A stretch of DNA of 64,000 bases, taken from Myxococcota bacterium. Lineage in GTDB: Bacteria > Myxococcota_A > UBA9160 > SZUA-336. The stretch is taken from assembly GCA_035499075.1 (NCBI GenBank), contig DATJZN010000056.1, positions 96,894 to 160,893 on the forward strand, read 5' to 3'. Below, piece after piece: positions 1-64,000 of the stretch; within the stretch, counting starts at the first letter, position 1; each line of letters begins with the position of its first letter. The position numbers were made by a program, and so were the translations under genes. Under the pieces are notes generated by a model. It had not been told where the DNA came from. It made no database searches and worked only from the letters and a program-made list of their open reading frames with translations.

Positions 1-45
1 TACGCCGCGCGCGCCGATCGGCGGCCGTCCACGGCCCGCCTGCGC

Positions 46-405
46 ATGGCATCGCGCTTCCAGAAGACCTACCTCGCGCTCTTGCGCGCGGCCTCGGCGC
101 ACGAAGCGCGCCCGCTCGCAGACGTGCTGCACGAGGTCGCGCGCCGCTCGGCCGTCATCAACCGGCGCGACCGCATCACGGGCGACGGAGTGGACTACGC
201 GACGGACCGGTTGATCCGCTACCGGCGCCGCCTCACCAGCGGCAAGCTGCACCGCGTGATCGCCGCCTTCCTGGATCACCAGGACCTGAACCCGCCCGAG
301 CCGGCCGCGGACCGCGCGCCGCCCGCGCGCCCGCCCGCGCACGACGTGCGCCGAGTGCTCGACCGGCTGATCGAAGCCGTCGCAGAAATGCGTCACGGGC
401 TCTAG
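46..405 (+). CDS. hypothetical protein; reading frame is open back to position 1, so the true start may lie upstream of the window
   Basis: 119-codon ORF from ATG at 46; no stop in this frame between 1 and 46; no recognisable motif. Confidence 0.3.
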   Translation: MASRFQKTYLALLRAASAHEARPLADVLHEVARRSAVINRRDRITGDGVDYATDRLIRYRRRLTSGKLHRVIAAFLDHQDLNPPEPAADRAPPARPPAHDVRRVLDRLIEAVAEMRHGL

Positions 406-486
406 CTCGAGTGCAGCTTCCCCGCGGCAGCGCGGCCCGAACCTCGATCCGATAGACTTCCAGCTCCCCCCGCGAGGAGCCGTGCC

Positions 487-1191
487 GTGATCGACCTCGT
501 CAACGTGTCCCGTCTCTACCACCGCGGCGCCGACGAGATCCACGCGCTCGAGCGCGTGAGCTTGCACGTCGAGCGGCAGCGTTTCGTCGCGCTCATGGGC
601 CCGTCGGGCTCGGGCAAGTCGACCTTGCTCAACGTGCTCGCGGGCCTCGACCGGCCCGACTCGGGCGACGTCACCGTCGCGAACCAACGGCTGAACGACC
701 TGTCCGAGGACGAGCTCGCCGCGTTCCGCGCGCACACCGTCGGCTTCGTGTTCCAGTTCTTCAACCTGATCCCCGTGCTGTCGGCGGTCGAGAACGTGGA
801 GCTGCCGCTCCTGCTCACCAACCTGTCGCGTGCGGAACGCCGCCAGCGCGCCGAGACGGCGCTGCGCGTGGTCGGCCTGGCCGACCGCGGCAGCCACCGG
901 CCGCGCGAGCTGTCGGGCGGCGAGCAGCAGCGCGTGGCGATCGCGCGCTCGATCGTGACCGACGCCGAGCTCATCGTCGCCGACGAGCCCACCGGCGACC
1001 TCGACGCGAAGAACGCGGAAGAGATCCTGTCGCTGCTGCAAACCTTGCGGCGCGACTTCGGCAAGACGGTCGTGATCGTCACGCACGACCCGCGCGCCGA
1101 GAAGTGGGTCGACGAGGTGATCCACCTCGACAAGGGCGTGCTGCTCGAGACGCGGCCCGGCGGCGCCGCGCGCGCCGGAGTCGCGGGATGA
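487..1191 (+). CDS. ABC transporter ATP-binding protein (MacB/LolD/FtsE-like ATPase)
   Basis: Walker A GPSGSGKST, ABC signature LSGGEQQRVAIARS, Walker B LIVADEPTGDLD, H-loop VTHD; 234 aa. Confidence 0.9.
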   Translation: MIDLVNVSRLYHRGADEIHALERVSLHVERQRFVALMGPSGSGKSTLLNVLAGLDRPDSGDVTVANQRLNDLSEDELAAFRAHTVGFVFQFFNLIPVLSAVENVELPLLLTNLSRAERRQRAETALRVVGLADRGSHRPRELSGGEQQRVAIARSIVTDAELIVADEPTGDLDAKNAEEILSLLQTLRRDFGKTVVIVTHDPRAEKWVDEVIHLDKGVLLETRPGGAARAGVAG

Positions 1192-2357
1192 AGTACTTGC
1201 CGCTCGTGATCCGCAACCTGGGGCGCAACAAGATCCGCTCGCTGCTCACGGGCTTCGCGATCGCGATCTCGATCGCCCTCGTGTGCATCCTCCGCACGAT
1301 GCCGGCGGGGCTCGACAACATCATCGCGCGCGCCTCGGGGACCACGCGCATCTCCACGCACAACGAGGCGGGCATCGTGTACTCGCTGCCGTACGCCTAT
1401 CTCGCGAAGGTGCGCGCCGTCCCGGGCGTGTCTGCGGCGATCAGCTGGAACTGGTTCGGCGGCGCCGTCGACGTCACCAAGGGCGTCGAGTTCGCGAACT
1501 TCGCGGTGGACCCCGACCAGCTCGCGCAGGTCTACCCCGACTGGAACCTGCCGCAGAGCGCCTTCGACGACTTCGCCAAGTACCGGAACGCCGCGCTCGT
1601 CAATCAGGCCACGCTCGACCAGCAGAAATGGAAGGTCGGCGACGAGGTCACGCTGACGAGCACGGTCTTCCCCGTCAGCCTGACCTTCAAGATCGTCGGC
1701 GCGATTCCGCAGCAGGGCAACACGACCTTCTACTTCCAGCGCGAGTACCTCGCGCAAGCGCTGCAAGACGCGGGAGTGAACTTCGACACCACCGGCATGA
1801 TCTGGTCGCGCGTCGACGACCCGGGCCGCGTCGGCGCGGTGATGGCGCAGATCGACGAGCTGTTCCACAACAGCGACGCCGTCACGACGAGCGAGACGGA
1901 GTCGAGCTTCGTCGGGAACTTCTTCAGCAGCATCAAGCAGATCGTGGCCATCATCCAGATCGTGGCCGGCGTGGTCACGCTCTGCATCGTGTTCATTGCG
2001 GCGAACACCGCGAGCATGTCGATCCGCGAGCGCGTCGGCGAGATCGCCATCCTGAAGGCGATGGGCTTCCGCAAGCAGACCATCTTCGCGACGTTGCTCG
2101 CGGAGGCCGGGCTCCTCGCACTCGTGGCCGGCGCGGCGGGAGCGCTCGTCGCCTGGGGCGGATTGGAGCTCCTGCACTCCAAATTCAACGCCGCCCAGCC
2201 GGGCGGGATGGGCGCGCTCACGAGCTTCGTGGTGAGCGGGACGATCCTCGTGCAGGCGATCTTCGTCTCGTTCTTCATCGGGATCCTGTCGGGCTGGATC
2301 CCGGCGCTGGGCGCGTCGCGGCGCAGCGTCGCACAGACCTTGCGCGAGGTGTTCTAG
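1188..2357 (+). CDS. ABC transporter permease, FtsX/MacB-type (first of two)
   Basis: ATG overlaps upstream stop (ATGA at 1188-1191); N-terminus MKYLPLVIRNLGRNKIRSLLT typical of FtsX permeases; large periplasmic domain then C-terminal TM bundle. Confidence 0.85.
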   Translation: MKYLPLVIRNLGRNKIRSLLTGFAIAISIALVCILRTMPAGLDNIIARASGTTRISTHNEAGIVYSLPYAYLAKVRAVPGVSAAISWNWFGGAVDVTKGVEFANFAVDPDQLAQVYPDWNLPQSAFDDFAKYRNAALVNQATLDQQKWKVGDEVTLTSTVFPVSLTFKIVGAIPQQGNTTFYFQREYLAQALQDAGVNFDTTGMIWSRVDDPGRVGAVMAQIDELFHNSDAVTTSETESSFVGNFFSSIKQIVAIIQIVAGVVTLCIVFIAANTASMSIRERVGEIAILKAMGFRKQTIFATLLAEAGLLALVAGAAGALVAWGGLELLHSKFNAAQPGGMGALTSFVVSGTILVQAIFVSFFIGILSGWIPALGASRRSVAQTLREVF

Positions 2358-2359
2358 GC

Positions 2360-3538
2360 GTGGCGCTGCCGCTCTCGTACAGCTGGCGCAGCATGTACGC
2401 GCGCGGGACGCGTACGCTCTTCACGGTCGCCGTGATCGCGCTCGTCGTCGTCGCGATCACCTTGTTCTGGAGCCTGATCGGCAGCCTGAAACGCACTCTG
2501 GTGGCATCCGGCTCGCCCTACAACCTGGTGGTCATGCGCAAAGGCGCGACGAACGACGGCTCGAGCCAGGTGCCGCTCGAGGCGTACCAGGCGATCCGCT
2601 TCTTCGAGGGCATCGCGAAGGATGCCCAGGGCAATCCGCTCGTGTCGCCCGAGCTCGTGGTGCAGCCGTTCTTCCACACGGCGTCGGGCGCGCGCGAGAA
2701 CGTGCTCGTGCGCGGCGTCGACCCTGTCGCGCTGCAGGTGCACGACGAGGTGCACATCGCCGAGGGCCGCATGTTCCAGCCGTCGAGCGGCGAGGCCGTG
2801 GTCGGCAAGACGATCGCGCAGCGCTACGCGGGGGCGCAGCTCGGCAAGACCGTGCACTTCGGAACGGGCAACTGGAAGATCGTGGGCGTGCTCGAGTCGG
2901 GCGGCTCCACGTTCGAGAGCGAGGTCTGGGTCGATGCGCGCCAGCTGGCCGACGACGCGAAGCGCTCGGTGCCCTACTCCGCGTTCCGCGTCCGCGTCGC
3001 ACCCGGCGCCGACATGGACGCGCTCGCGCGCAGGATCGAAGGCGATCAGCGCTGGTCGCTGCAGGCCAAGCCCGAGCTCGACTACTACGAGAGCCTGATG
3101 TCGACCGCGAAGGTCTTGTACTTCATCGTGGCGAGCCTCGCGATCTTCGCCGGCATGGGCGCGATCTTCGGCGCGACCAACACGATGTACGCCGCGGTGC
3201 AGGCGCGCATCTCCGAGATCGGCACCTTGCGCGCGCTCGGCTTCTCGCGCGGCACGATCCTGCTCGCGTTCCTGGTCGAGTCGATCATGATCGCGGGCGT
3301 CGGCTTCGCCGTGGGCGCGCTCGCAGCCGCGCTGCTCGCCGTGGCGATCAGCGCGTCGCTCGGCGGTGTCGGCCTGCCGGCGCTCACCTTCACCACCAAC
3401 GTGGTCGTGCTCCGGGTCGCGCCCCAGGACCTGGTCATGCCGTTCCTGTTGGCGCTGTTGATCGGGCTCCTGGGCGGACTCTTCCCTGCCGCGGCCGCGG
3501 CGCGCCTGCGGCCGGTGGAAGCGCTGCGAAAGGCGTAG
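2360..3538 (+). CDS. ABC transporter permease, FtsX/MacB-type (second)
   Basis: In-frame GTG 3 nt after previous stop; ALPLSYSWRSMYARGTRTLFTVAVIAL matches permease N-terminal pattern; the ORF-track start at 1283 is an out-of-frame overlap with the preceding gene. Confidence 0.8.
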   Translation: MALPLSYSWRSMYARGTRTLFTVAVIALVVVAITLFWSLIGSLKRTLVASGSPYNLVVMRKGATNDGSSQVPLEAYQAIRFFEGIAKDAQGNPLVSPELVVQPFFHTASGARENVLVRGVDPVALQVHDEVHIAEGRMFQPSSGEAVVGKTIAQRYAGAQLGKTVHFGTGNWKIVGVLESGGSTFESEVWVDARQLADDAKRSVPYSAFRVRVAPGADMDALARRIEGDQRWSLQAKPELDYYESLMSTAKVLYFIVASLAIFAGMGAIFGATNTMYAAVQARISEIGTLRALGFSRGTILLAFLVESIMIAGVGFAVGALAAALLAVAISASLGGVGLPALTFTTNVVVLRVAPQDLVMPFLLALLIGLLGGLFPAAAAARLRPVEALRKA

Positions 3539-3553
3539 AATCCGGTTCGTCGC

Positions 3554-4765
3554 ATGGCCGCCGAAGCGCCGCGAAATTTGCGCGATGAGCTCACCGCCCT
3601 GCGCATCGATCGGGATACGCGCAGAGCGAAGAAGCAGCGCCGACTGCCGCCCACGCGCTGGCTCGCGGGGGGCGGAGCCGCCGCAGCGCTGCTCGTCGCG
3701 CTGATCGCCTGGCTCGCGCTCTCCGGGGCGACACCGGTCGATGTCGCCTACGCGTCGCGCGTCGAGACCGGCAGCGCCGCGCCCGCGGTGTCGGTGCTCT
3801 CCGGCTCGGGCTACGTGGTCACGGCCGACAAGTACATCTCGATCGGCGTGCGCATCCCCGGCCGCATCGAGAAGTTCTACGTGGACGAGTCGGACCACGT
3901 GAAGAAGGGCGACCCGCTGGTGAAGCTCGACGACCGCGACTACCGCGCGGCGCTCGAGAGCCAGAAGGCGCGCCTCGCCGTGGTGCACGCGAACATGGAC
4001 CTGCACAAGCTGCAGCTCGAGCGCCAGCGCAAGCTGCGCGCGGCGAACTACGCGTCGCAGGCCGAGCTCGACACCGCAGAGACGCAGCTGCGCGTGGACG
4101 CCGCGCAGGTCGGCCAGCTCGAGGCCGACATCGCGCAGTCCGAGGTGAACCTGGACTACACCGTGCTGCGTGCCCCCGCCGACGGCGTGATCCTGGCCAA
4201 GCTGAAGGAGATCGGCGAGATGGCCGTGCCCGGCGGCTTCTCGGGCTCGGGCGACCTGATCCGCATGGCGAACCTCTCCGATCTGCGCGCCGAGGTCGAC
4301 GTCGCCGAAGCCGACCTTTCGCGCGTGCGCCTCGGCCAGCCCGCCGCAGTGACTCCCGACGCGTACCCCGACAAGCGCTACGACGCGAAGGTCGTGAAGC
4401 TCTACCCGCAGGTGAACCGCGCGAAGGGCACCCTGAAGATCGAGGTCTCGATCCCGAACCCCGACGAGTACCTGCTGCCCGACATGAGCGTGCGCATCCA
4501 GTTCCTCTCCGGAGATCAGCCCGTCGCCCCCGGTGGCCCGCCGCTCGTGCTCGCGCCGAAGACCGCGGTGCGCACCGACTCGGGCGGCACGTACGCGTGG
4601 GTCGTCACCGGCGGAAAGCTGCGCCGCCAGGCGCTGAAGACCGGCGGCGACCGCGGCGATCAGGTCATCGTCGCGGAAGGGCTGTCGGGCGGAGAAGCCC
4701 TCGTGGTGGGTGACGCCGCGGGGATGTCCGATGGCAGACGTGTGAAGACGCTCGGAGCGCGCTGA
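3554..4765 (+). CDS. HlyD-family efflux periplasmic adaptor subunit (membrane fusion protein)
   Basis: N-terminal TM anchor, coiled-coil region (QLRVDAAQVGQLEADIAQSEVNLDYTVLRAP), beta-barrel/lipoyl motifs; follows ATPase and two permeases. Confidence 0.85.
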   Translation: MAAEAPRNLRDELTALRIDRDTRRAKKQRRLPPTRWLAGGGAAAALLVALIAWLALSGATPVDVAYASRVETGSAAPAVSVLSGSGYVVTADKYISIGVRIPGRIEKFYVDESDHVKKGDPLVKLDDRDYRAALESQKARLAVVHANMDLHKLQLERQRKLRAANYASQAELDTAETQLRVDAAQVGQLEADIAQSEVNLDYTVLRAPADGVILAKLKEIGEMAVPGGFSGSGDLIRMANLSDLRAEVDVAEADLSRVRLGQPAAVTPDAYPDKRYDAKVVKLYPQVNRAKGTLKIEVSIPNPDEYLLPDMSVRIQFLSGDQPVAPGGPPLVLAPKTAVRTDSGGTYAWVVTGGKLRRQALKTGGDRGDQVIVAEGLSGGEALVVGDAAGMSDGRRVKTLGAR

Positions 4766-4810
4766 CTCGACTCACTTGCCGGCGGCGACGCGCCGGGGTA
4801 CACCGGCTCC

Positions 4811-5782
4811 ATGAAGACGCTGGCTCTCGCCGCTCTGCTTCTGGCACTCTCGAGCGCGGCGCCCGCGGACGATCTCGCCACTCAGATCGTCGACGCGATG
4901 AACAAGATCTACGGCTCGCACCCGGGCTTCCGCGCGAATCACGCGAAGGGCATCGTCGCCGAGGGCAGCTTCGAGCCTGCGCCCGAGGCGGCGAAGTGGA
5001 CCACGTCGCCGATCTTCGCGAGCGGGAAGCTCCCGGTCACCGTGCGGTTCTCGGACGCGGGCGGGCTGCCGACCGTGCCGGACGGGTCCCCGGGCGCCAA
5101 TCCGCACGGGCTGGCGGTGAAGTTCCAGCTGCCGGGCGGCTCCGTCTCCGACATGGTCACGAACTCGCTGAAGACCTTTCCGGTCGCGACCGGCGAGGAC
5201 TTCCGCGACCTGAACCTGGCGATCGCCGCGAGCCCGCCGGGCTCGCCGAAGCCGAACGCGCTCGACACGTTCATCGCGAATCACCCCAGCGTGCCGAAGG
5301 CGCTCGGAAGCGTGGCCACACCTGCGAGCTTCGGCGACGAGGAGTATCACGGCATCGACGCGTTCATCTTCACGAACGCGGCCGGGAAGAAGCAGGCGGT
5401 CCGCTACGTATTCGCGCCCGAGAAGCTCGTGCATCTCACGCCGGAAGACGCGGCGAAGCAACCCCTCGATTTCCTCGTCGACGAGCTCCGCGCGCGCCTC
5501 GCGAAGTCGCCGGTGAAGTTCCAGCTCGAGGCGCAGCTCGCCGCGCCGGGAGACCAGACCAAGGACCCGACGCAAGCGTGGCCCGACGACCGCCCGGTCG
5601 CGCTGCTCGGCGTGCTCACGCTCACGAAGGTCGCCGCCGACAGCGCCGACGCCGAGAAGAAGCTCCTGTTCCTGCCCACGGCTGTCACCGACGGGATCGA
5701 GCCTTCGGACGATCCGCTGATCGTCCTGCGCAGCCAAGCCTACGTCCTCTCGTTCACGCGACGCGCCGCAGCGGCGCACTGA
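4811..5782 (+). CDS. catalase-related peroxidase (secreted, SrpA-like)
   Basis: Signal peptide MKTLALAALLLALSSAAPA; catalase-core-like segment RANHAKGIVAEGSFEP...VRFSDAGG; 323 aa, size typical of catalase-related mini-catalases. Confidence 0.7.
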   Translation: MKTLALAALLLALSSAAPADDLATQIVDAMNKIYGSHPGFRANHAKGIVAEGSFEPAPEAAKWTTSPIFASGKLPVTVRFSDAGGLPTVPDGSPGANPHGLAVKFQLPGGSVSDMVTNSLKTFPVATGEDFRDLNLAIAASPPGSPKPNALDTFIANHPSVPKALGSVATPASFGDEEYHGIDAFIFTNAAGKKQAVRYVFAPEKLVHLTPEDAAKQPLDFLVDELRARLAKSPVKFQLEAQLAAPGDQTKDPTQAWPDDRPVALLGVLTLTKVAADSADAEKKLLFLPTAVTDGIEPSDDPLIVLRSQAYVLSFTRRAAAAH

Positions 5783-5807
5783 CAGCGACGCGCTGCTCCG
5801 TGCGCGT

Positions 5808-6212
5808 TCACTCCCCCACGTGCACCGCGATCGACCGCTCGCTCCGCTCCCTTCGGTGCTCCCACAGATAGATCCCCTGCCAGGTCCCGAGCGCGAGCTT
5901 CCCTCCGACGATCGGAATCGACAGCGACGTCTGTGTGAGCGCGGCCTTCACGTGCGCGGGCATGTCGTCGGAGCCTTCGGTCACGTGGCGGTAGAGCGGG
6001 TCGCCTTCGGGGACGAGGCGCGCGAAGAAGGCTTCGAGGTCGCGGCGCACGTCGGGGTCGGCGTTCTCCTGGATCACGAGACTGGCCGAGGTGTGGCGCA
6101 CGAACACGGTGCACAGGCCTTCGCGCACGCCGCTCTCGCGCACGAGCGCCGCGATCTCGCGCGTCACTTCGTGGAGTCCCGGGCCGCGCGGCGCGACCGA
6201 GAGCTCGCGCAC
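5808..6212 (-). CDS. YjbQ family protein (secondary thiamine-phosphate synthase enzyme family, UPF0047)
   Basis: C-terminal 135 codons of a 1010-codon ORF; GTG start; conserved CTVFVRHTSASLVIQENADPDVRRDLEAFF and PAHVKAALTQTSLSIP blocks. Confidence 0.7.
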   Translation of the reverse strand: MRELSVAPRGPGLHEVTREIAALVRESGVREGLCTVFVRHTSASLVIQENADPDVRRDLEAFFARLVPEGDPLYRHVTEGSDDMPAHVKAALTQTSLSIPIVGGKLALGTWQGIYLWEHRRERSERSIAVHVGE

Positions 6213-6217
6213 CAACC

Positions 6218-7486
6218 CTAGTGGCCCGACGAGCCGCGGCGCAGCGCGCCGGACACGGCCGACGCCGCGCTCGTGGCGGAATCGCGCACGCGCGCGAGCA
6301 GGCGCCGCGCCCACATGAACTCGGTCGCCAGGATCGCGAGCCCTGCCCCGCCGACGACGATGCCCGGGCCCGGCAGCACCAGCATGGCGACACCGACGAG
6401 CAGCACCGTGCCGCCGACGACCAGCACGATCACGCGCCACGCCGCGCGCAGGGTGAAGCGCGCCAGCGCCTCGAGCTCGGCGGGCGCGACCGGCGAGCCG
6501 AGCCGCGCCGAGTCGCGGCGCGCGGCGACGAGCGAGGCGATGGCGCCGATCGCCAGGATGGCGAGGATCACGCCGAGCGAGGCGCCGTTCGGAATGGGCC
6601 AGCGATGGTGCACGATCATCTTCACGCCCACGAAGAGGAGCAGCAGCACCAGGCTCGCCTTCATGTACTTCATGTGCTCGATCATCGGCGCGAGCGCGAA
6701 GTACAGGCTGCGCAGGCCCAGCACCGCGAACACGTTCGAGCTGAACACCAGGAACGGGTGGCTCGTGACGGCGAAGATCGCCGGGATGGAGTCGACCGCG
6801 AACATCACGTCCGAGGTCTCGACGCACAGCAAGACCACGAAGAGCCGCGTCGCGTAGCGCTTGCCCTGCTGCAGGATGAAGAAGCGGTGGCCGGCGAAGT
6901 CGTCGTGCACGGGGTAGAGCTTGCGCGCGAGCTTGTAGATCTTGCCGTCGCCGGCCTTCGGCTCGGCCTCGCCACTCGCCATGAGCATGCGCAGAGCCGA
7001 CCAGATCAGCACGCCGCCGAACACGTACGAGACCCATTCGAAGCGCGAGAGCAGCGCGGCGCCGGCCCCGATCATGAGCCCACGGAACACCAGCGCACCC
7101 AGCACGCCCCAGTACAGGACGCGGTGCTGGTACGCGAGCGGCACGCGGAAGTAGCTGAAGATCAGCGCGATCACGACCACGTTGTCGAGCGAGAGCGAGT
7201 ACTCGACCACGTAGCCCGTCAGGTATTGCAGCACCGCGTGGCGGCCGTCGATCTGCTCGTGCGCGCGGGTGGCGATGCCGCCCCAGTCGTGCTCGAACAG
7301 CGCCCACACCACGCCGCTGAACGCGAGCGAGAGCGACACGTAGAAGAGCGTCCAGGCCAGCGCCTCGCGCGTGCCGATCACGCGCGGCGTCTTGTTGAAG
7401 ACGCCCAGGTCGATGGCGAGGAACAGGAGGATCAGGGCCAGGAACCCGATCCAGATCCCCATCCTCGCGAGCTCCGCCGAGTCCAA
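6218..7486 (-). CDS. TerC-family integral membrane protein with C-terminal PGPGW domain
   Basis: TerC core (YSLSLDNVVVIALIF, multiple TM helices); C-terminal about 70 aa with LPGPGIVVGGAGLAILATEFMWARRL (PGPGW motif). Confidence 0.8.
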   Translation of the reverse strand: MDSAELARMGIWIGFLALILLFLAIDLGVFNKTPRVIGTREALAWTLFYVSLSLAFSGVVWALFEHDWGGIATRAHEQIDGRHAVLQYLTGYVVEYSLSLDNVVVIALIFSYFRVPLAYQHRVLYWGVLGALVFRGLMIGAGAALLSRFEWVSYVFGGVLIWSALRMLMASGEAEPKAGDGKIYKLARKLYPVHDDFAGHRFFILQQGKRYATRLFVVLLCVETSDVMFAVDSIPAIFAVTSHPFLVFSSNVFAVLGLRSLYFALAPMIEHMKYMKASLVLLLLFVGVKMIVHHRWPIPNGASLGVILAILAIGAIASLVAARRDSARLGSPVAPAELEALARFTLRAAWRVIVLVVGGTVLLVGVAMLVLPGPGIVVGGAGLAILATEFMWARRLLARVRDSATSAASAVSGALRRGSSGH

Positions 7487-7513
7487 GCGAAGAACCGCTC
7501 CGCGACGCGCCGG

Positions 7514-8653
7514 CTAGCGCTCGTCGATCGGGACGTACACCTCGCCGAGGGGTCCGACGTACTTGCCGCGCGGCCGGTAGATGCGGTTGTTCTGGTACTG
7601 CTCGAGCACGTGCGCACACCAGCCCGCGATGCGGCTGGTGGCGAACACCGGGGTGAACAGGTCGATCGGGATGCCCATGCTGTAGTAGACGGACGCCGAG
7701 TAGAAATCGACGTTGCAGATGAGCCCCTTCTTCTGCGCCATGAGCTCCTCGAGGCGCGCGCTCATCTCGTACAGCTCGGGGTGGCCGTTCTCCTTGGTGA
7801 TCTCGGCGCTCATCCGCTTCAGGATCTTCGCGCGCGGATCGCCCTCCTTGTACACGCGGTGCCCGAAGCCCATCACCTTCTCGCCCGACTTCAAGTGATT
7901 CTCGAGCCAGGCCTCGAGCCGGTCGGGCGACTTGACCTCGAGCAGCATGCGCGCGACCTGCTCGTTGGCGCCGCCGTGCAGCGGGCCCTTCAACGTGCCG
8001 ATCGCGGCCATCACGCTCGAATAGAGCCCCGACAACGTGCTCGACGTGACGCGCGCCGAGAACGCCGACGCGTTCAGCTCGTGGTCGGCGTGCAGGATCA
8101 GGCACGTGTCGAAGCGGCGCACCGTGCGCTCGTCCGGCTCCTCGCCCTTCAGCATGTACAGGAAGTTCCAGGCGATCGACTTCTCGGGCAGCGGCTGCAG
8201 CGGCCACTGGCCGCTGCGCACGCGCTGGTAGGCCGCCACGATCGTGCCCACGCGCGCGGAGAGGCGCGTCGACTTGCGCAGCGTCGCCGCCGCGTTCACC
8301 AGGTTCGCGTCGGGATCGTGCAGGGTGAGGCCCGCGATCACCGCGTGCAGGAAGTCCATCGGGTGCACGCGCGTCGGCAGGCCGTGGAACCAGCCGAACG
8401 ACTCGGGCGGCAGCGCCATCGAGTGGTGCAGATCGGTCGAGAATTCGTCCAGCTCGCGGCGCGTCGGCAGCCAGCCGTACCAGAGCAGATAGACGAGCTC
8501 TTCGAACGTCGCGTTCGCGGCGAGGTCTTCGATCGTGTAGCCGCGCAACAGCAGCGTCGAGCCCTGGATCGAGCTGATCGACGTCGTACACGTGACGACG
8601 CCCTCGAGGCCGCGGTCGATCGCGCCATCGTATTCCGGTGCCTGGTCGTTCAC
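7514..8653 (-). CDS. citrate synthase (type I, about 380 aa; 2-methylcitrate synthase not excluded)
   Basis: Citrate synthase family blocks GYTIEDL, LILHADHELNAS, GPLHGGANE, MGFGHRVYK, NVDFYSA; GTG start with GGGGAG RBS; start overlaps upstream stop (GTGA). Confidence 0.85.
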   Translation of the reverse strand: MNDQAPEYDGAIDRGLEGVVTCTTSISSIQGSTLLLRGYTIEDLAANATFEELVYLLWYGWLPTRRELDEFSTDLHHSMALPPESFGWFHGLPTRVHPMDFLHAVIAGLTLHDPDANLVNAAATLRKSTRLSARVGTIVAAYQRVRSGQWPLQPLPEKSIAWNFLYMLKGEEPDERTVRRFDTCLILHADHELNASAFSARVTSSTLSGLYSSVMAAIGTLKGPLHGGANEQVARMLLEVKSPDRLEAWLENHLKSGEKVMGFGHRVYKEGDPRAKILKRMSAEITKENGHPELYEMSARLEELMAQKKGLICNVDFYSASVYYSMGIPIDLFTPVFATSRIAGWCAHVLEQYQNNRIYRPRGKYVGPLGEVYVPIDER

Positions 8654-9225
8654 GGTCGACTCCCCTGCCCTTGCTCCACTCGCCCCCGTCCGACATGAGA
8701 CCGCACATCGCGTGTCCCCGCCAGCTTGGCGTCGATGCGACGCTGCAGGTAGGGCGAGAAGTGACCCCGATAGCGCTCCCAGAGCTCGGGCCGGCTCCAG
8801 TCGTCGCCCGACACCGCACGGCGACACGTCGGCGCGCCACAGCCGCACGGAAACTGGTCGTAGGGCGTGCCGTCGCTCATGGCGTAGTCGAACGTGATCT
8901 CGTCGCCCGGCTCGATGCGGCGCAGCGCGACCAGCGCGATCTGCCCCGACAGCCCGCAGTTCGGGTCGCACGAGTGGTTCACCCAGTCGGCGGCGCCGTC
9001 GCGGCTCGATACCAGGTACAGGTCCTCTTCGACCTGCAGGGTCAGGAGCCGCTGCGCGGCCGAGAGCGAGTCGAGCGCCGCGGCCGGCACGACCTCGCCG
9101 CCGAACACCACGACGACCTCGCCCGCCGAGATGGCTTCGCGCGCGACCAGCGTCCGCCCGCCCTTCGCTTCGATGCGGCGTCCCTCGAGCTTGGGCGAGT
9201 GGTAGGACGTCGATTTCGGGAGCAC
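8650..9225 (-). CDS. SET-domain protein (putative protein-lysine N-methyltransferase)
   Basis: SET motifs NHSCDPNC, EITFDY, post-SET cysteine cluster CGCGAPTC; 191 aa. Confidence 0.75.
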   Translation of the reverse strand: MLPKSTSYHSPKLEGRRIEAKGGRTLVAREAISAGEVVVVFGGEVVPAAALDSLSAAQRLLTLQVEEDLYLVSSRDGAADWVNHSCDPNCGLSGQIALVALRRIEPGDEITFDYAMSDGTPYDQFPCGCGAPTCRRAVSGDDWSRPELWERYRGHFSPYLQRRIDAKLAGTRDVRSHVGRGRVEQGQGSRP

Positions 9226-9281
9226 GGCGGGATCGTAGGAGACCGCCGACCGGCTGCGCCAGTCGTGCGAGAATCCTGCGC

Positions 9282-10040
9282 ATGTCGAACGCAGAAGCGT
9301 CGCTGCGCGAGGTGGCCGGCTGGCTGCGCGAGGCGCGCCGGATCGCCGTGCTGACGGGCGCCGGGATCTCCACCGAGTCGGGCATCCCGGACTTCCGCGG
9401 CCCGAACGGGGTGTGGACCAAGAACCCGGGCGCCGAGAAGCTGGCCACCCTGTCGCACTACGTCGCCGACAAGGGCGTGCGCGAGCGCGCCTGGCGCCAC
9501 CGCCTGGAGTCGCCGGCGTGGAAGGCCGAGCCGAACGCCGGCCACCGGGCGCTCGCGAAGCTGGAGCAGACCGGTCGGCTCCTGTGCCTGATCACGCAGA
9601 ACGTCGACGGCCTGCACCTGGCCGCGGGCACCTCGCCCGCGCGGCTGGTCGAGATCCACGGCTCCATGCGCGAAGTCGTGTGCCTCGACTGCGGCGAGCG
9701 CGCGCCCATGGAGCGCGCGCTCGCGCGCGTGTCGGCCGGCGAGAGCGACCCGCCCTGCCGCTCGTGCGGGGGGATCCTGAAATCGGCCACGATCTCGTTC
9801 GGGCAGAATCTGGTCGCGCACGAGCTCCAGCGCGCCGAGCGCGCCGCGAACGAGTGCGACCTGATGCTCGCCGTGGGAACCACCTTGTCCGTGTACCCGA
9901 TCGCCGCGGTCGTGCCGATCGCGAAGCGCGGCGGCGCGCGCGTGGTGATCGTGAACGGCGAGCCGACCGAGATGGACGACCTCGCCGACGCGGTGATCCG
10001 CGGACCCATCGGCGAGATCCTGCCGCGCCTCTGCGAGTGA
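9282..10040 (+). CDS. cobB: NAD-dependent protein deacylase, Sir2 family
   Basis: GAGISTESGIPDFRG, QNVDGLH, zinc ribbon CLDCG...CRSCGG; 252 aa. Confidence 0.85.
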   Translation: MSNAEASLREVAGWLREARRIAVLTGAGISTESGIPDFRGPNGVWTKNPGAEKLATLSHYVADKGVRERAWRHRLESPAWKAEPNAGHRALAKLEQTGRLLCLITQNVDGLHLAAGTSPARLVEIHGSMREVVCLDCGERAPMERALARVSAGESDPPCRSCGGILKSATISFGQNLVAHELQRAERAANECDLMLAVGTTLSVYPIAAVVPIAKRGGARVVIVNGEPTEMDDLADAVIRGPIGEILPRLCE

Positions 10041-11116
10041 GCCGGATCGCGCTCGAGGTGAGCTCCGCCGCGGGGCGGCCGCCGTTCGGCGGCGTCGGCG
10101 GCACGATCCGCGGGCTGGTGTCGGCGCTGCTCGCGGAAGACCCGAGGACGGACTACGCGCTGTGCACGCGGTTCTCGCGCTGGCGCAAGGGCGAGCTGTT
10201 CCGGCCGCGCGCGCCCAACGCGCACGTGCGGGTTCTCGTCGATCCGCTGAACGCGCTCCTCATCCCCGGCACGGCGCTGTTCCACGCAATGGGCGTGTAC
10301 GTGCCGAAGACGCCGCGCGTGCCGAAGCTGGTCACCATCCACGACCTGAACGCGGTGCGGAACGCCGCGTGGGTGAGCGAGCACTGGCGCGAGCGCCGCG
10401 GCGGGCGGATCGCGGACGCCGTCGCGCGTGCCGACCACGTGGTCACGTACAGCGCCTTCACCGCGGGCGAGGTGTGCGAGGAGTACGGGCTCGCGCCGCC
10501 GCGCGTGCATCCGGTGCATCTCGGTGTCGACACCGAGCGGTTCCACCCGTCGCCGCCCGAGGCGATCGCGAAGCTGCGGGAACGGCACGGCGACTACGTG
10601 ATCGCGATCGGGCTGCTCACGCCGCGCAAGAACTTCCCGGCGCTGGTGGCGGCGCTCGGGCAGCTGCCGGAGCTGCGGCTCGTGCTGGTCGGCCGCGGCA
10701 CGGACGGCGAGCGCGAGGTCGAGGCGGCGCTCGATCGGCACGGCGTACGCGCGCGCACCACGCGGCTCACCGGGATTCCCGAGGCGGAGCTCGTGGCGCT
10801 GCTCGGCGCGGCGCGCGCGTGCGCGGTGCCGAGCCTGTACGAGGGCTTCGGGCTCACCGTGCTGGAGGCGATGGCGTGCGGCACGCCGGTCGTGTGCTCG
10901 AACGCGGCGTCGCTGCCGGAAGCCGCGGGCGACGCGGCGCTGCTCGTCGATGCGCGCGAGCCGGACGCGCTGGCCGAAGCGCTGCGCCGCGCGACGGGCG
11001 ACTCCGCGCTTCGCGCCGAGCTGGTGGCGCGAGGGCTCGCGCGCGCGAGAGAGATGTCGTGGACCGCCTCGGCGCGGCGACTCCGCTCGGTGTACCGCGC
11101 CGTCGCGGGCGTCTAG
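10037..11116 (+). CDS. glycosyltransferase family 4 (GT-B fold)
   Basis: GTG start overlapping cobB stop (GTGA); C-terminal GT1/GT4 motif VPSLYEGFGLTVLEAMACGTPVVCS. Confidence 0.8.
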   Translation: MSRIALEVSSAAGRPPFGGVGGTIRGLVSALLAEDPRTDYALCTRFSRWRKGELFRPRAPNAHVRVLVDPLNALLIPGTALFHAMGVYVPKTPRVPKLVTIHDLNAVRNAAWVSEHWRERRGGRIADAVARADHVVTYSAFTAGEVCEEYGLAPPRVHPVHLGVDTERFHPSPPEAIAKLRERHGDYVIAIGLLTPRKNFPALVAALGQLPELRLVLVGRGTDGEREVEAALDRHGVRARTTRLTGIPEAELVALLGAARACAVPSLYEGFGLTVLEAMACGTPVVCSNAASLPEAAGDAALLVDAREPDALAEALRRATGDSALRAELVARGLARAREMSWTASARRLRSVYRAVAGV

Positions 11117-11907
11117 CCGCGCGCCCCGAAGCGGCTGCCCGACTCGTAGCGGCGCAGCCCGAGCGCGAAGATCCCCACCGCGACGGCGCCCCAGGCGACG
11201 GCGCCCGCCAGCGCCCCCGCGCAAGTCCAGACACTCGGCGCGCGCACGACCGCGACCGGCAGGAAGCCCACGGCCGCCGCAGGCAGCAGCGTGTAGAGCA
11301 GCAGCTGGATCGCGCCGCCGAACAGCGGCTGCGGATACAGCGCGAAGTTCAAGGTGAAGTCGCGCAGCTGCAGCGCGAGCTGCTCCACGTCGCCCAGCCA
11401 GAAGGCGAGGCTCTGGAACGCGAGCGACGACGCCGCGAACGCGACCGCGCTCGCGGCGATCGCCAGCGCGATGAACGGCGCGTTCGCCCAGTCCAGCCGC
11501 CCGGCCAGCCACAGCATGCCGATGCCGCTCGCGAGGTCGCCCCAGCCCGACGCGGCGCTCGCCGAGCCGGCCCAGTGCAGGAGCGGCGACTTCGGCTGTA
11601 CCAGCAGCGGGTCGAGCTCGCCGTCGACGATCCCGCGCGCGAGCGTGCGCGCGCCGCCGGCCAGCGCGACCGCCAGGCCGAAGCCCGGCGCAACTACACC
11701 GAATAGTGTCAGCATGTCGTCGACGCGCCAGCTGCCCAGCGTCTTGAACCGCGCGAACAGGATCCACCACATGGTGAAGAACGCGAAGTTGTTCCCCGCC
11801 ATGAACGCCGCCTGCAGCCAGAACGACGCGCGCAGCGCCAGGCTCGCGCGCAGATTCGTCACCACGAGCGCGCGCGCGAAGCGCAGGTTCGCGATCAGCC
11901 TCTGCAT
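11113..11907 (-). CDS. ABC-2 family transporter permease
   Basis: Six predicted TM helices; ATG preceded by GGAGG; third gene of an ATPase-permease-permease set. Confidence 0.7.
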   Translation of the reverse strand: MQRLIANLRFARALVVTNLRASLALRASFWLQAAFMAGNNFAFFTMWWILFARFKTLGSWRVDDMLTLFGVVAPGFGLAVALAGGARTLARGIVDGELDPLLVQPKSPLLHWAGSASAASGWGDLASGIGMLWLAGRLDWANAPFIALAIAASAVAFAASSLAFQSLAFWLGDVEQLALQLRDFTLNFALYPQPLFGGAIQLLLYTLLPAAAVGFLPVAVVRAPSVWTCAGALAGAVAWGAVAVGIFALGLRRYESGSRFGARG

Positions 11908-11909
11908 CG

Positions 11910-12716
11910 CTAGCCTCCGTTCACCGACAGCCGCGCGCGCGCGCCGCGCGACAGCGCGACGAGCCCCGCGGCCAGCGCCGCCGCCCAAGCGAGTCCGCCC
12001 GCCGCGTTCACGAGCGCCCTGCCCGGCGCGAAGCCGAACGCCATGCTGCCGGGTCCCCAGCACATGTACGGGAACGGCGTCGCGCGGGCGACCCGCTGCA
12101 GCCACTCGGGGTAGAGCTCGAGCGGGAACAACAGCCCGCCCAGCACGAACATCAGCTTCTGCCAGATCCAGAAGAACGGCATCGAGTCGACCACCCAGAA
12201 CGACGTCACGCCGATCGCGGTCACGGACAGCAACAGCAGCACGCACGCCAGCAACACCAGCGGCAGCGCCAGCAAGAGCCCGCGCGGGTCGGCCGGCAGG
12301 CCGCCCGCGATGAAGTAGGCGAACGTGAACGCGCTCGAGCCGACGAACACGAGTCGCGTGGCCGTCTCGCCCGCGGCTTCCGCCAGGTGCGCGCCCACGT
12401 ACGCCACGGGCCGCACCAGGCGCACCGCCACGTCGCCGGAGCGCACGTCGGCCTCGATGGCGAGGAACGCCTGCGGCACGGACAGCACCGGCCACTCCGT
12501 CAGCGCCAGGTACCAGATCAAGTCGCGCGGGCCGATCCCGGGCAGACCGTCGCGCGGGCCGATCGCGGCCCAGATGCGCGAGAACACGAACAGGACGATC
12601 CCGATGAACACGGTGCGGCCCAACAGCGACCAGCGCTGCGCGCGCGCACGCCGCCCCGCTGCCCGCGCAAACGCGAGATACTTGGCAGTCACTCGGCCCA
12701 GCCGTTGCGCGGTCAT
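11910..12716 (-). CDS. ABC-2 family transporter permease
   Basis: Polytopic membrane protein; start overlaps upstream ATPase stop (ATGA). Confidence 0.7.
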   Translation of the reverse strand: MTAQRLGRVTAKYLAFARAAGRRARAQRWSLLGRTVFIGIVLFVFSRIWAAIGPRDGLPGIGPRDLIWYLALTEWPVLSVPQAFLAIEADVRSGDVAVRLVRPVAYVGAHLAEAAGETATRLVFVGSSAFTFAYFIAGGLPADPRGLLLALPLVLLACVLLLLSVTAIGVTSFWVVDSMPFFWIWQKLMFVLGGLLFPLELYPEWLQRVARATPFPYMCWGPGSMAFGFAPGRALVNAAGGLAWAAALAAGLVALSRGARARLSVNGG

Positions 12717-13714
12717 CCCGTAGCCTCCGCGGGCGCGGCGCCGGCGTAGATCGCGGTCACGATCTCCTCCATGGGCGGGTCTTCGACCGACAGATCGAGC
12801 ACGCGCGCACTCGCCACGATGCGCGACACCACGCGGTCGACGCCGATCGCGCGCAGATCGACCTCCAGCTCGGTGCGGTGCGGCGCGCTCGGCAGCTGCA
12901 CCACGCCCGGCAGATCGAACGAGAGCTCCGCCTCCTCCGACACCACCGAGATGCGCTTGCGCGGGATGAAGCTCTTGCGCAGCGCGTCGACCGGCCGGTC
13001 CAGCAGCAGCCGGCCGCGGTGGATCACGAGCACGCGCTCGCACACGCGCTCCATGTCGCCGGTGTCGTGCGAAGTGAGCAGCACCGTGCAGCCGTCGCGC
13101 AGGCACCGCTCGCGCACCAGGTCGCGGATGGTCGCCTTCGCCACCACGTCGAGGCCGATCGTCGGCTCGTCGAGGAACAGGATCTCGGGGCGGTGCAACA
13201 GGCTCGCCGCCAGCTCGCAGCGCATGCGCTCGCCCAGCGAGAGCTGGCGCACGGGCTTCTGCGCGACCTCGGCGATGTCGAACGCGCGCACCAGCTCGTC
13301 GCGGCGCGCGCGGTACTCCGCGGGCTCGAGCTCGTACACGCGCGCGAGCAGGTCGAACGTGTCGAGCGCGGGCAGGTGCAGCCACAGCTGCGAACGCTGC
13401 CCGAAGACGGCGCCGATGCGGTAGCCGAGCGCGCCGCGGTCGCGGCCGGGCTCGAGCCCCGCCACGCGCACGCGGCCGGACGTGGGGCGCAGGATGCCCG
13501 ACAGCACCTTCAGCGTCGTCGACTTGCCCGCGCCGTTCGGCCCGACGAACGCCACGCGCTCGCCCGGCGCGATCGCGAACGACACGCCGTCGACCGCGAC
13601 CACGTCGCGCATGCGCGGCGCGAAGAGTCCGCGCAGTGCGCCGGCGAGGCCCTGCGTCCGCTCGCTCACGCGAAACACCTTGCGCAGGCTGTCGAGCTCG
13701 ATGGCCAGGTCCAC
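12713..13714 (-). CDS. ABC transporter ATP-binding protein
   Basis: Walker A GPNGAGKST, signature LSLGERMRCELAASL, Walker B LFLDEPTIGLD, H-loop LTSHD. Confidence 0.85.
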   Translation of the reverse strand: MDLAIELDSLRKVFRVSERTQGLAGALRGLFAPRMRDVVAVDGVSFAIAPGERVAFVGPNGAGKSTTLKVLSGILRPTSGRVRVAGLEPGRDRGALGYRIGAVFGQRSQLWLHLPALDTFDLLARVYELEPAEYRARRDELVRAFDIAEVAQKPVRQLSLGERMRCELAASLLHRPEILFLDEPTIGLDVVAKATIRDLVRERCLRDGCTVLLTSHDTGDMERVCERVLVIHRGRLLLDRPVDALRKSFIPRKRISVVSEEAELSFDLPGVVQLPSAPHRTELEVDLRAIGVDRVVSRIVASARVLDLSVEDPPMEEIVTAIYAGAAPAEATG

Positions 13715-13904
13715 GGCGAAGTCTCCTGAAACGCCGAACGCCCTTCCGGGAGGTCCGGAAGGGCGTTCGGCGAAAACCGAGATGTGCCCTTCCGGCTACA
13801 CGACGAGGATCTCCATCGCGGCCGCGAACGGGGCCGTCGACTTCGTCGTGCAGCAGTGAGTCGGGTGGGGCATCGGGAGCCGAGAATCTCGCGGCACGTC
13901 GTGA

Positions 13905-15380
13905 ATGTCAAGACGCCGCTGTGCTATGTCTGCGCGCCGCATGAGGGAGAGCCGCACCGGCTTCGCGCTCGGCCTGCTGGCGCTGTTGGCGGCGCTGGCG
14001 TTCGCGCTGTTGCTGGGCCTGCGCGCCGACCCGATGGATCGGTCGAGCGAAACGCGCTGCGTCGAGGTCGTGCGCCGCATGGTCGAGACGCGCGAGCTCC
14101 TCGTGCCGTACTTCGGCGACAAGGTGCGGCTCCAGAAGCCGCCGCTCTTCTACTGGGCGGGCGCTGCCGCCGCGACACTTTTCGGTGAAACGGGGCCGCT
14201 GCCCGTGCGCACCGTCTCGGTCTGCGCGGCGCTCGGCCTGGTCGCGCTGGTCGGTCTCTGGGGCCGGAGCCTCGGCGGCGGTGGCGCCGGCCTGTTGGCC
14301 GCGGGCCTGCTCGCCGTGATGGTGCAGGTACACACGTCGGGGCGGCGGGGCGACGCCGAGATGCTGCTCGCCCTGCTCTCGACGGCGGCGCTCTTCTGCT
14401 TCGACCGCATCGCCGACGGCGGCTGGCGCCGCGGGCTGTGGGCGTTCGCCGTGCTCGCGGGCCTGGCCTTCCTGACCAAGGCCACGGCGATCGTCTTCAC
14501 GATCGCGCTACCCATTCTGGTGTACCTGGCGCTCGAGCGGCGCTTGCGGGCGCTGCGCGAGCGCAGCGTGCTCGCCAGCCTGGCCCTCGCCGCGGGGATC
14601 GGGATCTCCTGGTACGTGGCGATCCTCGTGTTCGTGCCTGGCGCGCTCCAGCTGTTCCGCGACGCGCTGCTCCTGCCGCTGGGCAGCGGCGAGGCGCGCG
14701 CCGCGGCGCACTTCCGTCCCGTGTGGTGGTACCTGTCGGTGCTCCCGGCGCGCGCGCTGCCCGCGAGCATCGCGCTGCCGCTCGTGCTGTGGCGGCTCGG
14801 GTCGACGCGCCTGCAGCGGGGCGAGCCGCGCCGGCGTTTCGCGGCGCTCGTGTTCCTGGTGCCCTTCGCGGCGTTCTCGCTGTTGCCGCAGAAGCAGAAG
14901 CACTACACGCTGTCGATGCTGCCGGGGCTGGCGCTCTGCTCCGCCGACGCGCTCGCCGCCGCGGCGCGCGAATTCGGCGCGCGCTTCCGCTGGGGCCTGC
15001 GCGTGCTCGGTCCGCTCGGCGCGGCCGCGTGCGCCACCGGCGCGGTGCTGCACGCGCTCTTCTTCCACTGGCTCGACGACCTGTCGCCCCTGGCGAGCGC
15101 GGCGTGCGTCGCCCTGCCCTTCACCGCGTTCGCGCTCGCGGGCGCCGCGGCGCTCGCGGCGCGGCCGGGCGCGGCCGCGGCCGGGCTGCTCTTCGGCTTC
15201 GTGCTGCTCGCCGGGCTCGAGAACGGCGCCATCGAGCCGCGCGCGACCGAGCTCGCGAAGACGTACGCCACGCTGCCGATCGACGAGCGCGAGCGCCTGG
15301 TCTTCCTGTCGCGCGACCACCCGGACTTCGCGCGGCTGTTCTTCTGGCTGCAGGCGCAGGTGGCGAACGACGACGACTGA
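13905..15380 (+). CDS. ArnT/PMT-family polyprenyl-phosphate-sugar glycosyltransferase (GT83-like)
   Basis: Polytopic N-terminal domain with KPPLFYW motif region typical of ArnT/PMT_2; about 490 aa; alternative downstream starts possible. Confidence 0.7.
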   Translation: MSRRRCAMSARRMRESRTGFALGLLALLAALAFALLLGLRADPMDRSSETRCVEVVRRMVETRELLVPYFGDKVRLQKPPLFYWAGAAAATLFGETGPLPVRTVSVCAALGLVALVGLWGRSLGGGGAGLLAAGLLAVMVQVHTSGRRGDAEMLLALLSTAALFCFDRIADGGWRRGLWAFAVLAGLAFLTKATAIVFTIALPILVYLALERRLRALRERSVLASLALAAGIGISWYVAILVFVPGALQLFRDALLLPLGSGEARAAAHFRPVWWYLSVLPARALPASIALPLVLWRLGSTRLQRGEPRRRFAALVFLVPFAAFSLLPQKQKHYTLSMLPGLALCSADALAAAAREFGARFRWGLRVLGPLGAAACATGAVLHALFFHWLDDLSPLASAACVALPFTAFALAGAAALAARPGAAAAGLLFGFVLLAGLENGAIEPRATELAKTYATLPIDERERLVFLSRDHPDFARLFFWLQAQVANDDD

Positions 15381-15386
15381 CTCGCG

Positions 15387-16109
15387 TCAGGCGTCGTCGC
15401 GCGTGCCGACGCGGATGGTGCGCTTCGACAGCCAGTACACCCCGGCCAGGTCGAACACCGTGCGGCGCAGGCGCGCGAAGTTCGTGTACTTCGAGCGGCC
15501 GGCCACGCGCGCGCGGTGGTTCACGTCGACCTCGCGCACGGTGAGGCCCTGATAGCGGAACAGCGCCGGCAGGAAGCGGTGCATGCCGTCGAAGCGCGGC
15601 AGCGCCAGCAGCGCCTGCGCGGGGAAGAGCTTCAGCGAGCAGCCCGTGTCCGACGCGCCGTCGCCGAGCACGCGGCTGCGGATCGCGTTCGCGAAGCGCC
15701 CCGCGAGCCGACGCCAGACGGTGTCGCGCCGCTTCGCGCGCTTGCCGATCACCACGTCCACGTCGCGCGCCAGCGCGACCAGCCGCGGGATGTCCGCGGG
15801 GTCGTTCTGCAGGTCGCCGTCGATCGTCGCCACGTGGCTGTGCCGCGCCGCGCGCACGCCCGCCACGAGCGCGGCGGATTGGCCCTGGTTGCGGTCGAGC
15901 GGCACGAGCCGGAAGCCGGGCCGGTGCTCGACGGCCTCGAGCACGCGCTTGCGCGTGCCGTCGCGGCTGCCGTCGTCGACGAAGATCACCTCCCACGGCA
16001 GGTCCAGCGCCGCGAGCGCGGCCGCCAGCTCGTCGCCGAGCGGAGCGATGTTGTCTTCCTCGTCATAGACGGGGACGACGACCGACAAGCCCGAGAGCGG
16101 CCGGCTCAC
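15387..16109 (-). CDS. glycosyltransferase family 2, ArnC-like polyprenyl-phosphate glycosyltransferase
   Basis: GT2 motifs VVVPVYDEEDNI, FVDDGSRDGT, DGDLQNDP; 240 aa. Confidence 0.85.
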   Translation of the reverse strand: MSRPLSGLSVVVPVYDEEDNIAPLGDELAAALAALDLPWEVIFVDDGSRDGTRKRVLEAVEHRPGFRLVPLDRNQGQSAALVAGVRAARHSHVATIDGDLQNDPADIPRLVALARDVDVVIGKRAKRRDTVWRRLAGRFANAIRSRVLGDGASDTGCSLKLFPAQALLALPRFDGMHRFLPALFRYQGLTVREVDVNHRARVAGRSKYTNFARLRRTVFDLAGVYWLSKRTIRVGTRDDA

Positions 16110-16399
16110 GCGCTCTCGCGCTTGCGCAGCACGAGGTTGCGCGCGTAGACGAAGAAGCCCATGGACTGGCCCAGCGTGAACACGACGTCCCTACGCCAAA
16201 GTGCGTAGGCCAGGAGCAGCGCCGAGCCCAGGATCGACAGGTACCAGAACGCGCCGGGCACCACGCTGCGGCCCGCGCGCTCGGACTCGATCCACTGCAC
16301 CAGGAACCGCGCCGAGAACACGAGCTGGCCCACGAAGCCCACGATCACCCAGGGATGGCTCGCGCCCTCGATCATTTCGTTGATCAGCGTGTTGAACAT
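16106..16399 (-). CDS. lipid-A-disaccharide synthase N-terminal domain (LAB_N) small membrane protein
   Basis: 97 aa, three TM segments, WVIVGFVGQLVFSARFLVQW motif; stop overlaps GT2 start (ATGA). Confidence 0.7.
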   Translation of the reverse strand: MFNTLINEMIEGASHPWVIVGFVGQLVFSARFLVQWIESERAGRSVVPGAFWYLSILGSALLLAYALWRRDVVFTLGQSMGFFVYARNLVLRKRESA

Positions 16400-16420
16400 C
16401 GCTCCCCCTACCCCCCGGGC

Positions 16421-17272
16421 TCAGGATACCGCACCGAGCTCGACCCACCCGACGGCGAGAGCGGCCGCGAATGCACCCGTGAGCGCCAGCCGATACCAGC
16501 CGAACGGCTCCAGCCCGCGCCGGTTGAGGAAGCCGACGAGCCAGCGCACGGCGAGCGCCGCCGAGACCGTCGCCACCGCGATCCCCAGCAACACGGGCGC
16601 CACGCCGAGCGTCGCCACCGCCTCGCGCTCCTTGAACAGCTTCCACGCGGTCGCGGCGCCGAGCGTCGGCAAGCCGAGCAGGAACGAGAACTCCGCCGCG
16701 TCGCGCGGGCGCAGCCCGGCGAGCAGCCCGCCCGCGATGACGACCATGGAGCGCGACATGCCGGGCCACAGCGCGAGACACTGCATCGCGCCGATCCACG
16801 CCGCCGTCGACAGGTCGATCGATTCGATGCCGCGCGACTCCGCGCCGGGGATGCGCCCGCGCAGGCGGTGCAGCGCGATCATGAACACGCCGCCGCCCGC
16901 GAGCGCGCCCAGCACCGGCAGCGGATGGAACAGGTTGCGCTCGATCCAGTGGTCGAGCGCGAGCCCGACCACGGCGGCGGGCAGGAACGCCACGCCCAGG
17001 TTCACGAGCAGGCGCAGCCCCACCGGATCGCGCCCCAGCACGCCTCGCAGCATCGCCAGCACGTGCTGCCAGTAGAGCCCGAGCACGGCCAGGATCGCGC
17101 CGCCCTGGATCACGATGGTGAAGGCGTCGAGGCCTTCCTTCGCGTCCGGGGTGCGCACGCCCAGCAGCGACTCCGCGAGGATCAGGTGCCCCGTCGAGCT
17201 CACCGGCAGATACTCGGTGACGCCCTCCACCAGGCCGAGCACCACGGCCTGCCAAGACTCCAACATGTGCAC
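16421..17272 (-). CDS. uppP: undecaprenyl-diphosphatase
   Basis: BacA/UppP signature EGVTEYLPVSSTGH and multi-TM topology; 283 aa. Confidence 0.9.
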   Translation of the reverse strand: MHMLESWQAVVLGLVEGVTEYLPVSSTGHLILAESLLGVRTPDAKEGLDAFTIVIQGGAILAVLGLYWQHVLAMLRGVLGRDPVGLRLLVNLGVAFLPAAVVGLALDHWIERNLFHPLPVLGALAGGGVFMIALHRLRGRIPGAESRGIESIDLSTAAWIGAMQCLALWPGMSRSMVVIAGGLLAGLRPRDAAEFSFLLGLPTLGAATAWKLFKEREAVATLGVAPVLLGIAVATVSAALAVRWLVGFLNRRGLEPFGWYRLALTGAFAAALAVGWVELGAVS

Positions 17273-17302
17273 TCCCGCGGGGGGCGCGCAGAGTAACGAA
17301 TC

Positions 17303-18424
17303 TCAATCGAGCCGCTTGCGGAAGCGCAGCACCGCGAGGCCGAACGAGGCCGCGAAGAAGATGAGAAGCGCTCTAACGTCGCCGGACACGTCGCCGAGCG
17401 TGGCGCCGCGCAGCACGATGCCGCGCACGATTCGCAGAAAGTGCGTGAGCGGCAGGACCTCGGCGAGCCACTGCGCGGCCCGCGGCATGCCGTCGAACGG
17501 GAACATGAAGCCCGACAGCAGGATCTGCGGCAGGAACGTCACGAACGCCATCTGGAAGGCCTGGAACTGCGTCTGCGCGACGGTCGAGATGAGCAGCCCG
17601 AGCGTGAGCGCCGCCGCGACGAACGCGCCCGCCGCCAGGTAGAGCACCGCCAGGTTGCCCGCGATCGGCACGTCGAACAGCACGCGCCCGAGCAACAGGA
17701 TGAGCGTCATCTGCGCGTAGCCGATCGCGACGTACGGCGCGATCTTGCCGACCATCAGCTCGGGCGTCTGCACGGGCGTGGTGATGAGGAGCTCGAGGTT
17801 CCCCCGCTCGCGCTCGCGCACGATCGCCACCGCGGTGAACAGCACGAGCGTCAGCGTCAGGATCACGCCGCACAGCGCGGGCACGATGTGCACGGGCGAG
17901 CGGCGCTCGGGGTTGTAGTAGGCGCGCAGCTCGAACACCGGCGGCGGCTCGAGCGCCGCGGCGAGCGGCGGGGCGAAGCGGCGCTCGCCCGGCAGCGACA
18001 CCAACGCGTGTACGGCGGAGAGCACCACCGGGTCCGCGCCATCGACGAGCAGCTGAGCGCTCGGCCGGTCGCCCGCGGCGCGGCGGCGCTCGAAGTCCGC
18101 GGGGATCGCGATGCCGACCGAGATCTGCCCCGCCACGAGCATGCGTTCGAGCTCCTGCACGGAGCGCGTCGCGGCGACGACGTCGATCACCTGCGTGGCC
18201 TGCGCGTCGGCCACGAGCCAGCGCGACGCCTGCGTGCCCGACAGGTCGGCGACGGCCGCGCGCAGGTGCCGCACGTCCTGGTTGATCGCGTAGCCGAACA
18301 AGAGCGTCATCATCAGCGGCACGCCGAGCACCATGCCCCCGGTGAGGCGGTCGCGGCGCAGGTGGACGAGCTCCTTCCGCGCGATCGCGGCGATGCGCCC
18401 GAGCGAGTCGCGCAGCCGGGTCAC
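17303..18424 (-). CDS. ABC-2 type transporter permease
   Basis: GTG start overlapping upstream ATPase stop (GTGA); N-terminal TM, periplasmic domain, C-terminal TM bundle. Confidence 0.75.
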   Translation of the reverse strand: MTRLRDSLGRIAAIARKELVHLRRDRLTGGMVLGVPLMMTLLFGYAINQDVRHLRAAVADLSGTQASRWLVADAQATQVIDVVAATRSVQELERMLVAGQISVGIAIPADFERRRAAGDRPSAQLLVDGADPVVLSAVHALVSLPGERRFAPPLAAALEPPPVFELRAYYNPERRSPVHIVPALCGVILTLTLVLFTAVAIVRERERGNLELLITTPVQTPELMVGKIAPYVAIGYAQMTLILLLGRVLFDVPIAGNLAVLYLAAGAFVAAALTLGLLISTVAQTQFQAFQMAFVTFLPQILLSGFMFPFDGMPRAAQWLAEVLPLTHFLRIVRGIVLRGATLGDVSGDVRALLIFFAASFGLAVLRFRKRLD

Positions 18425-19365
18425 GCGGCATGCTCCGCCGGCACGTGCTGCGTGGCGGCCACGAAGACGTCTTCGAGGCTCGCGCGCGCGAGCGACACGC
18501 GGCCGGCCACGTGCGCTCGCTCGAGCGCGTGCGCGAGCGCAGCCGCGGGATCGGCGAGGCTGCGGTCGACCAGCGCGTGCAGGCGCGCGCCGAGCTGCGC
18601 GACGCTCTTCACCGCGGGCAGGCGCTCGAGCACGGCGCGCGCGGCGTGCGCCTCGGCGCCTTCGATCTCGACGACGGAGGCGTCGATGTCGCGCATGAGC
18701 CGTTCGGGCGCGCCGCTCGCCACCACGCGCCCGCGGTCGAGGATCGCGAGCCCGTGGCAGCGCTCGGCCTCGTCCATGAAGTGCGTCGACACGAGGATCG
18801 TGGTGCCGTGCTCGACCAGCCGGTAGAGCGTCTCCCAGAAGTCGCGCCGGCTCTGCGGATCCACGGCGCTCGTCGGCTCGTCCAGGAACAAGAGCTCGGG
18901 CTTGTGCAGGGTCGCGGCGGCCAGCGCGAGCCGCTGGCGCTCCCCGCCCGACAGCGTGCCGGAGCGCTGACCGCGCAGCTCGCGCAAGTGGAAGTCGCCG
19001 AGCAGCTGCTCGATGCGCGCGCGCGCGGCGGCGCGCGGCAGCGAGTAGATCTCGGCCATGAACGCCAGGTTCTCGTCGACGGAGAGGTCCTCGTACAGCG
19101 AGAAGCGCTGCGTCATGTAGCCGATCTTGCGGCGCAACGGCTCGGCGTCGCGCGGCACCTCGAGCCCGAGCACCGTGGCCGAGCCCGCAGACGGCGTGAG
19201 CAGCCCGCACAGCATGCGGATGGTCGTCGACTTGCCGCTGCCGTTCGGGCCGAGGAAGCCGTAGATGGCGCGGCGCGGGATCTCGAGGTCGACGCCGTCG
19301 ACGGCGGTGGTCTTGCCGAAGCGCCGCGTGAGCCCGCGCGTGCGGATCGCGAGCTCTTCCGTCAT
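18421..19365 (-). CDS. ABC transporter ATP-binding protein
   Basis: Walker A GPNGSGKST, signature LSGGERQRLALAAA, Walker B LFLDEPTSAVD, H-loop VSTH. Confidence 0.9.
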   Translation of the reverse strand: MTEELAIRTRGLTRRFGKTTAVDGVDLEIPRRAIYGFLGPNGSGKSTTIRMLCGLLTPSAGSATVLGLEVPRDAEPLRRKIGYMTQRFSLYEDLSVDENLAFMAEIYSLPRAAARARIEQLLGDFHLRELRGQRSGTLSGGERQRLALAAATLHKPELLFLDEPTSAVDPQSRRDFWETLYRLVEHGTTILVSTHFMDEAERCHGLAILDRGRVVASGAPERLMRDIDASVVEIEGAEAHAARAVLERLPAVKSVAQLGARLHALVDRSLADPAAALAHALERAHVAGRVSLARASLEDVFVAATQHVPAEHAA

Positions 19366-20336
19366 CGCGCGCTCGCGACGGGCGCCTCGAGCTCGAAGCG
19401 CACCTCGACCGGCACGCCCGTCGGCAAGTCGTCCGCGGCTGGGCCCGAGACCTGCACCTCGGCCAGGTACGAGAGCCGGCCGCGGTCGTGCTGCGTCAGC
19501 GCGAAGTACGGCGTGAACGCGGCGTCGTGCGAGAGCTTCCGCACGGTGCCCTCGACCACGCCCGCGCGCCCGGCGATCGTGACACTCGCGCGTGTACCCG
19601 GCTCGATGCGCGCGCGCACGGCCTCGGGCACGTATACGCGCGCGTACGGCGGATCGGCGGCGAGCATGACCGCCACCACGGCCCCCGCGGGCGGGCGCTC
19701 GCCCAGCTTGAACGGCAGCGCGTCGATGCGCCCGGCGCGCGGGGCCCGCACGGTGAGGCGCTCGAGCCGCACCTCGACGTCCGCCAGCGCGCTCTCCTGC
19801 GCAGCGAGCGCGGCGCGCGCCTGGTCGAGCTCCTCGGCGGTCGTGCCGCGCAGCATCTCCTCGAGCGCCGCGCGCGCCTGGTCACGGCGCGCCAGCGCCT
19901 GGTCGCGCTGCGAGCGCATCAGGTCGCGCCGCGCCGCGGATTCGAACGCGTGCTGCTCGAGCGCCTTCGAGCGGTCGTACTCGAGGTTCGCGTTGGCGAG
20001 AGCGCTCTCCGCGCCCGCCAGGTCGGCGCGCGCCTGGCGGATGCGCTCCGCACGCGGGCCGCGCTCGAGCTCGGCGAGCCGCGCGGCGAGCTGGTCGCGC
20101 GACGCACGGGCCCGCGCCACCTGCGCGCCGAGCCGGCGCGAGTCGAGCACCAGGACCTCGTCACCCGCGGCGACGACGTCGCCCTCGCGCACGGAGACCG
20201 ACAGGATCGGCTCGTCCGACTCCGCGACGAGCTCGATGCGATCGCGCTCGAGCGTGCCCACGGCCGGGATGGCAGCGGGGTCGCGCCGGCAGGCGGCCAG
20301 CAGCGCAAGACACAATAATGTGTGGGATCGCCTCAT
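19362..20336 (-). CDS. HlyD-family secretion protein (lipoprotein-type membrane fusion protein)
   Basis: Signal plus lipobox LALLAAC; coiled-coil segments; start overlaps TetR stop and stop overlaps ATPase start (ATGA both sides). Confidence 0.8.
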   Translation of the reverse strand: MRRSHTLLCLALLAACRRDPAAIPAVGTLERDRIELVAESDEPILSVSVREGDVVAAGDEVLVLDSRRLGAQVARARASRDQLAARLAELERGPRAERIRQARADLAGAESALANANLEYDRSKALEQHAFESAARRDLMRSQRDQALARRDQARAALEEMLRGTTAEELDQARAALAAQESALADVEVRLERLTVRAPRAGRIDALPFKLGERPPAGAVVAVMLAADPPYARVYVPEAVRARIEPGTRASVTIAGRAGVVEGTVRKLSHDAAFTPYFALTQHDRGRLSYLAEVQVSGPAADDLPTGVPVEVRFELEAPVASAR

Positions 20337-21007
20337 GACGCCTCCGCGCGGCGGCGCACGCCGTCGAGGAAGAGCCGCGTCGTGTGATCCGCCAGGCGCT
20401 TTGCGAACGCATCGTCGAGCTCGTAGCCGAGCACCTTGCCCATCACCGGGTGCACGAGGAACGGGAACACCGACATGCCCGCGAGCGACAGCACGGCCAG
20501 GCGCGGCTCGAGCTCGGCGCGCAGCGCCCCGCTCTGTACCTCGCTCGCGAAGAGCGCCTGCAGGAGCGGCAGCCCGCGCCGCGCGAAGCGCTCCACGAAG
20601 CGGGCGCGCGCCGCCGGCCCGGCGGTCACGACTTCGCGCAACAAGAGCGCCGGCACCCACGGCTGGCTCGAGATCGTGGCGATGTACATCTGGATCAGCG
20701 CCTCGAGCGGCGCGGTCGTGCGGGGCGACGCAGCGCCGAGCTCGCGCACGCGCGCGATGAGCCCCTCGAAGACGTCGTCGAGCATCGCCTCGTACAAGCC
20801 CTGCTTGCCGCCGAAGTAGTACGAGATCATCCCCGGCGTCACGCCGGCCGCGCGCGCGACCTCGCGGATGCCGACCTCGCCGAAGCCGCGCGCCGCGAAG
20901 AGCTGCTTCGCCGCCTCCACGAGCTCGCGCCGCACGTCCTCGGCCGCCTTCCCGGCCGGGGGCCGCCCCGGCCGCCGCAGGGCCTGCTTCCGCTTCGTTC
21001 CCGGCAT
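20333..21007 (-). CDS. TetR/AcrR family transcriptional regulator
   Basis: N-terminal HTH LFAARGFGEVGIREVARAAGVTPGMISYYFGGKQGLY; 224 aa. Confidence 0.85.
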   Translation of the reverse strand: MPGTKRKQALRRPGRPPAGKAAEDVRRELVEAAKQLFAARGFGEVGIREVARAAGVTPGMISYYFGGKQGLYEAMLDDVFEGLIARVRELGAASPRTTAPLEALIQMYIATISSQPWVPALLLREVVTAGPAARARFVERFARRGLPLLQALFASEVQSGALRAELEPRLAVLSLAGMSVFPFLVHPVMGKVLGYELDDAFAKRLADHTTRLFLDGVRRRAEAS

Positions 21008-21076
21008 GACCCAAAATTAATCGATCGATCGATTAATTGTCAAGGGCAGCCCTTTGGAAGGGATCCGGGCCCGGGC

Positions 21077-22570
21077 CTACGTTTGCGCCCGCTTCACCAG
21101 GCCCGTGGTCGAGCGGCCCTCGACCAGCGGCACCAGCTCGACGCGGCCGCCCCACTTGCGCACGAGGTCCCAGCCGACGACTGCGCGCTTGGTCTTGTAG
21201 TCGGCGCCCTTGGTCAGCACATCGGGGCGCAGCGCGCGGATCAGTCCCAGCGGCGTGTCCTCGTCGAACAGCACCACCGCGTCGACACAGGAAAGTGACG
21301 CGAGGATCTGCGCGCGGTCGAGCTCGCTCTGCAGCGGGCGGCCCGGGCCCTTCAGCCGGCGCACCGACGCGTCGGTGTTCACGCCCACGACGAGCGCGTC
21401 GCCGAGCCGCCGCGACGACTCCAGGTAGCGCACGTGGCCCAGGTGCAGGATGTCGAAGCAGCCGTTCGTGAACACGACCGAGCGCCCCTCCGCGCGCAGG
21501 CGCGCGGTGAGCGCGGCCGCGCCGTCGCGGTCGAGCACGCGGCCGGCCGACGGCACGTTGACCTGGCCGAGCACCGTGAGGATCTCCGAGCCCGTGACCG
21601 TGGCGGCGCCGAACTTGCCCACCTTCACGCCCGCGGCCACGTTGCCGAGCCACGCGGCCTCGCCGATCTCGGCGCCCGCGGCGAGCGCGAGCGCCACGGT
21701 CGCGCCAGCGACGTCCCCTGCCCCGGTCTCGTCGACGAGCTCCTTCGCGTGCGCCGGGAACGCGAGGGGCCCGGAGCCGCGGCTCGCCAGCACCATGCCC
21801 TGCGGCCCGCGCGTGACGAGCACGTGCGCGACGTCGAGCTCTTCGGCGATCTCCGCGGCGACGCGCTGCACGCCCGCTTCGTCCGGCAGCGCAGCCTGCG
21901 CGAAGCGCTCCGCCGCGCGCAGGTTCGGCTTCAGCACCGTGGCGCCGCCGAACGCCTTCCACGGCAGGTCCTTCGGATCGACGAGCACCGGGCGTCCGCG
22001 CGCGGCGGCGAACACCGCGCGGCACACGGCCGGCGACAGCACACCCTTCGAGTAGTCCGACAGCACCACCGCGTCGGCGCGCTTCACGGCCCGAGTCACT
22101 GCCGCGCAGAGCCGCTTCTCGAGCTCGGGCGAGAGCGGCGCGACGGTCTCGCGGTCGAGCCGGATCACCTGCTGCTGGCGGGCGACGATGCGCGTCTTGC
22201 GCGTGGTGCGGCGGCCGCGGTCGACGAGGATGCCCGACTTCGCGATCCCGAGGCTCTCGGCTTCGCTCTTGAACAGCTCGCCGTCCGCATCGGCGCCGAC
22301 GACGGTGCAGAGAATCGAGTGCGCGCCCAGCGCGACGAGACACTTCGCGACGTTGGCCGCGCCGCCGAGCACGAATTCCTCGCGCTCCACGGCCAGCACG
22401 GGCACCGGCGCCTCGGGCGAGATGCGCTCGACCTCGCCCGTCACGTACGCGTCGAGCGCCGAGTCGCCGACCACCAGCACGCGCCGGCCGACCATCGCAC
22501 CGAGCAGCTCGCGCACGCGCGCGAGCGAAGGCTCGCGGAACGAGGTCTCGGCGCCGTTCCGCCGCGTCAC
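21077..22570 (-). CDS. hldE: bifunctional D-glycero-beta-D-manno-heptose-7-phosphate kinase / heptose-1-phosphate adenylyltransferase
   Basis: N-terminal ribokinase-like domain (VTGAGD, PfkB block) plus C-terminal cytidylyltransferase block VFTNGCFDILHLGHVRYL; GTG start overlapping upstream GT2 stop (GTGA). Confidence 0.85.
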   Translation of the reverse strand: MTRRNGAETSFREPSLARVRELLGAMVGRRVLVVGDSALDAYVTGEVERISPEAPVPVLAVEREEFVLGGAANVAKCLVALGAHSILCTVVGADADGELFKSEAESLGIAKSGILVDRGRRTTRKTRIVARQQQVIRLDRETVAPLSPELEKRLCAAVTRAVKRADAVVLSDYSKGVLSPAVCRAVFAAARGRPVLVDPKDLPWKAFGGATVLKPNLRAAERFAQAALPDEAGVQRVAAEIAEELDVAHVLVTRGPQGMVLASRGSGPLAFPAHAKELVDETGAGDVAGATVALALAAGAEIGEAAWLGNVAAGVKVGKFGAATVTGSEILTVLGQVNVPSAGRVLDRDGAAALTARLRAEGRSVVFTNGCFDILHLGHVRYLESSRRLGDALVVGVNTDASVRRLKGPGRPLQSELDRAQILASLSCVDAVVLFDEDTPLGLIRALRPDVLTKGADYKTKRAVVGWDLVRKWGGRVELVPLVEGRSTTGLVKRAQT

Positions 22571-23304
22571 GAGAGCGCCCCGCCGTAGCGCGACCAGATG
22601 CGCGCGACCTCGACGAACGCCACGAAGAAGTCCGTGGCTCTCACGCGCGAGCCCGCCACGTCCTCCCAGCACTCGAGCGGCAGCTCGTACAGGGCGCCCG
22701 CGCCGCGGCCCGCGGCGAGGAAGCGCGCGAGCAGCTCGACGTCGAAGGTCCAGTTCACGCAGAACGGCGCCTCGAACAGCACGGCGAGCTCAGGCCGGTT
22801 GCGCAGGAGCTTCGCGCCGCACTGCGTGTCGTACACGGGAAGGTGGAGCACCTGTGACACGGCAGTGGCGAACACGCGGCCGAGATAGTGGCGCACGGGG
22901 CTGCGCCGCACGCGCCGGCCGAGCAGCTGCACGCGCGCGCCCATCACCAGCTCCACGTGCGGCCGCGCCGCGAGGAGCGAGGTGAAGCGCGGAATCTCGT
23001 CGAGCGGCGTGGCGAGGTCGGCGTCCCAGTAGCCCACGTGCTCGGCGCTCGACTTGAACGCCGTGCACATGCCGCGGCGCACGGCCTCGGCCTTGCCGCC
23101 GTTGCGCTCGAGGTCGAGCACGCCCACGCGGCCCGGCAGCTCGCGCTCGAGCTCGCGCAGGCGCTCGAGCGTGGCGTCGGTGCTGCCGTCGTTCACGAAC
23201 AGGAAGTCGACCGAGGGCGTGCGCGCGCAGAAGGCGCGGAACGCGTCGCCCGGCAGGCGGCTCGCTTCGTTGAAGCACGGCACGACGAGCTGTGTTTCGC
23301 CCAT
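22567..23304 (-). CDS. glycosyltransferase family 2 (Dpm1/dolichyl-phosphate glycosyltransferase-like)
   Basis: GT2 motifs VVPCFNEASRL, FVNDGSTDAT, WDADLATP; 245 aa. Confidence 0.8.
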   Translation of the reverse strand: MGETQLVVPCFNEASRLPGDAFRAFCARTPSVDFLFVNDGSTDATLERLRELERELPGRVGVLDLERNGGKAEAVRRGMCTAFKSSAEHVGYWDADLATPLDEIPRFTSLLAARPHVELVMGARVQLLGRRVRRSPVRHYLGRVFATAVSQVLHLPVYDTQCGAKLLRNRPELAVLFEAPFCVNWTFDVELLARFLAAGRGAGALYELPLECWEDVAGSRVRATDFFVAFVEVARIWSRYGGALS

Positions 23305-23447
23305 TCCCTCCCCCGGTCGGAAGAGCGTAGCGAGTGGCGCCTGCCCCGTCTGCGGGCAGCCGCTGCTCGCGGAGCGGGCGGACTCCCACCCGGCGGACCG
23401 GCTGCGGCGCGCGCGCAGCCGGCACGCAGCTTGCGTCGTGCCGGCGC

Positions 23448-23789
23448 GTGGTGAGAGTCGCCGCCGTCATCAAGCCCTTCAAGCTCGACGAGCTCCGCGA
23501 CTCGTTGAACCAGATCGGCGTAGAGGGCATGACGGTGACCGAAGTGCGCGGCTTCGGGCAGCAGCGCGGTCACGCCGAGCTGTACCGCGGCTCGGAGTAC
23601 GTCGTCGACTTCCTGCCGAAGCTACGCGTCGAGCTGGTGATTCGCGACGACGAGCTCGTGAAGGTCACGAGCGCGATCATCGATGCGTGCCGCACCGGCA
23701 AGTTCGGCGACGGCAAGATCTTCGTGACCAGAGTCTCCGAAGTGGTTCGCATCCGCACTGGTGAGTGCGGCGAGGAAGCCCTGTCATGA
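23448..23789 (+). CDS. nitrogen regulatory protein P-II (GlnB/GlnK family)
   Basis: VAAVIKPFKLDELRDSLNQIGVEGMTVTEVRGFGQQRGHAELYRGSEYVVDFLPKLRVELV...GDGKIFV, T-loop GQQRGHAELYRG; GTG start (the ORF-track start at 23334 adds an Arg/Ala-rich leader unlikely to be real). Confidence 0.85.
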   Translation: MVRVAAVIKPFKLDELRDSLNQIGVEGMTVTEVRGFGQQRGHAELYRGSEYVVDFLPKLRVELVIRDDELVKVTSAIIDACRTGKFGDGKIFVTRVSEVVRIRTGECGEEALS

Positions 23790-23799
23790 CTCCACCCGG

Positions 23800-25599
23800 C
23801 TAGGTTGGGGCCGGGGATGCCCGGACGAGCGGCGCGGAAGCGAGACTTCCGTCGCCGCGGAACGCCAGGCGCCGGCGGTGGAATCGCTCGATCGCCGTCT
23901 GGTGTCCGATGCTGATCCAGGTCGTCTCCGGGAGCTCCCGCTCGAGCAGCGCATAGAGCTGGCCCTCCGTGTCGCTGTCGAGCGCGGAGCTCGCCTCGTC
24001 CAGGAACAGCCACTTGGGCTTGTGCAGGAGCGCGCGCGCGAAGGCGAGCCGCTGCTGCTCGCCGGGCGACATGCTGCGCTCCCAGTGGTCGTCCTCGCCG
24101 AGCCGCTCGGCGAAGTGCTCGAGCCGGCAGGCCCGCAGCGCGGTGAGCAGCGCGTCGTCCGAGAACGCGCCGTCCTGCGACGGATACGAGAGCGCCGCGC
24201 GCAGCGTGCCGATCGGCAGGTACGGCTTCTGCGGCAGGAACAGACACTGCGAAGTGTCGGGCCGCTCGATGCTGCCCGCGCCGAACGGCCAGATGCCGGC
24301 GATCGCGCGGAACAGCGTGCTCTTGCCCGAGCCGGACGGCCCGGTCACCAGCACGGGTTCGCCCGGCGCGAGCTTCAAGTCGACGCCGTGGAGAAGCTCG
24401 GCGCCGTTCGGCAGCGCAACGGTGAGGTCGCGCAGCGCGATCTCGCCGTTCGCGCCGCGCTGGATGGCGATGCCCTCGTGTCCCGCCTCGGCGCGCACGA
24501 ACACGAGCGCGCGCCGGAACGTGATGAGCCGGTCCACCGTCGCCTTCCACTCGGCGATGCTCACGTACGCCGACACGAACCAGGACATCGCCTCCTGCAC
24601 CTGGCCGAACGTGTGCGAAATCTGCATCAGGTCGCCGAGCGCGATCTGCTTCGCGAAGTAGCGCGGAGCCGCGACGAAGAACGGAAACAGCACCCGGGCC
24701 TGCGCGTAGCTGAAGGTGAGCCCGCCGACCTTCTTCTGGCGGCGCATGATGCCCCACCAGTTCTGCCACACGAATTCGAAGCGGTCGCGCAGCCGGTGGG
24801 CTTCGTCGCGCTCGCCGCGGTACAGCGCGATTCCCTCGGCGTTCTCCCGCACGCGCACCAAGCCGAAGCGGAAGTCGGCCTCGTAGCGCTGGCCCAGGAA
24901 CTTCAAGCCGGCGAGCGGCCGCCCGACGAGCTGCGTCAGCCAGGTGCCGACCACGGCGTAGAGCAGCGCCGCCCACACCATGTAGCCGGGAATCACGATC
25001 CCGACGCCAGGCACCGTCCAGGATCCGGACAGAGTCCAGAGGATCGTGATGAACGAGAAGAGCGTCACGATCGAGCTCAGGAGCCCGAGCGTCAGGTCGA
25101 GCGCGCCCGCCACGAACAGGTTCATGTCTTCCGCGATGCGCTGGTCCGGGTTGTCGGCGCCGGTCTGGTACAGCGGCAGGCGGTAGTAGGCGCGCTCGCC
25201 GAGCCAGTCCTCCACGTAGTGGTTCGTCAGCCAGCGCCGCCAGCGGATCTGCAGCATCTGCTGGAAGTAGGTCGCGTACACGTTGACCAGCACCCAGAAC
25301 GTCGCGAGCACGGCGAAGCTGGCGATCTGGCGCCAGAAGGACGGCGCGTCGTAGTTCTGCAGCGCGTCGTAGAACCTGCGGTACCAGCTGTTGAAGGCGA
25401 CGTTCAGGCCGACGGCGGCGAGATTCAGCGCCACGACCACGGCGGCGAGCCCTCGCGCCTGCCAGCGCTCGTCCGAGCTCCAGTACGGCGCGGCCAGCGT
25501 GCGAAAGTCGCGCAGGAACTCCGGAAGCTTTTCCGTCACGAGCAGGACTCCTCCAGCAAGGGCGCGAGAGAGTACCCTTCGGGTGATGCGGAGGCGCAC
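23800..25599 (-). CDS. ABC transporter ATP-binding/permease protein, ABCD/SbmA-like half transporter
   Basis: N-terminal ABC_membrane_2-type TM domain; C-terminal NBD GPSGSGKSTLFRAIAGIW, MSPGEQQRLAFARALLHKP, WLFLDEASSALD. Confidence 0.8.
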   Translation of the reverse strand: MRLRITRRVLSRALAGGVLLVTEKLPEFLRDFRTLAAPYWSSDERWQARGLAAVVVALNLAAVGLNVAFNSWYRRFYDALQNYDAPSFWRQIASFAVLATFWVLVNVYATYFQQMLQIRWRRWLTNHYVEDWLGERAYYRLPLYQTGADNPDQRIAEDMNLFVAGALDLTLGLLSSIVTLFSFITILWTLSGSWTVPGVGIVIPGYMVWAALLYAVVGTWLTQLVGRPLAGLKFLGQRYEADFRFGLVRVRENAEGIALYRGERDEAHRLRDRFEFVWQNWWGIMRRQKKVGGLTFSYAQARVLFPFFVAAPRYFAKQIALGDLMQISHTFGQVQEAMSWFVSAYVSIAEWKATVDRLITFRRALVFVRAEAGHEGIAIQRGANGEIALRDLTVALPNGAELLHGVDLKLAPGEPVLVTGPSGSGKSTLFRAIAGIWPFGAGSIERPDTSQCLFLPQKPYLPIGTLRAALSYPSQDGAFSDDALLTALRACRLEHFAERLGEDDHWERSMSPGEQQRLAFARALLHKPKWLFLDEASSALDSDTEGQLYALLERELPETTWISIGHQTAIERFHRRRLAFRGDGSLASAPLVRASPAPT

Positions 25600-26460
25600 A
25601 TGAAGTGGGAAGGCGAGCGCGAGAGCGAGGAGGTCGAAGACCGGCGCGGCATGAGCCTTGGACGCGGCGGCGTCGCAATCGGTGGAGGCGGTCTCCTCTT
25701 GGTGCTCTTGTTCTCCGTCCTCACCGGCACCGACCCGACGCAGGTGCTGCAGGTGGTCCAGGGTGTCTCGAACGTCGACACGGGTCCGCAGCCGGCGGGC
25801 CCCATGGGCGCGCCTTCCGACCAGGAGGGGAAGTTCGCGTCGGTCGTGCTCGCTTCGACCGAAGACGTGTGGGGCGAGATCTTCGCCCAGCGCGGGCAGC
25901 GCTACGAGAAACCGAAGCTCGTGCTGTTCTCCGGCGCCGTGCGCTCGGCATGCGGCACCGCGCAGTCGGCCGTCGGGCCCTTCTACTGCCCGCGCGACTC
26001 ACAGGTGTATCTCGACCTGGGCTTCTTCCAGGAGCTGTCGGACCGCTTCGGCGCGCCCGGCGACTTCGCGCGCGCGTACGTGGTGGCGCACGAGGTCGGC
26101 CACCACGTGCAGAACCTGCTCGGCATCTCGGACCGGGTCGAGAGCGCGCAGGGCCGCGGCTCCCGCGAAGAGGCGAACGAGCTGTCGGTGAAGCTGGAGC
26201 TGCAGGCCGATTGCCTGGCGGGCGTGTGGGGCCAGCGCGCGAACCAGCAGCACCGCTGGCTCGAGCCCGGCGACATCGAGACCGGCCTCGCGGCCGCGCA
26301 GGCGATCGGCGACGACACGCTGCAGCGTCAGGCGGGCGCGGCGGTGCAGCCCGAGAGCTGGACGCACGGCTCGTCGGCGCAGCGCGTGCACTGGCTCCGG
26401 ACCGGGCTCGAGTCCGGCGACCTGTCGAAGTGCGACACGTTCGGAGACGGCTCGCTGTAG
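25600..26460 (+). CDS. YpfJ-family putative neutral zinc metallopeptidase
   Basis: Hallmark N-terminus MKWEGERESEEVEDRRG, TM helix, HEVGHHVQN zinc motif; GGAGG RBS. Confidence 0.8.
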   Translation: MKWEGERESEEVEDRRGMSLGRGGVAIGGGGLLLVLLFSVLTGTDPTQVLQVVQGVSNVDTGPQPAGPMGAPSDQEGKFASVVLASTEDVWGEIFAQRGQRYEKPKLVLFSGAVRSACGTAQSAVGPFYCPRDSQVYLDLGFFQELSDRFGAPGDFARAYVVAHEVGHHVQNLLGISDRVESAQGRGSREEANELSVKLELQADCLAGVWGQRANQQHRWLEPGDIETGLAAAQAIGDDTLQRQAGAAVQPESWTHGSSAQRVHWLRTGLESGDLSKCDTFGDGSL

Positions 26461-26464
26461 CGCG

Positions 26465-27310
26465 CTAGCTCGCGTAGTGCGGCGAAGACGCCTTCATGAA
26501 GCGCAAGAGCATCCGCAGACTCGCGATCGCGCGACCGGCGGAATCCTCGGCCGTGGAGTCGAACCACAGGTACTCGGTCTTCGGGCCCTGGCCCACGGCG
26601 GCGACGCGGCCCGTCACGGTGTAGGTCTCGTCCAGGCGGATCGGGCCGGCGGCGTGCGCGACCTCGATCGCGCCGAACAGGCCGACCGCCCGCCCCGTGT
26701 GCTCGCGCAGCACGCGCGTCGGCGGGGCCCAGAGCAGCTCGACCGCGGCCGAGGGCGCGGCGATCGGGCCGCCCCACGGCGATGCACCCGTGTACCAGTC
26801 GAGCGGGCCGCTGCACAGCCCGCGCGCGATGCGCTCCGCCTGGCGCTCCGGCCCGAGCCGCACCTTGGACGAGCCGAGCTCCGCGCCGGGCGCGAGCGCC
26901 CGCAGGATGCGCAGCTCGCGCGGGTCGCCGCCGCGCAGGTCGCGCGTGTGCAGCTCGGAGCGCGACGCGTCGCCCAGCGACGCCGTGCCCTCGCACACGT
27001 CCATGCCGTCCTCGCGCTTCATGTAGACACGGATCTGTGTCGCATCGGGTGCGGGCTCTTCGGCGTAGGCGCGCACCTTCTCGCGGTCGACCGTCGCGTT
27101 CAGGAAGTAGAGCGACAGCGCGCCCGTCTCGAAGAAGCGCGGTCCGAAGGCGCGCAAGAGCAGCGGCGGGAACTGGTCCATGTGGACGCTGCCCGCCACG
27201 GTGCCGCCGCGGAAGCCGAGCTTCGTCGCCGTCGCGTCGTCGTGGATGCTGCCCGCCTGCTCGGCCGCGCCGTTGCGCGCGGCGCGGAGCTCGCTCTCGA
27301 TCGTCGCCAT
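26465..27310 (-). CDS. hypothetical protein (possible hotdog-fold-like protein)
   Basis: 281-codon ORF from second ATG (MATIESEL); no confident motif; start chosen to avoid overlap with divergent neighbour. Confidence 0.4.
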   Translation of the reverse strand: MATIESELRAARNGAAEQAGSIHDDATATKLGFRGGTVAGSVHMDQFPPLLLRAFGPRFFETGALSLYFLNATVDREKVRAYAEEPAPDATQIRVYMKREDGMDVCEGTASLGDASRSELHTRDLRGGDPRELRILRALAPGAELGSSKVRLGPERQAERIARGLCSGPLDWYTGASPWGGPIAAPSAAVELLWAPPTRVLREHTGRAVGLFGAIEVAHAAGPIRLDETYTVTGRVAAVGQGPKTEYLWFDSTAEDSAGRAIASLRMLLRFMKASSPHYAS

Positions 27311-27347
27311 GGGCCGATTGTACGCCCGCCGCGGTAGACTCGGGGCC

Positions 27348-28535
27348 ATGGAGAAGCTCCCCTACCCGGCCTTCGATTGCGACAACCACTACTACGAGGC
27401 GCTGGACGCGTTCACCCGGCACCTGGACCCGCGGCTCGGCTCGCGCTGCATCCAGTGGGCCGAGATCGGCGGGCGCCGCTACCACGTGGTCGCGGGGAAG
27501 GTCTCCCATGCCGTGGCGAACCCGACTTTCGACCCGATTGCGAAGCCGGGCGCGATGCACGAGTACTTCCGCGGCAACCCTAACAAGAAGTCGCCCATCG
27601 AGTTCCTGCGCGAGCGCGAGCCGATCCCGGCCGCGTACCGCGACCGCGACGCGCGGCTCGACGCCATGGACCGCCAGGGCCTCGAGGCGGTGTGGCTGTT
27701 CCCGACGCTCGGCGTGCTGTACGAGGAGCTCTTGAAGCACGACACGGAAGCCGTGGGCATCGCGTTCCGCGCGTTCAACCGCTGGCTCGACGAGGACTGG
27801 GGCGTCGCCTACCGCGGGCGGATCTTCGCGGCGCCCTACATTCCGATGTGTAGCCCCGAGATCGCGATCCGCGAGCTCGACTGGTCGCTCGAGCGCGGCG
27901 CACGCGTGGTGTGCATGCGGCCCGCGCCCGCGTGGACCTCGGCGGGGCCCCGCTCGCCCGGCGACGCGCTGTTCGACGGCTTCTGGGCGCGCGTGAACGA
28001 AGCGGGCGTCACGGTGGTCGTGCACGCCGGCGACAGCGGCTACAGCACGAACGGCTACGCGCGCGACGGCTTCGGCGCCACGTTCGAGCCCGGCGGCTGG
28101 AAGCCGACGATCAAGGCCTTCAACATCGAGCGCGCCGCACACGACTTCCTGATCACGCTCGTGTTCGAGAAGCTCTTCGACCGCTTCCCGAACCTGCGCA
28201 TCGCGTCGGTCGAGAACGGCTCCGACTACCTGGCCGACCTGTTCAAGAAGCTGCGCTCCACCGCCAAGAAGATGCCCGGCTACTTCAAGGAAGACCCCGT
28301 CGCCACGTTCAAGCGCCACGTCTGGATCAACCCGTTCTGGGAGGACGACGTGAACGAGATCACCGAGCTCATGGGTGCCGAGCGCGTGATCTTCGGCTCG
28401 GACTGGCCGCACATCGAGGGCATGCCGCAGCCGCTCGACTACGTGGACGAGCTCGCGAAGTTCGACGCGCCCGCGAAGCAGCGCATCTTGCGCGACAACA
28501 CGCGCGAGCTCAACGAGCTCCGCCCCACGGCTTGA
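27348..28535 (+). CDS. amidohydrolase family 2 metal-dependent hydrolase
   Basis: Amidohydro_2-like blocks FDCDNHYYE, VVVHAGDSGY, FGSDWPH; 395 aa. Confidence 0.8.
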   Translation: MEKLPYPAFDCDNHYYEALDAFTRHLDPRLGSRCIQWAEIGGRRYHVVAGKVSHAVANPTFDPIAKPGAMHEYFRGNPNKKSPIEFLREREPIPAAYRDRDARLDAMDRQGLEAVWLFPTLGVLYEELLKHDTEAVGIAFRAFNRWLDEDWGVAYRGRIFAAPYIPMCSPEIAIRELDWSLERGARVVCMRPAPAWTSAGPRSPGDALFDGFWARVNEAGVTVVVHAGDSGYSTNGYARDGFGATFEPGGWKPTIKAFNIERAAHDFLITLVFEKLFDRFPNLRIASVENGSDYLADLFKKLRSTAKKMPGYFKEDPVATFKRHVWINPFWEDDVNEITELMGAERVIFGSDWPHIEGMPQPLDYVDELAKFDAPAKQRILRDNTRELNELRPTA

Positions 28536-29275
28536 CCCGGGCGCTGCGGGCAGGCGCCCTCGCGGCCGCAGCGCTCGGCCTGTCGGGCTGCCTGCTCTTC
28601 CTGCCGATGCCGTCGCGCAAGTCGCCCGAACAGTCGCAGGCGAACCTGTTGCCCATGCCCGCGCCGCAGCCGCACCGGCCGCCGGGCCGCAGCGAGGACC
28701 AGCTCACGTCCGAGGTCAACGCGCTGGGCGACCGCATCGGCGGCTATCCGCCGCACTTCCAGAGCGAGGTCGAGCGCCAGGACGCCTACGACCGCTGGAG
28801 CGACCTGTTGCTCGACGCGCAGGCGCTGCCGTGGAGCACCGCGGGCGAGGCGACGCGCCTGGGTCTGCTCGGCGAGCTGTACCGCCAGGGCTTCGACATG
28901 GACGTGGCGAGCGCCGGCTCGCTCGCCGAAGCGACCCTGCTGCAGTGCATCGACCTGCACCCGCGCGCGATCAACTGCAACTGGTCGCTCGTGTTCCTCT
29001 ATCTGTCAGTGACTCCGAGCGACGAACGGCTGAAGCAGGTGCGCTTCAGCCTGGACGTGCTGCGCCAGGAGCTCGGCCCTGCGCCGAACGAGGAGGTCGA
29101 GTACTACTCCGCGCTGTTGCGCGCGTTCAACGGCGACGTCGACGGCGCCCGCCGCCAGATCGACGCGTACTTCAAGGACTTCCCCCAGGGGCCGCACTCC
29201 GACGACCTGCACAAGCTCAGCTCCGAGATCGACGAGGCCGAGAGCAAGAGGAAGAAGGAGGCGAGCGCGCCGTGA
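28532..29275 (+). CDS. lipoprotein, function unknown
   Basis: TTG start overlapping upstream stop (TTGA); signal plus lipobox LGLSGC; helical, Lys-rich C-terminus. Confidence 0.55.
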   Translation: MTRALRAGALAAAALGLSGCLLFLPMPSRKSPEQSQANLLPMPAPQPHRPPGRSEDQLTSEVNALGDRIGGYPPHFQSEVERQDAYDRWSDLLLDAQALPWSTAGEATRLGLLGELYRQGFDMDVASAGSLAEATLLQCIDLHPRAINCNWSLVFLYLSVTPSDERLKQVRFSLDVLRQELGPAPNEEVEYYSALLRAFNGDVDGARRQIDAYFKDFPQGPHSDDLHKLSSEIDEAESKRKKEASAP

Positions 29276-29754
29276 GCGCGCCCGAGCGCCGGCCGCAGCT
29301 CTACGGCATCGGCACGTCGGTCTACGCGGAGCGCGCAGGCGAGATCCTGGTCTTGAAACGCGCGGGCGGCGCCGCGCTGGGCGCCTGGTATACACCAGGC
29401 GGTGTACTCGACCCGGGCGAGACGCCGGCCGAGTGCGCGCGCCGCGAGCTCTTCGAGGAGACTGGCCTCGCGCCGAGCGGGCCGCTGCGCCTGGTGAGCC
29501 TGGTGCCCATGCACGTCTACGGCGCCGACGGCTTCATCGCCGCCTTCGCGTGCGCTTGCGACGCCGGCGAGGTCCAGCTCAGCCCGGAGCACTCGGCGGC
29601 GCGGTGGATCGACCCGCGCGAGTACCGCGACCGCTACTTCGCGCCGGAGGGCCTCGCGAAGCTGCGCGCCGCCGAGCCGCGCATCGCCGAGATGGCCGCG
29701 GCCGTGCGGCGCTCGCTCGACGAGTATCTCGACTGGAAGGCCGGGCGCGCCTAG
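29272..29754 (+). CDS. NUDIX hydrolase
   Basis: Nudix box GGVLDPGETPAECARRELFEETGL; GTG start overlapping upstream stop (GTGA). Confidence 0.8.
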   Translation: MSAPERRPQLYGIGTSVYAERAGEILVLKRAGGAALGAWYTPGGVLDPGETPAECARRELFEETGLAPSGPLRLVSLVPMHVYGADGFIAAFACACDAGEVQLSPEHSAARWIDPREYRDRYFAPEGLAKLRAAEPRIAEMAAAVRRSLDEYLDWKAGRA

Positions 29755-32700
29755 GAGGCCGGCCGCAGCTCGGCGAGGCGCGCCACCGCGCGCTCGCCGT
29801 CGTCGAGCTCGAAGAACTCGATGCGCTCGACCCGCCCGGCGTCGGTGGTCATCAGCACCAGGTGGGTCCCCTCGAACTCGCCGCCGTGCGCGAGCGTGCC
29901 GGAGACCTGCACCACGCTCACGACTCCGTACGGCTCGAGCGCCAGGCGGAACGGCGTGTCCACCTGCACCGCGGACGCCAGCTCGGCCAGCACCCGGACG
30001 CTGTCTGCGTAGGCCGGTCCCGCCAGCGCGCCGAGCCGCACCACCCGGCGATGGTCCTCGAGCACGAAGCCGTCCGCGAGGATCGCGCGCGCCCGCGCGC
30101 CGTCGCGCGCGTTGAAGGCGTCGTTCAGCTCGATGCCGGGCCGGAGCACCGCCGCGGCGAGCGGGTCGCGCGCGCACAGACCGTCGCGCAGCTCGCGCAG
30201 CGCGCGCGACCGCTCGGCGGGCGCGAACTCGCGGAGGACCGCGATGCGGCCCGCCGCGTCGAGCTCGACGAGCCAGAGTGACTCGCCCCCGGAACCTCGC
30301 ACGAGCTCGAGTGCGGACTGCGCGTCGGCGGAGCCGACGATCGCACGAGTGACTCGTGCGCCGGTGGCCGCGCAGCGGCCGAGCGCAGCGAGCGCACGCT
30401 CGATTTCGGCGCCGCCGGCGCAGAGTGCCCGCGCGCCGGCTCCGTCGCCCGAGCCGAGCGCGGCGAAGAGCCGGTCCAGCGCAGCCGTCGCGGAGTTCGG
30501 CGCGGCGAACGGCGCGAGCCGCTCGGGTGCGCGAGCGAACGCGCCGAAGCACTCGCGGGCGCGCTCGAGCTGGTCGAGCTCGAACAGGTCGATCGACACG
30601 AGCCGCGCGCCGTCGTGGCGAGTCGCGCGCACGAACACGCGCTCGAACGCCCCGCCGTCGCGCAGCCGCCCGAAGCTGCGCGTGACGGCCAGCTCGCCCC
30701 GCTCGTCGGCGGCCAGCTCGTACAGCGACTCGGCCGCGGCGTCGGGCGACTCGGCGAACAGCGCCGCGAGCGCCGCCACGTAGGCTGCGGCGCCCTCGAG
30801 CCGGCCGAGACCCGTGCGGCGGTGGTCGTCGAAGACGAAGTCGCCGCGCAGCGCGCCGCGCACGCGCTCGAGGTCGCGCGCGTTGAAGATGCGGCGGAAC
30901 TCGCGCATCGGCGATGGATCGGCGCGCTCGAGCAGCTCCGCGCTCGCGGCGCGCCGGTCGTCCGGATCGAAGTGCAGCACGGCGCGCAGCCGGCCCTGCG
31001 CATCGAGCTCGACGAGGCGCAGGAACTCGCCCTCGAACGCGCCTGCGCCCGCGCCGCCGCGGTAGCGGAAGCGCTCGAGCGCGAGGCGCTGGCCGCTCGT
31101 CGCGAGCAGCTCGCGGCCCCGGGCGATCTCGCCCAGCGACGCCATGAACGACAGGTTGCGCACGTACACCTCGACGTCGCCGCGCACGAGCGCGCCCTTG
31201 CGCCGATCGTCGAACTCGAAGTCGGGAGTCACGAGCGCGCGCAGCGCGTCCCAGTCGCCCGCCACCACGAGCGGGCCCAGTCGCTCCTGGTCGGCGCGCG
31301 CCGCGGCGTTCGGCGGCACGCGCAGCGGGTCCGACCGGAGCTCGGCGAAGCGCGCGCGCGCCTCGTCGAGCTGGTCGAGCTCGTACGCGTCCCAGCGGCG
31401 GATCCGGCCGTCCGCTGCCAGCGCGAACAGGTTCGCACCTGCGATCTCGAAGCGACCGCCGGCGCGCGTGCCCTCCCAGCGGCCGACGTTCAAGATGCCG
31501 CGCCCGTCCAGCGCGAGCACGTGGTCGGCGCGCGACCGCGCATCCGGCGCCAGCTCGAAGAGCGCGCGCAGCCGCGCGAGATACTCGTCGCGAGAGTGCA
31601 GCGTGCCGAAGCCCATGCGCCGGTGGTCCTCGAACACGAGGTCGTGCGAGAAGACCGACGCGAGCCCGTCCCAGTCGCGCGCCGACATCGCGCGCTCGAG
31701 CCGGCGCAGCGCCTCGCGCGCCGCCGGAAACGGCGCGGCCTCGCCCGCTTCGTAGCGGCGCTCGAGCTCGGCGTACACCTCCTCCAGGGCGTCGGGATCG
31801 AAGCGAACCAACGCGATCCGGTCGCCGCGCTCGTCGACCTCGACCAGGGCGAGCTGTTCCGTCTCGCTCGGGCCGATGGTCTCGCTGCGGCCGCTGTAGA
31901 CGAGCCGCGCCACGCACAACCGCTCCCCGCGGGTGGCGAGCACGTGGCTCTCGAGGTGTGCGACGATCGCGTCGTACAGCTCGCGCATGTAGGCCAGATG
32001 CTCCTCGCGGCTCAGGTCCAGCTGCATGAGGCGGCGGCGGTCGAGACTGCGGAAGCCGGGGGCGTACAGCGCGACGCACGCGTCCCAGTCGCGGTCGTTC
32101 CACGCCGAGCCGAAGCGGTCGAGCGAGCGCGTCGCGGCGTTCTCGATCCGTGGACCGGGCGCGGCCGCGAGCGACGCAGCTCCGTGGGCGGCGAAACGCG
32201 CCTCGAGCGCGGCATGCGCGGCATCGCGCGCTTCCAGGTCGAACACGTCGAGCGCGATGCGCCGCCCCTCGCCGTCGACCTCGACCAGGTCCAGCATCTC
32301 GACGGCCAGCGGCCCGGCGCCGGCTTCCGCGCGCGCTCCGAACCGGACCCGCAGCAGCGCCAGGTGTTCGCCGCGCGCCGCGACGAGCGCGCTCGACCAT
32401 TCGCTGTCCGAGGTCTCGAACAAGAGCCGCTCGTTCGCAAAGAAGGCGTCGCCGCGCACCTGCACGCGGAACAGCGCACGGTGGTCGTTCATGACGTGAC
32501 TCGGCGCGTAGCTCGCGACCACCGCGTCCCAGTCGCGTGCGCGCCAGGCGCGCTCCGAGCGAGTCACCGCGCGCGCCGCCGCGTTCGCGCGCTCCGAGGC
32601 CGGCGCGGGCTCGGCGCGCGAGTCCACCGTTTCGGCAGCGCGAAAGACCGCGAGCGCCGGCCGCGCGCGCGTCGCGCGTTCGGCGAGCAGGCTCGCGCCC

Positions 32701-35700
32701 TTCGCCTCCCACAGCTCGATCGCGCGCGCGTCCTCGGCGTCGGCCTCGGCGCTGCGGCCGGCTGCGCGCAGCGCGACGGCGAGCGCGCGCCGCGCGTTCG
32801 CGTGCTGGAGCAGCGCATCGGTGGCGGCGGCGATCTCGACGGCTGCGCGCGCGAGCTCGATCGCGGCCGCGTGCTCGCCGCGCCGCGCGAGCGCCTCGGC
32901 GCGCACGCCGCGCCAGGCGATCGCGGCGTTGAGGTCGTCGCCGGCGAGCCGCTCGCTCTCCTGGCTCAGCACCTCGGCGCCGATCGCGTCGCCCTGCGCG
33001 AGGCGCGCGCGCGCCAGCAGCGCGGCCGCCCGCGCCGCGTCGATGCCGAGCCCGTGCTCGCGCAGCCCCTCGTACGCGACCGAGAGACAGCGCGCCGCGG
33101 CCTCGGCGTCGCCCTGCAGGAGCTCGATGTAGCCCGCGAAGAACTCGACTTCGAGGAGCTGCGCCTCGAGCCCGAGCTCCTCGACGGTGCGCCGCGCGGC
33201 CGCGATCATGCGCCGCGCCGCCTCGACGCGCCCGCGCAGCGCTTCGAGCACCGCCTGACACCGAAGTGCGACGGCCTCGACCGCGGGCGCCCCCTGCGTG
33301 ATTCGCAGCACGCGCACGACGTCGAGACAGCGGCCGCTCGCGCGCGCGACCGGACTCGGGCCGTACAGCGCGGCGACCGGGGCCCCGGCCAGGACGCCGT
33401 TCGCACGGCGGCGGTCGCGCGCGCGCCGCGCCGCCGCGAGCGCGCGGTCGAGCGCCGCTTCGGATGCGCCGAGCCGGCCCAGGCGCGCCAGCGCGGTGGC
33501 GTGAACGGAGTGCGCCTTGGCCTCGCCCGCGGCATCGCCCGCCGCCGCGAGCGCCGCTGCGGCCGCCGCCGCCGACTCCGCGGAGGCGCGCAGCGACTCG
33601 GGGTGGGTGAGCACGGCGAGCTCCGCCGCGAAGCACGCGTGCCACGCGCACAGGCGCTCCGAGCGCGGCGCGAAACGCGCGAGCTCCTCCACCGCCCGGC
33701 TCGCGAGCCCGACTTCGCCCGCGGCGAGCAGCGCCTCGCACCAATCGAGCGCGAGGTCGGCGCGCGCCGGGTCGGCGGCGTCGAGACACTCGAGCGCGCG
33801 CCCGACGAGGTCGGCCGCGAGCCGCAGCTCGTCGCGAGCCAGCGCCATGCGCCCTGCCGCGCCCAGGTGGCGCGCCGCGCGCCCGCCGACCGCTGCGCCG
33901 TGGGCGTCGAGCGGTCCGAGCTCGCGCAGATGCCGGTGTGCCTGCTCCAGGTGCCAGCCGATCGGCTCCTCGTGCTCGGGTGCCCCATCCGCCTGCGCGG
34001 CGATCCAGTCCGCCAGCCGCTCGTGCAGCTCTGCGCGCGTGCGGCGCAGCACGCGGCGGTAGGCGGCGTCGCGGATCAGCGCGTGGTGGAAGCGCAGGCC
34101 GGGCTCGCCGAGAAACCAGCCGCTGTCCGGCTCGATCAGCTCGGTGCGGCGCAGCGACTCGAGCTTGGCGTCGAGCTCGGCGGGATCGCGCTGCAGCAGG
34201 TGTGCGACCGCGGCGCGCGAGAACCTGCGCCCGACGACCGCCGCGCGCTCGAGGAGCGCGCGCTCGTCGGGGCCCAGGCGCTCGATGCGCGCCGCGAGCA
34301 GTGCGTGGATGGTCGGCGGCATCTCGAGCCGCGCGAGCTCGACGCCGGCGACCCAGCGGTCGCCGTCGCGCCGCAGCGCTCCGTCGTGGACGAGCATGCG
34401 CACGAGCTCGCCCACGAAGAGGGGGTTGCCCTCGCTCGCCGCGAGCACGCGCCCGACCAGCGCGGCGGGCAGCTCCTCGGCGCCGACCGCGTTGGCGGCG
34501 AGCCGCGCGGCCGCGCTCGCCTCCAGCCCGGAGAGCATCACCACCTCGGTCACTACACCGCCTGGTGTCGCCAGCGACGAGCGCAGCTCGCGGAGCTCGG
34601 GGCGCGAGCCGAGCAGGACGAGGAGAGGCACGCCGCTCGACCACTCCACCAGGTGCTCGGCCAGGTCGAGGAGCAGAGGCTCGGCCCACTGCACGTCGTC
34701 GATGACCAGCACGACGGGCCGCGCCGCGGCCAGCGCCGCGAGCAGCCGCCGCACCACGAAGAACGTCTCCTCGGGCGAGGCGGGCGCGCCGGCCAGCAGC
34801 GCGGCGAGCCCGGTCGCCAGCCGCGCGCGCTCCGACTCCGCGCCGGGCACGACCGCGTCGACCGCCGCGCGGATCGCCTCGGGCTCGTCCGCGTCGCCGA
34901 GTCCGAGCCGCTCGCGCAGCACCGCGGCGATGGGCGCGAAGCTGCGGCCACGCGACGGATCGCAGCGCGCCGACAGCACGACCGCGCGGTCGCCCACGCG
35001 CCGCGCGAGCTCGGCCAGCAGGCGCGACTTGCCGAGCCCGGGCGAGCCGAGCAGCACGGCCAGGCGCGCACCGGGCGCGGCGACCGCGGCTTCGAACACG
35101 GCGCGCAGCCGGCGCAGCTCGTCTTCGCGCCCCACGAATGCCGTGCCCTGCCCGACGGCGGGCGGGTCCAGCGAGACCACGCGATAGGCCGCCACCGGCT
35201 CCACGCGGCCGCGCAGCGCGAACGTGCCGAGCGGCTCGAGCGTCAGCTTGCCCGCGACCAGCCGCTGCGTGGCCTCGCCGAGCACCACGTCGCCGTCGCG
35301 CGCCTCCTGCTGCAGGCGCGCCGCGACGTTCGCCGGGTCGCCGATCACGCTGGTCTGATCCTCGGCGACGATCACCTCGCCCGTGTTCACCGCGATGCGC
35401 AGGCCCGCCGCACCGACCGCGGCCGCCTGCTCGCCCAGCAGCTCGCGGAACGCGGCCTGCATGGCGACCGCCGCGCGCACGCCGCGCACGGCGTCGTCTT
35501 CAGCGACGCGCGGCACGCCGAACGCGCACAGCACGCCGTCCCCGAGCAGCTGCACGACGGTGCCGCCGTGCGCGCGCACCACGGCCGCCATCGCGTCGTG
35601 GTACCGCGCCATGAAGCGGCGCGCGCTCTCGGCGTCGAGCCGCTCGTGCAACGCGACCGAGCCGACCAGATCGGCGAAGACGATGGTGACCACCTTCCGC

Positions 35701-35882
35701 GCCGTGGTCTCGACCGGCGCCGACGCCGTCGCGGCGAGCGCCGCTCCGCACGCGTCGCAGAACCTCGCGTCGGCGGCGTTCTCTGCGCCGCAGCTGGGAC
35801 AGCGCGGCGCGAGCGACTGGCCGCAGCCGCTGCAGAAGCGCGCCCCGGCGCGGTTGGCCCGGCCGCAGCTCGCGCAAGTCAT
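29751..35882 (-). CDS. multidomain signalling protein: double zinc ribbon + class III adenylate/guanylate cyclase + STAND/AAA NTPase + TPR-like region + seven tandem NTF2/SnoaL-like domains
   Basis: Residues 3-45: four CxxC pairs. Cyclase catalytic motifs KVVTIVFADLVGS and LLGDGVLCAFG. Walker A LLGSPGLGKSRLL, Walker B VLVIDDVQWAE. Ala-rich helical TPR-like stretch about residues 600-1060. Seven about-130-aa repeats each opening with a ...RDWDA..A..Y/F...D..F.DHRR... motif. Single uninterrupted 2043-codon frame. Confidence 0.8.
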   Translation of the reverse strand: MTCASCGRANRAGARFCSGCGQSLAPRCPSCGAENAADARFCDACGAALAATASAPVETTARKVVTIVFADLVGSVALHERLDAESARRFMARYHDAMAAVVRAHGGTVVQLLGDGVLCAFGVPRVAEDDAVRGVRAAVAMQAAFRELLGEQAAAVGAAGLRIAVNTGEVIVAEDQTSVIGDPANVAARLQQEARDGDVVLGEATQRLVAGKLTLEPLGTFALRGRVEPVAAYRVVSLDPPAVGQGTAFVGREDELRRLRAVFEAAVAAPGARLAVLLGSPGLGKSRLLAELARRVGDRAVVLSARCDPSRGRSFAPIAAVLRERLGLGDADEPEAIRAAVDAVVPGAESERARLATGLAALLAGAPASPEETFFVVRRLLAALAAARPVVLVIDDVQWAEPLLLDLAEHLVEWSSGVPLLVLLGSRPELRELRSSLATPGGVVTEVVMLSGLEASAAARLAANAVGAEELPAALVGRVLAASEGNPLFVGELVRMLVHDGALRRDGDRWVAGVELARLEMPPTIHALLAARIERLGPDERALLERAAVVGRRFSRAAVAHLLQRDPAELDAKLESLRRTELIEPDSGWFLGEPGLRFHHALIRDAAYRRVLRRTRAELHERLADWIAAQADGAPEHEEPIGWHLEQAHRHLRELGPLDAHGAAVGGRAARHLGAAGRMALARDELRLAADLVGRALECLDAADPARADLALDWCEALLAAGEVGLASRAVEELARFAPRSERLCAWHACFAAELAVLTHPESLRASAESAAAAAAALAAAGDAAGEAKAHSVHATALARLGRLGASEAALDRALAAARRARDRRRANGVLAGAPVAALYGPSPVARASGRCLDVVRVLRITQGAPAVEAVALRCQAVLEALRGRVEAARRMIAAARRTVEELGLEAQLLEVEFFAGYIELLQGDAEAAARCLSVAYEGLREHGLGIDAARAAALLARARLAQGDAIGAEVLSQESERLAGDDLNAAIAWRGVRAEALARRGEHAAAIELARAAVEIAAATDALLQHANARRALAVALRAAGRSAEADAEDARAIELWEAKGASLLAERATRARPALAVFRAAETVDSRAEPAPASERANAAARAVTRSERAWRARDWDAVVASYAPSHVMNDHRALFRVQVRGDAFFANERLLFETSDSEWSSALVAARGEHLALLRVRFGARAEAGAGPLAVEMLDLVEVDGEGRRIALDVFDLEARDAAHAALEARFAAHGAASLAAAPGPRIENAATRSLDRFGSAWNDRDWDACVALYAPGFRSLDRRRLMQLDLSREEHLAYMRELYDAIVAHLESHVLATRGERLCVARLVYSGRSETIGPSETEQLALVEVDERGDRIALVRFDPDALEEVYAELERRYEAGEAAPFPAAREALRRLERAMSARDWDGLASVFSHDLVFEDHRRMGFGTLHSRDEYLARLRALFELAPDARSRADHVLALDGRGILNVGRWEGTRAGGRFEIAGANLFALAADGRIRRWDAYELDQLDEARARFAELRSDPLRVPPNAAARADQERLGPLVVAGDWDALRALVTPDFEFDDRRKGALVRGDVEVYVRNLSFMASLGEIARGRELLATSGQRLALERFRYRGGAGAGAFEGEFLRLVELDAQGRLRAVLHFDPDDRRAASAELLERADPSPMREFRRIFNARDLERVRGALRGDFVFDDHRRTGLGRLEGAAAYVAALAALFAESPDAAAESLYELAADERGELAVTRSFGRLRDGGAFERVFVRATRHDGARLVSIDLFELDQLERARECFGAFARAPERLAPFAAPNSATAALDRLFAALGSGDGAGARALCAGGAEIERALAALGRCAATGARVTRAIVGSADAQSALELVRGSGGESLWLVELDAAGRIAVLREFAPAERSRALRELRDGLCARDPLAAAVLRPGIELNDAFNARDGARARAILADGFVLEDHRRVVRLGALAGPAYADSVRVLAELASAVQVDTPFRLALEPYGVVSVVQVSGTLAHGGEFEGTHLVLMTTDAGRVERIEFFELDDGERAVARLAELRPAS
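29754..32590 (-). repeat. intragenic tandem array of seven diverged about-390-bp units encoding NTF2/SnoaL-like domains (C-terminal half of the 2043-codon gene)
   Basis: Protein-level periodicity: RARDWDAVVASYAPSHV / DRDWDACVALYAPGF / ARDWDGLASVFSHDLVFEDHRR / AGDWDALRALVTPDFEFDDRR / ARDLERVRGALRGDFVFDDHRR / degenerate unit 6 / ARDGARARAILADGFVLEDHRR, each ending in a ...VELDxxGRI...FDxD strand motif. Confidence 0.6.
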
Positions 35883-35885
35883 AGG

Positions 35886-35921
35886 TCCGAGGGTCGCATG
35901 GGCACCCTACCCATGCTCGGA
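35886..35921. promoter_or_regulatory. imperfect nested palindrome immediately upstream of the cyclase-STAND gene start
   Basis: TCCGAG-ggtcg-CATGGG-cacccta-CCCATG-c-TCGGA lies 4-40 nt upstream of the ATG at 35882; no downstream T-run, so not a canonical terminator. Confidence 0.25.
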
Positions 35922-35950
35922 TGGTCGCACGGGCCTGCGCGCTCCGCGCG

Positions 35951-37678
35951 CTACGCGGCCGCCCCGTGTCGCAGCAGCTTGCCCGGCGTCGCGCCGGTGC
36001 ACTTGCCGTCTTCGAAGGTGAGCTCGCCGTTCACGAGCGTCCAGCGGTAGCCCTCGGCGCGCTGGATGCGGCGCCACTCGCCCGCCGGGAAGTCGTGCGC
36101 GATCTCGGAGTCCCACCAGTCGGGCACGCGGCGCAGCTTGGCGAGCTCGTAGACGACCACGTCCGCGGGCCAACCCTCGAGCAGCGCCCCGCGGTCGCGG
36201 AAGCCGGCGGCGCGCGCGGGCAGGTAGGACAGCTTGTAGTGCGCTTCCTCCAGCGTCATGCGCTTCTCGTCGCGCACCAGCCAAGCCAGCGTGTCGGTGG
36301 TGTACGAGCCCGAGGTCAGGAACTTGGTGTGCGCACCGCCGTCGGAGACGCCCGGGATGACGTAAGGAGAGGCGAGCAGCTCGCCCACGAACTCGGAGTT
36401 GTCGCTGGTCGCGCTCTTGGTGAGGAAGCCCGCGGTGAGGTCGCTCGCGAGCGAGAGCCGCACGGCGGCCTCGACTGGATGCACCCCGAGCTCCGCGGCG
36501 ACCTCGCCCACCGTCCGGCCGATCCAGCGGTCGAGCTCGGGCGCGTTCTTCGCGCCCTCGAACACGTGCCCCGCGATCGGGCCGCCGAGGATCGGCGTCT
36601 GCAACATGCCCGCGTCGGCTTCGGCGGCCATCGCGCGCACGAGCTCCGGATCGGCGAGCTTCGCGAGCTTCTCCTGGTGCGTGCCGGTGAGCGCCCGGTT
36701 CCAGGCCGGGCTCGAGTCGAACAGGTTCCAGTCCTCGAAGGTGAAGCGGAACGGCGCGCGGATCGAGTTCGCCTGGCCGAACATGGGAATGCCCCGCGCG
36801 TGGCAGCTCTCGAGCCACCGGACGAACATGCGGTGCACCCAGGGCAGCTCGTTCACGGCGAGCACCACGTTGAACAAGACCGGACGCCCCGCCGCGACCG
36901 CCACGTCCTCGCACAGCTTCAAGTCTTTCTCGAGCTCGCCCGTCGCGTTGGTGAGCTGGATGAAGCCCTCGCCGCGCCGCCCGAGCGCGCGCGCGAAGGC
37001 GAGCAGATCGCCCTCGCTCATGGTGTCGGTGACCATCGGCGTGCCGTCGAAGTCGGCCTGGATCGAGTGCGCGCCCGTCCGCTGCGCCGACCAGCCCAGC
37101 GCACCGGCGCTCATCGACTCGTCGAGCAGCGCGAGCATCCGCGCCATCTCGGCCTCGGTCGCGGGCCGGCGCTTCGCGTTCTCGAGGCCCATCGCGTAGG
37201 TCATGAGCGGCGCGAGCGGCAGGTAGGAGAGGCAGTTCACTCCCTTCGGGATGCGCTCGAGCGTCGACAGCCACTCGGGGAAGCTCTCCCAGTCCCAGAG
37301 CATGCCGGCGCGCATCGACGCCAGCGGGATGGCCTCGAGCCGCGACATGGAGAGCATCGCGCGCTCGCGCTCGGCCGGGCGCACCGGCGCGAAGCCGAAG
37401 CCGCAGTTGCCCAGCGCGACCGAGGTCACGCCGTGCCAGCCGGAGATCGTGCACCACGGGTCCCACTGGATCTGCGCGTCGTAGTGCGTGTGCAGGTCGA
37501 CGAAGCCGGGTGCGACGACCAGGCCGTCGGCGTCGAGCACGCGCGCGGCGTTCGACTTCGCGATCCGCCCGATCCGGGCGATGCGGCCGCCGCGAATGCC
37601 GACGTCGGCACGGAACGCGGGGAAGCGCGTGCCGTCGACGACGGTCCCCCCGGAGATGACGAGGTCGAACTCCGCCAC
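35951..37678 (-). CDS. N-acyl-D-amino-acid deacylase family amidohydrolase (D-aminoacylase)
   Basis: MAEFDLVISGGTVVDGT, GFVDLHTHYD metal-binding motif; size 575 aa typical of D-aminoacylases. Confidence 0.85.
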   Translation of the reverse strand: MAEFDLVISGGTVVDGTRFPAFRADVGIRGGRIARIGRIAKSNAARVLDADGLVVAPGFVDLHTHYDAQIQWDPWCTISGWHGVTSVALGNCGFGFAPVRPAERERAMLSMSRLEAIPLASMRAGMLWDWESFPEWLSTLERIPKGVNCLSYLPLAPLMTYAMGLENAKRRPATEAEMARMLALLDESMSAGALGWSAQRTGAHSIQADFDGTPMVTDTMSEGDLLAFARALGRRGEGFIQLTNATGELEKDLKLCEDVAVAAGRPVLFNVVLAVNELPWVHRMFVRWLESCHARGIPMFGQANSIRAPFRFTFEDWNLFDSSPAWNRALTGTHQEKLAKLADPELVRAMAAEADAGMLQTPILGGPIAGHVFEGAKNAPELDRWIGRTVGEVAAELGVHPVEAAVRLSLASDLTAGFLTKSATSDNSEFVGELLASPYVIPGVSDGGAHTKFLTSGSYTTDTLAWLVRDEKRMTLEEAHYKLSYLPARAAGFRDRGALLEGWPADVVVYELAKLRRVPDWWDSEIAHDFPAGEWRRIQRAEGYRWTLVNGELTFEDGKCTGATPGKLLRHGAAA

Positions 37679-37713
37679 GATTTCCCCTCCCTCCAGCGAG
37701 CGTTGCCGCGATT

Positions 37714-38187
37714 CTAGCGCGCGGCGGCCTCGAGCAGGCGGATCAGCTCGTCGGCGCTGGCCGGCGCCTCGACGCGCGAGATGTGCAGGCGGTCGAGCAC
37801 GAGTACGGTGGGCCGGCCCGACTGCGCGGGGAAGTCCGCCGTCTTCGCGCCGTCCTCGTCGACCAGCAGCCGGTACGGGCGGCGCCGCAGCGCGGGCAGC
37901 GCGAACCAGCTGCGCACGAGGCTCGACATGCCGGCGAGGTTCACGACGTACACAGAATGGTTTCGCTCGAACAGCGTCGGCCCCGCCTGCGCGACCGCCT
38001 GCTTCACGACGTCGCCGGCAGCCATGTCGCGGCAGTAGACGACGGCGCGCATGGTGGCATCGAGCCTCTGCACCTGGCCGTTCGCGTCGGGCAGCTCGAG
38101 CGCAGGCAGCACGCCGTCGGGCGCGTACGTGCCGGCGCGGGCGGTCGCGGCGGCGAAGAGCAACGCCACAGCGAGCGCGAGCCTCAC
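37714..38187 (-). CDS. secreted hypothetical protein (possible thioredoxin-like fold, no CxxC)
   Basis: GTG start overlapping qor stop (GTGA); signal peptide MRLALAVALLFAAATARA; 157 aa. Confidence 0.5.
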   Translation of the reverse strand: MRLALAVALLFAAATARAGTYAPDGVLPALELPDANGQVQRLDATMRAVVYCRDMAAGDVVKQAVAQAGPTLFERNHSVYVVNLAGMSSLVRSWFALPALRRRPYRLLVDEDGAKTADFPAQSGRPTVLVLDRLHISRVEAPASADELIRLLEAAAR

Positions 38188-39152
38188 GGCGTCAGCACGA
38201 CCTTGCCGGTCGTCGCGCGGCCCTCGAGCGCGCCGTGCGCGGCCCCGGCGTCGGCGAGCGGGAAGCGCGCGCCGATGCGCACCTGCAGCTTGCCCGCCGC
38301 GACGGCGCCGAGCACCTCGCCCGCGCGCAGCTCGAGCTCGGCGCGGTCGGCCGTGTAGTGCGCGAGCGACGGGCGCGTGATGAAGAGCGAGCCCAGGTCG
38401 TTGAGCAAGCGCAGCTCGAACGGCGCCACGGGCCCGCTCGACTGCCCGTACAGCACGAGCATGCCGCGCGGCCGCAGCGAGCGCAGGCTGCCCTCGAACG
38501 TGGTGCGGCCCACGGCGTCGTACACCACGTCGACGCCGCGGCCGTTCGTGAGCTTGCGCACCTCGGGCTGGAACTCGACCTCGCCGTAGCGGATCACGTG
38601 CGCGGCACCGGCCTCGCGCGCGAGCTTCTCCTTGTCGCCGGTCGAGCAGGTCGCGATCACGGTCGCGCCGAGCGCGTGCAGCATCTGCACGAGCAAGAGC
38701 CCCACGCCGCCCGCCGCCGCGTGCACGAGCGCCGTGTCGCCGCGCTTCGCGGGGAAGGTAGAGCGGCACAAGTAGTGCGCGGTCATGCCCTGCAGCATGG
38801 ACGCCGCGGCCACGTCGTCGGCGATGCCAGCGGGCACCTTCACGAGCCGGTCGACGGGCGCGACGACCTTCTCGGCGTACGAGCCCGGCGCCGACGCCCA
38901 CGCCACGCGGTCGCCGACGGCGAGCCCGCTCGCGCCCGGCCCGAGGGCCTCCACCACGCCCGCGCCCTCGAGACCCGACACGAACGGCAGCGGCCGCGGG
39001 TAGAGCCCGGTGCGGAAGTAGACGTCGATGAAGTTCACGCCGGCCGCACGCACGGCGATGCGCGCCTGCCCGGGCCCGGGCGCGCCGGGGTCGTGATCGC
39101 GCCACTCGAGCACCTCGGGGCCACCGGTCTTCGAGACGACGATTGCCTTCAT
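38184..39152 (-). CDS. qor: NADPH:quinone oxidoreductase (zinc-type alcohol dehydrogenase superfamily)
   Basis: MKAIVVSKTGGPEVLEW; Rossmann ALVHAAAGGVGLLLVQM; 322 aa. Confidence 0.85.
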   Translation of the reverse strand: MKAIVVSKTGGPEVLEWRDHDPGAPGPGQARIAVRAAGVNFIDVYFRTGLYPRPLPFVSGLEGAGVVEALGPGASGLAVGDRVAWASAPGSYAEKVVAPVDRLVKVPAGIADDVAAASMLQGMTAHYLCRSTFPAKRGDTALVHAAAGGVGLLLVQMLHALGATVIATCSTGDKEKLAREAGAAHVIRYGEVEFQPEVRKLTNGRGVDVVYDAVGRTTFEGSLRSLRPRGMLVLYGQSSGPVAPFELRLLNDLGSLFITRPSLAHYTADRAELELRAGEVLGAVAAGKLQVRIGARFPLADAGAAHGALEGRATTGKVVLTP

Positions 39153-39212
39153 GCGCGCCAGTCTACCGTGTACGATCGAGGCGGCGCGCCTCGCGCCACT
39201 GGAGGGTGTGTG

Positions 39213-39467
39213 ATGAAGCGAAGGTTCGGAATTCTCGCGTGCGGACTGCTCTTCGCCGGCTCGGCGGTCGCCGCCGACATGAAGACCTATCAGGTCACCG
39301 GCCCCGTGGTGTCGGTCACGAGTGACTCGATCGTCGTGAAGAAAGGCAAGGACGACTGGACGATCGCGAAGGACGCGGCCACCAAGGACCCGGGCGTGAA
39401 GCCGGGCGACAAGGTCACGATCCACTACAAGATGACCGCGACCGACATCGAGGTGAAGAAGAAGTAG
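39213..39467 (+). CDS. small secreted Lys-rich protein, function unknown
   Basis: GGAGGG RBS 5 nt upstream of ATG; signal peptide MKRRFGILACGLLFAGSAVAA; 84 aa; locally lower GC3. Confidence 0.5.
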   Translation: MKRRFGILACGLLFAGSAVAADMKTYQVTGPVVSVTSDSIVVKKGKDDWTIAKDAATKDPGVKPGDKVTIHYKMTATDIEVKKK

Positions 39468-39473
39468 GCGCGA

Positions 39474-40604
39474 TCAGCGCGGCGCGAGCGCCGCGAGCCG
39501 CTCGGCCGCCGCGAAGTAGTCTTCGACGAGGTCGTAGATCACTTCGCGGCACGAGCGGATCTCCTTCATGAGCCCGACGGTCTGCCCCACCGGGTTGAAG
39601 GCGACCCGCTGTGCGTGGCCCGAGCCGGCGTAGCGGCTCGTGCGCGCGATCGCGTCCATCGTGACCATGCCCTGCAGCGGCATGCCGAGCGGCTCGGGCG
39701 AGTCCTCGCCTTCCCACGCCTCCGTCCAGTCGTTCTTGAGCATGCGGCACGGCTTGCCCGTCCACGAGCGGGAGCGCACCGTGTCCTCGCTCGTGGCGCG
39801 CAGGTACGAGTCGAGCTGCGCGGGCTCGGCCGCGGCTTCTTCGACGGTGAGCCACAGCGAGCCGGTCCACACGCCCTGCGCGCCGAGCGCGAGCGCCGCG
39901 GCGATCTGCCGGCCGGTGCCGATGCCGCCCGCCGCGAGCACGGGCACCGGTGCGACGGCCTCGATCACCTGCGGCCACAGCACGACGCTGCCGATCTCGC
40001 CGGTGTGTCCGCCGCCTTCCGTGCCCTGCGCGATCACGATGTCGATGCCCGACTGCGCGTGGCGCACGGCCTGGTGCACCCTGCCGCACAGCGCGGCGAC
40101 GAGTCGCCCGCTCTGGTGCACCTGGTCGATCACGTCCTTCGGCGGCGTGCCCAGCGCGTTCGCGATGAGCCGCACCTTGTCGTGCTCGAGCGCCACGGCC
40201 ACCTGCGGCGCCGCGGTCGCGGCGGTCCAGCCGAGCAGCTCGCGCGCGCGGTTGTCGGGCGGAAGCTCTGGCACGCCGTGGTCGGCGAGCAGCTTGGCCG
40301 CGAACTCGCGGTGGCGCAGCGGGATCATCTCGCGCAGGTGCTCTTCGAGCTTTGCCGGATCGACCTCGCCCATCCCCTCGTACTTCTGCGGGATCACGAG
40401 GTCGACGCCGTACGGCTTGTTCCCGACGTGCTCGTCGATCCAGCGGCACTCGACCTCGAGCTGCTCGGGCGAGAAGCCCACCGCACCCAGCACGCCGAAG
40501 CCGCCGGCTTGCGACACCGCCGCGACCACGTCGCGGCAGTGCGTGAATGCGAAGATGGGGAACTCGATGCCGAGGCGGTCACAGATCTCGGTGTGCATGT
40601 GCAC
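39474..40604 (-). CDS. nitronate monooxygenase (NMO/FabK-like FMN-dependent enzyme)
   Basis: NMO family blocks GIEFPIFAFTH, IVIAQGTEGGGHTG, VLAAGGIGTG; 376 aa. Confidence 0.8.
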   Translation of the reverse strand: MHMHTEICDRLGIEFPIFAFTHCRDVVAAVSQAGGFGVLGAVGFSPEQLEVECRWIDEHVGNKPYGVDLVIPQKYEGMGEVDPAKLEEHLREMIPLRHREFAAKLLADHGVPELPPDNRARELLGWTAATAAPQVAVALEHDKVRLIANALGTPPKDVIDQVHQSGRLVAALCGRVHQAVRHAQSGIDIVIAQGTEGGGHTGEIGSVVLWPQVIEAVAPVPVLAAGGIGTGRQIAAALALGAQGVWTGSLWLTVEEAAAEPAQLDSYLRATSEDTVRSRSWTGKPCRMLKNDWTEAWEGEDSPEPLGMPLQGMVTMDAIARTSRYAGSGHAQRVAFNPVGQTVGLMKEIRSCREVIYDLVEDYFAAAERLAALAPR

Positions 40605-40652
40605 CTCCCGTGGGGAGCGGGATTATAACGTGTTTCAATCTCGGAGTTCCGC

Positions 40653-41810
40653 GTGTCGGCGTTCCTGACGGCGCTCGCGCTGGCCGCCTGGCTGTACCTG
40701 GTGTTCGCCCGCGGACGCTTCTGGACGGCCGAGGTGCGCCTGGACGGGCGCGCGCGCGAGCCGGCGCGCTGGCCGGACGTGGTGGCGGTCGTCCCGGCGC
40801 GCGACGAGGCCGCGCTCCTGCCGCGCACCCTGCCCGCGCTGCTGGGCCAGGAGTACGCGGGCCAGCTGCGCATCGTCCTGGTCGACGACGAGAGCGCGGA
40901 CGGGACCGCCGACGCCGCGCGCGCGGCGGCGCGGGCGCACCCGAACGGCGCACGGCTCGAGGTGGTGCGCACGTCCGCGCGGCCGGGCGGCTGGGTCGGC
41001 AAGATGTGGGCGGTCGAGACCGGCGTATCCACGGCGCAGGCGGCAGATGCGCCGACCTGGTGGTGGCTCACCGACGCCGACGTGCTGCACGCGCCCGACA
41101 CGCTGGCGCGGCTCGTGGCGAAGGGCGAGAGCGAGCGCCTCGACCTGGTCTCGCTCATGGTGAAGCTCGACCGCGGCATGGGCTGGAACGCGCTGCTCGT
41201 GCCCGCGTTCGTGTACTTCTTCCAGCAGCTCTACCCGTTCCCGCTGGTGAACGACCCGGGCTCGCGCGTGGCGGCCGCGGCGGGCGGCTGCGTGCTGGTG
41301 CGCGCCGACGCGCTCGCGCGCGCGGGCGGGATCCCGGCGCTGCGCGGCGAGGTGATCGACGACTGCGCGCTGGGCCGCGCGGTGAAGGCCCAGGGCGCGA
41401 TCTGGCTCGGCCTCGCGGACCGCGAGGAGTCCGTGCGTCCCTACGACAGCGTCGACGACGTGTGGAACATGGTGGCGCGCAGCGCCTACACACAACTGCG
41501 TCACTCGCCGCTCTTGCTGGCGGGCACGCTCGCCGGACTCGCCCTGCTCTACGCGGTGCCGCCGCTCGGCGCGCTGGCGTGGGGGTTCGGCGGCGGCGAC
41601 GCCACGGGCGTGTTCGGCGCGTCGGCGTGGCTGCTGCAGGCGGCGTCGTTCGTGCCGACGCTCGCGCTGTACAAGCGCTCGCCCTGGCTGGCGCTCGCGC
41701 TGCCCGCTGCGGGCGCGTTCTACGCGGCCATGACCTTCGACTCCGCCCAGCGGCACTGGCGCGACCAGGGCGCCACGTGGAAGGGCCGCACGGGCGCGGG
41801 CGCCGACTAG
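40653..41810 (+). CDS. membrane-anchored glycosyltransferase family 2 (HpnB-like)
   Basis: GTG start; N-terminal TM, GT2 motifs VVAVVPARDEA, VLVDDESADGT, and C-terminal multi-TM tail as in HpnB-type GTs. Confidence 0.7.
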   Translation: MSAFLTALALAAWLYLVFARGRFWTAEVRLDGRAREPARWPDVVAVVPARDEAALLPRTLPALLGQEYAGQLRIVLVDDESADGTADAARAAARAHPNGARLEVVRTSARPGGWVGKMWAVETGVSTAQAADAPTWWWLTDADVLHAPDTLARLVAKGESERLDLVSLMVKLDRGMGWNALLVPAFVYFFQQLYPFPLVNDPGSRVAAAAGGCVLVRADALARAGGIPALRGEVIDDCALGRAVKAQGAIWLGLADREESVRPYDSVDDVWNMVARSAYTQLRHSPLLLAGTLAGLALLYAVPPLGALAWGFGGGDATGVFGASAWLLQAASFVPTLALYKRSPWLALALPAAGAFYAAMTFDSAQRHWRDQGATWKGRTGAGAD

Positions 41811-43054
41811 CCCAGCGCTTCCCGCCGGTCCTGCAGGAAGCGCTGTACCGCCGCGTCGCGCTCGAGGCCCAGCGCGAGCGAGTAGGCGCGCCGCGCCTCG
41901 TCGCGCGCGCCGGTGCGCGCCAGGAGCTGCGCGCGCGCCGCCCAGTACGGCTGGTACTCGACGAGCCGGCGGTCGGCCCCGATCTCGTCGAGCGCCAGGA
42001 GCGCGGCCTCGGGGCCCTTCACCTCGCCGAGCGCGACCGCGCGATTCAGCGCGACCACCGGCGAGCCGGACAGCGCGAGCAGCGCGTCGTACAGCGCGAG
42101 CACCTCCGCCCAGTTCGCGACTCCCGCGCGGCGCCGGTGCACGTGCGCCGACTGCAGCGCGGCCTCGAGCTGATAGCGGCCGATCGCGCCGTGCGCGCTC
42201 GCCGCGTGGAGCAGCGCCTCGGCCTCGTCGATCAGCGCCGCGTCCCAGCGCGCGGGGTCCTGCGCATCGAGCGGCACGTACTCGCCGTTCGCGTCGCGGC
42301 GCGCGGCGCGGCGCGCCTCCGCGTAGAGCATCATCGCGAGCAGGCCGAGCGCCTCGGGCTCGCCGGGCAGGAGCTCGACGACGAGCCGCCCCAGATCGAT
42401 GCCCTCGTCGGCCAGCTCGCGCCGCGCGACGTCGGCGCCGGCCGCATCGGCCCAGCCCTCCGCGAACGCGGCATAGATCGCCTCGAGCACCGCCTCGAGG
42501 CGCGCCGCGAGCTCGGCGCGCTCGGGCACGCGCAGCGGAATTCCGGCGCGGCGGATCTTCTGCTTCGCGCGCACGAGCCGCTGGCCCATCGCCGCGGGCG
42601 CCACCAGGAACGCCGACGCGATCGCCGCCGCGTCGAGCCCGACGACGACCTGCAGCATGAGCGGCGCGCGGATGCCCGCATCGAGCGCCGGGTGCGCGCA
42701 CGCGAACATGAGCGCGAGCCGCTCGTCGGGGATCTCGGGCGCATCGGGCGCCCGGTCGAGCTCGTCGCCGAGCCGCAGGATCTGCGCGGCCACCGCTTCG
42801 CCGCGCGCGCGCTTGCGCGACACGTCGACGAGCTTGCGGCGCGCGACCGTGAGCAGCCACGCCTCGGGCCGCGCGGGGCAGCCGTGCTTGGGCCAGTCGG
42901 CCAGCGCCGAGGCGAACGCTTCGCTGAGCGCGTCCTCGGCGCCGGCCAAATCGCGCGTGTGCGCGGCGAGCAGCGCGACGAGCTTGCCGTAGCTGCGCCG
43001 CGCGGCCGCTTCCGCAGCGACTCGCGCTTCGACAGCGCGAGCGTCGGAAGTCAC
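41807..43054 (-). CDS. RNA polymerase sigma-70 factor, ECF subfamily, with long C-terminal TPR-like extension (DUF6596-type)
   Basis: sigma2 region AEDALSEAFASALADW...PEAWLLTVARRKLVD; sigma4 IASAFLVAPAAMGQRLVRAKQKIR; about 280-aa helical C-terminal extension; GTG start (ORF also open to 43102). Confidence 0.7.
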   Translation of the reverse strand: MTSDARAVEARVAAEAAARRSYGKLVALLAAHTRDLAGAEDALSEAFASALADWPKHGCPARPEAWLLTVARRKLVDVSRKRARGEAVAAQILRLGDELDRAPDAPEIPDERLALMFACAHPALDAGIRAPLMLQVVVGLDAAAIASAFLVAPAAMGQRLVRAKQKIRRAGIPLRVPERAELAARLEAVLEAIYAAFAEGWADAAGADVARRELADEGIDLGRLVVELLPGEPEALGLLAMMLYAEARRAARRDANGEYVPLDAQDPARWDAALIDEAEALLHAASAHGAIGRYQLEAALQSAHVHRRRAGVANWAEVLALYDALLALSGSPVVALNRAVALGEVKGPEAALLALDEIGADRRLVEYQPYWAARAQLLARTGARDEARRAYSLALGLERDAAVQRFLQDRREALG

Positions 43055-43055
43055 C

Positions 43056-43403
43056 TCACATCGCCCAGATCGGCCGCACTTCGATGACGCCGCCCTGCGC
43101 ACCCGGACAGCGCGCCGCCCACGAAAGCGCGGCGTCCAGGTCCGGCACGTCGATCAGGAAGTAGCCGCCGAGCTGCTCCTTCGTGTCGGCGTACGGGCCG
43201 TTCAGCACCTGCGTCTTGCCGTCGGCCACGCGCACGGTCGTCGCGGTGTGCGTCGGCTGCAGGCGCGCGGAGCCGGCGTCCGCCCCCGCTTTCTTGATGG
43301 CGTCCGCGTACGCGAGGTATGCCTCGGTCGTGCGCTTGATCACGTCGGGCGGCCGCTGCGCGTAGGCCTTCTCGTCGGAATAGATCATGAGCAGGTATTG
43401 CAT
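43056..43403 (-). CDS. YciI-like (DGPF domain) protein, sigma-factor-associated
   Basis: MQYLLMIYSDE...GGYFLIDVPDLDAALSWAARCP hallmark of the YCII/DGPF family; immediately upstream of the ECF sigma gene. Confidence 0.75.
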   Translation of the reverse strand: MQYLLMIYSDEKAYAQRPPDVIKRTTEAYLAYADAIKKAGADAGSARLQPTHTATTVRVADGKTQVLNGPYADTKEQLGGYFLIDVPDLDAALSWAARCPGAQGGVIEVRPIWAM

Positions 43404-43479
43404 GTCGTTCTCCGTCGGGTTCCGGCGGGCATCATGCACCGCCGAACTCATGACGTCCGGGCCGGGCCGATTTCGACAG

Positions 43480-44529
43480 TCAGGGCCGCGCTTCGAGCAC
43501 GATGTTGAACGGGGTGTCCGTGGCGCGGCGCACGCGCGTGAAGCCGGCCTGCTTCAGCACGTCGGTGAGCCGCTTCTCGCCCGCCTGCGCGCCGAGCGCG
43601 GCGCCGACCTCCTGCGAGAGCGACGCCTGCGTGCAGACGAGGGTCGACACCGAGTAGAAGAGACGCCCGAGCGGGTGCAGGTTCTCGTGCACGTGGTCGC
43701 CCGCGCGCGGCTCGACGAGCAGCCAGGTGCCGTCGCGGCCGAGTGACTCGCGCACGTGAGCCGCGGCGCCGACCGGATCGCCCATGTCGTGCAGGCAGTC
43801 GAAGCATGCGACCAGGTCGTACTGGCCCGGGAAGTCCTTCGCGCTCGCGACCTCGAAGCGGATGCGGTCGGCGACCCCGGCCTCCTTCGCGCGCTCGCGC
43901 GCGCGCTCGATCGACGGCGCGTGGTAGTCGAAGCCGGCGAAGCTCGACTTCGGGAACGCCTTGGCGAGGATGATCGTCGACGCGCCGTGGCCGCAGCCGA
44001 CGTCCGCGACGCGCGCGCCCTTCTCGAGCTTCGCCTTCACGCCTTCGAGCGCAGGGATCCACGACGCGACCAGGTTCGCGTTGTAGCCGGGCCGGAAGAA
44101 CCGCTCGGTGCCGGCGAACAGCTCGGGATCGTGCTCGTGCCAACCGACGCCCTTCCCGGTCCTGAACGCCTCGGTGACCTTCCCCGTCGCGCGGATCGCG
44201 GCCGACATGCCCTGGAAGCCGCCGAGCACACAGGCGGGGCTGTCGTCGTCGGTCAGCGCGATGGCGTGCTCCTCGCACAGCGCGTACTTGCCGGTCTTCG
44301 CGTCGTAGTCGACATAGCCCGCCGCGGCCTGTGCGTTCAGCCACTCGCGCACCGAGCGCTCGTGGAGGCCGGTCTTCGCCGCGAGCTCCGCCGAGGACAG
44401 CCAGCCGGCGCCGGCCAGCCCGCGGTAGAGGCCGAGCTTGTCGCCGATGACGACCAGCGCAGCCGTCAGGGCCGCGCCCAGATCTCCCACGGCCTGGTTC
44501 ACGAACGCTTCGAGCTTCGCCGGGTCCAT
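43480..44529 (-). CDS. class I SAM-dependent methyltransferase with N-terminal winged-helix domain
   Basis: SAM motif I VADVGCGHGASTI; GGAGGAGG RBS upstream of ATG; 349 aa. Confidence 0.8.
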   Translation of the reverse strand: MDPAKLEAFVNQAVGDLGAALTAALVVIGDKLGLYRGLAGAGWLSSAELAAKTGLHERSVREWLNAQAAAGYVDYDAKTGKYALCEEHAIALTDDDSPACVLGGFQGMSAAIRATGKVTEAFRTGKGVGWHEHDPELFAGTERFFRPGYNANLVASWIPALEGVKAKLEKGARVADVGCGHGASTIILAKAFPKSSFAGFDYHAPSIERARERAKEAGVADRIRFEVASAKDFPGQYDLVACFDCLHDMGDPVGAAAHVRESLGRDGTWLLVEPRAGDHVHENLHPLGRLFYSVSTLVCTQASLSQEVGAALGAQAGEKRLTDVLKQAGFTRVRRATDTPFNIVLEARP

Positions 44530-44564
44530 GTCGCGTCCTCCTCCACTTCCGAGTGTAAGGCCAG

Positions 44565-45394
44565 CTAGCGCCCCTTGAACACGGGCGTGCGCTTCTCGAC
44601 GAACGCCTTGGCGGCCTCGCGATGGTCCTCGGTCAGGCCCGTGTGGACGTGGTGCGTGGCCTCGAGGTCGAGACACTCCTCGGCGCTCGCGCCCTCCTGC
44701 GCCCGGTTCAGGTTCTCCTTCATGTACCGGTACGCCACCGTGGCACCCGCGGCGATGCGCGCGGCGAGCGCGCGCGTCTCGGCCTCGAGCGCGGCGTCGG
44801 GCACGACGCGGTTCACCAGCCCGAGGCGCTCGGCCTCCTTCGCGTCGACGCGATCGGACAGGTAGTAGAGCTCGCGCGCCTTGGCGGCGCCGACCAGGTG
44901 CGTGAGGAAGTACGTGCCGCCGTAGTCGCCGCTGAAGCCGACCTTCGCGAAGGCGGTGGTGAGGACCGCGCTCTCGGCCGCGATGCGCAGGTCGCACGCC
45001 AGCGCGAGCGACAGCCCAGCGCCCGCGGCCGCGCCGGGCAGCGCCGCGATCACGGGCTTGGGCATGCGGAAGATCCGGCCCGCCGTCTCGCGCTGCGAGA
45101 GCCGCTGGCGGTGGATGCGCTCGTCGAGCGTCGCACCCGCGCCGCCGCGGTTCGCGCCCGCCGCCATGCCCTTCACGTCGCCGCCGGCGCAGAACGCGCC
45201 GCCTGCGCCGGTGAGCACCAGACAGCGCACGTCGGCCGACGTCTCGGCTTCGCGCAGCGCCGCGGCCATCCCGCGCAGCATCTCGTCCGACAGCGCGTTG
45301 CGCCGCTCGGGCCGGTTCATCACGAGATAGGCGACGCCGTCCTCGATCTTCGCGTGCAGGTGATCCGTGCCGGTGTCGAGCGCGCGCGCCTCCG

Positions 45395-45398
<4 letters not shown>
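44565..45398 (-). CDS. enoyl-CoA hydratase/isomerase family protein
   Basis: Crotonase blocks LTGAGGAFCAGGDVK, ALPGAAAGAGLSLALACDLRIAAE; 277 aa. Confidence 0.85.
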
Positions 45399-46327
<929 letters not shown>

Positions 46328-46449
46328 CGCGCATGCTCGGACCGACCGGCCAGGCGTGTCAAGCTGAGGCTACGCTCGCCTGCGGCTCGCTGCGCGCGCC
46401 TTCGGCGCTTGCGGCCTCGCTCAGGGCGGCCTTCGCTCGGCCCCGCACA

Positions 46450-47787
46450 TCAGACGGCTGTGAAAGTCACGGGCAAACCGTCGCGCGGCTTGGAAATCGG
46501 CGCCTGCTGCACGGGCATGGTGTAGCCCTCGGGCACGCTCCAGCGATAGCGCAGCAGCAGGTGGTGCATGACGAGCCGCACCTGCGCTTCCGCGAAACGC
46601 AGCCCGAGGCACATGTGCGGGCCGCCGCCGAACGGCGTGAACACGTGGGTGTGTCGCTCGTGCTCGGCGCGCGCGGGCGCGAAGCGCTCGGGGTCCCAGC
46701 GGAACGGCTCGGTCCACCACTCGGCCATGTGGTGCGTGTGGATCGGCGAGACCACGACCATGCAGCCGGCGGGGATCGCGTAGCCGCCGAACTCGAAGTC
46801 CGCGGTGTTCACGCGCGGAATGACGGGCAGCGGCGGGTAGCGCCGCAGGGTCTCGTTCAGCGCGAGCCCCAGCGACTCGAGCTTGCTCACGTCTTCGAGC
46901 CCGGGCTCGGCGACGCCGAGCGCGCGGCTCTCCTCGCGCACGCGCTCCTGCCACTCGGGATGCTTCGCGAGCTCGTACGTGAGCGACGACAGCGTGCTCG
47001 TGGTCGTGTCGTGCGCGGCCATCATGAGGAAGATCATGTGGTCGAGCACCTCGGAGTCCGAGAACGCCTCGCCCTCGGGCGTGCGCGCGCGGCAGAGCCG
47101 GCTGAACATGTCGGGGCCGGCGTCGCCGTGCTTCTTCTCGAGCATGCCGGCGAGCAGGTCGAGCATGTACTTGCGGCCGGCCAGCCCGCGCGCGAACTCG
47201 CGTCCGACGAGGGGCAGGCGGATCCGCGACATCGACGCCGCGACCATGTGCTCGAACGCGGCGTTCATGGGCTTCGTCGTCGGGCCGAGGTCCATGCCGA
47301 CGAAGATCGAGGCCGCGAGCTCGAGCGTCATCTGCTTGTAGGCGCGGAACGCGAGGAGCGGCGCGCCCGAGCTCGCGAAGCCCGACACGGCGCGCGCGAT
47401 CGTCGGGTTCATGCGCTCCACGTACTCGCGCAGCGCGGGGCGCGTGAACGCCTCGTGCATGATCTTGCGGTGGTGCTTGTGCTCCAGGCCGTCGCGGAGG
47501 AGCAGCCCGTTCGGGAAGATGCGCCCCATGATCTGCGTCCACGGCTTCTGGGCGCTGAACATCTGCTCGCGGTCCATCAACACGAGGCGCGCCGCGTCGG
47601 GACCGAACAGGTTCACGAGCTTGAACGGGCCGGAGAGCTGCAACACCACGGGACCGAGCTCGTCGTACTGCTGCTCGAGGCCCGAAAGCATGTCGACGCG
47701 GCCGCCGCCGCTCGCGGCGACCATGCGGAGCCCCTTCAGGAACCCGAGGCGCGGCATGGAACGAATGGGCTTCGCGGTTTCGGTCAT
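46450..47787 (-). CDS. cytochrome P450
   Basis: I-helix AAHDTTT, ExxR ETLRR, haem-binding FGGGPHMCLG; 445 aa. Confidence 0.9.
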   Translation of the reverse strand: MTETAKPIRSMPRLGFLKGLRMVAASGGGRVDMLSGLEQQYDELGPVVLQLSGPFKLVNLFGPDAARLVLMDREQMFSAQKPWTQIMGRIFPNGLLLRDGLEHKHHRKIMHEAFTRPALREYVERMNPTIARAVSGFASSGAPLLAFRAYKQMTLELAASIFVGMDLGPTTKPMNAAFEHMVAASMSRIRLPLVGREFARGLAGRKYMLDLLAGMLEKKHGDAGPDMFSRLCRARTPEGEAFSDSEVLDHMIFLMMAAHDTTTSTLSSLTYELAKHPEWQERVREESRALGVAEPGLEDVSKLESLGLALNETLRRYPPLPVIPRVNTADFEFGGYAIPAGCMVVVSPIHTHHMAEWWTEPFRWDPERFAPARAEHERHTHVFTPFGGGPHMCLGLRFAEAQVRLVMHHLLLRYRWSVPEGYTMPVQQAPISKPRDGLPVTFTAV

Positions 47788-47816
47788 GGTCGAGTCACTC
47801 CCCTCCAGCGCCGAGT

Positions 47817-49619
47817 CTAGTCCAGATGCGGGCAAAGGCGACGGATGCGCTGGATCAGCTCGCGGCGGTCGACCGGCTTCGTGGCGAAATCGTCGCAGCC
47901 CGCCGCGAGGCAGCTCTCGCGCGTGCCCGGCACGGCGTGCGCGGTGAGCGCGATGACCGGCTGGGCGAAGCCGCGCCGGCGCAGCTCGGCGGTCGCTTCG
48001 TAGCCGTCGAGCCCGGGCATCTGCATGTCCATGAGCACGACGTCGAACGGACGCGACACGCGCTCCGCCTCCGCCACGGCGTCGAGCGCGGCGCGGCCGT
48101 CGGTCGCGGTCTCGACGTGGGACCCCGCGCGGCGCAAGAGGTGCGAGATCAGGCGCAGGTTGTCGGGGCCGTCGTCGACGACGAGCACGCGCGCGGCGAG
48201 CGGGCGCGGCTCGCCAGTCTCGAGCACCACGGTCTCTTCCGTCGCGGCGTACGGCACGAGCACCCGGAACGTGCTGCCCGCGCCGAGCTCGCTCTCCACT
48301 TCGATGCGGCCGCCGAGCAGCTCGATCAGCCGCTTGCACATCGTCAGGCCGAGCCCCATGCGCTCGGTGCCGCCGCTCTCCGTCGCGCCGCGCATCCCCG
48401 GCAGAAACAGCGACTCGAGCCGTTCGGGCGCGATGCCGCGCCCCGTGTCGCGCACGCGCAGGTCGAGGCACGTCTCGCCGTTCTCGCGCGCGACGCCGAG
48501 CGAGACCTTCACGCTGCCGCGCTGCGTGAAGCGCAGCGCGTTCTCGACGAGCCGCGCCGCGACCTGGCGCAGGCGCGCGGGATCGCTGCGCACGAGGCCG
48601 GGCAGCGGCGGCACGCGCTCGAACTCGAGGGCCACGCCGCGCGCCGCGGCTTGCGCGCGCAGCGGCTCGACGAGCCCCGCCACGAGCTCGGACGGCGAGA
48701 ACGAGATGCGCTCGAGCTCGAGCTTGCCCGCTTCGATCTTCGACAGATCCAGCAGGTCGTTGATCGTCTCCAGCAGCTGGCGGCCGTTGCGCTGGATGAT
48801 GGCGAGCGCGTCGACGTGGCGCGCCTCGAAGCCCTTCTCGCGCCACTCGTCGCGCAGCACGTCGGCGAAGCCGAGGATCGCGGTCATCGGCGTGCGCACC
48901 TCGTGCGTGAGGGTCGCGAGGAAGTCGCTCTTGGACTCGCTCGCGCGCTCGGCCTCGTCGCGCGCGTGCGCGAGCTCGCCGTTCGCCTTCTCGAGCGTGC
49001 GCAGCGACAGCTCCTTGTTGCGCTCGAACACCAGCCCGGCGAGCGTCACCAGCGTCGCGAGGGAGCCGATGCTCACCAGCCAATGGAGCGAGCGCCATTC
49101 GGGCAGGATCTGGTTCTGCAGCACGAGACCGTGGTGCTCGAGCCAGGCGAGCGAGCCCGCTTCCGCCACGACGAGCGCGGCCCAGAAGATCGCCCAGCGG
49201 CGCGACACGAGCGCGACCGCCGTCATGGGCACGAGCACGTTCCAGAAGCTCGGCGGCGAGACCGGCCCGCCCGCGTAGTAGGTCAGCACGGTCAGCGTCG
49301 CGAAGCCGTACGCGAGCATCCAGTTGCCCGCGAGCTTCGTCGAGCCCGTGAAGCGCAGCACGAAGGGCACCGCGCCGCACATGGGCACGCAGGCGAGCAC
49401 GATTGCCGCGAGCCGGTACGCGAGCGCGGGTGGGAAGGCGATCCACTCGAGCGCCGCGAGGAGGGGCACGAACGCCATCGGCAGGAACGAGAAGCCCGCG
49501 ACGAGCGTCGCGGAGCGCGCCGCGACGGGATCGCCGCGCAGGCGCGGCGGCACGAACGCGGCCTCGATCCTGGCCTCGAGCGCGCGCATGAACGCCGGCC
49601 ACTCCGACGGCCTACGCAT
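47817..49619 (-). CDS. hybrid sensor histidine kinase / response regulator (membrane sensor + HisKA + HATPase_c + REC)
   Basis: Six predicted TM helices; H-box LATLTHEVRTP; G-boxes DTGRGI and GLGLTMCKRL; receiver VLVVDDGPDN...DVVLMDMQMPGLDG...K; alternative start at 49589. Confidence 0.85.
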   Translation of the reverse strand: MRRPSEWPAFMRALEARIEAAFVPPRLRGDPVAARSATLVAGFSFLPMAFVPLLAALEWIAFPPALAYRLAAIVLACVPMCGAVPFVLRFTGSTKLAGNWMLAYGFATLTVLTYYAGGPVSPPSFWNVLVPMTAVALVSRRWAIFWAALVVAEAGSLAWLEHHGLVLQNQILPEWRSLHWLVSIGSLATLVTLAGLVFERNKELSLRTLEKANGELAHARDEAERASESKSDFLATLTHEVRTPMTAILGFADVLRDEWREKGFEARHVDALAIIQRNGRQLLETINDLLDLSKIEAGKLELERISFSPSELVAGLVEPLRAQAAARGVALEFERVPPLPGLVRSDPARLRQVAARLVENALRFTQRGSVKVSLGVARENGETCLDLRVRDTGRGIAPERLESLFLPGMRGATESGGTERMGLGLTMCKRLIELLGGRIEVESELGAGSTFRVLVPYAATEETVVLETGEPRPLAARVLVVDDGPDNLRLISHLLRRAGSHVETATDGRAALDAVAEAERVSRPFDVVLMDMQMPGLDGYEATAELRRRGFAQPVIALTAHAVPGTRESCLAAGCDDFATKPVDRRELIQRIRRLCPHLD

Positions 49620-51021
49620 CGCTCTTCTCCGCGCCGAGCGGCAGCTCGACCCAGAACGTGCTGCCCGCGCCCACTCGGCTCTCGGCGCCGATCTCGCCGC
49701 CGAGCAGCTCGACGAGGCGCTTCGAGATCGACAGGCCCAGGCCCGTGCCGCCGTAGCGCCGCGCCGTGGAGGCGTCGGCCTGCGCGAACGGCTGGAACAG
49801 CCGGCCCATCTGCTCCTCCGAGATGCCGATCCCGCTGTCCTGCACCTCGAAGCGCAGCCGCGGACCGCGCGCGCCGTCGCGCTCGGCGAGCCGCAGCACC
49901 ACGCGGCCGGCGTCGGTGAACTTCAGCGCGTTGCCGAGCAGGTTGACGAGGACCTGGCGCAGCCGCCGCAGGTCGGTGTAGAGCGCCTCCGGCAGCGCGG
50001 GCGCGCACTCGACCGAGAGCGACAGCCCCTTCGCCTCGGCGCGGATGCTCATGAGACCCACCACCTCGGTCACCAGCTCGATCGGCGAGACGCGCGTCAC
50101 CTCCAGGTCGGAGTGCCCGGCGGCGATCTTCGAGAAGTCGAGGATGTCGTTGATGATCGACAGCAGGTGCTCGCCGTTGCGCCGGATCGTGCCGAGCGTG
50201 TTCGCGTAGCGCGCCGGCACCGCGCCGGACTCGCTCTCGCGCATCAGCAGCTCCGCGTAGCCGAGGATCGCCGTGAGCGGCGTGCGGATCTCGTGGCTCA
50301 CGTTCGCGAGGAAGTCGCTCTTGCTGCGGTTCGCCGCCTCGGCTTCGTCGCGCGCGCGTTCGAGCGCCAGGTTCGCGGCCACGAGCGTGCGGAGCGCCGA
50401 CTCCTTCGCGCGCTCGTAGATCATCACGAACACGAGACACAAGATCGTGATCGCCGAGATGCTCGACACCCAGAGCGGCGTGCGGCGCTCGAGCGGCAGG
50501 CGGTTGTGGAACTCGATCCCGCGCAGGTGCAGCGCGTACACCACCGCGTACTCGGCCATGCAGAGCGCGAGCCACGGCAGCGCCAGCCGCGGGCCGCCCG
50601 TCAGCATGGCCACCAGCGGGAGAATGATCGTCCAGTAGATCGACGACGAGAACGGCCCGCCGAACAGCGATGCCAGCGCGGTCAGCTGGACGAAGCTGTA
50701 GAAGAGCAGCAGGTTCGCGGCATGCTCGACGCGCCCCGTGGTGCGCAGGATGACGAGCGCGCCGAGCGACGCCGCGTTCGAGCCGAGCACGAGCGACACC
50801 GCGAACGTCGCGGTGTCGGCCGGCAGGCTGGTCGCGTAGGTCCACGCGAAGCCCGGCGACAAGAGCAGCGGCACCCAGCACGAGTACACCGCAGTGCGCG
50901 CGCGCCGCAGCGTATCGGCGTCGCTGCGCAGAGACTCGGGGACGAACCAGAGCACCAGCCGCTCGAAGGCGTGCGGCGTCGACCCTGCGCCGGGTGCCGG
51001 GCGTGGCTCGCGTCTTGGCAT
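49612..51021 (-). CDS. sensor histidine kinase with polytopic membrane sensor domain (paralog of the downstream hybrid kinase N-terminus)
   Basis: H-box LANVSHEIRTP; N-box/G-boxes VLVNLLGNALKF, DSGIGI, GLGLSISKRL; TM-rich N-terminus alignable to the neighbouring kinase. Confidence 0.85.
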   Translation of the reverse strand: MPRREPRPAPGAGSTPHAFERLVLWFVPESLRSDADTLRRARTAVYSCWVPLLLSPGFAWTYATSLPADTATFAVSLVLGSNAASLGALVILRTTGRVEHAANLLLFYSFVQLTALASLFGGPFSSSIYWTIILPLVAMLTGGPRLALPWLALCMAEYAVVYALHLRGIEFHNRLPLERRTPLWVSSISAITILCLVFVMIYERAKESALRTLVAANLALERARDEAEAANRSKSDFLANVSHEIRTPLTAILGYAELLMRESESGAVPARYANTLGTIRRNGEHLLSIINDILDFSKIAAGHSDLEVTRVSPIELVTEVVGLMSIRAEAKGLSLSVECAPALPEALYTDLRRLRQVLVNLLGNALKFTDAGRVVLRLAERDGARGPRLRFEVQDSGIGISEEQMGRLFQPFAQADASTARRYGGTGLGLSISKRLVELLGGEIGAESRVGAGSTFWVELPLGAEKSDA

Positions 51022-51037
51022 GCCGCGCCCCCGGGGA

Positions 51038-51655
51038 TCAGATCTCGCGCGTCATGTGCCAGACGATGCGGTCGGACTCCGGCCGCTCCCAGGCCCACAG
51101 ATCGGGCGAGTTGTGTTGACGCGCCATCTCGTTCGTGAAGCCGTCGGACGCCCACACCAGCGCGTCCGGATACTCGCGCGCCTGGGTCACTTCGATGAGC
51201 CAGCGCATCTTCCGGTCGGGATCCGGCTTGTGCGTCGTGCGACCGAAGTTGAGGATGCTCGAGCTGATCGTGGTGAGCCGCGTGAGGTCGCGGCCGAACG
51301 CCAGGAAGCGCGCTTCCTTGTCGCTCTCTCGCACGAACAGCGTGCGGTGCGTGTACTCGAGCTGCTGGTAGAGCCCGGCCTCGAGCAGGCGCTTCGCGTT
51401 CTTCGCGCCGCGCTTGCGCAGATACTCGTTGCTGCCGCCGCCCTCGACGTCGCGCAAGAGCTCGCTGAAGCGGGAGTACGCGCGGATGTCGTACCACTCG
51501 TGCGCCTGGACCGGCTCCTTGAAGAGCTCGAGGTCCTTCGGCTTGAGCCAGCGCGACAGCTCCTCCTGCTTCACGCGCTTCGCCGCGAGCAGCTTCTGGG
51601 TGTCTTCGACGAGGTGAACGAACACCGAGCCCTTGATCGAGGGGACGACCGGCAT
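51038..51655 (-). CDS. hypothetical protein, possibly DUF2378/TIGR02265-like (Myxococcales paralogous family)
   Basis: 205 aa, soluble; size and composition resemble TIGR02265 members; assignment from memory only. Confidence 0.45.
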   Translation of the reverse strand: MPVVPSIKGSVFVHLVEDTQKLLAAKRVKQEELSRWLKPKDLELFKEPVQAHEWYDIRAYSRFSELLRDVEGGGSNEYLRKRGAKNAKRLLEAGLYQQLEYTHRTLFVRESDKEARFLAFGRDLTRLTTISSSILNFGRTTHKPDPDRKMRWLIEVTQAREYPDALVWASDGFTNEMARQHNSPDLWAWERPESDRIVWHMTREI

Positions 51656-51768
51656 GGCACTGTTCCTTCGACCCTTCGAATCGGCGTCCGGCTTACCCCG
51701 CTGTAGGTGCGGAGCCCTCGGCCCGCGCGGCGGCGCTGCACGCGCATGCGCACGCAGCTCGGGCGCAT

Positions 51769-53193
51769 TCACGGCTCGGCGAGCGAGAGATGTCCGTCGC
51801 GCAGCTCCACGGTCGGGCAGAAGTCGCCGGCCGGCTCGCGCGTCCACCAGGCGCCCGCGCGCCACTCGGCGAAAGAGGCGAACTTGTACCGGAAGAGCGG
51901 CGTGCGCAGGTAGCGCGGCGGCGCGTCCGGGAACGGGTTCCGCGCGAGCAGGGCCGAGACGCTCGGCGAGCCCTCGAGCAGCCGCACGAGGAACGCCTGG
52001 AACCAGGGCTCGTCGCGGCACGTCGAGAGCGCCGCGAACCACATCTGCCAGTCGACGCGCGGCATGTGCGGGCCCGCGAAACCGGGCCGGCGCTCGAGCG
52101 GGCCGGGCTTCCAGCGGAACTCGTAGGCACGCCACTCCGCGCCGTCGCTCGAGCCTTCGATCTGGATCTCGGGCCGCTCGCGCGTCATCACGGCGAACAG
52201 GCCGTACGAGTTGACGCTGCGCAGGGGCCAGAGCCAGCCGAGCGCGGCGCGCGCCGGCTCGGGAAAGGCGGCGCGCGGGGTCAGCCGCTCGAGCGCGACG
52301 CCGACGCTGGCGAGCAGCAGCAGCGCGGCCGCGACACGCCAGGGAGTGACACGCTTTGGTGTCGGGTGTTCCGGAGCCGGTCCGATCCACCGCGCCAGCA
52401 TGCGGTCGTCGAGCGCCGCGAAGCACAGGGCCAGCGTCAGCCCGTTGAAGAAGCCGTAGTTGCCCGTGCCGGCGATGAGGAGCTGCAGCCCCGCGAGCAC
52501 CGCCGCGCTCGCCCCCCGCACGCGCCGCGGACCCAGGATTCCCCAGGGCACGAGACACTCGATCGCGACCGTCGCGGCCGTCGACGCCTTCTGCACCCCG
52601 ACGGGCAGCTGCGCGGCGAAGAAGCTCGCCTCCCACGGCAGCGGCTGCGTCCAGAAGTGGTAGGTGAGCGCCGTGCCGTCGCGCCACGTCGAATCGCCCG
52701 ACAAGAGCTTCACCGCGCCCGACATGAACATCAGCTTCAGGAGGAGCGCGCGCGCGAGCCACACGCCGAGGCGCGGCTCGCTCGACGCCGCGAACAGCGC
52801 CACGAGCCCGGCCTCGAGCAACAGCGCATCCCACTGGAAGCTCAAGAACACGTCGCCCACGTTCACGAGCGAGAGGTACGCGAGCCACGCCGCGAGCGCG
52901 GCCCACGACCGGAAGCGCCCGGCGACCAGGAGCGCCGCCGCGATCGCGCCGGCTCCGCACATCGCGCGCAGCGCCCAGTCACTCGCACCGGTCACCCAGA
53001 ACAGGGTGGGCAGCACGAGCGGCGCGCTGGCGCCCGCGCGGTCGCGGACGAACTCGAGCAGCTGCCCCGCCGGGGCGATGCCGGACGCGCCCACCAAGCC
53101 GATGATCTGCACCGCGAGCGAAGCGAACGCGCACAGGTAGACCCCGCCCAGGAGGCGCAGGAAGAGCTCGGCAACCCGCTCTGTCGGCTCCAC
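51769..53193 (-). CDS. lipase maturation factor (LMF) family membrane protein
   Basis: N-terminal polytopic domain ELFLRLLGGVYLCAFASLAVQIIGL plus C-terminal soluble domain, matching the LMF1-like layout; GTG start inferred. Confidence 0.6.
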   Translation of the reverse strand: MEPTERVAELFLRLLGGVYLCAFASLAVQIIGLVGASGIAPAGQLLEFVRDRAGASAPLVLPTLFWVTGASDWALRAMCGAGAIAAALLVAGRFRSWAALAAWLAYLSLVNVGDVFLSFQWDALLLEAGLVALFAASSEPRLGVWLARALLLKLMFMSGAVKLLSGDSTWRDGTALTYHFWTQPLPWEASFFAAQLPVGVQKASTAATVAIECLVPWGILGPRRVRGASAAVLAGLQLLIAGTGNYGFFNGLTLALCFAALDDRMLARWIGPAPEHPTPKRVTPWRVAAALLLLASVGVALERLTPRAAFPEPARAALGWLWPLRSVNSYGLFAVMTRERPEIQIEGSSDGAEWRAYEFRWKPGPLERRPGFAGPHMPRVDWQMWFAALSTCRDEPWFQAFLVRLLEGSPSVSALLARNPFPDAPPRYLRTPLFRYKFASFAEWRAGAWWTREPAGDFCPTVELRDGHLSLAEP

Positions 53194-53245
53194 GCCGGAC
53201 GTGGTAGAACACGGCGCTCCCGAAGGGAAGCAAGAGGAGATCGCC

Positions 53246-54544
53246 ATGGAGCTTCGCAAGGTGGTGTTGGTGGACGGCGTGCGGTCGGCGTTCGCGCGCG
53301 GCGGGCGCGGGAAGCTCGTCGCCACGCGGCTCGACGAGGCCGGTGCGCAGGTGCTGCGCGCGCTGCTGTCGCGCAATCCGAAGGTGCGCCCGACGGCGAT
53401 CGAGGACATCGGGCTCGGCAACGTGGCGGGCTCGGGCGAGTTCGTCGGACTGGGTACCGTGGCGCGGCTCGCCGGCCTGCCGCTGGAAGCCTGCAACTTC
53501 GTCACGAACCGCCAGTGCGGCTCGAGCATGGAGACGCTACACCGCGTGGTGACGTCGATCATGACCGGCGCGACGGAGTGCGGCATCGCCCTCGGCATCG
53601 AGCGCATGGGGCGCGCGCTCGGCGGCGGGCCACGCGCGCCGCAGACGCGGCTCACGAAGCTCAACCCGCGCCTGTTCAAGCTGACGCCCGAGCAGCGCAA
53701 CATGGCGCCCGACCACGACCAGACCTTCTCGGTGAAGTTCCCCGACTACATCCTCGACTCGCCGCCGCTGCAGTCGATGACCCAGACCGCGCAGAACGCG
53801 GCCGAGTGCTACGGGCTGTCGCGCGCCGAGCTCGACGCCTTCGCCGCCGAGAGTCACCGCAAGTGCGCGCGCGCGTACGAGGGCGGCTTCTACAAGGACG
53901 AGATCGTGCCGCTCGAGGTCGAGGAGCCCGTGTTCGACGCCGAGGGCAACTGGGTCGAGGCCGAGACCGGCAAGACCGTGCTCTTCGACCGCGACGAGTG
54001 CCTGCGCGCCGACACCACCGCGGAGAAGCTCGGCGCGCTGCAACCCGTGAAGGGAATCGTGAGCTTCGGCAAGCAAGAGCTCGTCATCACTGCGGGGAAC
54101 TCGTGCCCGACCAACGACGGCATCTCGGCTGCGCTGCTCATGAGCGAGGACAAGGCGCGGGAGCTGCGGCTCGAGCCGCTGGCGCGCATCGTGGGCGTGG
54201 GCGTCGCCGGCGTGAAGCCGCAGGTGATGGGCCTCGGCCCGATCCCGTCCACGAAGAAGGCGCTGCGCCACGCGGGAATCACCGCCGACGAGATCGACCG
54301 CGTGGAGTTCAACGAGGCGTTCGCCGCGCAGGTCATTCCGTCGCTGCGCGACCTCGGCATCTCGCCCGACAAGAGCAACGTGAACGGCGGCTCGATCGCG
54401 ATCGGCCACCCGCTCGGCGCGACCGGTGCGCGGCTCGTGACGACGGTCGCACGCGAGCTGCGCAGGAGCGGCGGGCGCTACGGCCTGGCCACGCAGTGCA
54501 TCGGTGCGGGCATGGGCATCTCGACCATCCTCGAGAGGATCTAG
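53246..54544 (+). CDS. acetyl-CoA C-acyltransferase (thiolase, FadI/FadA-like)
   Basis: Thiolase blocks NRQCGSSMETL (active Cys), NVNGGSIAIGHPLGATGARL, CIGAGMG; start at internal ATG with GGAGA RBS. Confidence 0.85.
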   Translation: MELRKVVLVDGVRSAFARGGRGKLVATRLDEAGAQVLRALLSRNPKVRPTAIEDIGLGNVAGSGEFVGLGTVARLAGLPLEACNFVTNRQCGSSMETLHRVVTSIMTGATECGIALGIERMGRALGGGPRAPQTRLTKLNPRLFKLTPEQRNMAPDHDQTFSVKFPDYILDSPPLQSMTQTAQNAAECYGLSRAELDAFAAESHRKCARAYEGGFYKDEIVPLEVEEPVFDAEGNWVEAETGKTVLFDRDECLRADTTAEKLGALQPVKGIVSFGKQELVITAGNSCPTNDGISAALLMSEDKARELRLEPLARIVGVGVAGVKPQVMGLGPIPSTKKALRHAGITADEIDRVEFNEAFAAQVIPSLRDLGISPDKSNVNGGSIAIGHPLGATGARLVTTVARELRRSGGRYGLATQCIGAGMGISTILERI

Positions 54545-54546
54545 TC

Positions 54547-54999
54547 GTGTCCGCCGAGGTCGGAGAGAGCGCGCCGGACTTCGCGCTGCCGTCGAGCCGC
54601 GGGCCGGTGGCGCTCAAGAGCCTGCTGGCCAAGGGCCCCGTGCTGCTCGTCTTCTACCCCGGCGATGACACACCCGTGTGTACCAAGCAGCTCTGCGACT
54701 ACCGCGACAACCTCGCGGTGTTCGAGAAGCTGGGCGTGCAGGTGGTCGCGCTGAACCCGCAGAGCGAGGCGTCGCACCAGAAGTTCGCCGAGAAGCACCG
54801 CCTGCCGTTCCCCGTCGCTGCGGACGGGGGCGGCAACGTGACGAAGGCGTACGGCGCGCGCGGCCTGTTCGGCATGACCAAGCGCGCGCTCGTGCTCGTC
54901 GGGCGCGACGGCAAGGTCGTGTGGCGGAAGGTCGACTTCCCGCTGTTCTACGAGACGACCGACGACGTGCGCGGCGCGCTCGAGCGGCTGCGGCTGTAA
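54547..54999 (+). CDS. bcp: peroxiredoxin, Bcp-type thiol peroxidase
   Basis: GESAPDFALP...LLVFYPGDDTPVCTKQLCDYRD peroxidatic Cys motif; GTG start 3 nt after thiolase stop. Confidence 0.85.
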   Translation: MSAEVGESAPDFALPSSRGPVALKSLLAKGPVLLVFYPGDDTPVCTKQLCDYRDNLAVFEKLGVQVVALNPQSEASHQKFAEKHRLPFPVAADGGGNVTKAYGARGLFGMTKRALVLVGRDGKVVWRKVDFPLFYETTDDVRGALERLRL

Positions 55000-55766
55000 C
55001 GCGCCACGCGCGCCGGGTCGGCGCGTTCCATCTGCAGCACCAGCAGCCCGTCGAGCGAGTCGCCGAAGGCGCGGTCGACGTGCCACGCCGCGAACTCACC
55101 GCCCAGCTCGAGGTAGCGCTTCACCAGGACGGGCAGGCCCGCGCCGTCGGGCTCGAGCGCCGAGACCTGCGCCGACAGCTCGCGCGGCTCGGCGAGCGCG
55201 TGCGCTGCGGAGAAGTCGGCCGCATCCAGCTCGAACGGCACGCGCGCGCGCACCAGACCGTCGCTCTCGAGATGCCGGTGGTGCAGCAGCAGCGCGGCAG
55301 CGACGAGCCCGCGCGAACGGCGCGAGTAGCTCGACGACACCGACACGGCGCCGAAGAGCGAGCGCGCGCCCGTGAGCTCGACGGCGCCGTGGATGCCCTT
55401 CCACAGCAGCGCCAGGACGCGCGAGCAGCGCTGGTACTCGGGCGTGACGAACGCGCGGCCGAGCTCGATCGCGGGGCCGAGCTTCGCCAGGAACTCGCGA
55501 TCGTAGTCGAACAGCGTGTGCGTGTAGAGCGCGTGCGGGAGCTCGTGCGCGGCGAACTCCTCGGTCGCGGCGAGCCGGTATGCGCCGGCCAGCGCGCGGC
55601 GCTCGCGATCCCACACGAACAAGTGTCCGTAGCGCGAATCGAAGCGGTCCAGGTCCAGGTCGCCGCCCGTGCCCTCGCCGACGGCGCGGAACGCGCACTC
55701 GCGCAGACGCCCGATCTCTCGCAGGAGCTCGGGGATCTGCGGCGCGCGCGCCAGCGCGACCAGCAT
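54948..55766 (-). CDS. olsB: ornithine-acyl-ACP N-acyltransferase-like GNAT (OlsB family)
   Basis: OlsB-like N-terminal block LVALARAPQIPELLREIGRLRECAF...DLDRFDSRYGHLFVWD. ORF is open to ATG 55889, but the first 22 codons have atypical A/T-ending codons and contain direct repeats, so the ATG at 55766 is preferred. Confidence 0.6.
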   Translation of the reverse strand: MLVALARAPQIPELLREIGRLRECAFRAVGEGTGGDLDLDRFDSRYGHLFVWDRERRALAGAYRLAATEEFAAHELPHALYTHTLFDYDREFLAKLGPAIELGRAFVTPEYQRCSRVLALLWKGIHGAVELTGARSLFGAVSVSSSYSRRSRGLVAAALLLHHRHLESDGLVRARVPFELDAADFSAAHALAEPRELSAQVSALEPDGAGLPVLVKRYLELGGEFAAWHVDRAFGDSLDGLLVLQMERADPARVARYSRSRSSAPRTSSVVS

Positions 55767-55845
55767 GCGGTCGGTTTCCAGCAGCCGTGCGCTCTCCGGC
55801 AGTCGGGCGATCTCGGCTTCGAGAACGCCGTGGCGACACGGATCT

Positions 55846-55881
55846 GCGTCACACGAGAATGCGTCACACGTAAATGCGTAG
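55846..55881. promoter_or_regulatory. direct repeats TGCGTCACACG (x2, plus partial third copy TGCGTA) with 4-nt spacers in the olsB 5' region
   Basis: Plus strand TGCGTCACACG-agaa-TGCGTCACACG-taaa-TGCGTA; lies in the AT-richer divergent olsB/olsA intergenic region. Confidence 0.3.
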
Positions 55882-56047
55882 TCGTTCATTTGCCCGTAAG
55901 TTCGGTTTCTCTCATGACGAACCGCGTTCGCGCCGGCGAAGAAACGGCGAGCACCCGGTTCGTACGCGAATCGTCACCGGGCCGTCACGCGCGCGGCCGA
56001 GCTTCCCTGCAGAACGAGACGAACAAACAAGCGAGGGAACCATCGTG

Positions 56048-56791
56048 TCGAGACACTCCGCACCGCTCGCCACTTACAGACTCCTGCGCATGGCCGCGGC
56101 CACCACGCGCTCACTCGCCGCGCTGAAGCTCGAGAAGACGCGCAGCGGCGGCTGCGTTCACGCCGCCGCGAAGCACGGCCACGCCTGGGCACGACGGCTG
56201 CTCGGCGCGCTGGGCGTGGAAGTCGAGGTGCGCGGCGCACCGCTGCCGGGCCCGCACCTGTTGCTCGGCAACCACCGCTCGTACATCGACATCCTGGCCG
56301 TGCTGGGGGTCGCGCCGTGCGGCTTCCTGGCCAAGTCCGAGATCGCGAGCTGGCCGGTGTTCGGCGCCGCCGCGAGCCTGCACCCGACGGTGTTCGTGAC
56401 CCGCGACGACCGCGACAGCCGCAAGCGCGCGCGCGAAGGGGCGCTCGCCATCCTGCAGAAGGGCTTGCCGTTCGCCGCGTTCCCCGAGGGCACGACCTGC
56501 CGCGGGCCGGGCATCCTGCCCTTCTTCCCGGGGCTCTTCCGCGTCGCCGAGGAGTACGACTTCCCCATCGTGCCCTTCGCGCTGGAGTACGAGGACCGCG
56601 CGGACGCCTGGGTCGACGACGACCCGTTCGTCGGCCACTTCCTCCAGACGTTCGGCAAGCCGCGGGTGCGGCTCCTGCTCAGCTTCGGGCCCGCGCTGCG
56701 GCGCCGCCCGAGCGAGGAGATGCGCCGCGACGCCAGCGACTGGATCCGGGGCGAAGTGCGCGCAGCGGCGAGAGCGCTCGCGACCCGCTGA
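56048..56791 (+). CDS. olsA: lysophospholipid acyltransferase (PlsC family; OlsA-like O-acyltransferase)
   Basis: H(X)4D motif GNHRSYIDI and FPEGTT block; GTG start with GAGGGAA RBS; divergent from the olsB-like gene. Confidence 0.65.
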   Translation, partial: SRHSAPLATYRLLRMAAATTRSLAALKLEKTRSGGCVHAAAKHGHAWARRLLGALGVEVEVRGAPLPGPHLLLGNHRSYIDILAVLGVAPCGFLAKSEIASWPVFGAAASLHPTVFVTRDDRDSRKRAREGALAILQKGLPFAAFPEGTTCRGPGILPFFPGLFRVAEEYDFPIVPFALEYEDRADAWVDDDPFVGHFLQTFGKPRVRLLLSFGPALRRRPSEEMRRDASDWIRGEVRAAARALATR

Positions 56792-56809
56792 TCCTTTACA
56801 CTTCGCGGT

Positions 56810-58183
56810 GTGAGCCTCCGCGAAGTGCTCGACGCGTCCGCGCTCGAACAGGCGGCGCTCTTGCGGAAGCGCGAGCTCTCTTGCGAAGAGCTCGCGCGGC
56901 TCTACCTGGAGCGCATCGGGCGGCTCAACCCGGAGCTCCGCGCTTTCGTGCGCGTGCACGAGCGGCGCGCGCTCCGCCAGGCGCGGCGCAAGGACGCCGA
57001 GCTGCGGCGCGGCGGCGAGCTGCCGGCGTTCCACGGCGTGCCGATCGCGATGAAGGACCTGAACCTGGTGCGGGGGTCGGTGGCACGCTTCGGCTCGCGC
57101 GGCACGTGGCTGCCCTCGCCCGCCGACGACCGGTCGACGGCGTCCGTGCGCGCCGCCGGCTTCGTGATCCTCGGCAAGACCGCCACGTCGGAGCTCGGCG
57201 CCATGCCCGTCACGGAGCCCGACCTCCACCCGCCCACGCGCAACCCGTGGGACCCGGAGCGCACGTCGGGCGGCTCGAGCGGCGGCGCGGGCGCGGCAGT
57301 CGCCGCCGCGCTCCTGCCCATCGCACACGGCTCCGACGGCGCGGGCTCGGTGCGCATCCCCGCGTCCCTGTGCGGCCTCTACGGCTTCAAGGCGACACGC
57401 GGGCGTGTCGCGAATGCCTACGGGCTGCGCGACCCCGACATCCTGTACTCGTGCGGCCCGCTCGCGCGCACCGTGGAAGACGCCGCGGCGCTCCTCGACG
57501 CACTCGCGCGTACGGACGAGTTCCTGCGCGGGCTGCGCGCTCCTGCGCCGCACCGGCGCGTGCGCATCGGCGTGCTCACTCACTCGCATCTGGCGCCGAC
57601 TCACCCCGAGATCGCCGAAGGCGTGCTCCGCGTCGCAAAGCAGCTCGAGTCGCTGGGGCACACGCTCGACGAGCTGCGCGCGCCGGAAGGCACGGTCGAG
57701 GAGTTCCTCCCCGTCTACCAGCGCCAGCTCGCCGGTGCGCCGGCCATGCTGCCGTGGCGCCTCCAGCCGGTGCCGAAGTGGCTGCGCGAGGCGGGCAAGC
57801 GCGTCACTGCAGAGCAGGCGCGCACCATCCAGCGCGAGCTGACGCAGCGGATCCTCGCGTCGGTCGAGCCGTTCGACCTGTGCCTCACGCCGACGGTGCC
57901 GATCGAGACGCCGCGCGTGGGCGAGTTTGCCGGCCTGCCCGCACCGGAGGCGTTCGCACGCGCGGCGCTGCTCGGCGTCTACACCGCCACGAGCAACATC
58001 AGCGGCGCGCCAGCGGCGAGCGTGCCGATGGGCCGCATGGGCGGCCGCTGGCCGATGGGCGCGCACCTGATCGGCCGCGTCGGCGAAGACGCGCTCGTGC
58101 TGCAGGTCTCGCGCGTGCTCGAGCAAGCGCTGCCCTGGCGGGGCGACTGGGCGCCTGGCGCGGAGCTCGAAGCCGCGGCCTAG
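56810..58183 (+). CDS. amidase (amidase-signature family)
   Basis: AS signature GGSSGGAGAAVAAAL...GSDGAGSVRIPAS, catalytic K in IAMKD; 457 aa. Confidence 0.85.
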   Translation: MSLREVLDASALEQAALLRKRELSCEELARLYLERIGRLNPELRAFVRVHERRALRQARRKDAELRRGGELPAFHGVPIAMKDLNLVRGSVARFGSRGTWLPSPADDRSTASVRAAGFVILGKTATSELGAMPVTEPDLHPPTRNPWDPERTSGGSSGGAGAAVAAALLPIAHGSDGAGSVRIPASLCGLYGFKATRGRVANAYGLRDPDILYSCGPLARTVEDAAALLDALARTDEFLRGLRAPAPHRRVRIGVLTHSHLAPTHPEIAEGVLRVAKQLESLGHTLDELRAPEGTVEEFLPVYQRQLAGAPAMLPWRLQPVPKWLREAGKRVTAEQARTIQRELTQRILASVEPFDLCLTPTVPIETPRVGEFAGLPAPEAFARAALLGVYTATSNISGAPAASVPMGRMGGRWPMGAHLIGRVGEDALVLQVSRVLEQALPWRGDWAPGAELEAAA

Positions 58184-58788
58184 CTCTGACCGGTGCCGGG
58201 CGCGCAGTAACTCCCGTAGGGGGTCCGGTCCGTGAGGATCCTCACGTTTGGCTCGAGCTGGCGCAGCTCGAGGGCGCGCGCGCGGGCGGCGGCTGCATCG
58301 GCCTCGCGGCCCGCGTTGCGCAGCGCGATCGCGTACTTGTCGACCTCGAGAGCCGTCATGGCGGGGTGCGTTCCGTTCTTCCCCTGGATCCGTTCGATCT
58401 CGGCGAGACCGCGCTCGTAGTAGCCGACCGCAGCCGGCCATTGGCCACGATCCGTGGCCATCTCCCCGAGCTCGAGGAGCGACATCTGGGTGGGGCCATT
58501 CGTCCGGGCGTCGAGCTGGTTCGCGAGCAGGAGCTCGCGCTCGGCCTCGTCGAACCGGCAGGTCGCGCCCGCCGCGCGTCCGAGCTCGTAGTGGAGCACC
58601 GCGCGCTGGGCGTCCGGGACTCGGGACGCCTCGCCGTCCGCCACGAGCTTCCGCAGCGTCGTGTAGGCCGCTTCCCACTGACCCGTGCTCTGGTACTCCT
58701 TCACCGCTGCCCAGGGATTTGCGGCGCAGCCCCCGAGGAGCGCGAGGAGCGCGGCGAGTGAGACGAGATCGGCGTGGCGGCGAGTCAC
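58180..58788 (-). CDS. TPR-like lipoprotein
   Basis: GTG start overlapping upstream paralog stop (GTGA); lipobox LLALLGGC; helical repeat content. Confidence 0.55.
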   Translation of the reverse strand: MTRRHADLVSLAALLALLGGCAANPWAAVKEYQSTGQWEAAYTTLRKLVADGEASRVPDAQRAVLHYELGRAAGATCRFDEAERELLLANQLDARTNGPTQMSLLELGEMATDRGQWPAAVGYYERGLAEIERIQGKNGTHPAMTALEVDKYAIALRNAGREADAAAARARALELRQLEPNVRILTDRTPYGSYCAPGTGQS

Positions 58789-59420
58789 GACTTCGCGCAA
58801 TCCTTGGGGTAGTGCTCCGCGGCGAAGCCCGCGAGCGCGCCCGGGTGATCGGCGCGGATCTGCGCGCTCTCCTGACGCTGCGCCGCCGCGCGCGCGAAAT
58901 CGCCCGTGTGCTCGAGCGCGGTCGCGAAGTCGTCGAGCTCGTCGGCGAACGCGATCGGGTCGGCTCGGTCCGCGGCGAGCTTGCGCACCACGGGGAAGCC
59001 GCGCTCGTACCAGCGCACCGCCTCGGCGTATTGCCCGGTGTCGAAGCTCAGGCGCGCGAGCTCGAACAGCCGCTGGCCCAGATGGACAGGATGCTGCTCG
59101 TCGAGCGACTCCTCGAGCTCGAGCGCCCGTTCGAAAGACCTGCGCGCCGCGTCGTAGGCGCACAGCTGTCCGGCGGCGCGGCCGTAGTCATAGAGCGCCG
59201 CCGACTCGGCTTCGGGCCCGAGCCAGCCGACCCGCGCGTTGACCGCCGCGCGCGAGAAGCACTTCGCCGCCGTGTCGTGGTCGCCCGCGCGAGAAGCCGA
59301 GAGTCCGCAGTCGAAGTAGTGCCAGTAGTTGTACGCGTTCAGGGGGTTCGCGCAGCCGGCGAGGAGCGCGCCGAGCGCGGCGAGGAGAGGCCCGCCGAGC
59401 TCGACCGCGTGGCTTCGCAT
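58785..59420 (-). CDS. TPR-like lipoprotein (paralog of the downstream gene)
   Basis: Signal plus lipobox LGALLAGC; alignable to the neighbour (YxxGRAAG...C..EAxRxxERALE). Confidence 0.55.
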   Translation of the reverse strand: MRSHAVELGGPLLAALGALLAGCANPLNAYNYWHYFDCGLSASRAGDHDTAAKCFSRAAVNARVGWLGPEAESAALYDYGRAAGQLCAYDAARRSFERALELEESLDEQHPVHLGQRLFELARLSFDTGQYAEAVRWYERGFPVVRKLAADRADPIAFADELDDFATALEHTGDFARAAAQRQESAQIRADHPGALAGFAAEHYPKDCAKS

Positions 59421-59432
59421 CGCGCGGCCGAC

Positions 59433-60257
59433 TCACCGCTTGGGATGGAGGAGCGTCCCGTGCCGCTCGAGCCAGTCGCGCCGCTTCTCGAACGGCAGCG
59501 CGACGTAGGCCTGCATCGTCGCGAGGCCCTCCTCCGAGAACATCGTCGCCATGAACGACTCGCTCTCGATCGCGAGGCCCGCGTCGAGCGGCGCGTCGGA
59601 GCCGCGGTAGACGCAGCGCTTGATCTCCGCGAGCGCGACCGGCGACAGCTCGGCGAAGCCAGCCGCGAGCGCGCGGGCGCGGGCCAGCGCGTCGGTCGCA
59701 ACCTCGTGCACGAGCCCGAGCTCGAGCGCCTCTTCGGGCCGGCAGATGCGCCCGCGCAGGATGAAGTCGAGCGCGCGACCCGCCCCGAGCAGGCGCGCCA
59801 GGCGTTGCGTGCCGCTGCCGCCCGGCAGGATCCCGAGCGTCGACTCGGGCAGGCCGATGCGGTGGTCGCCCGCCGACGCGACGCGGATGTCGCACGACAG
59901 CGAGAGCTCGAAGCCGCCGCCCATCGTGTCGCCGTTCAGCGCGGCGATGACGGGCTTCGCCAGGTCGCGCAGCGAGCGCAGGAGCTCGTGGTAGCCGTGG
60001 TTCAGTCCGAGCCCGAGCGCGCGCATGAGCGGCTTGTTCGCGGCCAGGGCGGCGAGCTCCTCCACGCTGTAGTGCGTGATGAACTTGCCCGGCATGCCGC
60101 CCGTCAGGATCACCGCGCGGATCGAGGGATCGCTCCACTCGCGGATGCGCTCGCCGAGCTCCGCCGTGCCCTCGGCGCAGAAGTAGTTCATGGGCGGGTT
60201 GTGATACGTCGCGACCACCACGCCCTTCGCGTTCCGCTCGATCTGCCACAGCGCCAT
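59433..60257 (-). CDS. enoyl-CoA hydratase/isomerase family protein
   Basis: Crotonase fold blocks ILTGGMPGKFITHY, ALNGDTMGGGFELSLSCDIRVA; 274 aa. Confidence 0.85.
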   Translation of the reverse strand: MALWQIERNAKGVVVATYHNPPMNYFCAEGTAELGERIREWSDPSIRAVILTGGMPGKFITHYSVEELAALAANKPLMRALGLGLNHGYHELLRSLRDLAKPVIAALNGDTMGGGFELSLSCDIRVASAGDHRIGLPESTLGILPGGSGTQRLARLLGAGRALDFILRGRICRPEEALELGLVHEVATDALARARALAAGFAELSPVALAEIKRCVYRGSDAPLDAGLAIESESFMATMFSEEGLATMQAYVALPFEKRRDWLERHGTLLHPKR

Positions 60258-60306
60258 CGGCACCTCCCGTGTGGAGCCAGAGCGTACGCGGATCGACGCG
60301 CGCGTG

Positions 60307-60996
60307 TCAGCCCGTGCGCTGGACGATCGCGAGCCTGCGGCGGTCGCGCTCGCGGAACCCGACGCGCGCGTAGAGCGCCGTCGCCGTCGCCTCGGACGGC
60401 GAGCCCGCGCGCACGTGCAGGAACGGCACGTCGCCGCGCGCCTGCGCTCCGGCTGCGACCGCGCGCACGAGCGCTTCGGCGAGGCCGCGACCGCGCGCCT
60501 CGGGCGCCGTGCAAACACCACTCACTTCTGTGTAGCCCGCGGGCTTGAGCCGCTCGCCGGCCATGGCCACGAGCGCGCCGTCGGCGCGCACGCCGACGTA
60601 GCGGCCCATCTCGAGCGTGCGCGTTCCGAACGGTCCCGGCTCGGTGCGGGCGACGAGCGCCAGCATGTCGGCCACGTCGGCCGGGCCGAGCTCCGGGAAC
60701 GCGCGGTCCGGCGGCGCGACCTTCTCCTCGCAGACCATCTGGATCACCTCGAAGCCGCCGAGTGCGCGCCAGCCCGGCGCATCGAGCGCGGCGTCGGCGC
60801 CGGTCAGCGCCACCACGCCGCCCACGGGCAGCAGCTGCGCCAGATCCACGAGCGCCGCGACGTCGGGCTCGCCGAGCGCGGCGAACGGACTCACCTCCGC
60901 CGGGTACCGCCGGGCCCGGCCCGCGCGCAGCGCCAGGTGCGCGTGCGCGCCGCCGAGCGAGTGCCACGCCGGCTGGTCGAGGCGCTCGTGAGTCAC
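60307..60996 (-). CDS. GNAT family N-acetyltransferase
   Basis: Acetyl-CoA binding block GVCTAPEARGRGLAEALVRAV; GTG start overlapping ligD stop (GTGA). Confidence 0.7.
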   Translation of the reverse strand: MTHERLDQPAWHSLGGAHAHLALRAGRARRYPAEVSPFAALGEPDVAALVDLAQLLPVGGVVALTGADAALDAPGWRALGGFEVIQMVCEEKVAPPDRAFPELGPADVADMLALVARTEPGPFGTRTLEMGRYVGVRADGALVAMAGERLKPAGYTEVSGVCTAPEARGRGLAEALVRAVAAGAQARGDVPFLHVRAGSPSEATATALYARVGFRERDRRRLAIVQRTG

Positions 60997-63494
60997 GCGA
61001 GCCGCTCCGCGAGCGCGCCGAGCAAGCCGACCGCGTCGACGCCCGGCCCGAGCACCGGCGCCAGCGGGTCGCCGCCCTTCTCGAGCCGCGGCACCGCCGT
61101 CTTGATCGTGAACTTCGTGGGGTCGAGCCGCGCGTTCACGTGCTTCCATTCGAGCGGCATCGACACGGGCGCGCCCGGCCGCGGGCGCACCGAGAACGGG
61201 CCGGCGATGAGCTTGCCGCGGCCGTTCTGCAGGTAGTCGACGTACACCTTGTCGCCGCGCGCGGCGACGGGCCGCGTGATCGTCGCGATCTCGGACAGGT
61301 CGGCGCACACCGCTCGCGCGAGCACCTCGGCCAGCCGCCGCGTGTCGTCGTGGTCGAGCTGGCGGCCGAGCGGCACCAGCACGTGCAGGCCGTCCTGTCC
61401 CGACGTCTTCGCGAAGTGGGCGGCGCCGAGCTCGTCCAATAGCGCGTGGATGTGCCGCGCGATCTCGATCACGTGCGCGAACGGCGCCTGCTTGGGGTCC
61501 AGGTCGAGGATGAGCCAATCGGGCCGGTCGAGCGCGTCGCGCCGCGAGCTCCACACGTGCAGCGGGATCGCGCCCGAGTTGATCACGTACAAGAGCGTGC
61601 GCAGCTCGTTGCACACGAAGTAGTCGGTGCCCTCGATCTGCTCGCGCAGCACCCAGTCGGGCGTGAAATCGGGCGCGTTCTTCTGATAGAAGTTCTTGCC
61701 CTCGATGCCGTCGGGATAGCGCGTCAGCACGAGCGGCCGGTCGCGCAGGTACGGCGCGAGCCACGGCCACACCGCTTCGTAATAGGCGAGCAGATCACCC
61801 TTGGTGTAGCCCTCGACGGGCCAGAACACCTTCTCGAGCCGCGTGAGTCGCAGCGCCCCGGCGGGCGCGGGCTTCGCCGTCGGCGGGGCCGGCGCCTCGG
61901 CGGGAAGCTCGCGCAGCTCCGCCGGCGCCTCGCACGTCTCGGGCGAGACGTCGGGCTGCACCCGCACGAACACGGGATGGCGCAGCATGCCCGCGCTCGT
62001 GACTTCGCCGTAGCGGATCTGCGCGACGAGCTCCGGCCGCGCGAACACCAGGCCGCGCAGCGCGGGCGGGTTCTCGAACGCCGGCTTCTCGACGCGCCGC
62101 GCGTCGAGCTCGGCGCGCAGCTCGGCGACGGCGGAGGCGTCGAGGCCCGAGCCCGCCGAGCCCGCGTACACGAGCTTCCCGCCGACGCGCCACGCGAGCA
62201 ACAGCGAGCCGAGCGGCGCACGCGTGCCCTTCCCGGGCTGGTAGCCCACGACGACGAGATTCGCGGTGCGCGGCAGCTTGATCTTGAGCCAGCTCTTCGA
62301 GCGCCGGCCGCTCTCGTACTTGGAATCGGCGCGCTTCGCCACGATGCCCTCGAGCGCGTTCGCGCGCGCGGCCTCGAGCAGCGCCTCGCCTTCGACCGCG
62401 ACGTGGTCCGAGAAGCGCACGTAGCCGTTGCGCGGCACGAGGTGCGAGAGGACCTCCTTGCGCGTCGCCAGCGGCAGCGCCCGCAGGTCGAAGCCCGCGG
62501 CGGAGAGCGCGTCGAACGCGAAGTACACGACCGGCGTGTCGAGCTCGGCCCGCGGCTTCGCCTCGCCGCGGAAGCGCGTCTGCAGCCGCTCGAACGATGC
62601 GCGGCCGCGCTCGTCGAGCGCCACGACCTCGCCGTCGATCGTGCACTCCGACACCGGAAGGTGTCGCACGGCGCGCGCGATCTCCGGATACGTCTGCGTG
62701 GCGTCGCGCCCGCTGCGCGCGGCGAGCTTCACGCTGCCGTCCGCGCGCTTCGTCGCGAGCACGCGGGCGCCGTCGTACTTCACCTCGAACAGCCAGCCCT
62801 CGCGCGTGAACGCGGCGTCGGCGATCTCGGCGAGCATCGGCTCGAGGGCCGAGGCGGGCAGCGCGCGCTCGGGAGCGCCGGCCGCGCGCGCGAGCGCGGC
62901 GACTTCGTCGGTGTGACTCACCCGATCGCGCAGCTCCGCTACCGTGAGCCCCGACAGCACCGAGCCCGGCTCCGCGATCACCAGCTCGGGCTCGGGCGGC
63001 TTGCCTTTCCACTTCGAGAGCCACAGCCAGCTCTTCCCGGCCTCGCCCTTCATGCGCACCAGGCCGAAGCGCCCGCGCAGCTTGTGGCCCTCCAGCAGCA
63101 GGTCGAGCTTCCCCGCAGCGAGGCCCTCGGCCGGCGAGCGCCCTTCCACCGTCCGATAGCAGCCGCGGTCCCACACGATCATCGCGCCCGCGCCGTAGTT
63201 CCCCGCGGGGATCACGCCCTCGAAGTCCGCATACTCGAGCGGATGGTCCTCGGTCTGCGCTGCGAAGCGCTTCTCCTTCGGGTCGAGCGTCGGGCCCTTG
63301 GGAATGGCGAAGCTGACCAGTGCACCGTCGATCTCGATACGAAAGTCCCAGTGCATGGACCGCGCCGCGTGTTGCTGGACGACGAATGCGCGCGCCGCGT
63401 TGGGGGGCAGCGCACGGGCCTCGTCTTCGCCGCCGAACGGCTCGGGCGTCGCGTTCGGATCCCGCTTCTCGCGGTACCGCCGGAGGTCGGCCAT
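60993..63494 (-). CDS. ligD: ATP-dependent DNA ligase D (NHEJ), domain order phosphoesterase - ligase - polymerase/primase
   Basis: N-terminal PE domain (FVVQQHAARSMHWDFRIE); ligase adenylation lysine motif WLFEVKYDGAR and EGIVAK; C-terminal LigD Pol domain (RYPDGIEGKNFYQKN, HVWSS, LDLDP); start at internal ATG MADLRRY. Confidence 0.85.
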   Translation of the reverse strand: MADLRRYREKRDPNATPEPFGGEDEARALPPNAARAFVVQQHAARSMHWDFRIEIDGALVSFAIPKGPTLDPKEKRFAAQTEDHPLEYADFEGVIPAGNYGAGAMIVWDRGCYRTVEGRSPAEGLAAGKLDLLLEGHKLRGRFGLVRMKGEAGKSWLWLSKWKGKPPEPELVIAEPGSVLSGLTVAELRDRVSHTDEVAALARAAGAPERALPASALEPMLAEIADAAFTREGWLFEVKYDGARVLATKRADGSVKLAARSGRDATQTYPEIARAVRHLPVSECTIDGEVVALDERGRASFERLQTRFRGEAKPRAELDTPVVYFAFDALSAAGFDLRALPLATRKEVLSHLVPRNGYVRFSDHVAVEGEALLEAARANALEGIVAKRADSKYESGRRSKSWLKIKLPRTANLVVVGYQPGKGTRAPLGSLLLAWRVGGKLVYAGSAGSGLDASAVAELRAELDARRVEKPAFENPPALRGLVFARPELVAQIRYGEVTSAGMLRHPVFVRVQPDVSPETCEAPAELRELPAEAPAPPTAKPAPAGALRLTRLEKVFWPVEGYTKGDLLAYYEAVWPWLAPYLRDRPLVLTRYPDGIEGKNFYQKNAPDFTPDWVLREQIEGTDYFVCNELRTLLYVINSGAIPLHVWSSRRDALDRPDWLILDLDPKQAPFAHVIEIARHIHALLDELGAAHFAKTSGQDGLHVLVPLGRQLDHDDTRRLAEVLARAVCADLSEIATITRPVAARGDKVYVDYLQNGRGKLIAGPFSVRPRPGAPVSMPLEWKHVNARLDPTKFTIKTAVPRLEKGGDPLAPVLGPGVDAVGLLGALAERLA

Positions 63495-63597
63495 GCGAAA
63501 CGATGGTAGCGCGAACCGGTTGCTCGTTCGGAGACACCGGAGGTAAAACGACCTCCGCTCGCGTTCACGGAGAAGCTGGCGGATGAAGGAGTCCCAG

Positions 63598-64000
63598 ATG
63601 CCGTTTCGATCCCTCGCGCAGGCCAGCGGGGCGGCGCTCTGCGCGTTCGCGCTGCTCGGCGCCAGCCACACCCTTGCGCCGATCAAGAAGCCCGTTCCCG
63701 ACGCGACCCTGAAGGTCAGCTCGACGTCGATCGCCCCGGGCAGCGGCGTGTCGTGGGGCGTCGGCAAGGTCCACTACAAGGGGCATTACTACGACCTGCA
63801 GGTGGAAGGCCTGAGCGTCGGGCGGTCGGTCGACGCCGTGACGGCCGTCGGCAAGATCTACCACCTGGCGAAGATCGAAGACGTGGCCGGCCAGTACAGC
63901 GCCGGCAACGTGCCCACGACGACCGGCGGCGGCGGCTCCATGCTGGTGATGAAGAACGCGAGCGGCGTCGAGATCCGCATGAGTGCCACGGCGCGCGGCG
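63598..64000 (+). CDS. secreted hypothetical protein, 3' end truncated by window edge
   Basis: AAGGAG RBS 8 nt upstream of ATG; signal peptide MPFRSLAQASGAALCAFALLGAS; frame open to the window end; coordinates +/-1. Confidence 0.45.
   Translation, partial: MPFRSLAQASGAALCAFALLGASHTLAPIKKPVPDATLKVSSTSIAPGSGVSWGVGKVHYKGHYYDLQVEGLSVGRSVDAVTAVGKIYHLAKIEDVAGQYSAGNVPTTTGGGGSMLVMKNASGVEIRMSATARG

Follow-up and report, generated by a model that had tools for sequence, protein, structure and literature searches.

To our knowledge, the endogenous substrates of bacterial SET proteins are almost unknown, and published work deals mainly with secreted effectors that target histones and with BurB, the methionine S-methyltransferase of Burkholderia thailandensis (PDB 9l4t/9l4v). 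BurB methylates free methionine, so the SET fold alone does not fix the class of substrate. Legionella LegAS4/RomA and Chlamydia NUE are larger, secreted pathogen effectors that act on host histones (PMC3980110, PMC2904774). Methylation of citrate synthase is described for CS-KMT (METTL12), an enzyme of the seven-beta-strand fold that occurs only in vertebrates and was reported to be without bacterial homologues; it methylates Lys-395 of citrate synthase (precursor numbering), which lowers activity and is blocked by oxaloacetate (PMC9006661).

The locus described here belongs to an uncultured Myxococcota bacterium (G+C 72%), and lies in the window, by which we mean the whole 64,000-nt stretch of DNA that was analysed. 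Independent gene calls on an identical public contig (ENA k141_5514270, 173 kb) give the same gene boundaries. The features are as follows.

5808–6212, minus strand: YjbQ-family gene, 5 nt past TerC (gene calls and Pfam; start and stop codons)
6218–7462, minus strand: TerC/Alx membrane protein fused to a PGPGW domain, 51 nt past the citrate synthase stop
7514–8653, minus strand: citrate synthase of the short (dimer) type, 379 aa (Pfam, TIGR01800, PDB relatives)
8650–8653, minus strand: GTGA, in which the SET stop and the citrate synthase start overlap (sequence; kept in relatives)
8660–8665, minus strand: GGGGAG, Shine-Dalgarno sequence of citrate synthase, within the end of the SET coding sequence and 6 nt ahead of the GTG (sequence)
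8650–9225, minus strand: SET/post-SET methyltransferase gene, 191 aa, GTG start, TGA stop (open reading frame, Pfam SET)
8824–8847, minus strand: post-SET CGCGAPTC (C127, C129, C134; translation, MLL1 alignment, invariant Cys)
8884–8901, minus strand: EITFDY motif, residues 109–114, Y114 invariant (translation, MLL1 alignment, invariant columns)
8956–8979, minus strand: NHSCDPNC motif, residues 83–90, with N83, H84, C86 and P88 invariant in the family (translation, 64 homologues)
9226–9281, no strand: divergent spacer, 56 nt, with two lineage-conserved blocks (alignment of 10 loci)
9232–9237, minus strand: TACGAT, -10-like hexamer 6 nt upstream of the SET GTG (alignment; T, A, G, A and T invariant)
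9269–9274, plus strand: GAGAAT, -10-like hexamer 7 nt upstream of the sirtuin ATG (alignment)
9282–10040, plus strand: Sir2/CobB-type NAD-dependent deacylase, 252 aa (Pfam SIR2, motifs)
10037–11116, plus strand: GT4 glycosyltransferase, 359 aa (gene calls and Pfam on the identical contig; start and stop codons)

The initial annotation had described a 191-residue open reading frame with all the SET hallmarks, a TGA stop that overlaps the GTG start of a type-I citrate synthase, and a divergent Sir2-family neighbour. Each of these holds: the translation matches Pfam SET and contains all three motifs listed, GTGA is read at the junction, “type I” is correct as the literature uses the term, for short enzymes of the dimer type, and the neighbour matches Pfam SIR2 (E 1.8e-44) on the plus strand. 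The spacer, which had been given as 57 nt, is one nucleotide shorter.

The 191-aa protein has the SET fold of class V methyltransferases. It matches Pfam SET (PF00856; E 6.4e-14; 52.7 bits vs a cut-off of 22.4) over model positions 1–104 of 105, and it has the cofactor and catalytic motifs, with the catalytic Tyr, and the post-SET Cys cluster. The open reading frame is not a chance one, because it has 1452 homologues (E <= 1e-5), and an alignment of 64 of these (51–81% identity) has 26 invariant columns, which include N83, H84, C86, Y114, C127, C129 and C134. C86 together with C127, C129 and C134 presumably forms a zinc site. The closest solved sequence is the SET domain of MLL1/KMT2A (E 4.9e-20), followed by ASH1L, MLL2–4, yeast Set1 and NSD2. 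Since the catalytic and zinc-binding residues are all intact, the protein is most likely an active SAM-dependent methyltransferase. Most probably it N-methylates a lysine of some protein that is common to many bacterial phyla. F112 aligns with the position of MLL1 Y3942, and Phe at this Phe/Tyr-switch position suggests di- or tri-methylation.

The citrate synthase is matched by Pfam Citrate_synt over the full domain (residues 15–362, E 4e-129). Its best solved relatives are 6abx, 1aj8 and 1iom (371–378 aa), whereas E. coli-type enzymes (426–427 aa) align only from about their residue 42; it is without the N-terminal extension of about 50 residues that marks the hexameric type II enzymes. The catalytic motifs are GPLHGGA at residue 223, GHRVY at 264, and NVDFYS with Asp316. 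Among the NCBIfam models, it passes only that of the mixed “2-methylcitrate synthase/citrate synthase II” subfamily (TIGR01800; 478.7 bits vs a cut-off of 421.3), with all equivalog models below their cut-offs, and so the gene may instead encode a 2-methylcitrate synthase activity; gene calls around the locus reveal no prp genes. Lys309, which lies seven residues before Asp316, is universal in 117 citrate synthase relatives. The offset is the same as that of trimethyl-Lys368 and Asp375 in the mammalian enzyme. The SET-linked citrate synthases also have extra clade-specific lysines (K158, K169, K241 and K276). Such lysines were considered as possible marks of a target site, but their presence is no evidence of methylation.

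On the other side of the spacer, the sirtuin has the NAD-binding motifs (GAGIS26, QNVDGLH106), catalytic His (HG126) and CxxC...CxxC zinc module (CLDC134, CRSC159) of Sir2/CobB deacylases, and scores just below the cut-off of its NCBIfam subfamily model (NF001753; 240.8 bits vs 243). The two hexamers of the spacer are putative promoter elements, which derive from the alignment of 10 loci only; a consensus sigma-70 scan of positions 7300–9500 gave no match. Because the hexamers lie 6–7 nt before both start codons, they suggest leaderless transcription of the SET and sirtuin genes. A sirtuin is retained beside the SET and citrate synthase genes in this lineage, and a second, unrelated sirtuin subfamily is found 2–3 kb from SET in some Methyloceanibacter-type genomes. 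There the gene, of another NCBIfam subfamily, is upstream of SET, is separated from it by two opposite-strand genes (RlmD and TlyA), and is intact in about 5 of 16 loci, being degraded or absent in the rest.

The SET and citrate synthase genes have the layout of a translationally coupled operon, in that they are on the same strand, overlap, and have a ribosome-binding site within SET, with no promoter-like site found between them. A similar purine-rich stretch (GGGAGA/GGGGAG type) precedes the citrate synthase start in 8 related loci. No minus-strand terminator-like site was found at the SET–citrate synthase junction or in the gap between citrate synthase and TerC; the only terminator-like sites nearby are on the plus strand, at 7365–7387, inside TerC. 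TerC is thus probably on the same transcript as citrate synthase. The operon probably ends with the YjbQ-family gene. A search for Rfam families in the window and in three relatives gave no match, and so no riboswitch precedes TerC. Overlaps of 4 nt occur in 6 of the 15 same-strand neighbour pairs of the surrounding 20 kb, among them that of the sirtuin and GT4 genes, a pair without evident functional link. Since such overlaps are common in this genome, translational coupling is weak evidence here. Co-expression of SET and citrate synthase in this lineage is well supported.

The arrangement of a sirtuin gene divergent from SET and citrate synthase recurs in all eight species-level Myxococcota genome loci (L001–L008, of which L008 ends before the sirtuin) and on three further metagenome contigs (L083–L085). 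The 4-nt overlap is kept in seven of the eight genome loci and on the three contigs, so that, with the window counted, the block with its overlap is kept in 11 of 12 loci of one Myxococcota lineage. Within this lineage the SET proteins are 68–82% identical, and the gene after citrate synthase varies by sub-clade, being either TerC or a Na+/H+ exchanger. Conservation of the gene pair, which had been put forward as a check on a functional link, ends there. None of the 72 other genome loci, in which SET is 51–63% identical, has a citrate synthase within 6 kb of SET, so that the adjacency is found in 8 of 80 genome loci, all of one lineage. Neither SET nor a sirtuin is present near the three citrate synthase relatives that were checked (74–79% identity), and ten proteins long enough to be fusions, checked among the 150 best family representatives, include no fusion of SET with citrate synthase. 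In these comparisons the pair shows neither the recurrence in distant genomes nor the fusion that would mark a conserved functional gene pair, and the link is a lineage-restricted operon layout.

The SET family itself is a large and strongly conserved group of stand-alone bacterial SET/post-SET proteins of about 190 aa. It counts 16011 representatives at E <= 1e-3 and 586 loci in species-level genomes, and its carriers include Myxococcota, Krumholzibacteriia, Latescibacterota, Anaerolineae, Hyphomicrobium, Methyloceanibacter, Phycisphaeraceae and Acidobacteriota. No NCBIfam model matches the family, which is therefore without a curated model, and a literature search found no paper that characterises it or that links a bacterial SET protein to citrate synthase. 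The gene contexts differ among lineages. In other lineages the conserved partner of SET is a class I methyltransferase, whose gene stops right where SET begins in 14 Chloroflexota-type loci. It is fused to SET in two representatives (P0252 and P0258), and precedes one SET of 62% identity in the place of citrate synthase; it has a weak, sub-threshold likeness to glycine/sarcosine N-methyltransferase, UbiE/UbiG and BioC. Transporters of the MFS/TLC type come after SET in three loci (L081, L095 and L096), and P0270 is a fusion of SET with one. TlyA and RlmD flank SET in 15–16 Methyloceanibacter-type loci, and RsmB does so in 13 Hyphomicrobium loci. Fusions other than with citrate synthase comprise those with class I methyltransferase, MFS and Kdo transferase, and a tandem SET–SET. 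When the ORFs lying up to 4.5 kb from SET in 80 loci were clustered all against all, no neighbour gene common to all loci emerged; the largest non-SET clusters hold 13–16 loci each and are lineage-specific. One apparent cross-phylum neighbour cluster (number 14) proved to be an artefact of antisense ORFs that overlap SET. A recurring sirtuin–SET link was also considered, and was judged compatible with chance (about 5%, by our own estimate).

The reading that we favour, with modest confidence, is that of an active SET methyltransferase with lysine chemistry on a substrate shared across the family, encoded in a lineage-specific operon with no conserved functional pairing. According to this scheme, SET would head an operon (SET, citrate synthase, TerC, YjbQ) in one lineage, and a short, conserved divergent promoter region would serve both this operon and the sirtuin–glycosyltransferase pair. 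Since the end of the SET gene holds both the start codon and the ribosome-binding site of citrate synthase, one mRNA would yield both proteins, and the gene order may persist because citrate synthase depends on the promoter of the SET gene. The adjacency of SET and citrate synthase would then be historical.

The initial annotation had pointed instead to citrate synthase as a possible target. Spelled out, this account is that SET would methylate a lysine of the co-translated enzyme and the neighbouring sirtuin would deacylate the same enzyme, with methylation of a lysine close to the active site, for example, tuning activity or shielding it from non-enzymatic acylation by acetyl-CoA. Enzymes that modify proteins are at times encoded beside their substrates, as in acuABC-acsA of Bacillus and SirTM with GcvH-L, and the block with its exact overlap has been kept despite SET identities as low as 68% and rearranged downstream flanks; selection for a functional link, and not inertia, could be the cause. 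The divergent sirtuin with its conserved shared spacer, Lys309, and the clade-specific lysines are consistent with such a target as well. Lys309 is universal, however, and so carries no information particular to this lineage; TerC and YjbQ are part of the operon too, and the overlap that joins its first two genes is of the common kind seen in the unrelated Sir2–GT4 pair. The cross-phylum SET identity of 51–63% argues for one shared substrate, yet the linkage is confined to one lineage, with no citrate synthase within 6 kb in the 72 other loci or in the other contexts examined, no SET or Sir2 beside the three outside relatives checked, and no fusion among the ten candidates. We consider this account quite improbable, and its more specific form, a bacterial methyl/acyl switch in which SET trimethylates the co-encoded citrate synthase (candidate Lys309) and the sirtuin clears acyl groups, seems highly doubtful.

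The coupling and fusion to class I methyltransferases and the MFS-type transporters fit small-molecule metabolism at least as well; the class I partner weakly (below threshold) resembles small-molecule methyltransferases. They bring up an enzyme like BurB that N- or S-methylates a free amino acid or amine, for example toward a betaine-type or sulfonium compound, and whose neighbours reflect metabolism. This we regard as unlikely, because the similarity is clearly higher to MLL/SET1-type enzymes (E 4.9e-20 vs 3.5e-12 for BurB), the canonical four-Cys post-SET cluster of protein lysine methyltransferases is kept, no BurI-, BurD- or BurE-like partners occur within 10 kb, and some of the fusions may be artefacts of metagenome gene calling. 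The rRNA methyltransferase genes that flank SET in two alphaproteobacterial lineages direct attention to a different kind of substrate, a translation-apparatus or nucleoid-associated protein, on which SET and a sirtuin would form an acyl/methyl switch with citrate synthase as a bystander. SET proteins do act on such targets, Rkm1–4 of yeast on ribosomal proteins and a Chlamydia SET protein on Hc1; the family retains a basic C-terminal tail with little order in all phyla compared, the many invariant acidic residues suggest a basic substrate, and sirtuins are near SET in two unrelated lineages. The rRNA methyltransferase genes, however, lie in conserved housekeeping regions, mostly on the opposite strand or about 300 nt away, and could be there by coincidence; about half of the Methyloceanibacter-type loci have a degraded sirtuin or none at all, and a second co-occurrence among some 15 contexts has the chance of about 5% that we estimated above. 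No gene for a ribosomal or nucleoid protein stands beside SET in any context examined, and a target of this kind appears to us very doubtful.

If citrate synthase were the target after all, the locus would be the first case in bacteria to parallel the methylation of mammalian citrate synthase, and would add a new level of control over the TCA cycle; a methyl/acyl switch, if true, would have arisen independently of vertebrate CS-KMT, with a different fold, on the enzyme at the entry to the TCA cycle. It is more likely to be of use as one of several lineage-specific contexts from which the substrate of the SET family can be sought, namely citrate synthase and sirtuin (this lineage), class I methyltransferase and transporter (Chloroflexota-type), and rRNA methyltransferases (Alphaproteobacteria).

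Among known systems, the SET protein shares the NHSC and ELxF/YDY motifs with MLL/SET1 (KMT2) and ASH1L/NSD-type enzymes, and its post-SET CxCx4C aligns residue for residue with CNCGAKKC of MLL1. Unlike MLL/SET1, it is a stand-alone bacterial protein of 191 aa without partner-binding or chromatin-reading domains, its host is without histones, and its family has a conserved post-SET extension, GDDWxRPELWxRYxGxFSPYLQRRI (two helices), which is followed by a basic disordered tail. In fold it is almost as close to BurB, which is a remote paralogue (25–29% identity; profile E 3.5e-12 over residues 62–144); the SET family, for its part, keeps the four-Cys zinc cluster, and the SET protein is neither an orthologue of BurB nor found in a DMSP/bur context, with no bur-type genes within 10 kb. 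The likeness to CS-KMT/METTL12 is one of hypothesised function only; the equivalent lysine, seven residues before the catalytic Asp, is present here, but the SET protein does not have the seven-beta-strand fold and could only be a functional analogue. The neighbouring gene resembles CobB-type sirtuins in its Sir2 domain, NAD-binding motifs, catalytic His and two CxxC zinc motifs, and departs from the CobB norm in falling just under the NCBIfam subfamily cut-off and in being coupled to a GT4 glycosyltransferase. Finally, the SET protein is 13% identical to Legionella LegAS4, and, unlike such secreted effectors, its family consists of small, strongly conserved proteins carried by free-living environmental bacteria, which indicates an endogenous substrate.

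The SET-domain gene of the window heads a minus-strand gene group and is divergent from a sirtuin gene. The features of this region are listed here in window positions; the gene boundaries are the same in independent gene calls on an identical public metagenome contig.

6218-7462, minus strand: TerC/Alx-family membrane protein fused to a C-terminal PGPGW domain
7514-8653, minus strand: citrate synthase, 379 aa, full-length (Pfam E 4e-129)
8650-8653, minus strand: GTGA, in which the TGA stop of the SET gene overlaps the GTG start of citrate synthase
8660-8665, minus strand: GGGGAG, ribosome-binding site of citrate synthase, 6 nt upstream of its start
8650-9225, minus strand: SET ORF, 191 aa, GTG start, TGA stop
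8824-8847, minus strand: CGCGAPTC post-SET motif, in the translation of the SET ORF
8884-8901, minus strand: EITFDY motif, in the same translation
8956-8979, minus strand: NHSCDPNC motif, in the same translation
9282-10040, plus strand: divergent Sir2/CobB-type deacylase, all motifs present
10037-11116, plus strand: GT4 glycosyltransferase, GTG start

Most of what the initial annotation read from this region holds. The SET hallmarks (NHSCDPNC, EITFDY and the post-SET cysteine cluster) are exact in the translation, and the Pfam SET match is clear (E 6.4e-14; 52.7 bits, cut-off 22.4). The GTGA overlap is present, the divergent gene is a Sir2/CobB-type gene with its full motif set, and the label "type I" for the citrate synthase is apt in the literature sense because the closest solved structures are those of short, dimer-type enzymes of 371–378 aa. 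The only NCBIfam model that the citrate synthase passes is the mixed subfamily "2-methylcitrate synthase/citrate synthase II", and it may have 2-methylcitrate synthase activity. The divergent spacer, given as 57 nt, measures 56 nt (9226-9281).

The SET protein belongs to a large family, with 1452 database proteins matching at E <= 1e-5, 586 loci among species-level genomes and 16011 cluster representatives at E <= 1e-3, which makes finding its substrate worthwhile, as does its degree of conservation. Members are typically ∼170–200 aa long, match no NCBIfam model in a profile search, and reach 51–63% identity to the window protein in Krumholzibacteriia, Latescibacterota, Anaerolineae/Chloroflexota, Hyphomicrobium, Methyloceanibacter, Phycisphaeraceae, Acidobacteriota and others. 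Cultured bacteria with a member of the family include Hyphomicrobium sp. GJ21 (L035), Methyloceanibacter marginalis R-67177 (L075) and Nannocystaceae ST9 (L044). An alignment of 64 members has 26 invariant columns, including N83, H84 and Y114 of the catalytic motif and C86, C127, C129 and C134, which presumably form the canonical post-SET zinc site. The post-SET region is followed by a family-specific segment (GDDWxRPELWxRYxGxFSPYLQRRI) and then by a basic, poorly conserved C-terminal tail. The AlphaFold model (pLDDT 90.7) is confident as far as roughly residue 170; in it, the post-SET extension has two helices. Phe112 aligns with MLL1 Tyr3942, a position that we take to be the Phe/Tyr switch; Phe at this switch favours higher methylation states. 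Many representatives of 350–375 aa have two SET stretches in tandem, and a few giant ones (P0267, P0308, P0368) have 6–8. In one 4.3-Mb assembly (L094) the family member faces a further SET-domain gene of smaller size (131 aa; 5629-6024), the two being convergent.

Third-position G+C in the window and six relatives (L001–L007 range) is lower throughout for SET (0.82–0.90) than for citrate synthase (0.90–0.96), and is also below that of the sirtuin (0.93–0.96) except in L007, where the sirtuin has 0.84. This may reflect weaker codon selection, low expression or a foreign origin.

Taken alone, the 4-nt SET–citrate synthase overlap means little: 6 of the 15 same-strand neighbour pairs in the 20 kb around SET overlap in this way, three of them ABC-transporter pairs and one the sirtuin–GT4 pair. 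The gaps that follow are short (51 nt from citrate synthase to TerC, 5 nt from TerC to YjbQ), and a scan that covered the SET–citrate synthase junction and the citrate synthase–TerC gap, ending short of the TerC–YjbQ junction, found no minus-strand terminator-like site; the operon is therefore probably SET–citrate synthase–TerC–YjbQ, a mixed gene set. NCBIfam labels the TerC/Alx family "R_switched", and Rfam finds no riboswitch at TerC, where the gap is just 51 nt. On the other strand, the sirtuin stop overlaps the GT4 start by 4 nt (10037-10040), so the sirtuin is itself translationally coupled to a gene without evident tie to lysine deacylation, and the pair is retained in relatives (e.g., L083). 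Two blocks of the spacer are conserved across the lineage: TA(C/G)GAT (TACGAT in the window) lies 6 nt upstream of the GTG of SET, and GAGAAT lies 7 nt upstream of the ATG of the sirtuin. A simple consensus scan of the spacer found no sigma-70 promoter, and the blocks suggest back-to-back −10 elements of leaderless transcripts.

Synteny was compared in the best 80 of the 586 genome loci. Citrate synthase directly follows SET in eight of these, all Myxococcota MAGs (L001–L008; 69–82% identity for SET and 89–93% for citrate synthase), and the sirtuin lies divergently before SET wherever the contig reaches far enough. Three more metagenome contigs have the same layout (SET identity 68–73%). The GTGA overlap is kept in seven of the eight genome loci, L005 having a 19-nt gap, and also in L083–L085. 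The lineage divides into two sub-clades by downstream gene, TerC or a Na+/H+ exchanger, and there has thus been some rearrangement around an intact block; PGPGW, fused to TerC in the window, is a separate gene in the sister sub-clade. None of the other 72 genome loci carries a citrate synthase gene within 6 kb of SET, even at E < 1, and one SET of 62% identity comes after a class I methyltransferase gene. Viewed from citrate synthase, identity of relatives falls from 88% directly to 79%, and three relatives checked at 74–79% have neither SET nor sirtuin nearby. Conservation of the gene pair thus stands within one Myxococcota lineage and fails in the other genome loci and the citrate synthase relatives checked; the block is confined to that lineage. 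We rejected a conserved functional pair on this absence of adjacency and on the lack of a SET–citrate synthase fusion among ten fusion-sized proteins checked from the best 150 family representatives.

Elsewhere SET keeps different company, and no neighbour common to all SET lineages was found in the 80 loci. The main recurring partners, by locus of the relative, are as follows.

L016, L018, L020, L021, L023, L026, L037, L039, L045, L047, L060, L066, L071, L079, L081, L095, L096: class I methyltransferase (Methyltransf_25/11), 220–265 aa, ending at the SET start
L081 5580-6086; L095 7299-8606; L096 5546-6886: MFS/TLC-like transporter after SET
L038 2078-6585; L075 624-6141: Methyloceanibacter-type block, chorismate synthase to SET

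Among the partners of the family, the class I methyltransferase gives the strongest signal; it ends at the SET start in 14 Chloroflexota-type loci, is fused to SET in some representatives (P0252, P0258), and is absent from the window. Chloroflexota-type loci often have an MFS/TLC-like transporter after SET, an arrangement that occurs in several lineages, and one representative (P0270) is a SET–MFS fusion. Thirteen Hyphomicrobium loci have the order IMPDH–MAPEG–RsmB–SET, and a Krumholzibacteriia order has a GcvT-like gene, two amine-oxidase/CrtI-like genes, SET and DeoC. In 16 Methyloceanibacter-type loci the order is chorismate synthase, sirtuin, RlmD (minus), TlyA (minus) and SET (plus). These loci give a second, independent instance of a sirtuin gene no more than 3 kb from SET, although it is of another subfamily (NF001755 type), and about half of them lack it or have it in degraded form.

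Elsewhere in the window, one multidomain protein of 2043 aa (29751-35882, minus) has an adenylate/guanylate cyclase domain and an AAA_16 ATPase together with a double zinc ribbon and a SnoaL-like domain. A 644-aa protein (51769-53703, minus) matches both domains of lipase maturation factor LMF1, a family known chiefly from eukaryotes. A full-length LigD (60993-63767, minus; phosphoesterase, ATP-dependent ligase and primase-polymerase domains) indicates a predicted capacity for non-homologous end joining. The 323-aa product of 4811-5782 (plus), with a signal-peptide-like N-terminus and only a partial catalase-domain match (E 3.7e-24), is possibly a haem protein related to catalase and not itself a catalase. 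ARAGORN calls on the plus strand for tRNA-Trp (36668-36744) and a 90-nt tRNA-Asn (41579-41668) are probably false positives, since they sit inside long high-GC3 ORFs (35951-37678, minus; 40653-41810, plus) and Rfam finds no tRNA there at gathering score.

We lean toward the reading that SET, from a widespread bacterial family, is intact and probably works as a SAM-dependent methyltransferase. Its substrate would most probably be a protein lysine on a target common to many phyla, and in one Myxococcota lineage the gene would head an operon and give citrate synthase its promoter and ribosome-binding site. The initial annotation had instead suggested lysine modification of citrate synthase or another central-metabolic target, allowing that the adjacency may be coincidental; in the model weighed here, citrate synthase would be the substrate and the sirtuin would act on the same enzyme. 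The persistence of the block amid rearranged flanks favours this, as does a citrate synthase lysine, K309, seven residues before catalytic Asp316, an offset that presumably equals that of mammalian trimethyl-Lys368 and Asp375. However, K309 is universal and so does not discriminate between the explanations; none of the other-lineage contexts indicates citrate synthase, the specific claim is unsupported past one lineage, and we consider it quite improbable.

Those contexts offer competing hints, of a small-molecule pathway, of a translation or nucleoid target, or of nothing informative. The adjoining transporter hints at small-molecule metabolism, and a small-molecule methyltransferase resembling BurB, the SET enzyme that methylates free methionine, is a possible but unlikely reading. 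A further reading, in which SET modifies a protein of the translation apparatus or the nucleoid and the sirtuin is its partner, we regard as quite improbable too. What the window holds is a bacterial SET-domain protein in a lineage-restricted operon.

Among known systems, CS-KMT (METTL12), the vertebrate enzyme that methylates Lys-395 of citrate synthase, has no known bacterial homologues (PMC9006661). It has a different fold from the window SET protein, which is not in its family. The window protein is not an orthologue of BurB, and is distant from the SET effectors that pathogens secrete (13% identity to Legionella LegAS4). It agrees with SET-domain methyltransferases in every testable respect.

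Follow-up and report, generated by a model that had tools for sequence, protein, structure and literature searches.

The window, a stretch of 64,000 nucleotides, carries on its minus strand a gene whose ORF runs from ATG to stop over 2043 amino acids with 0 internal stops. A sequence-only reading had described this region as one unbroken frame, and its codon usage is consistent with that description. The GC content at the three codon positions is 0.83/0.54/0.94, which is coding-like, and the long ORFs that overlap the gene in other frames are high-GC shadows. The start codon is right, since the N-terminus (MTCASCGR) agrees with the consensus of the family. A database protein (P0001) is identical to the window protein. 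The ORF is a real bacterial signalling protein made up of zinc ribbons, a cyclase, a STAND ATPase, a helical arm and seven NTF2-like domains. Profile HMMs, fold searches and two AlphaFold models served for the domain calls and upheld the domain order and every domain call of the earlier reading. Repeat borders were set by manual segmentation and an iterated HMM. The features are as follows, in window coordinates.

29751..35882 (stop codon included), minus strand: cyclase-STAND-NTF2-array protein gene, 2043 aa (uninterrupted ORF, GC3 0.94, identical protein in the database and at least 120 homologues of the full architecture)
35745..35876, minus strand: double zinc ribbon, aa 3-46, four CxxC pairs (Pfam DZR, E 1.9e-10; two Zn_Ribbon_1 matches)
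35163..35702, minus strand: class III nucleotidyl cyclase catalytic domain, aa 61-240 (Pfam Guanylate_cyc, PDB matches, fold)
34083..35138, minus strand: STAND NTPase module with P-loop NBD, helical and winged-helix-like subdomains, aa 249-600 (Pfam AAA_16, Foldseek)
32613..34082, minus strand: TPR-like all-helical arm, aa 601-1090 (AF2 model; Pfam TPR_12 sub-threshold)
32181..32585, minus strand: NTF2-like domain R1, aa 1100-1234, type A, class 'C', orphan without a B partner (SnoaL_2, E 8e-4)
31743..32150, minus strand: NTF2-like domain R2, aa 1245-1380, type A, class 'C' (SnoaL_2, E 5.6e-5; NTF2 fold in AF2, pLDDT >90)
31332..31733, minus strand: NTF2-like domain R3, aa 1384-1517, type B, class 'D', partner of R2 (SnoaL_2, 53.6 bits, cutoff 27)
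30921..31316, minus strand: NTF2-like domain R4, aa 1523-1654, type A, class 'H' (SnoaL_2, E 1.9e-3; in AF2 model)
30525..30920, minus strand: NTF2-like domain R5, aa 1655-1786, type B, class 'E', partner of R4 (SnoaL_2, E 1.2e-5; in AF2 model)
30174..30509, minus strand: truncated NTF2-like domain R6, aa 1792-1903, type A, G-like class 'Z' (family repeat HMM, E 6.6e-5)
29754..30173, minus strand: NTF2-like domain R7, aa 1904-2043, type B, class 'E', C-terminal domain (SnoaL_2, E 6.6e-3)

The four CxxC pairs that had been placed at residues 3-45 (C3/C6, C17/C20, C28/C31 and C42/C45) fall within the DZR match, and each of the eight cysteines is kept in 100-104 of 120 homologues. One homologue (P0092, n=1) has a SAM domain in place of the zinc ribbon. 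The cyclase domain is matched by Pfam Guanylate_cyc (PF00211) over aa 62-228 with 53.8 bits against a cutoff of 21.9, and by the PDB sequences of Cya2 (2w01, 1.5e-21) and CyaB (3r5g). Its fold aligns with CyaB, Cya2, Ma1120 and Rv1900c at Foldseek TM 0.8-0.9. Both metal-binding Asp residues that had been read from the sequence are near-invariant among the homologues (D71 in 118/120, D115 in 119/120), and the transition-state residues are kept nearly as well (N185 in 118/120, R189 in 115/120). The model for the TOMM system kinase/cyclase fusion protein (TIGR03903) was rejected as an identity for this protein, which has no kinase and scores 223.9 bits where the cutoff is 705.75, over the cyclase-NOD part of the profile alone (positions 284-1059).

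Class III cyclases canonically carry Lys/Asp-Thr for ATP and Glu/Cys-Ser-Gly for GTP at the two positions that specify the substrate. The pair in the window cyclase, Q111/S178, is non-canonical. With Gln/Ser instead of Lys/Asp, the product may be cAMP made with relaxed specificity or another cNMP, and the integration of ligands into a cAMP/cGMP output that the earlier reading proposed is a candidate function. Among the 120 homologues the pair is K/D in 37, Q/E in 41, Q/A in 20 and Q/S in 6. Co-variation at these positions suggests that the cyclic nucleotide made may differ from paralogue to paralogue.

The STAND/AAA NTPase that was expected after the cyclase is present. Pfam AAA_16 matches aa 249-422 with 80.6 bits (cutoff 32.6), and both nucleotide-binding motifs are intact: in the Walker A motif (GSPGLGKS, pattern GxxxxGK[ST]) K285 is found in 120/120 homologues, and in Walker B (VLVIDD, pattern hhhhDD) D395 is found in 120/120 and D396 in 119/120. 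Across cyclase and NTPase, key residues are thus kept in 115-120 of 120 homologues, and on this pattern the catalytic competence of both appears to be under selection. An AF2 model (pLDDT 84) shows an NBD-helical-winged-helix fold followed by a repeat arm, and Foldseek matches of the STAND region include the STAND-TPR protein 6mfv (5e-12), Apaf-1 (1z6t, 3sfz) and MalT (8bob). The arm had been called a TPR-like solenoid. Its helical fold stood: the model shows about 25 antiparallel paired helices of about 17 residues each (aa 600-1086, pLDDT mostly >90), and the best fold match of the arm-bearing model is a STAND-TPR protein. Pfam did not follow, with TPR_12 at 17.8 bits under a cutoff of 30.1. 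The arm is conserved at very high identity within the family, and many of its alignment columns are invariant. As had been proposed, there is no DNA-binding output; no HTH family, LuxR and GerE included, was matched in the window protein by Pfam or NCBIfam at E<=1.

The N-terminal module resembles several known systems. PH0952-type STAND-TPR proteins (6mfv), MalT and Apaf-1 are its best whole-chain fold matches, and all share with it an NBD-helical-winged-helix NOD that leads into a repeat sensor arm. Their effectors are different (HTH, CARD), they have neither a cyclase nor an NTF2 array, and the whole-chain TM of 0.2-0.3 reflects a different domain arrangement and conformation. Mycobacterial proteins of the Rv0386/Rv1358/Rv2488c type (MalT/LAL-clade STAND) share the N-terminal cyclase, the AAA_16-type NTPase and the TPR-like arm. 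They carry a LuxR/GerE HTH at the C-terminus, whereas the window protein carries an NTF2-like array of about 950 aa as well as the double zinc ribbon at its N-terminus, unlike the Rv0386 type. Their lineage is Actinomycetota, whereas the window family is Myxococcota-type. Rv0386 and the window protein both have Gln at the substrate-specifying Lys position, with Ser as the second residue here and Asn in Rv0386; the Gln/Asn pair of Rv0386 is reportedly a finding of Castro et al. from 2005. Rv0386 has been described as a functional adenylyl cyclase (PMC10745434).

The closest array-less relatives are cyclase-STAND-TPR proteins from Actinomycetota, Chloroflexota and Limnocylindria MAGs (L008-L017), which align as homologues with aa 28-1070 (34-43% identity) and have Lys/Leu as specificity pair where the window protein has Gln/Ser. 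They are complete proteins of 1062-1126 aa that simply end after the helical arm. The idea that the array replaces a LuxR HTH was therefore not sustained: the array is better seen as an accretion, that is, a regulatory layer added to an N-terminal module that is a self-sufficient STAND unit.

The tail of the window protein had been described as seven NTF2-like repeats of about 130 aa. Their number and fold were confirmed. SnoaL_2 (PF12680) matches the whole protein with 91.7 bits (cutoff 27) in 5 stretches and, taken singly, 6 of the 7 repeats (E 4e-14 to 7e-3), although R3 alone passes the gathering score and R1, R2, R4, R5 and R7 reach 17-26 bits. The AF2 model of R2-R5 has the NTF2-like fold, an alpha+beta cone in which three helices pack on a curved sheet, at pLDDT 93.8 and pTM 0.72, with pLDDT of 94-96 through the A-to-B junctions. 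All 617 of its PDB matches at E<=1e-3 are NTF2-like (TM 0.65-0.78 to single domains), and its Foldseek matches include SnoaL, KSI, LEH, Lsd19 and MonB.

What did not hold is the equivalence of the repeats, which are of two alternating types. Type-A and type-B HMM scores are 123 vs 65 for R1, 153 vs 62 for R2, 84 vs 157 for R3, 135 vs 64 for R4, 41 vs 119 for R5, 37 vs 10 for R6 and 59 vs 108 for R7. In R6 (112 aa) an internal deletion of about 20 aa takes out the D-R-R motif, and Pfam does not match it. Linkers between repeats are short (0-11 aa). The layout is A-ABABAB, an A followed by AB, AB and a truncated A/B. Rather than a heptad of equivalent domains, the window protein thus carries a reduced version of an ordered (AB)n cassette array.

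Several charged residues stand out in these domains. In R3, D1419-H-R1421, D1447 and G1475-G-x-F-E1479 are near-invariant, and type-B repeats in general conserve D36, H37, R38 and E96 at 79-95%. A conserved Asp in both types aligns with KSI Asp38 and with the Asp of the MonB 'ED', the canonical pocket position. By alignment to KSI (E 0.02-0.1) and MonB (4e-8), at modest E-values, D36, H37, R38 and E96 are predicted to line the pocket. Of KSI Tyr14/Asp38/Asp99, LEH Asp-Arg-Asp and SnoaL Asp121, only the equivalent of KSI Asp38 can be aligned with the repeats. Class 'B' cassettes have HPTG in place of the pocket Asp.

The same architecture is found in 120 of the 120 best database matches (1923-3573 aa), and an A-B repeat pair used as query returned 547 clusters (50% identity) at E<=1e-30. 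Clusters with the array are mostly from Myxococcota-type MAGs and bear automatic names: 'nuclear transport factor 2 family protein' at NCBI and 'class 3 adenylate cyclase/ketosteroid isomerase-like protein' at JGI. The family is large and common in databases, has no characterised member, and the window protein is not unique within it. The earlier reading knew of no described cyclase-STAND protein with an NTF2 array. No published description was found here either, in a search that covered few subscription journals and whose silence is not proof of absence, and neither the conflict-systems paper (eLife 2020) nor the NTF2 superfamily survey describes the architecture. Its implied rarity, on the other hand, is contradicted by the database matches.

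It was newly seen here that the tail is not a simple repeat but an ordered A/B cassette array. Whole-protein alignments of the family were made with the 30 shortest homologues. Two domain types alternate, with perfect (AB)3-9 in 95/120 proteins, and repeat-vs-repeat identity gives a period-2 signal. The A-B pairs form about four cassette classes (within-class identity 43-48%, each with its own signature) whose order is fixed and whose copy number is variable. Repeat subtypes are more alike across proteins than within them (best identity 66% vs 45%). The N-terminal 1095 aa are 63-86% identical across the family and the array 32-69%, a pattern that suits a conserved engine to which a less constant sensor is attached. 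Array size is 6-19 or more domains, and one representative has 5200 aa. This is the largest tandem NTF2-like array found, compared with 2-4 domains in Lsd19/MonB and iota-carbonic anhydrase. Judged from the A/B alternation, the period-2 identity, the ordered classes, the conserved charged residues and the aligned Asp, the array is not junk.

Within its family the window protein is short, reduced and atypical. Its 7 repeats put it in the second-shortest class (<=7 repeats in only 4/120 proteins), and it has no first-class (BA) cassettes. P0002 has the same reduced layout including the truncated repeat; the counterpart of R6 is 62% identical, and the repeats range over 62-72%. L007 shares about 80% identity with the window protein in the N-terminal module, yet the two arrays are not collinear. 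The window protein, P0002 and L007 all break the (AB)n rule and all have a truncated repeat, so their arrays might be partly vestigial.

The 10 neighbours of the gene are ordinary chromosomal metabolic genes, and no effector, cNMP-binding, defence or mobile gene is found among them. Across the window and seven loci, no neighbour is conserved except a distant ECF sigma factor; other matches were almost all antisense shadow ORFs inside giant genes. The locus shows no synteny with those of L007 and P0002. Metabolic neighbours that are not conserved between loci point to a stand-alone sensor gene.

How might such a protein work? The reading that is favoured here, and held to be somewhat probable, is a cytoplasmic STAND-gated cyclase with the TPR-like arm and the NTF2 array as its sensor or regulatory module. 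At rest, the NOD would be kept closed by the C-terminal arm together with the array. A signal sensed by array and arm would lead to nucleotide exchange and NOD oligomerisation, which would bring the cyclase domains at the N-termini close to one another. Because a class III cyclase works solely as a dimer whose active sites lie at the interface, this proximity would turn on cNMP synthesis. The zinc ribbons probably aid self-association or partner binding, and a gene elsewhere in the genome would encode the cNMP receptor. The most plausible signal is a small molecule, or several, bound in the NTF2 cones; a macromolecule lying along the array may also serve.

Other explanations of the array have to be weighed against this. 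It may be mainly architectural, a stacked A-B rod or platform for spacing, localisation, oligomer geometry or partner recruitment, while the TPR-like arm senses. The short linkers, the confidently modelled A-to-B junctions (and the pTM over four domains), the strong preference for even repeat numbers, the ordered grammar and the many conserved positions that are Gly, Ala, Leu or Phe are all consistent with such a rod, as are the class 'B' cassettes with HPTG and the completeness of the array-less relatives. An array of up to 19 domains also exceeds the needs of every small-molecule sensor that is known, and this speaks for a role as a scaffold or in binding macromolecules. This is nevertheless considered unlikely, given the buried-type charged residues of type B, the conserved Asp at the canonical active-site/pocket position, class-specific signatures kept over long divergence, and the fact that NTF2-like domains in signalling contexts usually bind ligands (PMC3924330). 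An enzymatic array (SnoaL, LEH, MonB/Lsd19 or iota-carbonic-anhydrase type) that couples multi-step chemistry to cNMP signalling would explain why the best R2-R5 fold matches are the tandem NTF2-like cones of the polyether epoxide hydrolases Lsd19 and MonBI-MonBII (the latter at E 3e-14) and iota-carbonic anhydrase LCIP63 (7e-11), the last with 2-4 repeated NTF2-like domains (PMC8425729), and why the type-A profile finds MonB at 4e-8 and the Asp at the catalytic position is conserved. Those enzymes, in contrast, have 2-4 domains without signalling modules or an A/B grammar; identity is 10-16%, two-domain superpositions reach TM 0.4 with different inter-domain packing, no biosynthetic gene cluster surrounds the window gene, further KSI, SnoaL and LEH catalytic residues are not identifiable, and 6-19 copies per protein are implausible for catalysis. 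On identity, packing and genomic context an iota-CA or Lsd19-like enzyme as such was rejected, and catalysis of any of these kinds is very improbable.

A conflict sensor of the NLR/Avs type, in which the array detects an invader or non-self protein, the STAND module oligomerises and a cNMP alarm reaches a remote effector in Pycsar-like fashion, was regarded as the less likely reading from the outset. It draws on the STAND architecture with an effector-type enzyme at the N-terminus, on PycC models that match the cyclase domain (E 3e-11), on paralogues in tandem and in several copies per genome, and on cassette number and order that differ between close relatives such as L007; conflict systems have also been reported as enriched in the Myxococcota-type lineage (PMC7159879). 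PADLOC, however, gave a match at the level of the cyclase domain only and none at the STAND or system level, no phage or plasmid record matched the protein, the neighbourhood holds none of the expected partners and is not shared across loci, and the repeat subtypes are old and common to proteins rather than recently diversified. No support for a defence role was found, and the conflict-sensor explanation is judged quite unlikely, in line with the earlier view. Finally, the window copy could be a decaying, non-functional paralogue: its array is among the smallest, lacks first-class cassettes and has an orphan A and a truncated R6, and its Q/S pair is rare. Against this stand an intact 6.1-kb ORF with coding GC3, the retention of every catalytic and P-loop residue, and the reduced layout kept in P0002, truncated repeat included, which implies selection. 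Decay is accordingly given little credence.

The STAND-gated cyclase with a sensory array remains the preferred reading, and its wider interest lies in the signal. Cyclase-STAND proteins are widespread and what they sense is essentially obscure, mycobacterial examples included. This family joins to that engine an unusually legible sensor, NTF2-like cones, a fold tractable for ligand discovery. If the cones bind ligands, they offer a route to the natural signals that gate a STAND switch. A bolder proposal, doubtful at present, is that the family forms a new STAND (NLR-like) receptor class with an ordered array of up to about 19 NTF2-like pockets in four cassette classes and a paralogue-specific cyclic nucleotide. 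Such an array could respond to several small molecules in combination, or else to a ligand that is polymeric or foreign; if this is true, Myxococcota-type bacteria would have in this family a sensory or immune signalling system not described before. The window copy itself is less significant, as one reduced member of an unstudied family that occurs hundreds of times in public databases.

NTF2-like domains also occur singly as regulatory parts. ECF56 SigG1 and SigJ-type ECF sigma factors are described with a C-terminal SnoaL_2 domain as a regulatory appendage (PMC7730460), one domain on a sigma factor where the window protein has an array on a STAND cyclase; SigJ (5xe7) is a weak match. Five high-scoring array-only representatives (P0121 and others) consist of SnoaL domains alone and may be contig-end fragments.

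The window protein, a predicted 2043-aa fusion of a class III cyclase and a STAND NTPase with an array of NTF2-like domains, belongs in reduced form to a large, unstudied family that is already present in databases. A full-length search returned 1003 matches at E<=1e-10, and the best 120 of these (1923-3573 aa) were analysed as the homologue set. AAA_16 and SnoaL-type domains were found in 120/120 of them, Guanylate_cyc in 119/120 (the exception, P0033, is N-terminally truncated) and DZR in most. Automatic annotation names such proteins 'nuclear transport factor 2 family protein' at NCBI, in MAGs of Myxococcota, Deltaproteobacteria, Ca. Binatia and Ca. Eisenbacteria, and 'class 3 adenylate cyclase/ketosteroid isomerase-like protein' at JGI. 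When one pair of adjacent repeats (R2-R3, an A-B pair) was run exhaustively with HMMER against 1.84 billion representatives, 2099 proteins matched at E<=1e-3, of which 1299 reached E<=1e-10 and 547 reached E<=1e-30; among those listed, the longest had 5200 aa. The sequence-only reading of this DNA was correct in its observation and its interpretation of the domains, but not in presenting the architecture as unique: the best 120 of the 1003 matches have it in common, 547 representatives match the repeat pair at the strictest threshold, and the architecture is common in environmental data. No paper describing a cyclase-STAND-NTF2-array architecture was found in the literature searched. New here are the account of the array as A/B cassette pairs in a set order and the co-varying specificity residues.

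Among species-representative genomes, relatives with the full architecture were confined to Myxococcota-type MAGs, with 80% (locus L003), 78% (L007) and 66% (L005) identity to the window protein. One MAG holds two copies. In other homologues a SAM domain replaces the zinc ribbons (P0092) or a GNAT acetyltransferase follows the array at the C-terminus (P0018). Two paralogues lie head-to-tail on locus L002, separated by a 31-codon ORF:
1363-9909, P0021, 2848 aa
10001-18544, P0019, 2847 aa

The gene was described from sequence as a single uninterrupted minus-strand frame, and this holds:
29751-35882, minus strand, 2043-codon ORF, ATG to stop, zero internal stops
The window has ~72% G+C and long ORFs in several frames. 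The 2043-codon frame has the coding signature (GC1/2/3 = 0.83/0.54/0.94), and its N-terminus, MTCASCGR..., agrees with the homologue consensus. The gene is overlapped by very long shadow ORFs, antisense and in other frames (e.g. 1811 aa and 1861 aa, including 30615-36050 on the plus strand), which are artefacts of ~77% G+C. Shadow ORFs within homologous genes also gave spurious conserved-neighbour matches when loci were compared.

Profile searches of the translated ORF and division of its C-terminal part gave the following features:
aa 3-46, DZR (Pfam)
C3/6, C17/20, C28/31 and C42/45, four CxxC pairs
aa 62-228, Guanylate_cyc (Pfam, 53.8 bits, cutoff 21.9)
aa 249-422, AAA_16 (Pfam, 80.6 bits, cutoff 32.6)
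aa 987-1059, TPR_12 (Pfam, sub-threshold)
five stretches, SnoaL_2 (Pfam, 91.7 bits)
aa 1100-2043, seven repeats, R1-R7, of 112-140 aa each
Searched singly, 6/7 repeats matched SnoaL_2. R6, ~20 residues shorter and without a Pfam match, was recognised by an HMM trained on repeats of the family. R2-R5 (aa 1245-1786) were modelled with AlphaFold2 from a 31-sequence alignment (mean pLDDT 93.8, pTM 0.72), and each repeat took the form helix-helix-strand-helix-four strands with a terminal helix. Foldseek of this model against the PDB gave 617 matches at E<=1e-3, every one NTF2-like. The top matches were the natural tandem NTF2 proteins Lsd19 (3rga, 4rzm) and MonBI-MonBII (9kw6; E 3e-14) and an iota-carbonic anhydrase with four repeats (7c5x; E 7e-11), followed by the single-domain KSI, SnoaL2, LEH-like hydrolases and Rv0760c (TM 0.65-0.78). 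For the model of aa 1-1095 (pLDDT 84), the top match over the whole chain was 6mfv, a STAND-TPR protein from an archaeon (E 5e-12), followed by Apaf-1 and MalT. Its cyclase domain superposes on CyaB, Cya2, Ma1120 and Rv1900c at TM 0.8-0.9, and aa 600-1086 form a TPR-like solenoid of ~25 paired helices. Because Pfam profiles, both models and the fold matches agree, the earlier calls of zinc ribbons, cyclase, STAND NTPase, TPR-like arm and NTF2-like repeats are all supported. One stretch of the arm, WGPSPV.RASGRCLDVVRVLRITQGAPAVEAVALRCQAVLEALRGR (aa 840-885; ~33228-33365, minus strand), is nearly invariant across the whole family and contains a low-confidence loop (aa 843-852); it may be an arm-NOD or arm-array contact, NOD being the STAND NTPase module.

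Alignment to Cya2 and CyaB identified D71 and D115 as the metal-binding Asp residues and N185 and R189 as the transition-state residues. These four are kept in 115-119 of the best 120 homologues, and Walker A K285 and Walker B D395/D396 in 119-120. Adenylyl cyclases carry Lys with Asp or Thr at the substrate-specifying positions, and the first of these is Glu in guanylyl cyclases. The best 120 homologues carry Q/E (41), K/D (37), Q/A (20), Q/S (6), K/E (6), Q/H (5) and Q/Q (4). Since the two positions co-vary across the family, with K/D among the pairs, some paralogues look like canonical adenylyl cyclases; P0021 and P0019 are both K/D. The window protein, with Gln111 and Ser178, belongs to a rare specificity class whose product is not readable from sequence. 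Rv0386 reportedly has a Gln/Asn pair, as against Gln/Ser here, and is said to be an adenylyl cyclase with relaxed specificity. PMC10745434 cites an in vivo role for Rv0386 in supplying cAMP.

The array had been proposed to replace a LuxR HTH output. Relatives in Actinomycetota, Chloroflexota and Limnocylindria MAGs (34-43% identity) match aa 28-1070 only; they are complete ORFs (1062-1126 aa) whose coding region stops after the helical arm. The array is thus an addition to a cyclase-STAND-TPR protein that was complete before, not a replacement of a LuxR domain in this lineage. The best 120 homologues contain 6-18 repeats, with even values strongly preferred (14 repeats in 26 proteins, 16 in 24, 12 in 23, 10 in 13). 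Identity between repeats of one protein is 39% at offset 2 and declines to 24% at larger even offsets, whereas it is flat at ~22% for all odd offsets. Type-specific HMMs resolved a perfect (AB)n, n = 3-9, in 95/120 homologues; proteins with n = 3-5 were left out of training and were still classified as perfect (AB)n. Type A has the signature PNAATRA...ARDWD...F.DRRR...LATxGDRLAL...EVD..GR...FD.DDL..A.AEL..RYA, and type B RDWD...DHRxxGxG...LAPD...GTRxGGxFE...DGR..R.E.FD..QLD.A.ARF.EL. Arrays begin with A, end with B and have shorter linkers after A, and confidence in the R2-R5 model is 94-96 across A-to-B junctions versus 76 at the B-to-A junction. The A-B pair is the structural unit of the array.

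The best match of a repeat averages 66% identity when sought in other proteins and 45% when sought in its own protein, so the subtypes are old. About nine large clusters, lettered separately from types A and B, fall into four pair classes with fixed N-to-C order and variable copy number, (BA)n (CD)m ([G/F/K]E)k (HI)0-1. This order fits strictly in 65/120 homologues, and each class has its own signature (43-48% identity internally versus 19-38% between classes). The cassette strings of P0021 and P0019 differ (BACJCDGEFEFE and BACJCDFEHIHI, respectively). The window protein reads C-CD-HE-ZE: first-class cassettes are absent, an orphan type-A domain stands at the start, and R6 is Z, a truncated G-like domain. 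Its closest relative, P0002, is 85% identical to it in the best local alignment, which spans 54% of the query. The string of P0002 is ABN-C-CD-H-ZE, with the truncated Z in common with the window protein (62% identity). The L007 protein is 76-84% identical in cyclase, NOD and helical arm and 65% in the zinc ribbons, but its seven repeats are ordered ABAAAAB and are not collinear with those of the window protein. Rearrangement is thus much faster in the array than in the cyclase-NOD-arm engine.

PDB sequences were searched with the type A and type B profiles. The best matches of type B were an uncharacterised NTF2-like protein (3ec9, 5.5e-7) and IdmH, and that of type A was MonBI-MonBII (4e-8). 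In these sequence alignments, and in weaker ones to KSI, position 36 of the profile, the conserved Asp of 'F.D[H/R]R', coincides with KSI Asp38 and the MonB 'ED' Asp. This site, where strand 1 ends, is the canonical one for the catalytic or pocket residue. Together with the type B residues H37 (79%), R38 (95%) and E96 (94%), it favours a functional pocket in these domains. A mainly architectural role for the array is unlikely, though it carries some weight, and enzymatic activity of the NTF2 domains is very improbable.

A STAND-gated cyclase is the best-supported reading and, taken as a complete mechanism, slightly more probable than not. Computation shows which parts the protein has and how they fold, that the catalytic and P-loop residues are conserved, and how the array is organised and conserved; autoinhibition, release, oligomerisation and cNMP synthesis are drawn from the biology of STAND proteins and class III cyclases. 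The arm and array would hold the NOD autoinhibited until a signal releases it, and ATP-dependent oligomerisation would then juxtapose the cyclase domains. These would make cNMP upon juxtaposition, because class III cyclase domains must dimerise to be active. An NLR/Avs-like conflict sensor is quite unlikely: PADLOC, searched for defence systems, matched only PycC, at the level of the cyclase domain, and the A-B pair had zero matches in 50,697 phage and 72,556 plasmid records. That the window copy is a decaying paralogue seems hardly credible. The gene occurs once within the 64-kb window.

The surroundings of the gene include the following:
27180-28535, plus strand, Amidohydro_2 gene, flanking the locus and of a different family from Amidohydro_3
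29262-29284, minus strand, terminator-like hairpin ~470 nt downstream of the stop codon of the big ORF, within the first part of the NUDIX coding sequence
29272-29754, plus strand, NUDIX hydrolase gene, converging on the 3' end of the big ORF
35951-37678, minus strand, Amidohydro_3 gene, 68 nt upstream of the big ORF
41807-43102, minus strand, ECF sigma factor gene (Sigma70_r2 + DUF6596), 6 kb from the gene
The Amidohydro_3 gene and the big ORF could be co-transcribed. At their stop codons the NUDIX gene and the big ORF share 4 nt (29751-29754). No sigma-70-like promoter and no excess of terminator-like sites were found at the gene. Further neighbours are an SbmA/BacA-type ABC transporter, ADH, nitronate monooxygenase and GT2. 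The gene neighbourhoods at P0002, P0019/P0021 and L007 are unrelated. The only neighbour common to the compared loci is the ECF sigma factor, a 47% identical homologue of which lies at L007 24067-25380, 8 kb from the related gene; this sharing is probably coincidental.

Follow-up and report, generated by a model that had tools for sequence, protein, structure and literature searches.

The 64-kb stretch of a soil Myxococcota genome analyzed here (the window) contains two histidine kinase (HK) genes and a cytochrome P450 gene, arranged head-to-tail on the minus strand in the order HK1, HK2, P450. HK1 (49612–51021, 469 aa) carries HisKA and HATPase_c domains without a receiver, HK2 (47817–49619, 600 aa) carries HisKA, HATPase_c, and Response_reg domains, and the soluble P450 (46450–47787, 445 aa) matches PF00067 at 224 bits. 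The two kinase genes overlap by 8 nt (49612–49619, ATGCGTAG), a segment that holds the HK1 stop codon together with the HK2 start codon; if HK2 starts instead at the alternative ATG at 49589, the two genes are separated by 22 nt. HK2 and the P450 are separated by a 29-nt spacer (47788–47816) with a ribosome-binding-site-like GGAGGGGAG just before the P450 ATG. These coordinates and junctions confirm the co-directional order of sensor kinase, hybrid HK-receiver, and P450 given in a preliminary description of this DNA, including both versions of the HK1/HK2 junction; the P450 junction is as tight as described, although its spacer measures 29 nt rather than 30 nt.

Further minus-strand genes flank the trio on both sides. 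The gene orf205 (51038–51655), overlooked in the first reading, encodes a soluble protein of 205 aa and ends 16 nt upstream of HK1. Another 113 nt upstream lies a gene for an LMF1-like (lipase maturation factor) membrane protein with LMF1 and LMF1_C domains (51769–53193), which is the upstream neighbor of the block across the whole clade that shares it. On the downstream side, an aldo/keto reductase gene (45395–46327) follows the P450 after 122 nt (~25–50 nt in relatives), and its stop codon lies in a 4-nt overlap with an enoyl-CoA hydratase gene (44565–45398), with which the conserved co-directional block probably ends. Gene callers returned identical gene calls on seven separate metagenome contigs. 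In relatives, HK1 and HK2 overlap by 4 nt (ATGA) at locus L009 and by 8 nt at L092, and the HK2-P450 spacing, about 5–45 nt overall, is tight at L009 too.

Because these genes are co-directional and spaced by 16, −8, and 29 nt, co-transcription from orf205 to the P450 as a single operon is plausible, as judged from the spacing and its conservation in relatives. Between 41.5 and 55 kb, consensus scans gave no promoter-like sites and no convincing terminator was found (four terminator-like sites equal the number expected by chance, and all fall inside genes); the operon boundaries are therefore putative. No Rfam family matched at gathering thresholds between 40 and 56 kb, and the P450-reductase and LMF1-orf205 intergenic regions are predicted to fold no more stably than shuffled sequences (z = −0.14 and +1.65, respectively). 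Several genes in and around the locus point to lipids (those for a thiolase, the enoyl-CoA hydratase, acyltransferases, and LMF1), and the P450, the aldo/keto reductase, and the hydratase most likely share a transcript and act in lipid-type metabolism. A 2,051-aa open reading frame at 29751–35906 was considered as a possible polyketide synthase, which could have placed the P450 in a biosynthetic setting; this was rejected, as the encoded protein has zinc-ribbon, cyclase, AAA_16, and SnoaL regions.

Domain Architecture of HK1 and HK2

By hydropathy, HK1 and HK2 each contain an N-terminal sensor of about six membrane helices with short loops (about residues 26–210 in HK1 and 22–206 in HK2). The kinship of these domains, which the preliminary description had made dependent on a proper alignment, is borne out: they are homologous, aligning without gaps across 207 residues of which 33% are identical (E = 4e-29). 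Over their whole length, HK1 and HK2 share 40% identity (E = 1e-89), and the paralogy can be traced even in the DNA, where direct repeats (184 and 119 nt long, 74% identical) lie 1,387–1,390 nt apart. With an even number of helices, each module begins and ends on the cytoplasmic side, and thus a tandem fusion of two such modules is topologically possible.

Sensor relatives were collected by exhaustive profile search, a word-indexed search with the HK2 sensor being too insensitive for this hydrophobic domain (two matches). At E ≤ 1e-3, the profile detected 1,333 representatives, of which 258 also passed E ≤ 1e-10; the output domains attached to the sensor vary within the family and include kinase, PAS, GGDEF, and MCP domains. 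The link to MASE6 (PF20966) is transitive: among 75 relatives detected by the profile, MASE6 is matched by 23 (best E = 6.7e-10) and MASE11 by five. Like MASE6, the HK1 and HK2 domains are polytopic sensors of ~170–200 aa with short loops, located at the N-terminus of signaling proteins with the same range of outputs. Unlike MASE6 proper, HK1 stays below the gathering threshold of 27.4 bits, reaching 16.7 bits with the complete protein and 19.1 bits with the isolated domain, and HK2 gives no match. On these topology and profile analyses, which had been proposed earlier as a check of the N-termini, the paralogous HK1/HK2 sensor is best described as a divergent MASE6-like domain. To our knowledge, no ligand of MASE6 is known. 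Our searches of the literature on MASE6 and on double or tandem kinases returned nothing specific beyond one survey (PMC3018481).

In each module, the MASE6-like sensor is joined directly to a TorS/BarA-type kinase core. Both cores score highest against the TorS, BarA, LuxQ, and RcsC models, and both miss all curated NCBIfam cut-offs by a wide margin. The H-box His is present in HK1 (FLANVSHEIRTPL, HisKA 78.6 bits) as well as in HK2 (FLATLTHEVRTPM, 68.5 bits). The H, N, G1, F, and G2 boxes of HK1 are all canonical. HK2 has an N box (ENALRFT), a G1 box (DTGRGI), and a GLGL motif, but its F box and lid are divergent (LFLPGMRGATESGGTERMGLGL); the same degeneration is seen in its relatives P0124 and P0125. 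Across the clade, the CA domain is 62–78% conserved in HK2 versus 79–82% in HK1, i.e., the catalytic domain of HK2 is evolving faster. The retained N, G1, and GLGL motifs and this level of CA conservation suggest that HK2 may be catalytically active.

The receiver of HK2 (residues 478–593, nt 47841–48188; Response_reg 95.5 bits) has intact DD, D, T, and K residues (in VVDD, LMDMQMP, ALTAH, and ATKP, respectively). A six-frame translation of the 64-kb window, searched with an HMM built from 72 receivers, yielded HK2's own receiver and no other. Scans of HK1, HK2, and neighboring proteins revealed no Hpt domain, and no terminal response regulator is encoded in the 64 kb, in agreement with the earlier statement that a DNA-binding response regulator is missing nearby.

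Fused Relatives and the Age of the Kinase Pair

Just over half of the best sensor relatives (17 of 33) are single proteins, 859–1,319 aa long, in which the sensor occurs twice. Pfam scans of six two-module proteins found two HisKA and two HATPase_c domains in each; four of them (P0126, P0129, P0132, and P0144) have two receivers, and the other two (P0136 and P0140) have one, which is the exact HK1+HK2 layout. About half of the fused proteins have all motifs intact in both modules, and thus each module can be a complete kinase. Module 1 of P0136 has Gln in place of the His and an intact CA domain, with the His kept and the lid degenerate in module 2; module 1 of P0147 lacks G1, and its module 2 has Arg in place of the His and an intact CA domain. 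In P0135, P0137, P0144, and P0152, the CA domain of module 2 is degenerate and its His is kept.

In a neighbor-joining tree, calculated without support values, 15 of 16 module-1 cores group with HK1, and the module-2 cores fall elsewhere, several near HK2. This separation of the two modules of the fused proteins, the first with HK1 and the second outside that group, indicates that the HK1/HK2 pair predates the present lineage. The duplication thus appears to be old, not recent, and the pair is often fused elsewhere. The tandem duplication proposed in the preliminary description therefore stands insofar as HK1 and HK2 are true paralogs, but the tree and the fused relatives argue against a recent local event. 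Three fused double kinases were found in unrelated contexts, with no P450 in their surroundings.

Association of the P450 with the Kinases

The P450 contains the heme Cys loop (FGGGPHMCLG), ETLR, and the I-helix motif AAHDTTT, and these motifs and the residues C393, E312, R315, D260, and T261 are invariant in an alignment of 15 orthologs. Its best 120 homologs in the database are 63–100% identical to it. The closest solved P450 is CYP120A1 of Synechocystis (PDB 2ve3; E = 1.3e-41, residues 42–441 aligned), like which it is soluble and about 445 aa long. By the nomenclature convention, P450s with at least 40% identity belong to the same CYP family. The identity to CYP120A1, estimated by eye from the alignment, is ~30% and below this level; hence, membership in CYP120 is not supported, and the substrate of CYP120A1 is not transferable.

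P450 orthologs (45–82% identity) occur at 80 genome loci, and the kinase pair lies beside the P450 in only three, all with at least 81% identity. The pair is missing at 77 of the 80 loci (45–74% identity), and orthologs at 70–76% identity are preceded by a DegT-type aminotransferase instead of the kinases. All kinase-adjacent P450s are at least 80% identical and belong to one clade, in which synteny extends over the entire block and takes in an opposite-strand thiolase gene, and the tight spacing is kept in every clade member (three genome loci, L092/L093, and the eight metagenome loci with a long enough contig). Given this clade-wide synteny, the adjacency carries no signal beyond ordinary gene-order conservation, and, because it is confined to one clade, it is unfit for assigning a substrate or a signal. 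Other kinase genes, single or as a convergent pair, lie 1–3 kb upstream of the P450 ortholog at L033, L036, L040, and L051 (Pfam scans of these kinases covered L033 and L040). We regard this candidate second kinase-P450 association as background, since 8 of the 77 loci have some kinase in their flanks and none has it adjacent.

The kinase-P450 arrangement is thus real, and the adjacency is restricted to one narrow lineage. On the comparison of orthologous loci, the P450 is a neighbor of the kinases in that lineage and not their conserved partner, and the suggestion in the preliminary description that its substrate or product is tied to the sensed signal finds no comparative support.

A Predicted H-NOX/V4R-Like Protein

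The predicted fold of orf205 is H-NOX/V4R-like. The protein has no match in Pfam or NCBIfam even at an E-value of 10, HNOB of Pfam included. H103 is present in 17 of 45 homologs, none of the remaining His and Cys residues of orf205 is invariant among all 45, and the YxSxR heme-propionate motif is absent, with region 129–139 reading TISSSILNFGR. We therefore rejected orf205 as a heme H-NOX protein, and heme binding and NO sensing are not expected of it. The family comprises 347 homologs from uncultured Myxococcota, mostly away from kinases, and one of them is labeled “predicted hydrocarbon binding protein” by JGI. orf205 thus differs from the H-NOX proteins that share operons with H-NOX-associated histidine kinases, both in lacking a conserved heme His and in belonging to a mostly kinase-free family. 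It is tightly coupled to HK1 in nine relatives. However, it is absent from L009, where HK1-HK2-P450 stays, and its paralogs elsewhere are solitary and without kinases, indicating that orf205 is not obligatory to the unit. The hydrophobic or membrane-borne signal envisaged in the preliminary description fits loosely with the predicted orf205 fold, the JGI label, and the all-membrane MASE6-like sensor.

Discussion

We propose, with about even confidence, that HK1 and HK2 are the separated halves of an ancient two-module kinase unit and act together as one hetero-oligomeric kinase, the P450 being a neighbor in one lineage. From sequence we infer hetero-oligomerization, a direction of phosphoryl flow, and a ligand for orf205, as well as the co-transcription considered above. 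HK1 and HK2 would jointly form one kinase, in which HK1, with all of its catalytic motifs intact, would provide most of the ATP-dependent activity, and HK2, with a divergent lid but an intact His and a complete receiver, would serve chiefly as phosphoryl acceptor and relay to its own receiver. The output would be encoded off-locus, by an Hpt protein and a response regulator elsewhere, or would consist of a protein-protein effect of the receiver. By analogy with heme H-NOX proteins and their partner kinases, orf205 probably passes a small-molecule signal to the kinases, though not via heme. A bolder version holds that HK1 and HK2 are an obligate heterodimer, one contributing the CA domain and the other the His and receiver, that the fused relatives are single-chain pseudo-heterodimers with two membrane sensors apiece, and that in this clade a non-heme H-NOX-fold partner reads a small hydrophobic ligand, possibly one that the P450 produces or removes; we hold this version to be doubtful.

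Kinase-kinase heteromers and trans-phosphorylation among paralogous hybrid kinases have a precedent in the GacS-RetS-LadS-PA1611 network (PMC12189002). HK2 resembles TorS/BarA/ArcB-type hybrids in its fused receiver, and the cores score best against TorS/BarA; unlike these hybrids and the GacS network, the locus has no Hpt or cognate regulator, and, unlike the kinases of the GacS network, HK1 and HK2 are adjacent paralogs with the same sensor type that are often one polypeptide elsewhere. Two-transmitter proteins are rare (53 of ~20,354 kinases; Williams and Whitworth 2010, PMC3018481), and complementary motif decay between modules is absent from that survey. As in two-transmitter loci such as RedCDEF of Myxococcus xanthus, there are two transmitters per locus or protein, usually with receivers. 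In contrast to those systems, each transmitter here has its own six-helix membrane sensor, and the Red system distributes T1, R1R2, T2, and R3 over separate soluble and membrane proteins, while the HK1-HK2 locus reads T, TR.

EspA/EspC of Myxococcus are a precedent for a multi-kinase network. HK1 and HK2 could likewise be two independent homodimers that respond to separate cues and both (de)phosphorylate the HK2 receiver, or they could form a Red-like relay with the second DHp as a phosphotransfer step, a pair of readings that we consider unlikely. The phospho-acceptor His is kept in both kinases, many fused relatives are motif-complete, four of the six scanned have two receivers in alternating order, and sensors with only 33% identity would allow different ligands; however, the complementary loss of His and ATP motifs in P0136, P0147, and P0139 is hard to explain by independent homodimers. 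A relay of the same kind has been proposed for two-transmitter loci, citing RedCDEF (Williams and Whitworth, PMC3018481), but HK1 lacks a receiver, and a T1-R1-T2-R2 order cannot run in the present locus.

Two further readings give the P450 a part in signaling. It is rather improbable that the kinases sense a lipid of the membrane or another hydrophobic molecule serving as P450 substrate or product and control the P450-reductase-hydratase genes via an unseen regulator: the tight co-directional spacing in every clade member, the all-membrane sensor, the predicted H-NOX/V4R-like fold of orf205 with its hydrocarbon-binding homolog, and the lipid-themed neighborhood all fit such a module, but the kinase pair is missing at 77 of 80 P450 ortholog loci, with a DegT-type aminotransferase in its place at 70–76% identity, the fused double kinases occur in unrelated contexts, the synteny of the whole block makes the adjacency unspecific, and no regulator in the 64 kb closes the loop. 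In actinobacterial conservons, a CvnE P450 is encoded in the kinase operon, with predicted contacts to the ATPase domains of the kinases (PMC13343842). The present locus resembles a conservon in combining a histidine-kinase-like sensor and a P450 in one putative operon, with an HK2-P450 spacing of 29 nt (~5–45 nt in relatives), yet it differs from conservons in phylum, kinase type, and P450 family. Pfam scans of all genes between 41.8 and 57 kb found no roadblock protein (CvnB), CvnC, or small GTPase (CvnD), and conservon membership was rejected. An accessory role of the P450 as a modulator of the kinases, in place of a metabolic function, like that of CvnE-type P450s toward CvnA kinases, is very improbable, given this absence and a large conserved ortholog family with invariant catalytic motifs and mostly kinase-free loci.

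Histidine kinases are textbook homodimers, and paralogous kinases are considered to become insulated from one another once they have duplicated. If HK1 and HK2 do form an obligate heterodimer, they would be a natural exception to the avoidance of heterodimerization by paralogs. Paired or fused kinases with complementary motif loss are a natural system for the study of heteromeric, asymmetric signaling. The same kinase family offers a way to ask what MASE6-type membrane sensors detect, with the non-heme H-NOX-fold family as a second uncharacterized ligand-binding candidate.

Organization of the kinase-P450 gene block

The window, from an uncultured Myxococcota bacterium, has a G+C content of ~72%, and a codon-position G+C scan together with the ORF list resolved an unambiguous series of co-directional minus-strand genes, for which independent gene callers on public metagenome contigs make identical calls. 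The series comprises an LMF1-like membrane protein (51769–53193, minus strand, 474 aa), orf205 (51038–51655, minus, 205 aa), the sensor histidine kinase HK1 (49612–51021, minus, 469 aa; Pfam HisKA and HATPase_c), the hybrid kinase HK2 (47817–49619, minus, 600 aa; Pfam HisKA, HATPase_c and Response_reg), a cytochrome P450 (46450–47787, minus, 445 aa; Pfam p450, 224 bits), an aldo-keto reductase (45395–46327, minus, 310 aa) and an enoyl-CoA hydratase (44565–45398, minus, 277 aa), with a methyltransferase, a YCII protein and an ECF sigma factor downstream. Gaps of 113 nt and 16 nt flank orf205 on its upstream and downstream sides, HK1 overlaps HK2 by 8 nt (ATGCGTAG), and 29 nt separate HK2 from the P450, whose ATG is preceded by GGAGGGGAG; a 122-nt gap follows the P450, the reductase and hydratase genes overlap by 4 nt, and the next gene lies 35 nt further on. 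The preliminary description had presented HK1-HK2-P450 as a three-gene unit, and its coordinates and junctions were confirmed in every particular, including an alternative HK2 start (ATG 49589) that leaves a 22-nt gap to HK1. Gene callers prefer the upstream, overlapping start, and relatives overlap too (8 nt in locus L092, ATGA in L009). orf205 had been missing from that description. Judged from spacing, co-transcription of the block is plausible. Consensus scans yielded no usable promoter or terminator, and folding of the two longer intergenic regions revealed no unusual structure.

This bacterial LMF1-like protein is homologous to the lipase maturation factor of eukaryotes (LMF1 and LMF1_C, 144–157 bits), and its gene is always the upstream neighbor of the kinase block in the clade. 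There is a lipid theme near the P450, with thiolase, LMF1 and hydratases joined by a divergent pair encoding an OlsB-like N-acyltransferase (Acetyltransf_5; 54948–55889, minus) and a PlsC/OlsA-like acyltransferase (PF01553; 56045–56791, plus), a pairing suggestive of ornithine-lipid-type synthesis. At 41807–43403 (minus), the YCII-domain gene is followed after 1 nt by the ECF-type sigma factor gene (with DUF6596), and an Rv2258c-like HTH-methyltransferase lies just upstream; L092 does not retain this stretch of the block. The window also encodes a full-length DNA ligase D of the LigD type (60993–63773, minus), which combines phosphoesterase, ligase and primase-polymerase domains, and a 2051-aa protein (29751–35906, minus) in which double zinc-ribbon, adenylate/guanylate cyclase, AAA_16 and SnoaL-like domains occur alongside ~900 residues without a Pfam match, a domain content that led us to reject it as a polyketide synthase.

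Paralogy and age of the kinase pair

HK1 and HK2 share 40% identity over their full length (E = 1e-89), and traces of the paralogy persist in the DNA as direct repeats, 74% identical and 1387–1390 nt apart. By hydropathy, each protein has ~6 membrane helices linked by short loops at its N-terminus, and the homology proposed for these N-terminal domains is borne out by a gapless alignment (33% identity over the N-terminal 210–230 residues, E = 4e-29). A profile combining the HK1 and HK2 sensor domains with two close relatives was searched against 1.84 billion representative proteins, matching 1333 at E ≤ 1e-3, of which 258 reach E ≤ 1e-10. Two sensor copies occur in a single chain in 17 of the 33 best matches (lengths 859–1319 aa). 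A Pfam scan of six two-module proteins gave the fused layout sensor-HisKA-HATPase(-REC)-sensor-HisKA-HATPase-REC; P0136 (1073 aa) and P0140 (1078 aa) reproduce the HK1+HK2 layout exactly, and the other four contain two receivers. Tandem fusion is feasible because the even number of predicted helices would leave both ends of each module cytoplasmic. Two-transmitter proteins numbered only 53 among ~20,354 kinases, nearly all of them hybrids (Williams and Whitworth, PMC3018481).

In a neighbor-joining tree of kinase cores, drawn without support values, 15 of 16 first modules group with HK1 and the second modules lie outside that group, several of them close to HK2. This separation places the duplication long before the window lineage; the tandem duplication suggested previously holds as historical paralogy of HK1 and HK2, but not as a recent event. 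A 373-aa database protein related to window 48987–50480, P0122, joins an HK1-like last sensor helix, phospho-acceptor (DHp) domain and N box to an HK2-like sensor at residue ~27, skipping the remainder of the catalytic domain. It is either an assembly chimera or the product of a deletion that fused the two paralogues.

The match of HK1 to Pfam MASE6 is weak (16.7–19.1 bits against a cut-off of 27.4 bits), and HK2 gave no MASE6 match. Of 75 relatives detected with the profile, 23 hit MASE6 (best E = 6.7e-10) and five hit MASE11, and across the family the sensor is partnered with kinase, receiver, PAS, GAF, GGDEF and MCP modules. These matches in relatives and the variety of partners mark the HK1/HK2 sensor as a bona fide membrane sensor domain, modular in use, on the fringe of the MASE6 family. 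We know of no ligand for MASE6. The kinase cores resemble TorS, BarA, LuxQ and RcsC, with all curated cut-offs missed.

Asymmetric motif decay in the kinase modules

The H, N, G1, F and G2 boxes of HK1 are all canonical. HK2 keeps H, N and G1 and diverges in the F box and ATP lid, with LFLPGMRGATES--GGTERMGLGL in place of the LFQPFAQADASTARRYGGTGLGL of HK1, a feature common to the relatives P0124 and P0125. Within the clade, the catalytic domain is 62–78% conserved in HK2 versus 79–82% in HK1; the DHp domains and the receiver show 76–90%. Among fused proteins, module 1 of P0136 has lost its His (SQDLRTP) and has an intact catalytic domain, and module 2 keeps its His with a degenerate lid; in P0147, module 1 has lost G1, and module 2 has lost its His (SRDLQAP) and kept its catalytic domain. 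The module 1 His is also lost in P0139, and four proteins (P0135, P0137, P0144 and P0152) keep the module 2 His with degenerate ATP-binding motifs. In roughly half of the fused set, both modules retain every motif. Where motifs have decayed, the losses are often complementary.

Such a pattern, which falls short of proof, is to be expected where one module's catalytic domain phosphorylates its partner's His; kinase heteromers and trans-phosphorylation have precedents in GacS, RetS, LadS and PA1611 (PMC12189002). A published alternative is a Red-like relay that uses the second DHp for its phosphotransfer step. Its T1-R1-T2-R2 form cannot run at the window locus because HK1 has no receiver. An HMM built from 72 receivers, searched against the six-frame translation of the 64-kb window, matched only the receiver of HK2, in agreement with the earlier statement that no DNA-binding regulator is encoded nearby.

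A predicted H-NOX/V4R-like protein upstream of HK1

orf205 matched nothing in Pfam or NCBIfam. Its 347 homologues are of near-constant length (205 aa) and come mostly from Myxococcota MAGs, with several paralogues per genome; one carries the JGI label ‘predicted hydrocarbon binding protein’. An AlphaFold2 model (mean pLDDT 87.9, 45 sequences in the alignment) predicts an H-NOX/V4R-like fold. The family does not conserve the proximal His of H-NOX proteins (H103 in 17 of 45 homologues), and there is no YxSxR motif. On these grounds orf205 is classed as a non-haem member of the predicted H-NOX/V4R fold class, so that a small hydrophobic ligand becomes plausible. It lies immediately ahead of a kinase gene, an arrangement resembling that of H-NOX-kinase operons. 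Two observations speak against an obligatory role: L009 lacks orf205 yet keeps HK1-HK2-P450, and paralogues stand alone elsewhere.

Confinement of the kinase-P450 adjacency to one clade

The P450 is identical to the public entry ‘MAG TPA: cytochrome P450 [Myxococcota bacterium]’, occurs on seven soil metagenome contigs (ENA, JGI) and has every catalytic motif; its best 120 database homologues are 63–100% identical. The closest solved P450 is CYP120A1 (E = 1.3e-41), at an identity of roughly 30% as read off the alignment, which is below family level, so the substrate cannot be deduced from it.

Scanning a single genome per species gave 574 P450 relatives, and the best 80 loci were inspected with 10-kb flanks. 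HK1-HK2-P450-reductase-hydratase was present in only three of these (L007, L008 and L009; P450 identity 81–82%), and this kinase pair is missing from all 77 loci at 45–74% identity. A metagenome scan anchored on the HK2 sensor recovered eight loci, all of one clade, with the same block thiolase(−)-LMF1-orf205-HK1-HK2-P450-reductase-hydratase; L092 and L093 share it. The opposite-strand thiolase is conserved just as well as the other genes of the block, so the adjacency is ordinary gene-order conservation among close relatives. No P450 lies beside the fused double kinases of L090, L091 and L094, whose neighbors are unrelated. The kinase unit and the P450 thus became neighbors a single time, in the ancestor of one clade. 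The proposal that P450 chemistry is tied to the sensed signal lacks comparative support, and we consider it unlikely.

Another kinase gene, or a convergent pair, lies 1–3 kb from the P450 orthologue in L033, L036, L040 and L051. In L033 (1043–5130) and L040 (4526–8789), which belong to another clade, a ~450–530-aa kinase and a REC-PAS-GAF-GAF kinase converge upstream of the orthologue, and in L040 two unannotated ORFs (182–236 aa) intervene. Although recurring in four loci, this association was attributed to background frequency, with some kinase in the flanks of 8 of 77 loci and none adjacent. For a kinase and a P450 sharing one operon, the nearest precedent is the actinobacterial conservon, which includes the CvnE P450 (PMC13343842); membership was rejected, as the window locus lacks the defining CvnB, CvnC and CvnD.

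P450s at 70–76% identity (L087, L088 and L100) follow a DegT/DnrJ/EryC1-type aminotransferase gene by 12–64 nt and precede TetR-AurF-OsmC genes. ChsH1/ChsH2/Ltp2-like hydratase-aldolase genes lie upstream in L088 and L100, with remnants only in L087, and an MBOAT gene is nearby in L088 only; an orthologue at 65% identity stands alone. The DegT-aminotransferase context is more widely conserved and may say more about the P450 substrate than the kinase neighborhood does. The better-supported and more interesting features of the locus are an ancient MASE6-like double kinase, paired or fused, whose motifs have decayed asymmetrically and, attached to this kinase unit in the clade, a predicted non-haem H-NOX-fold protein.
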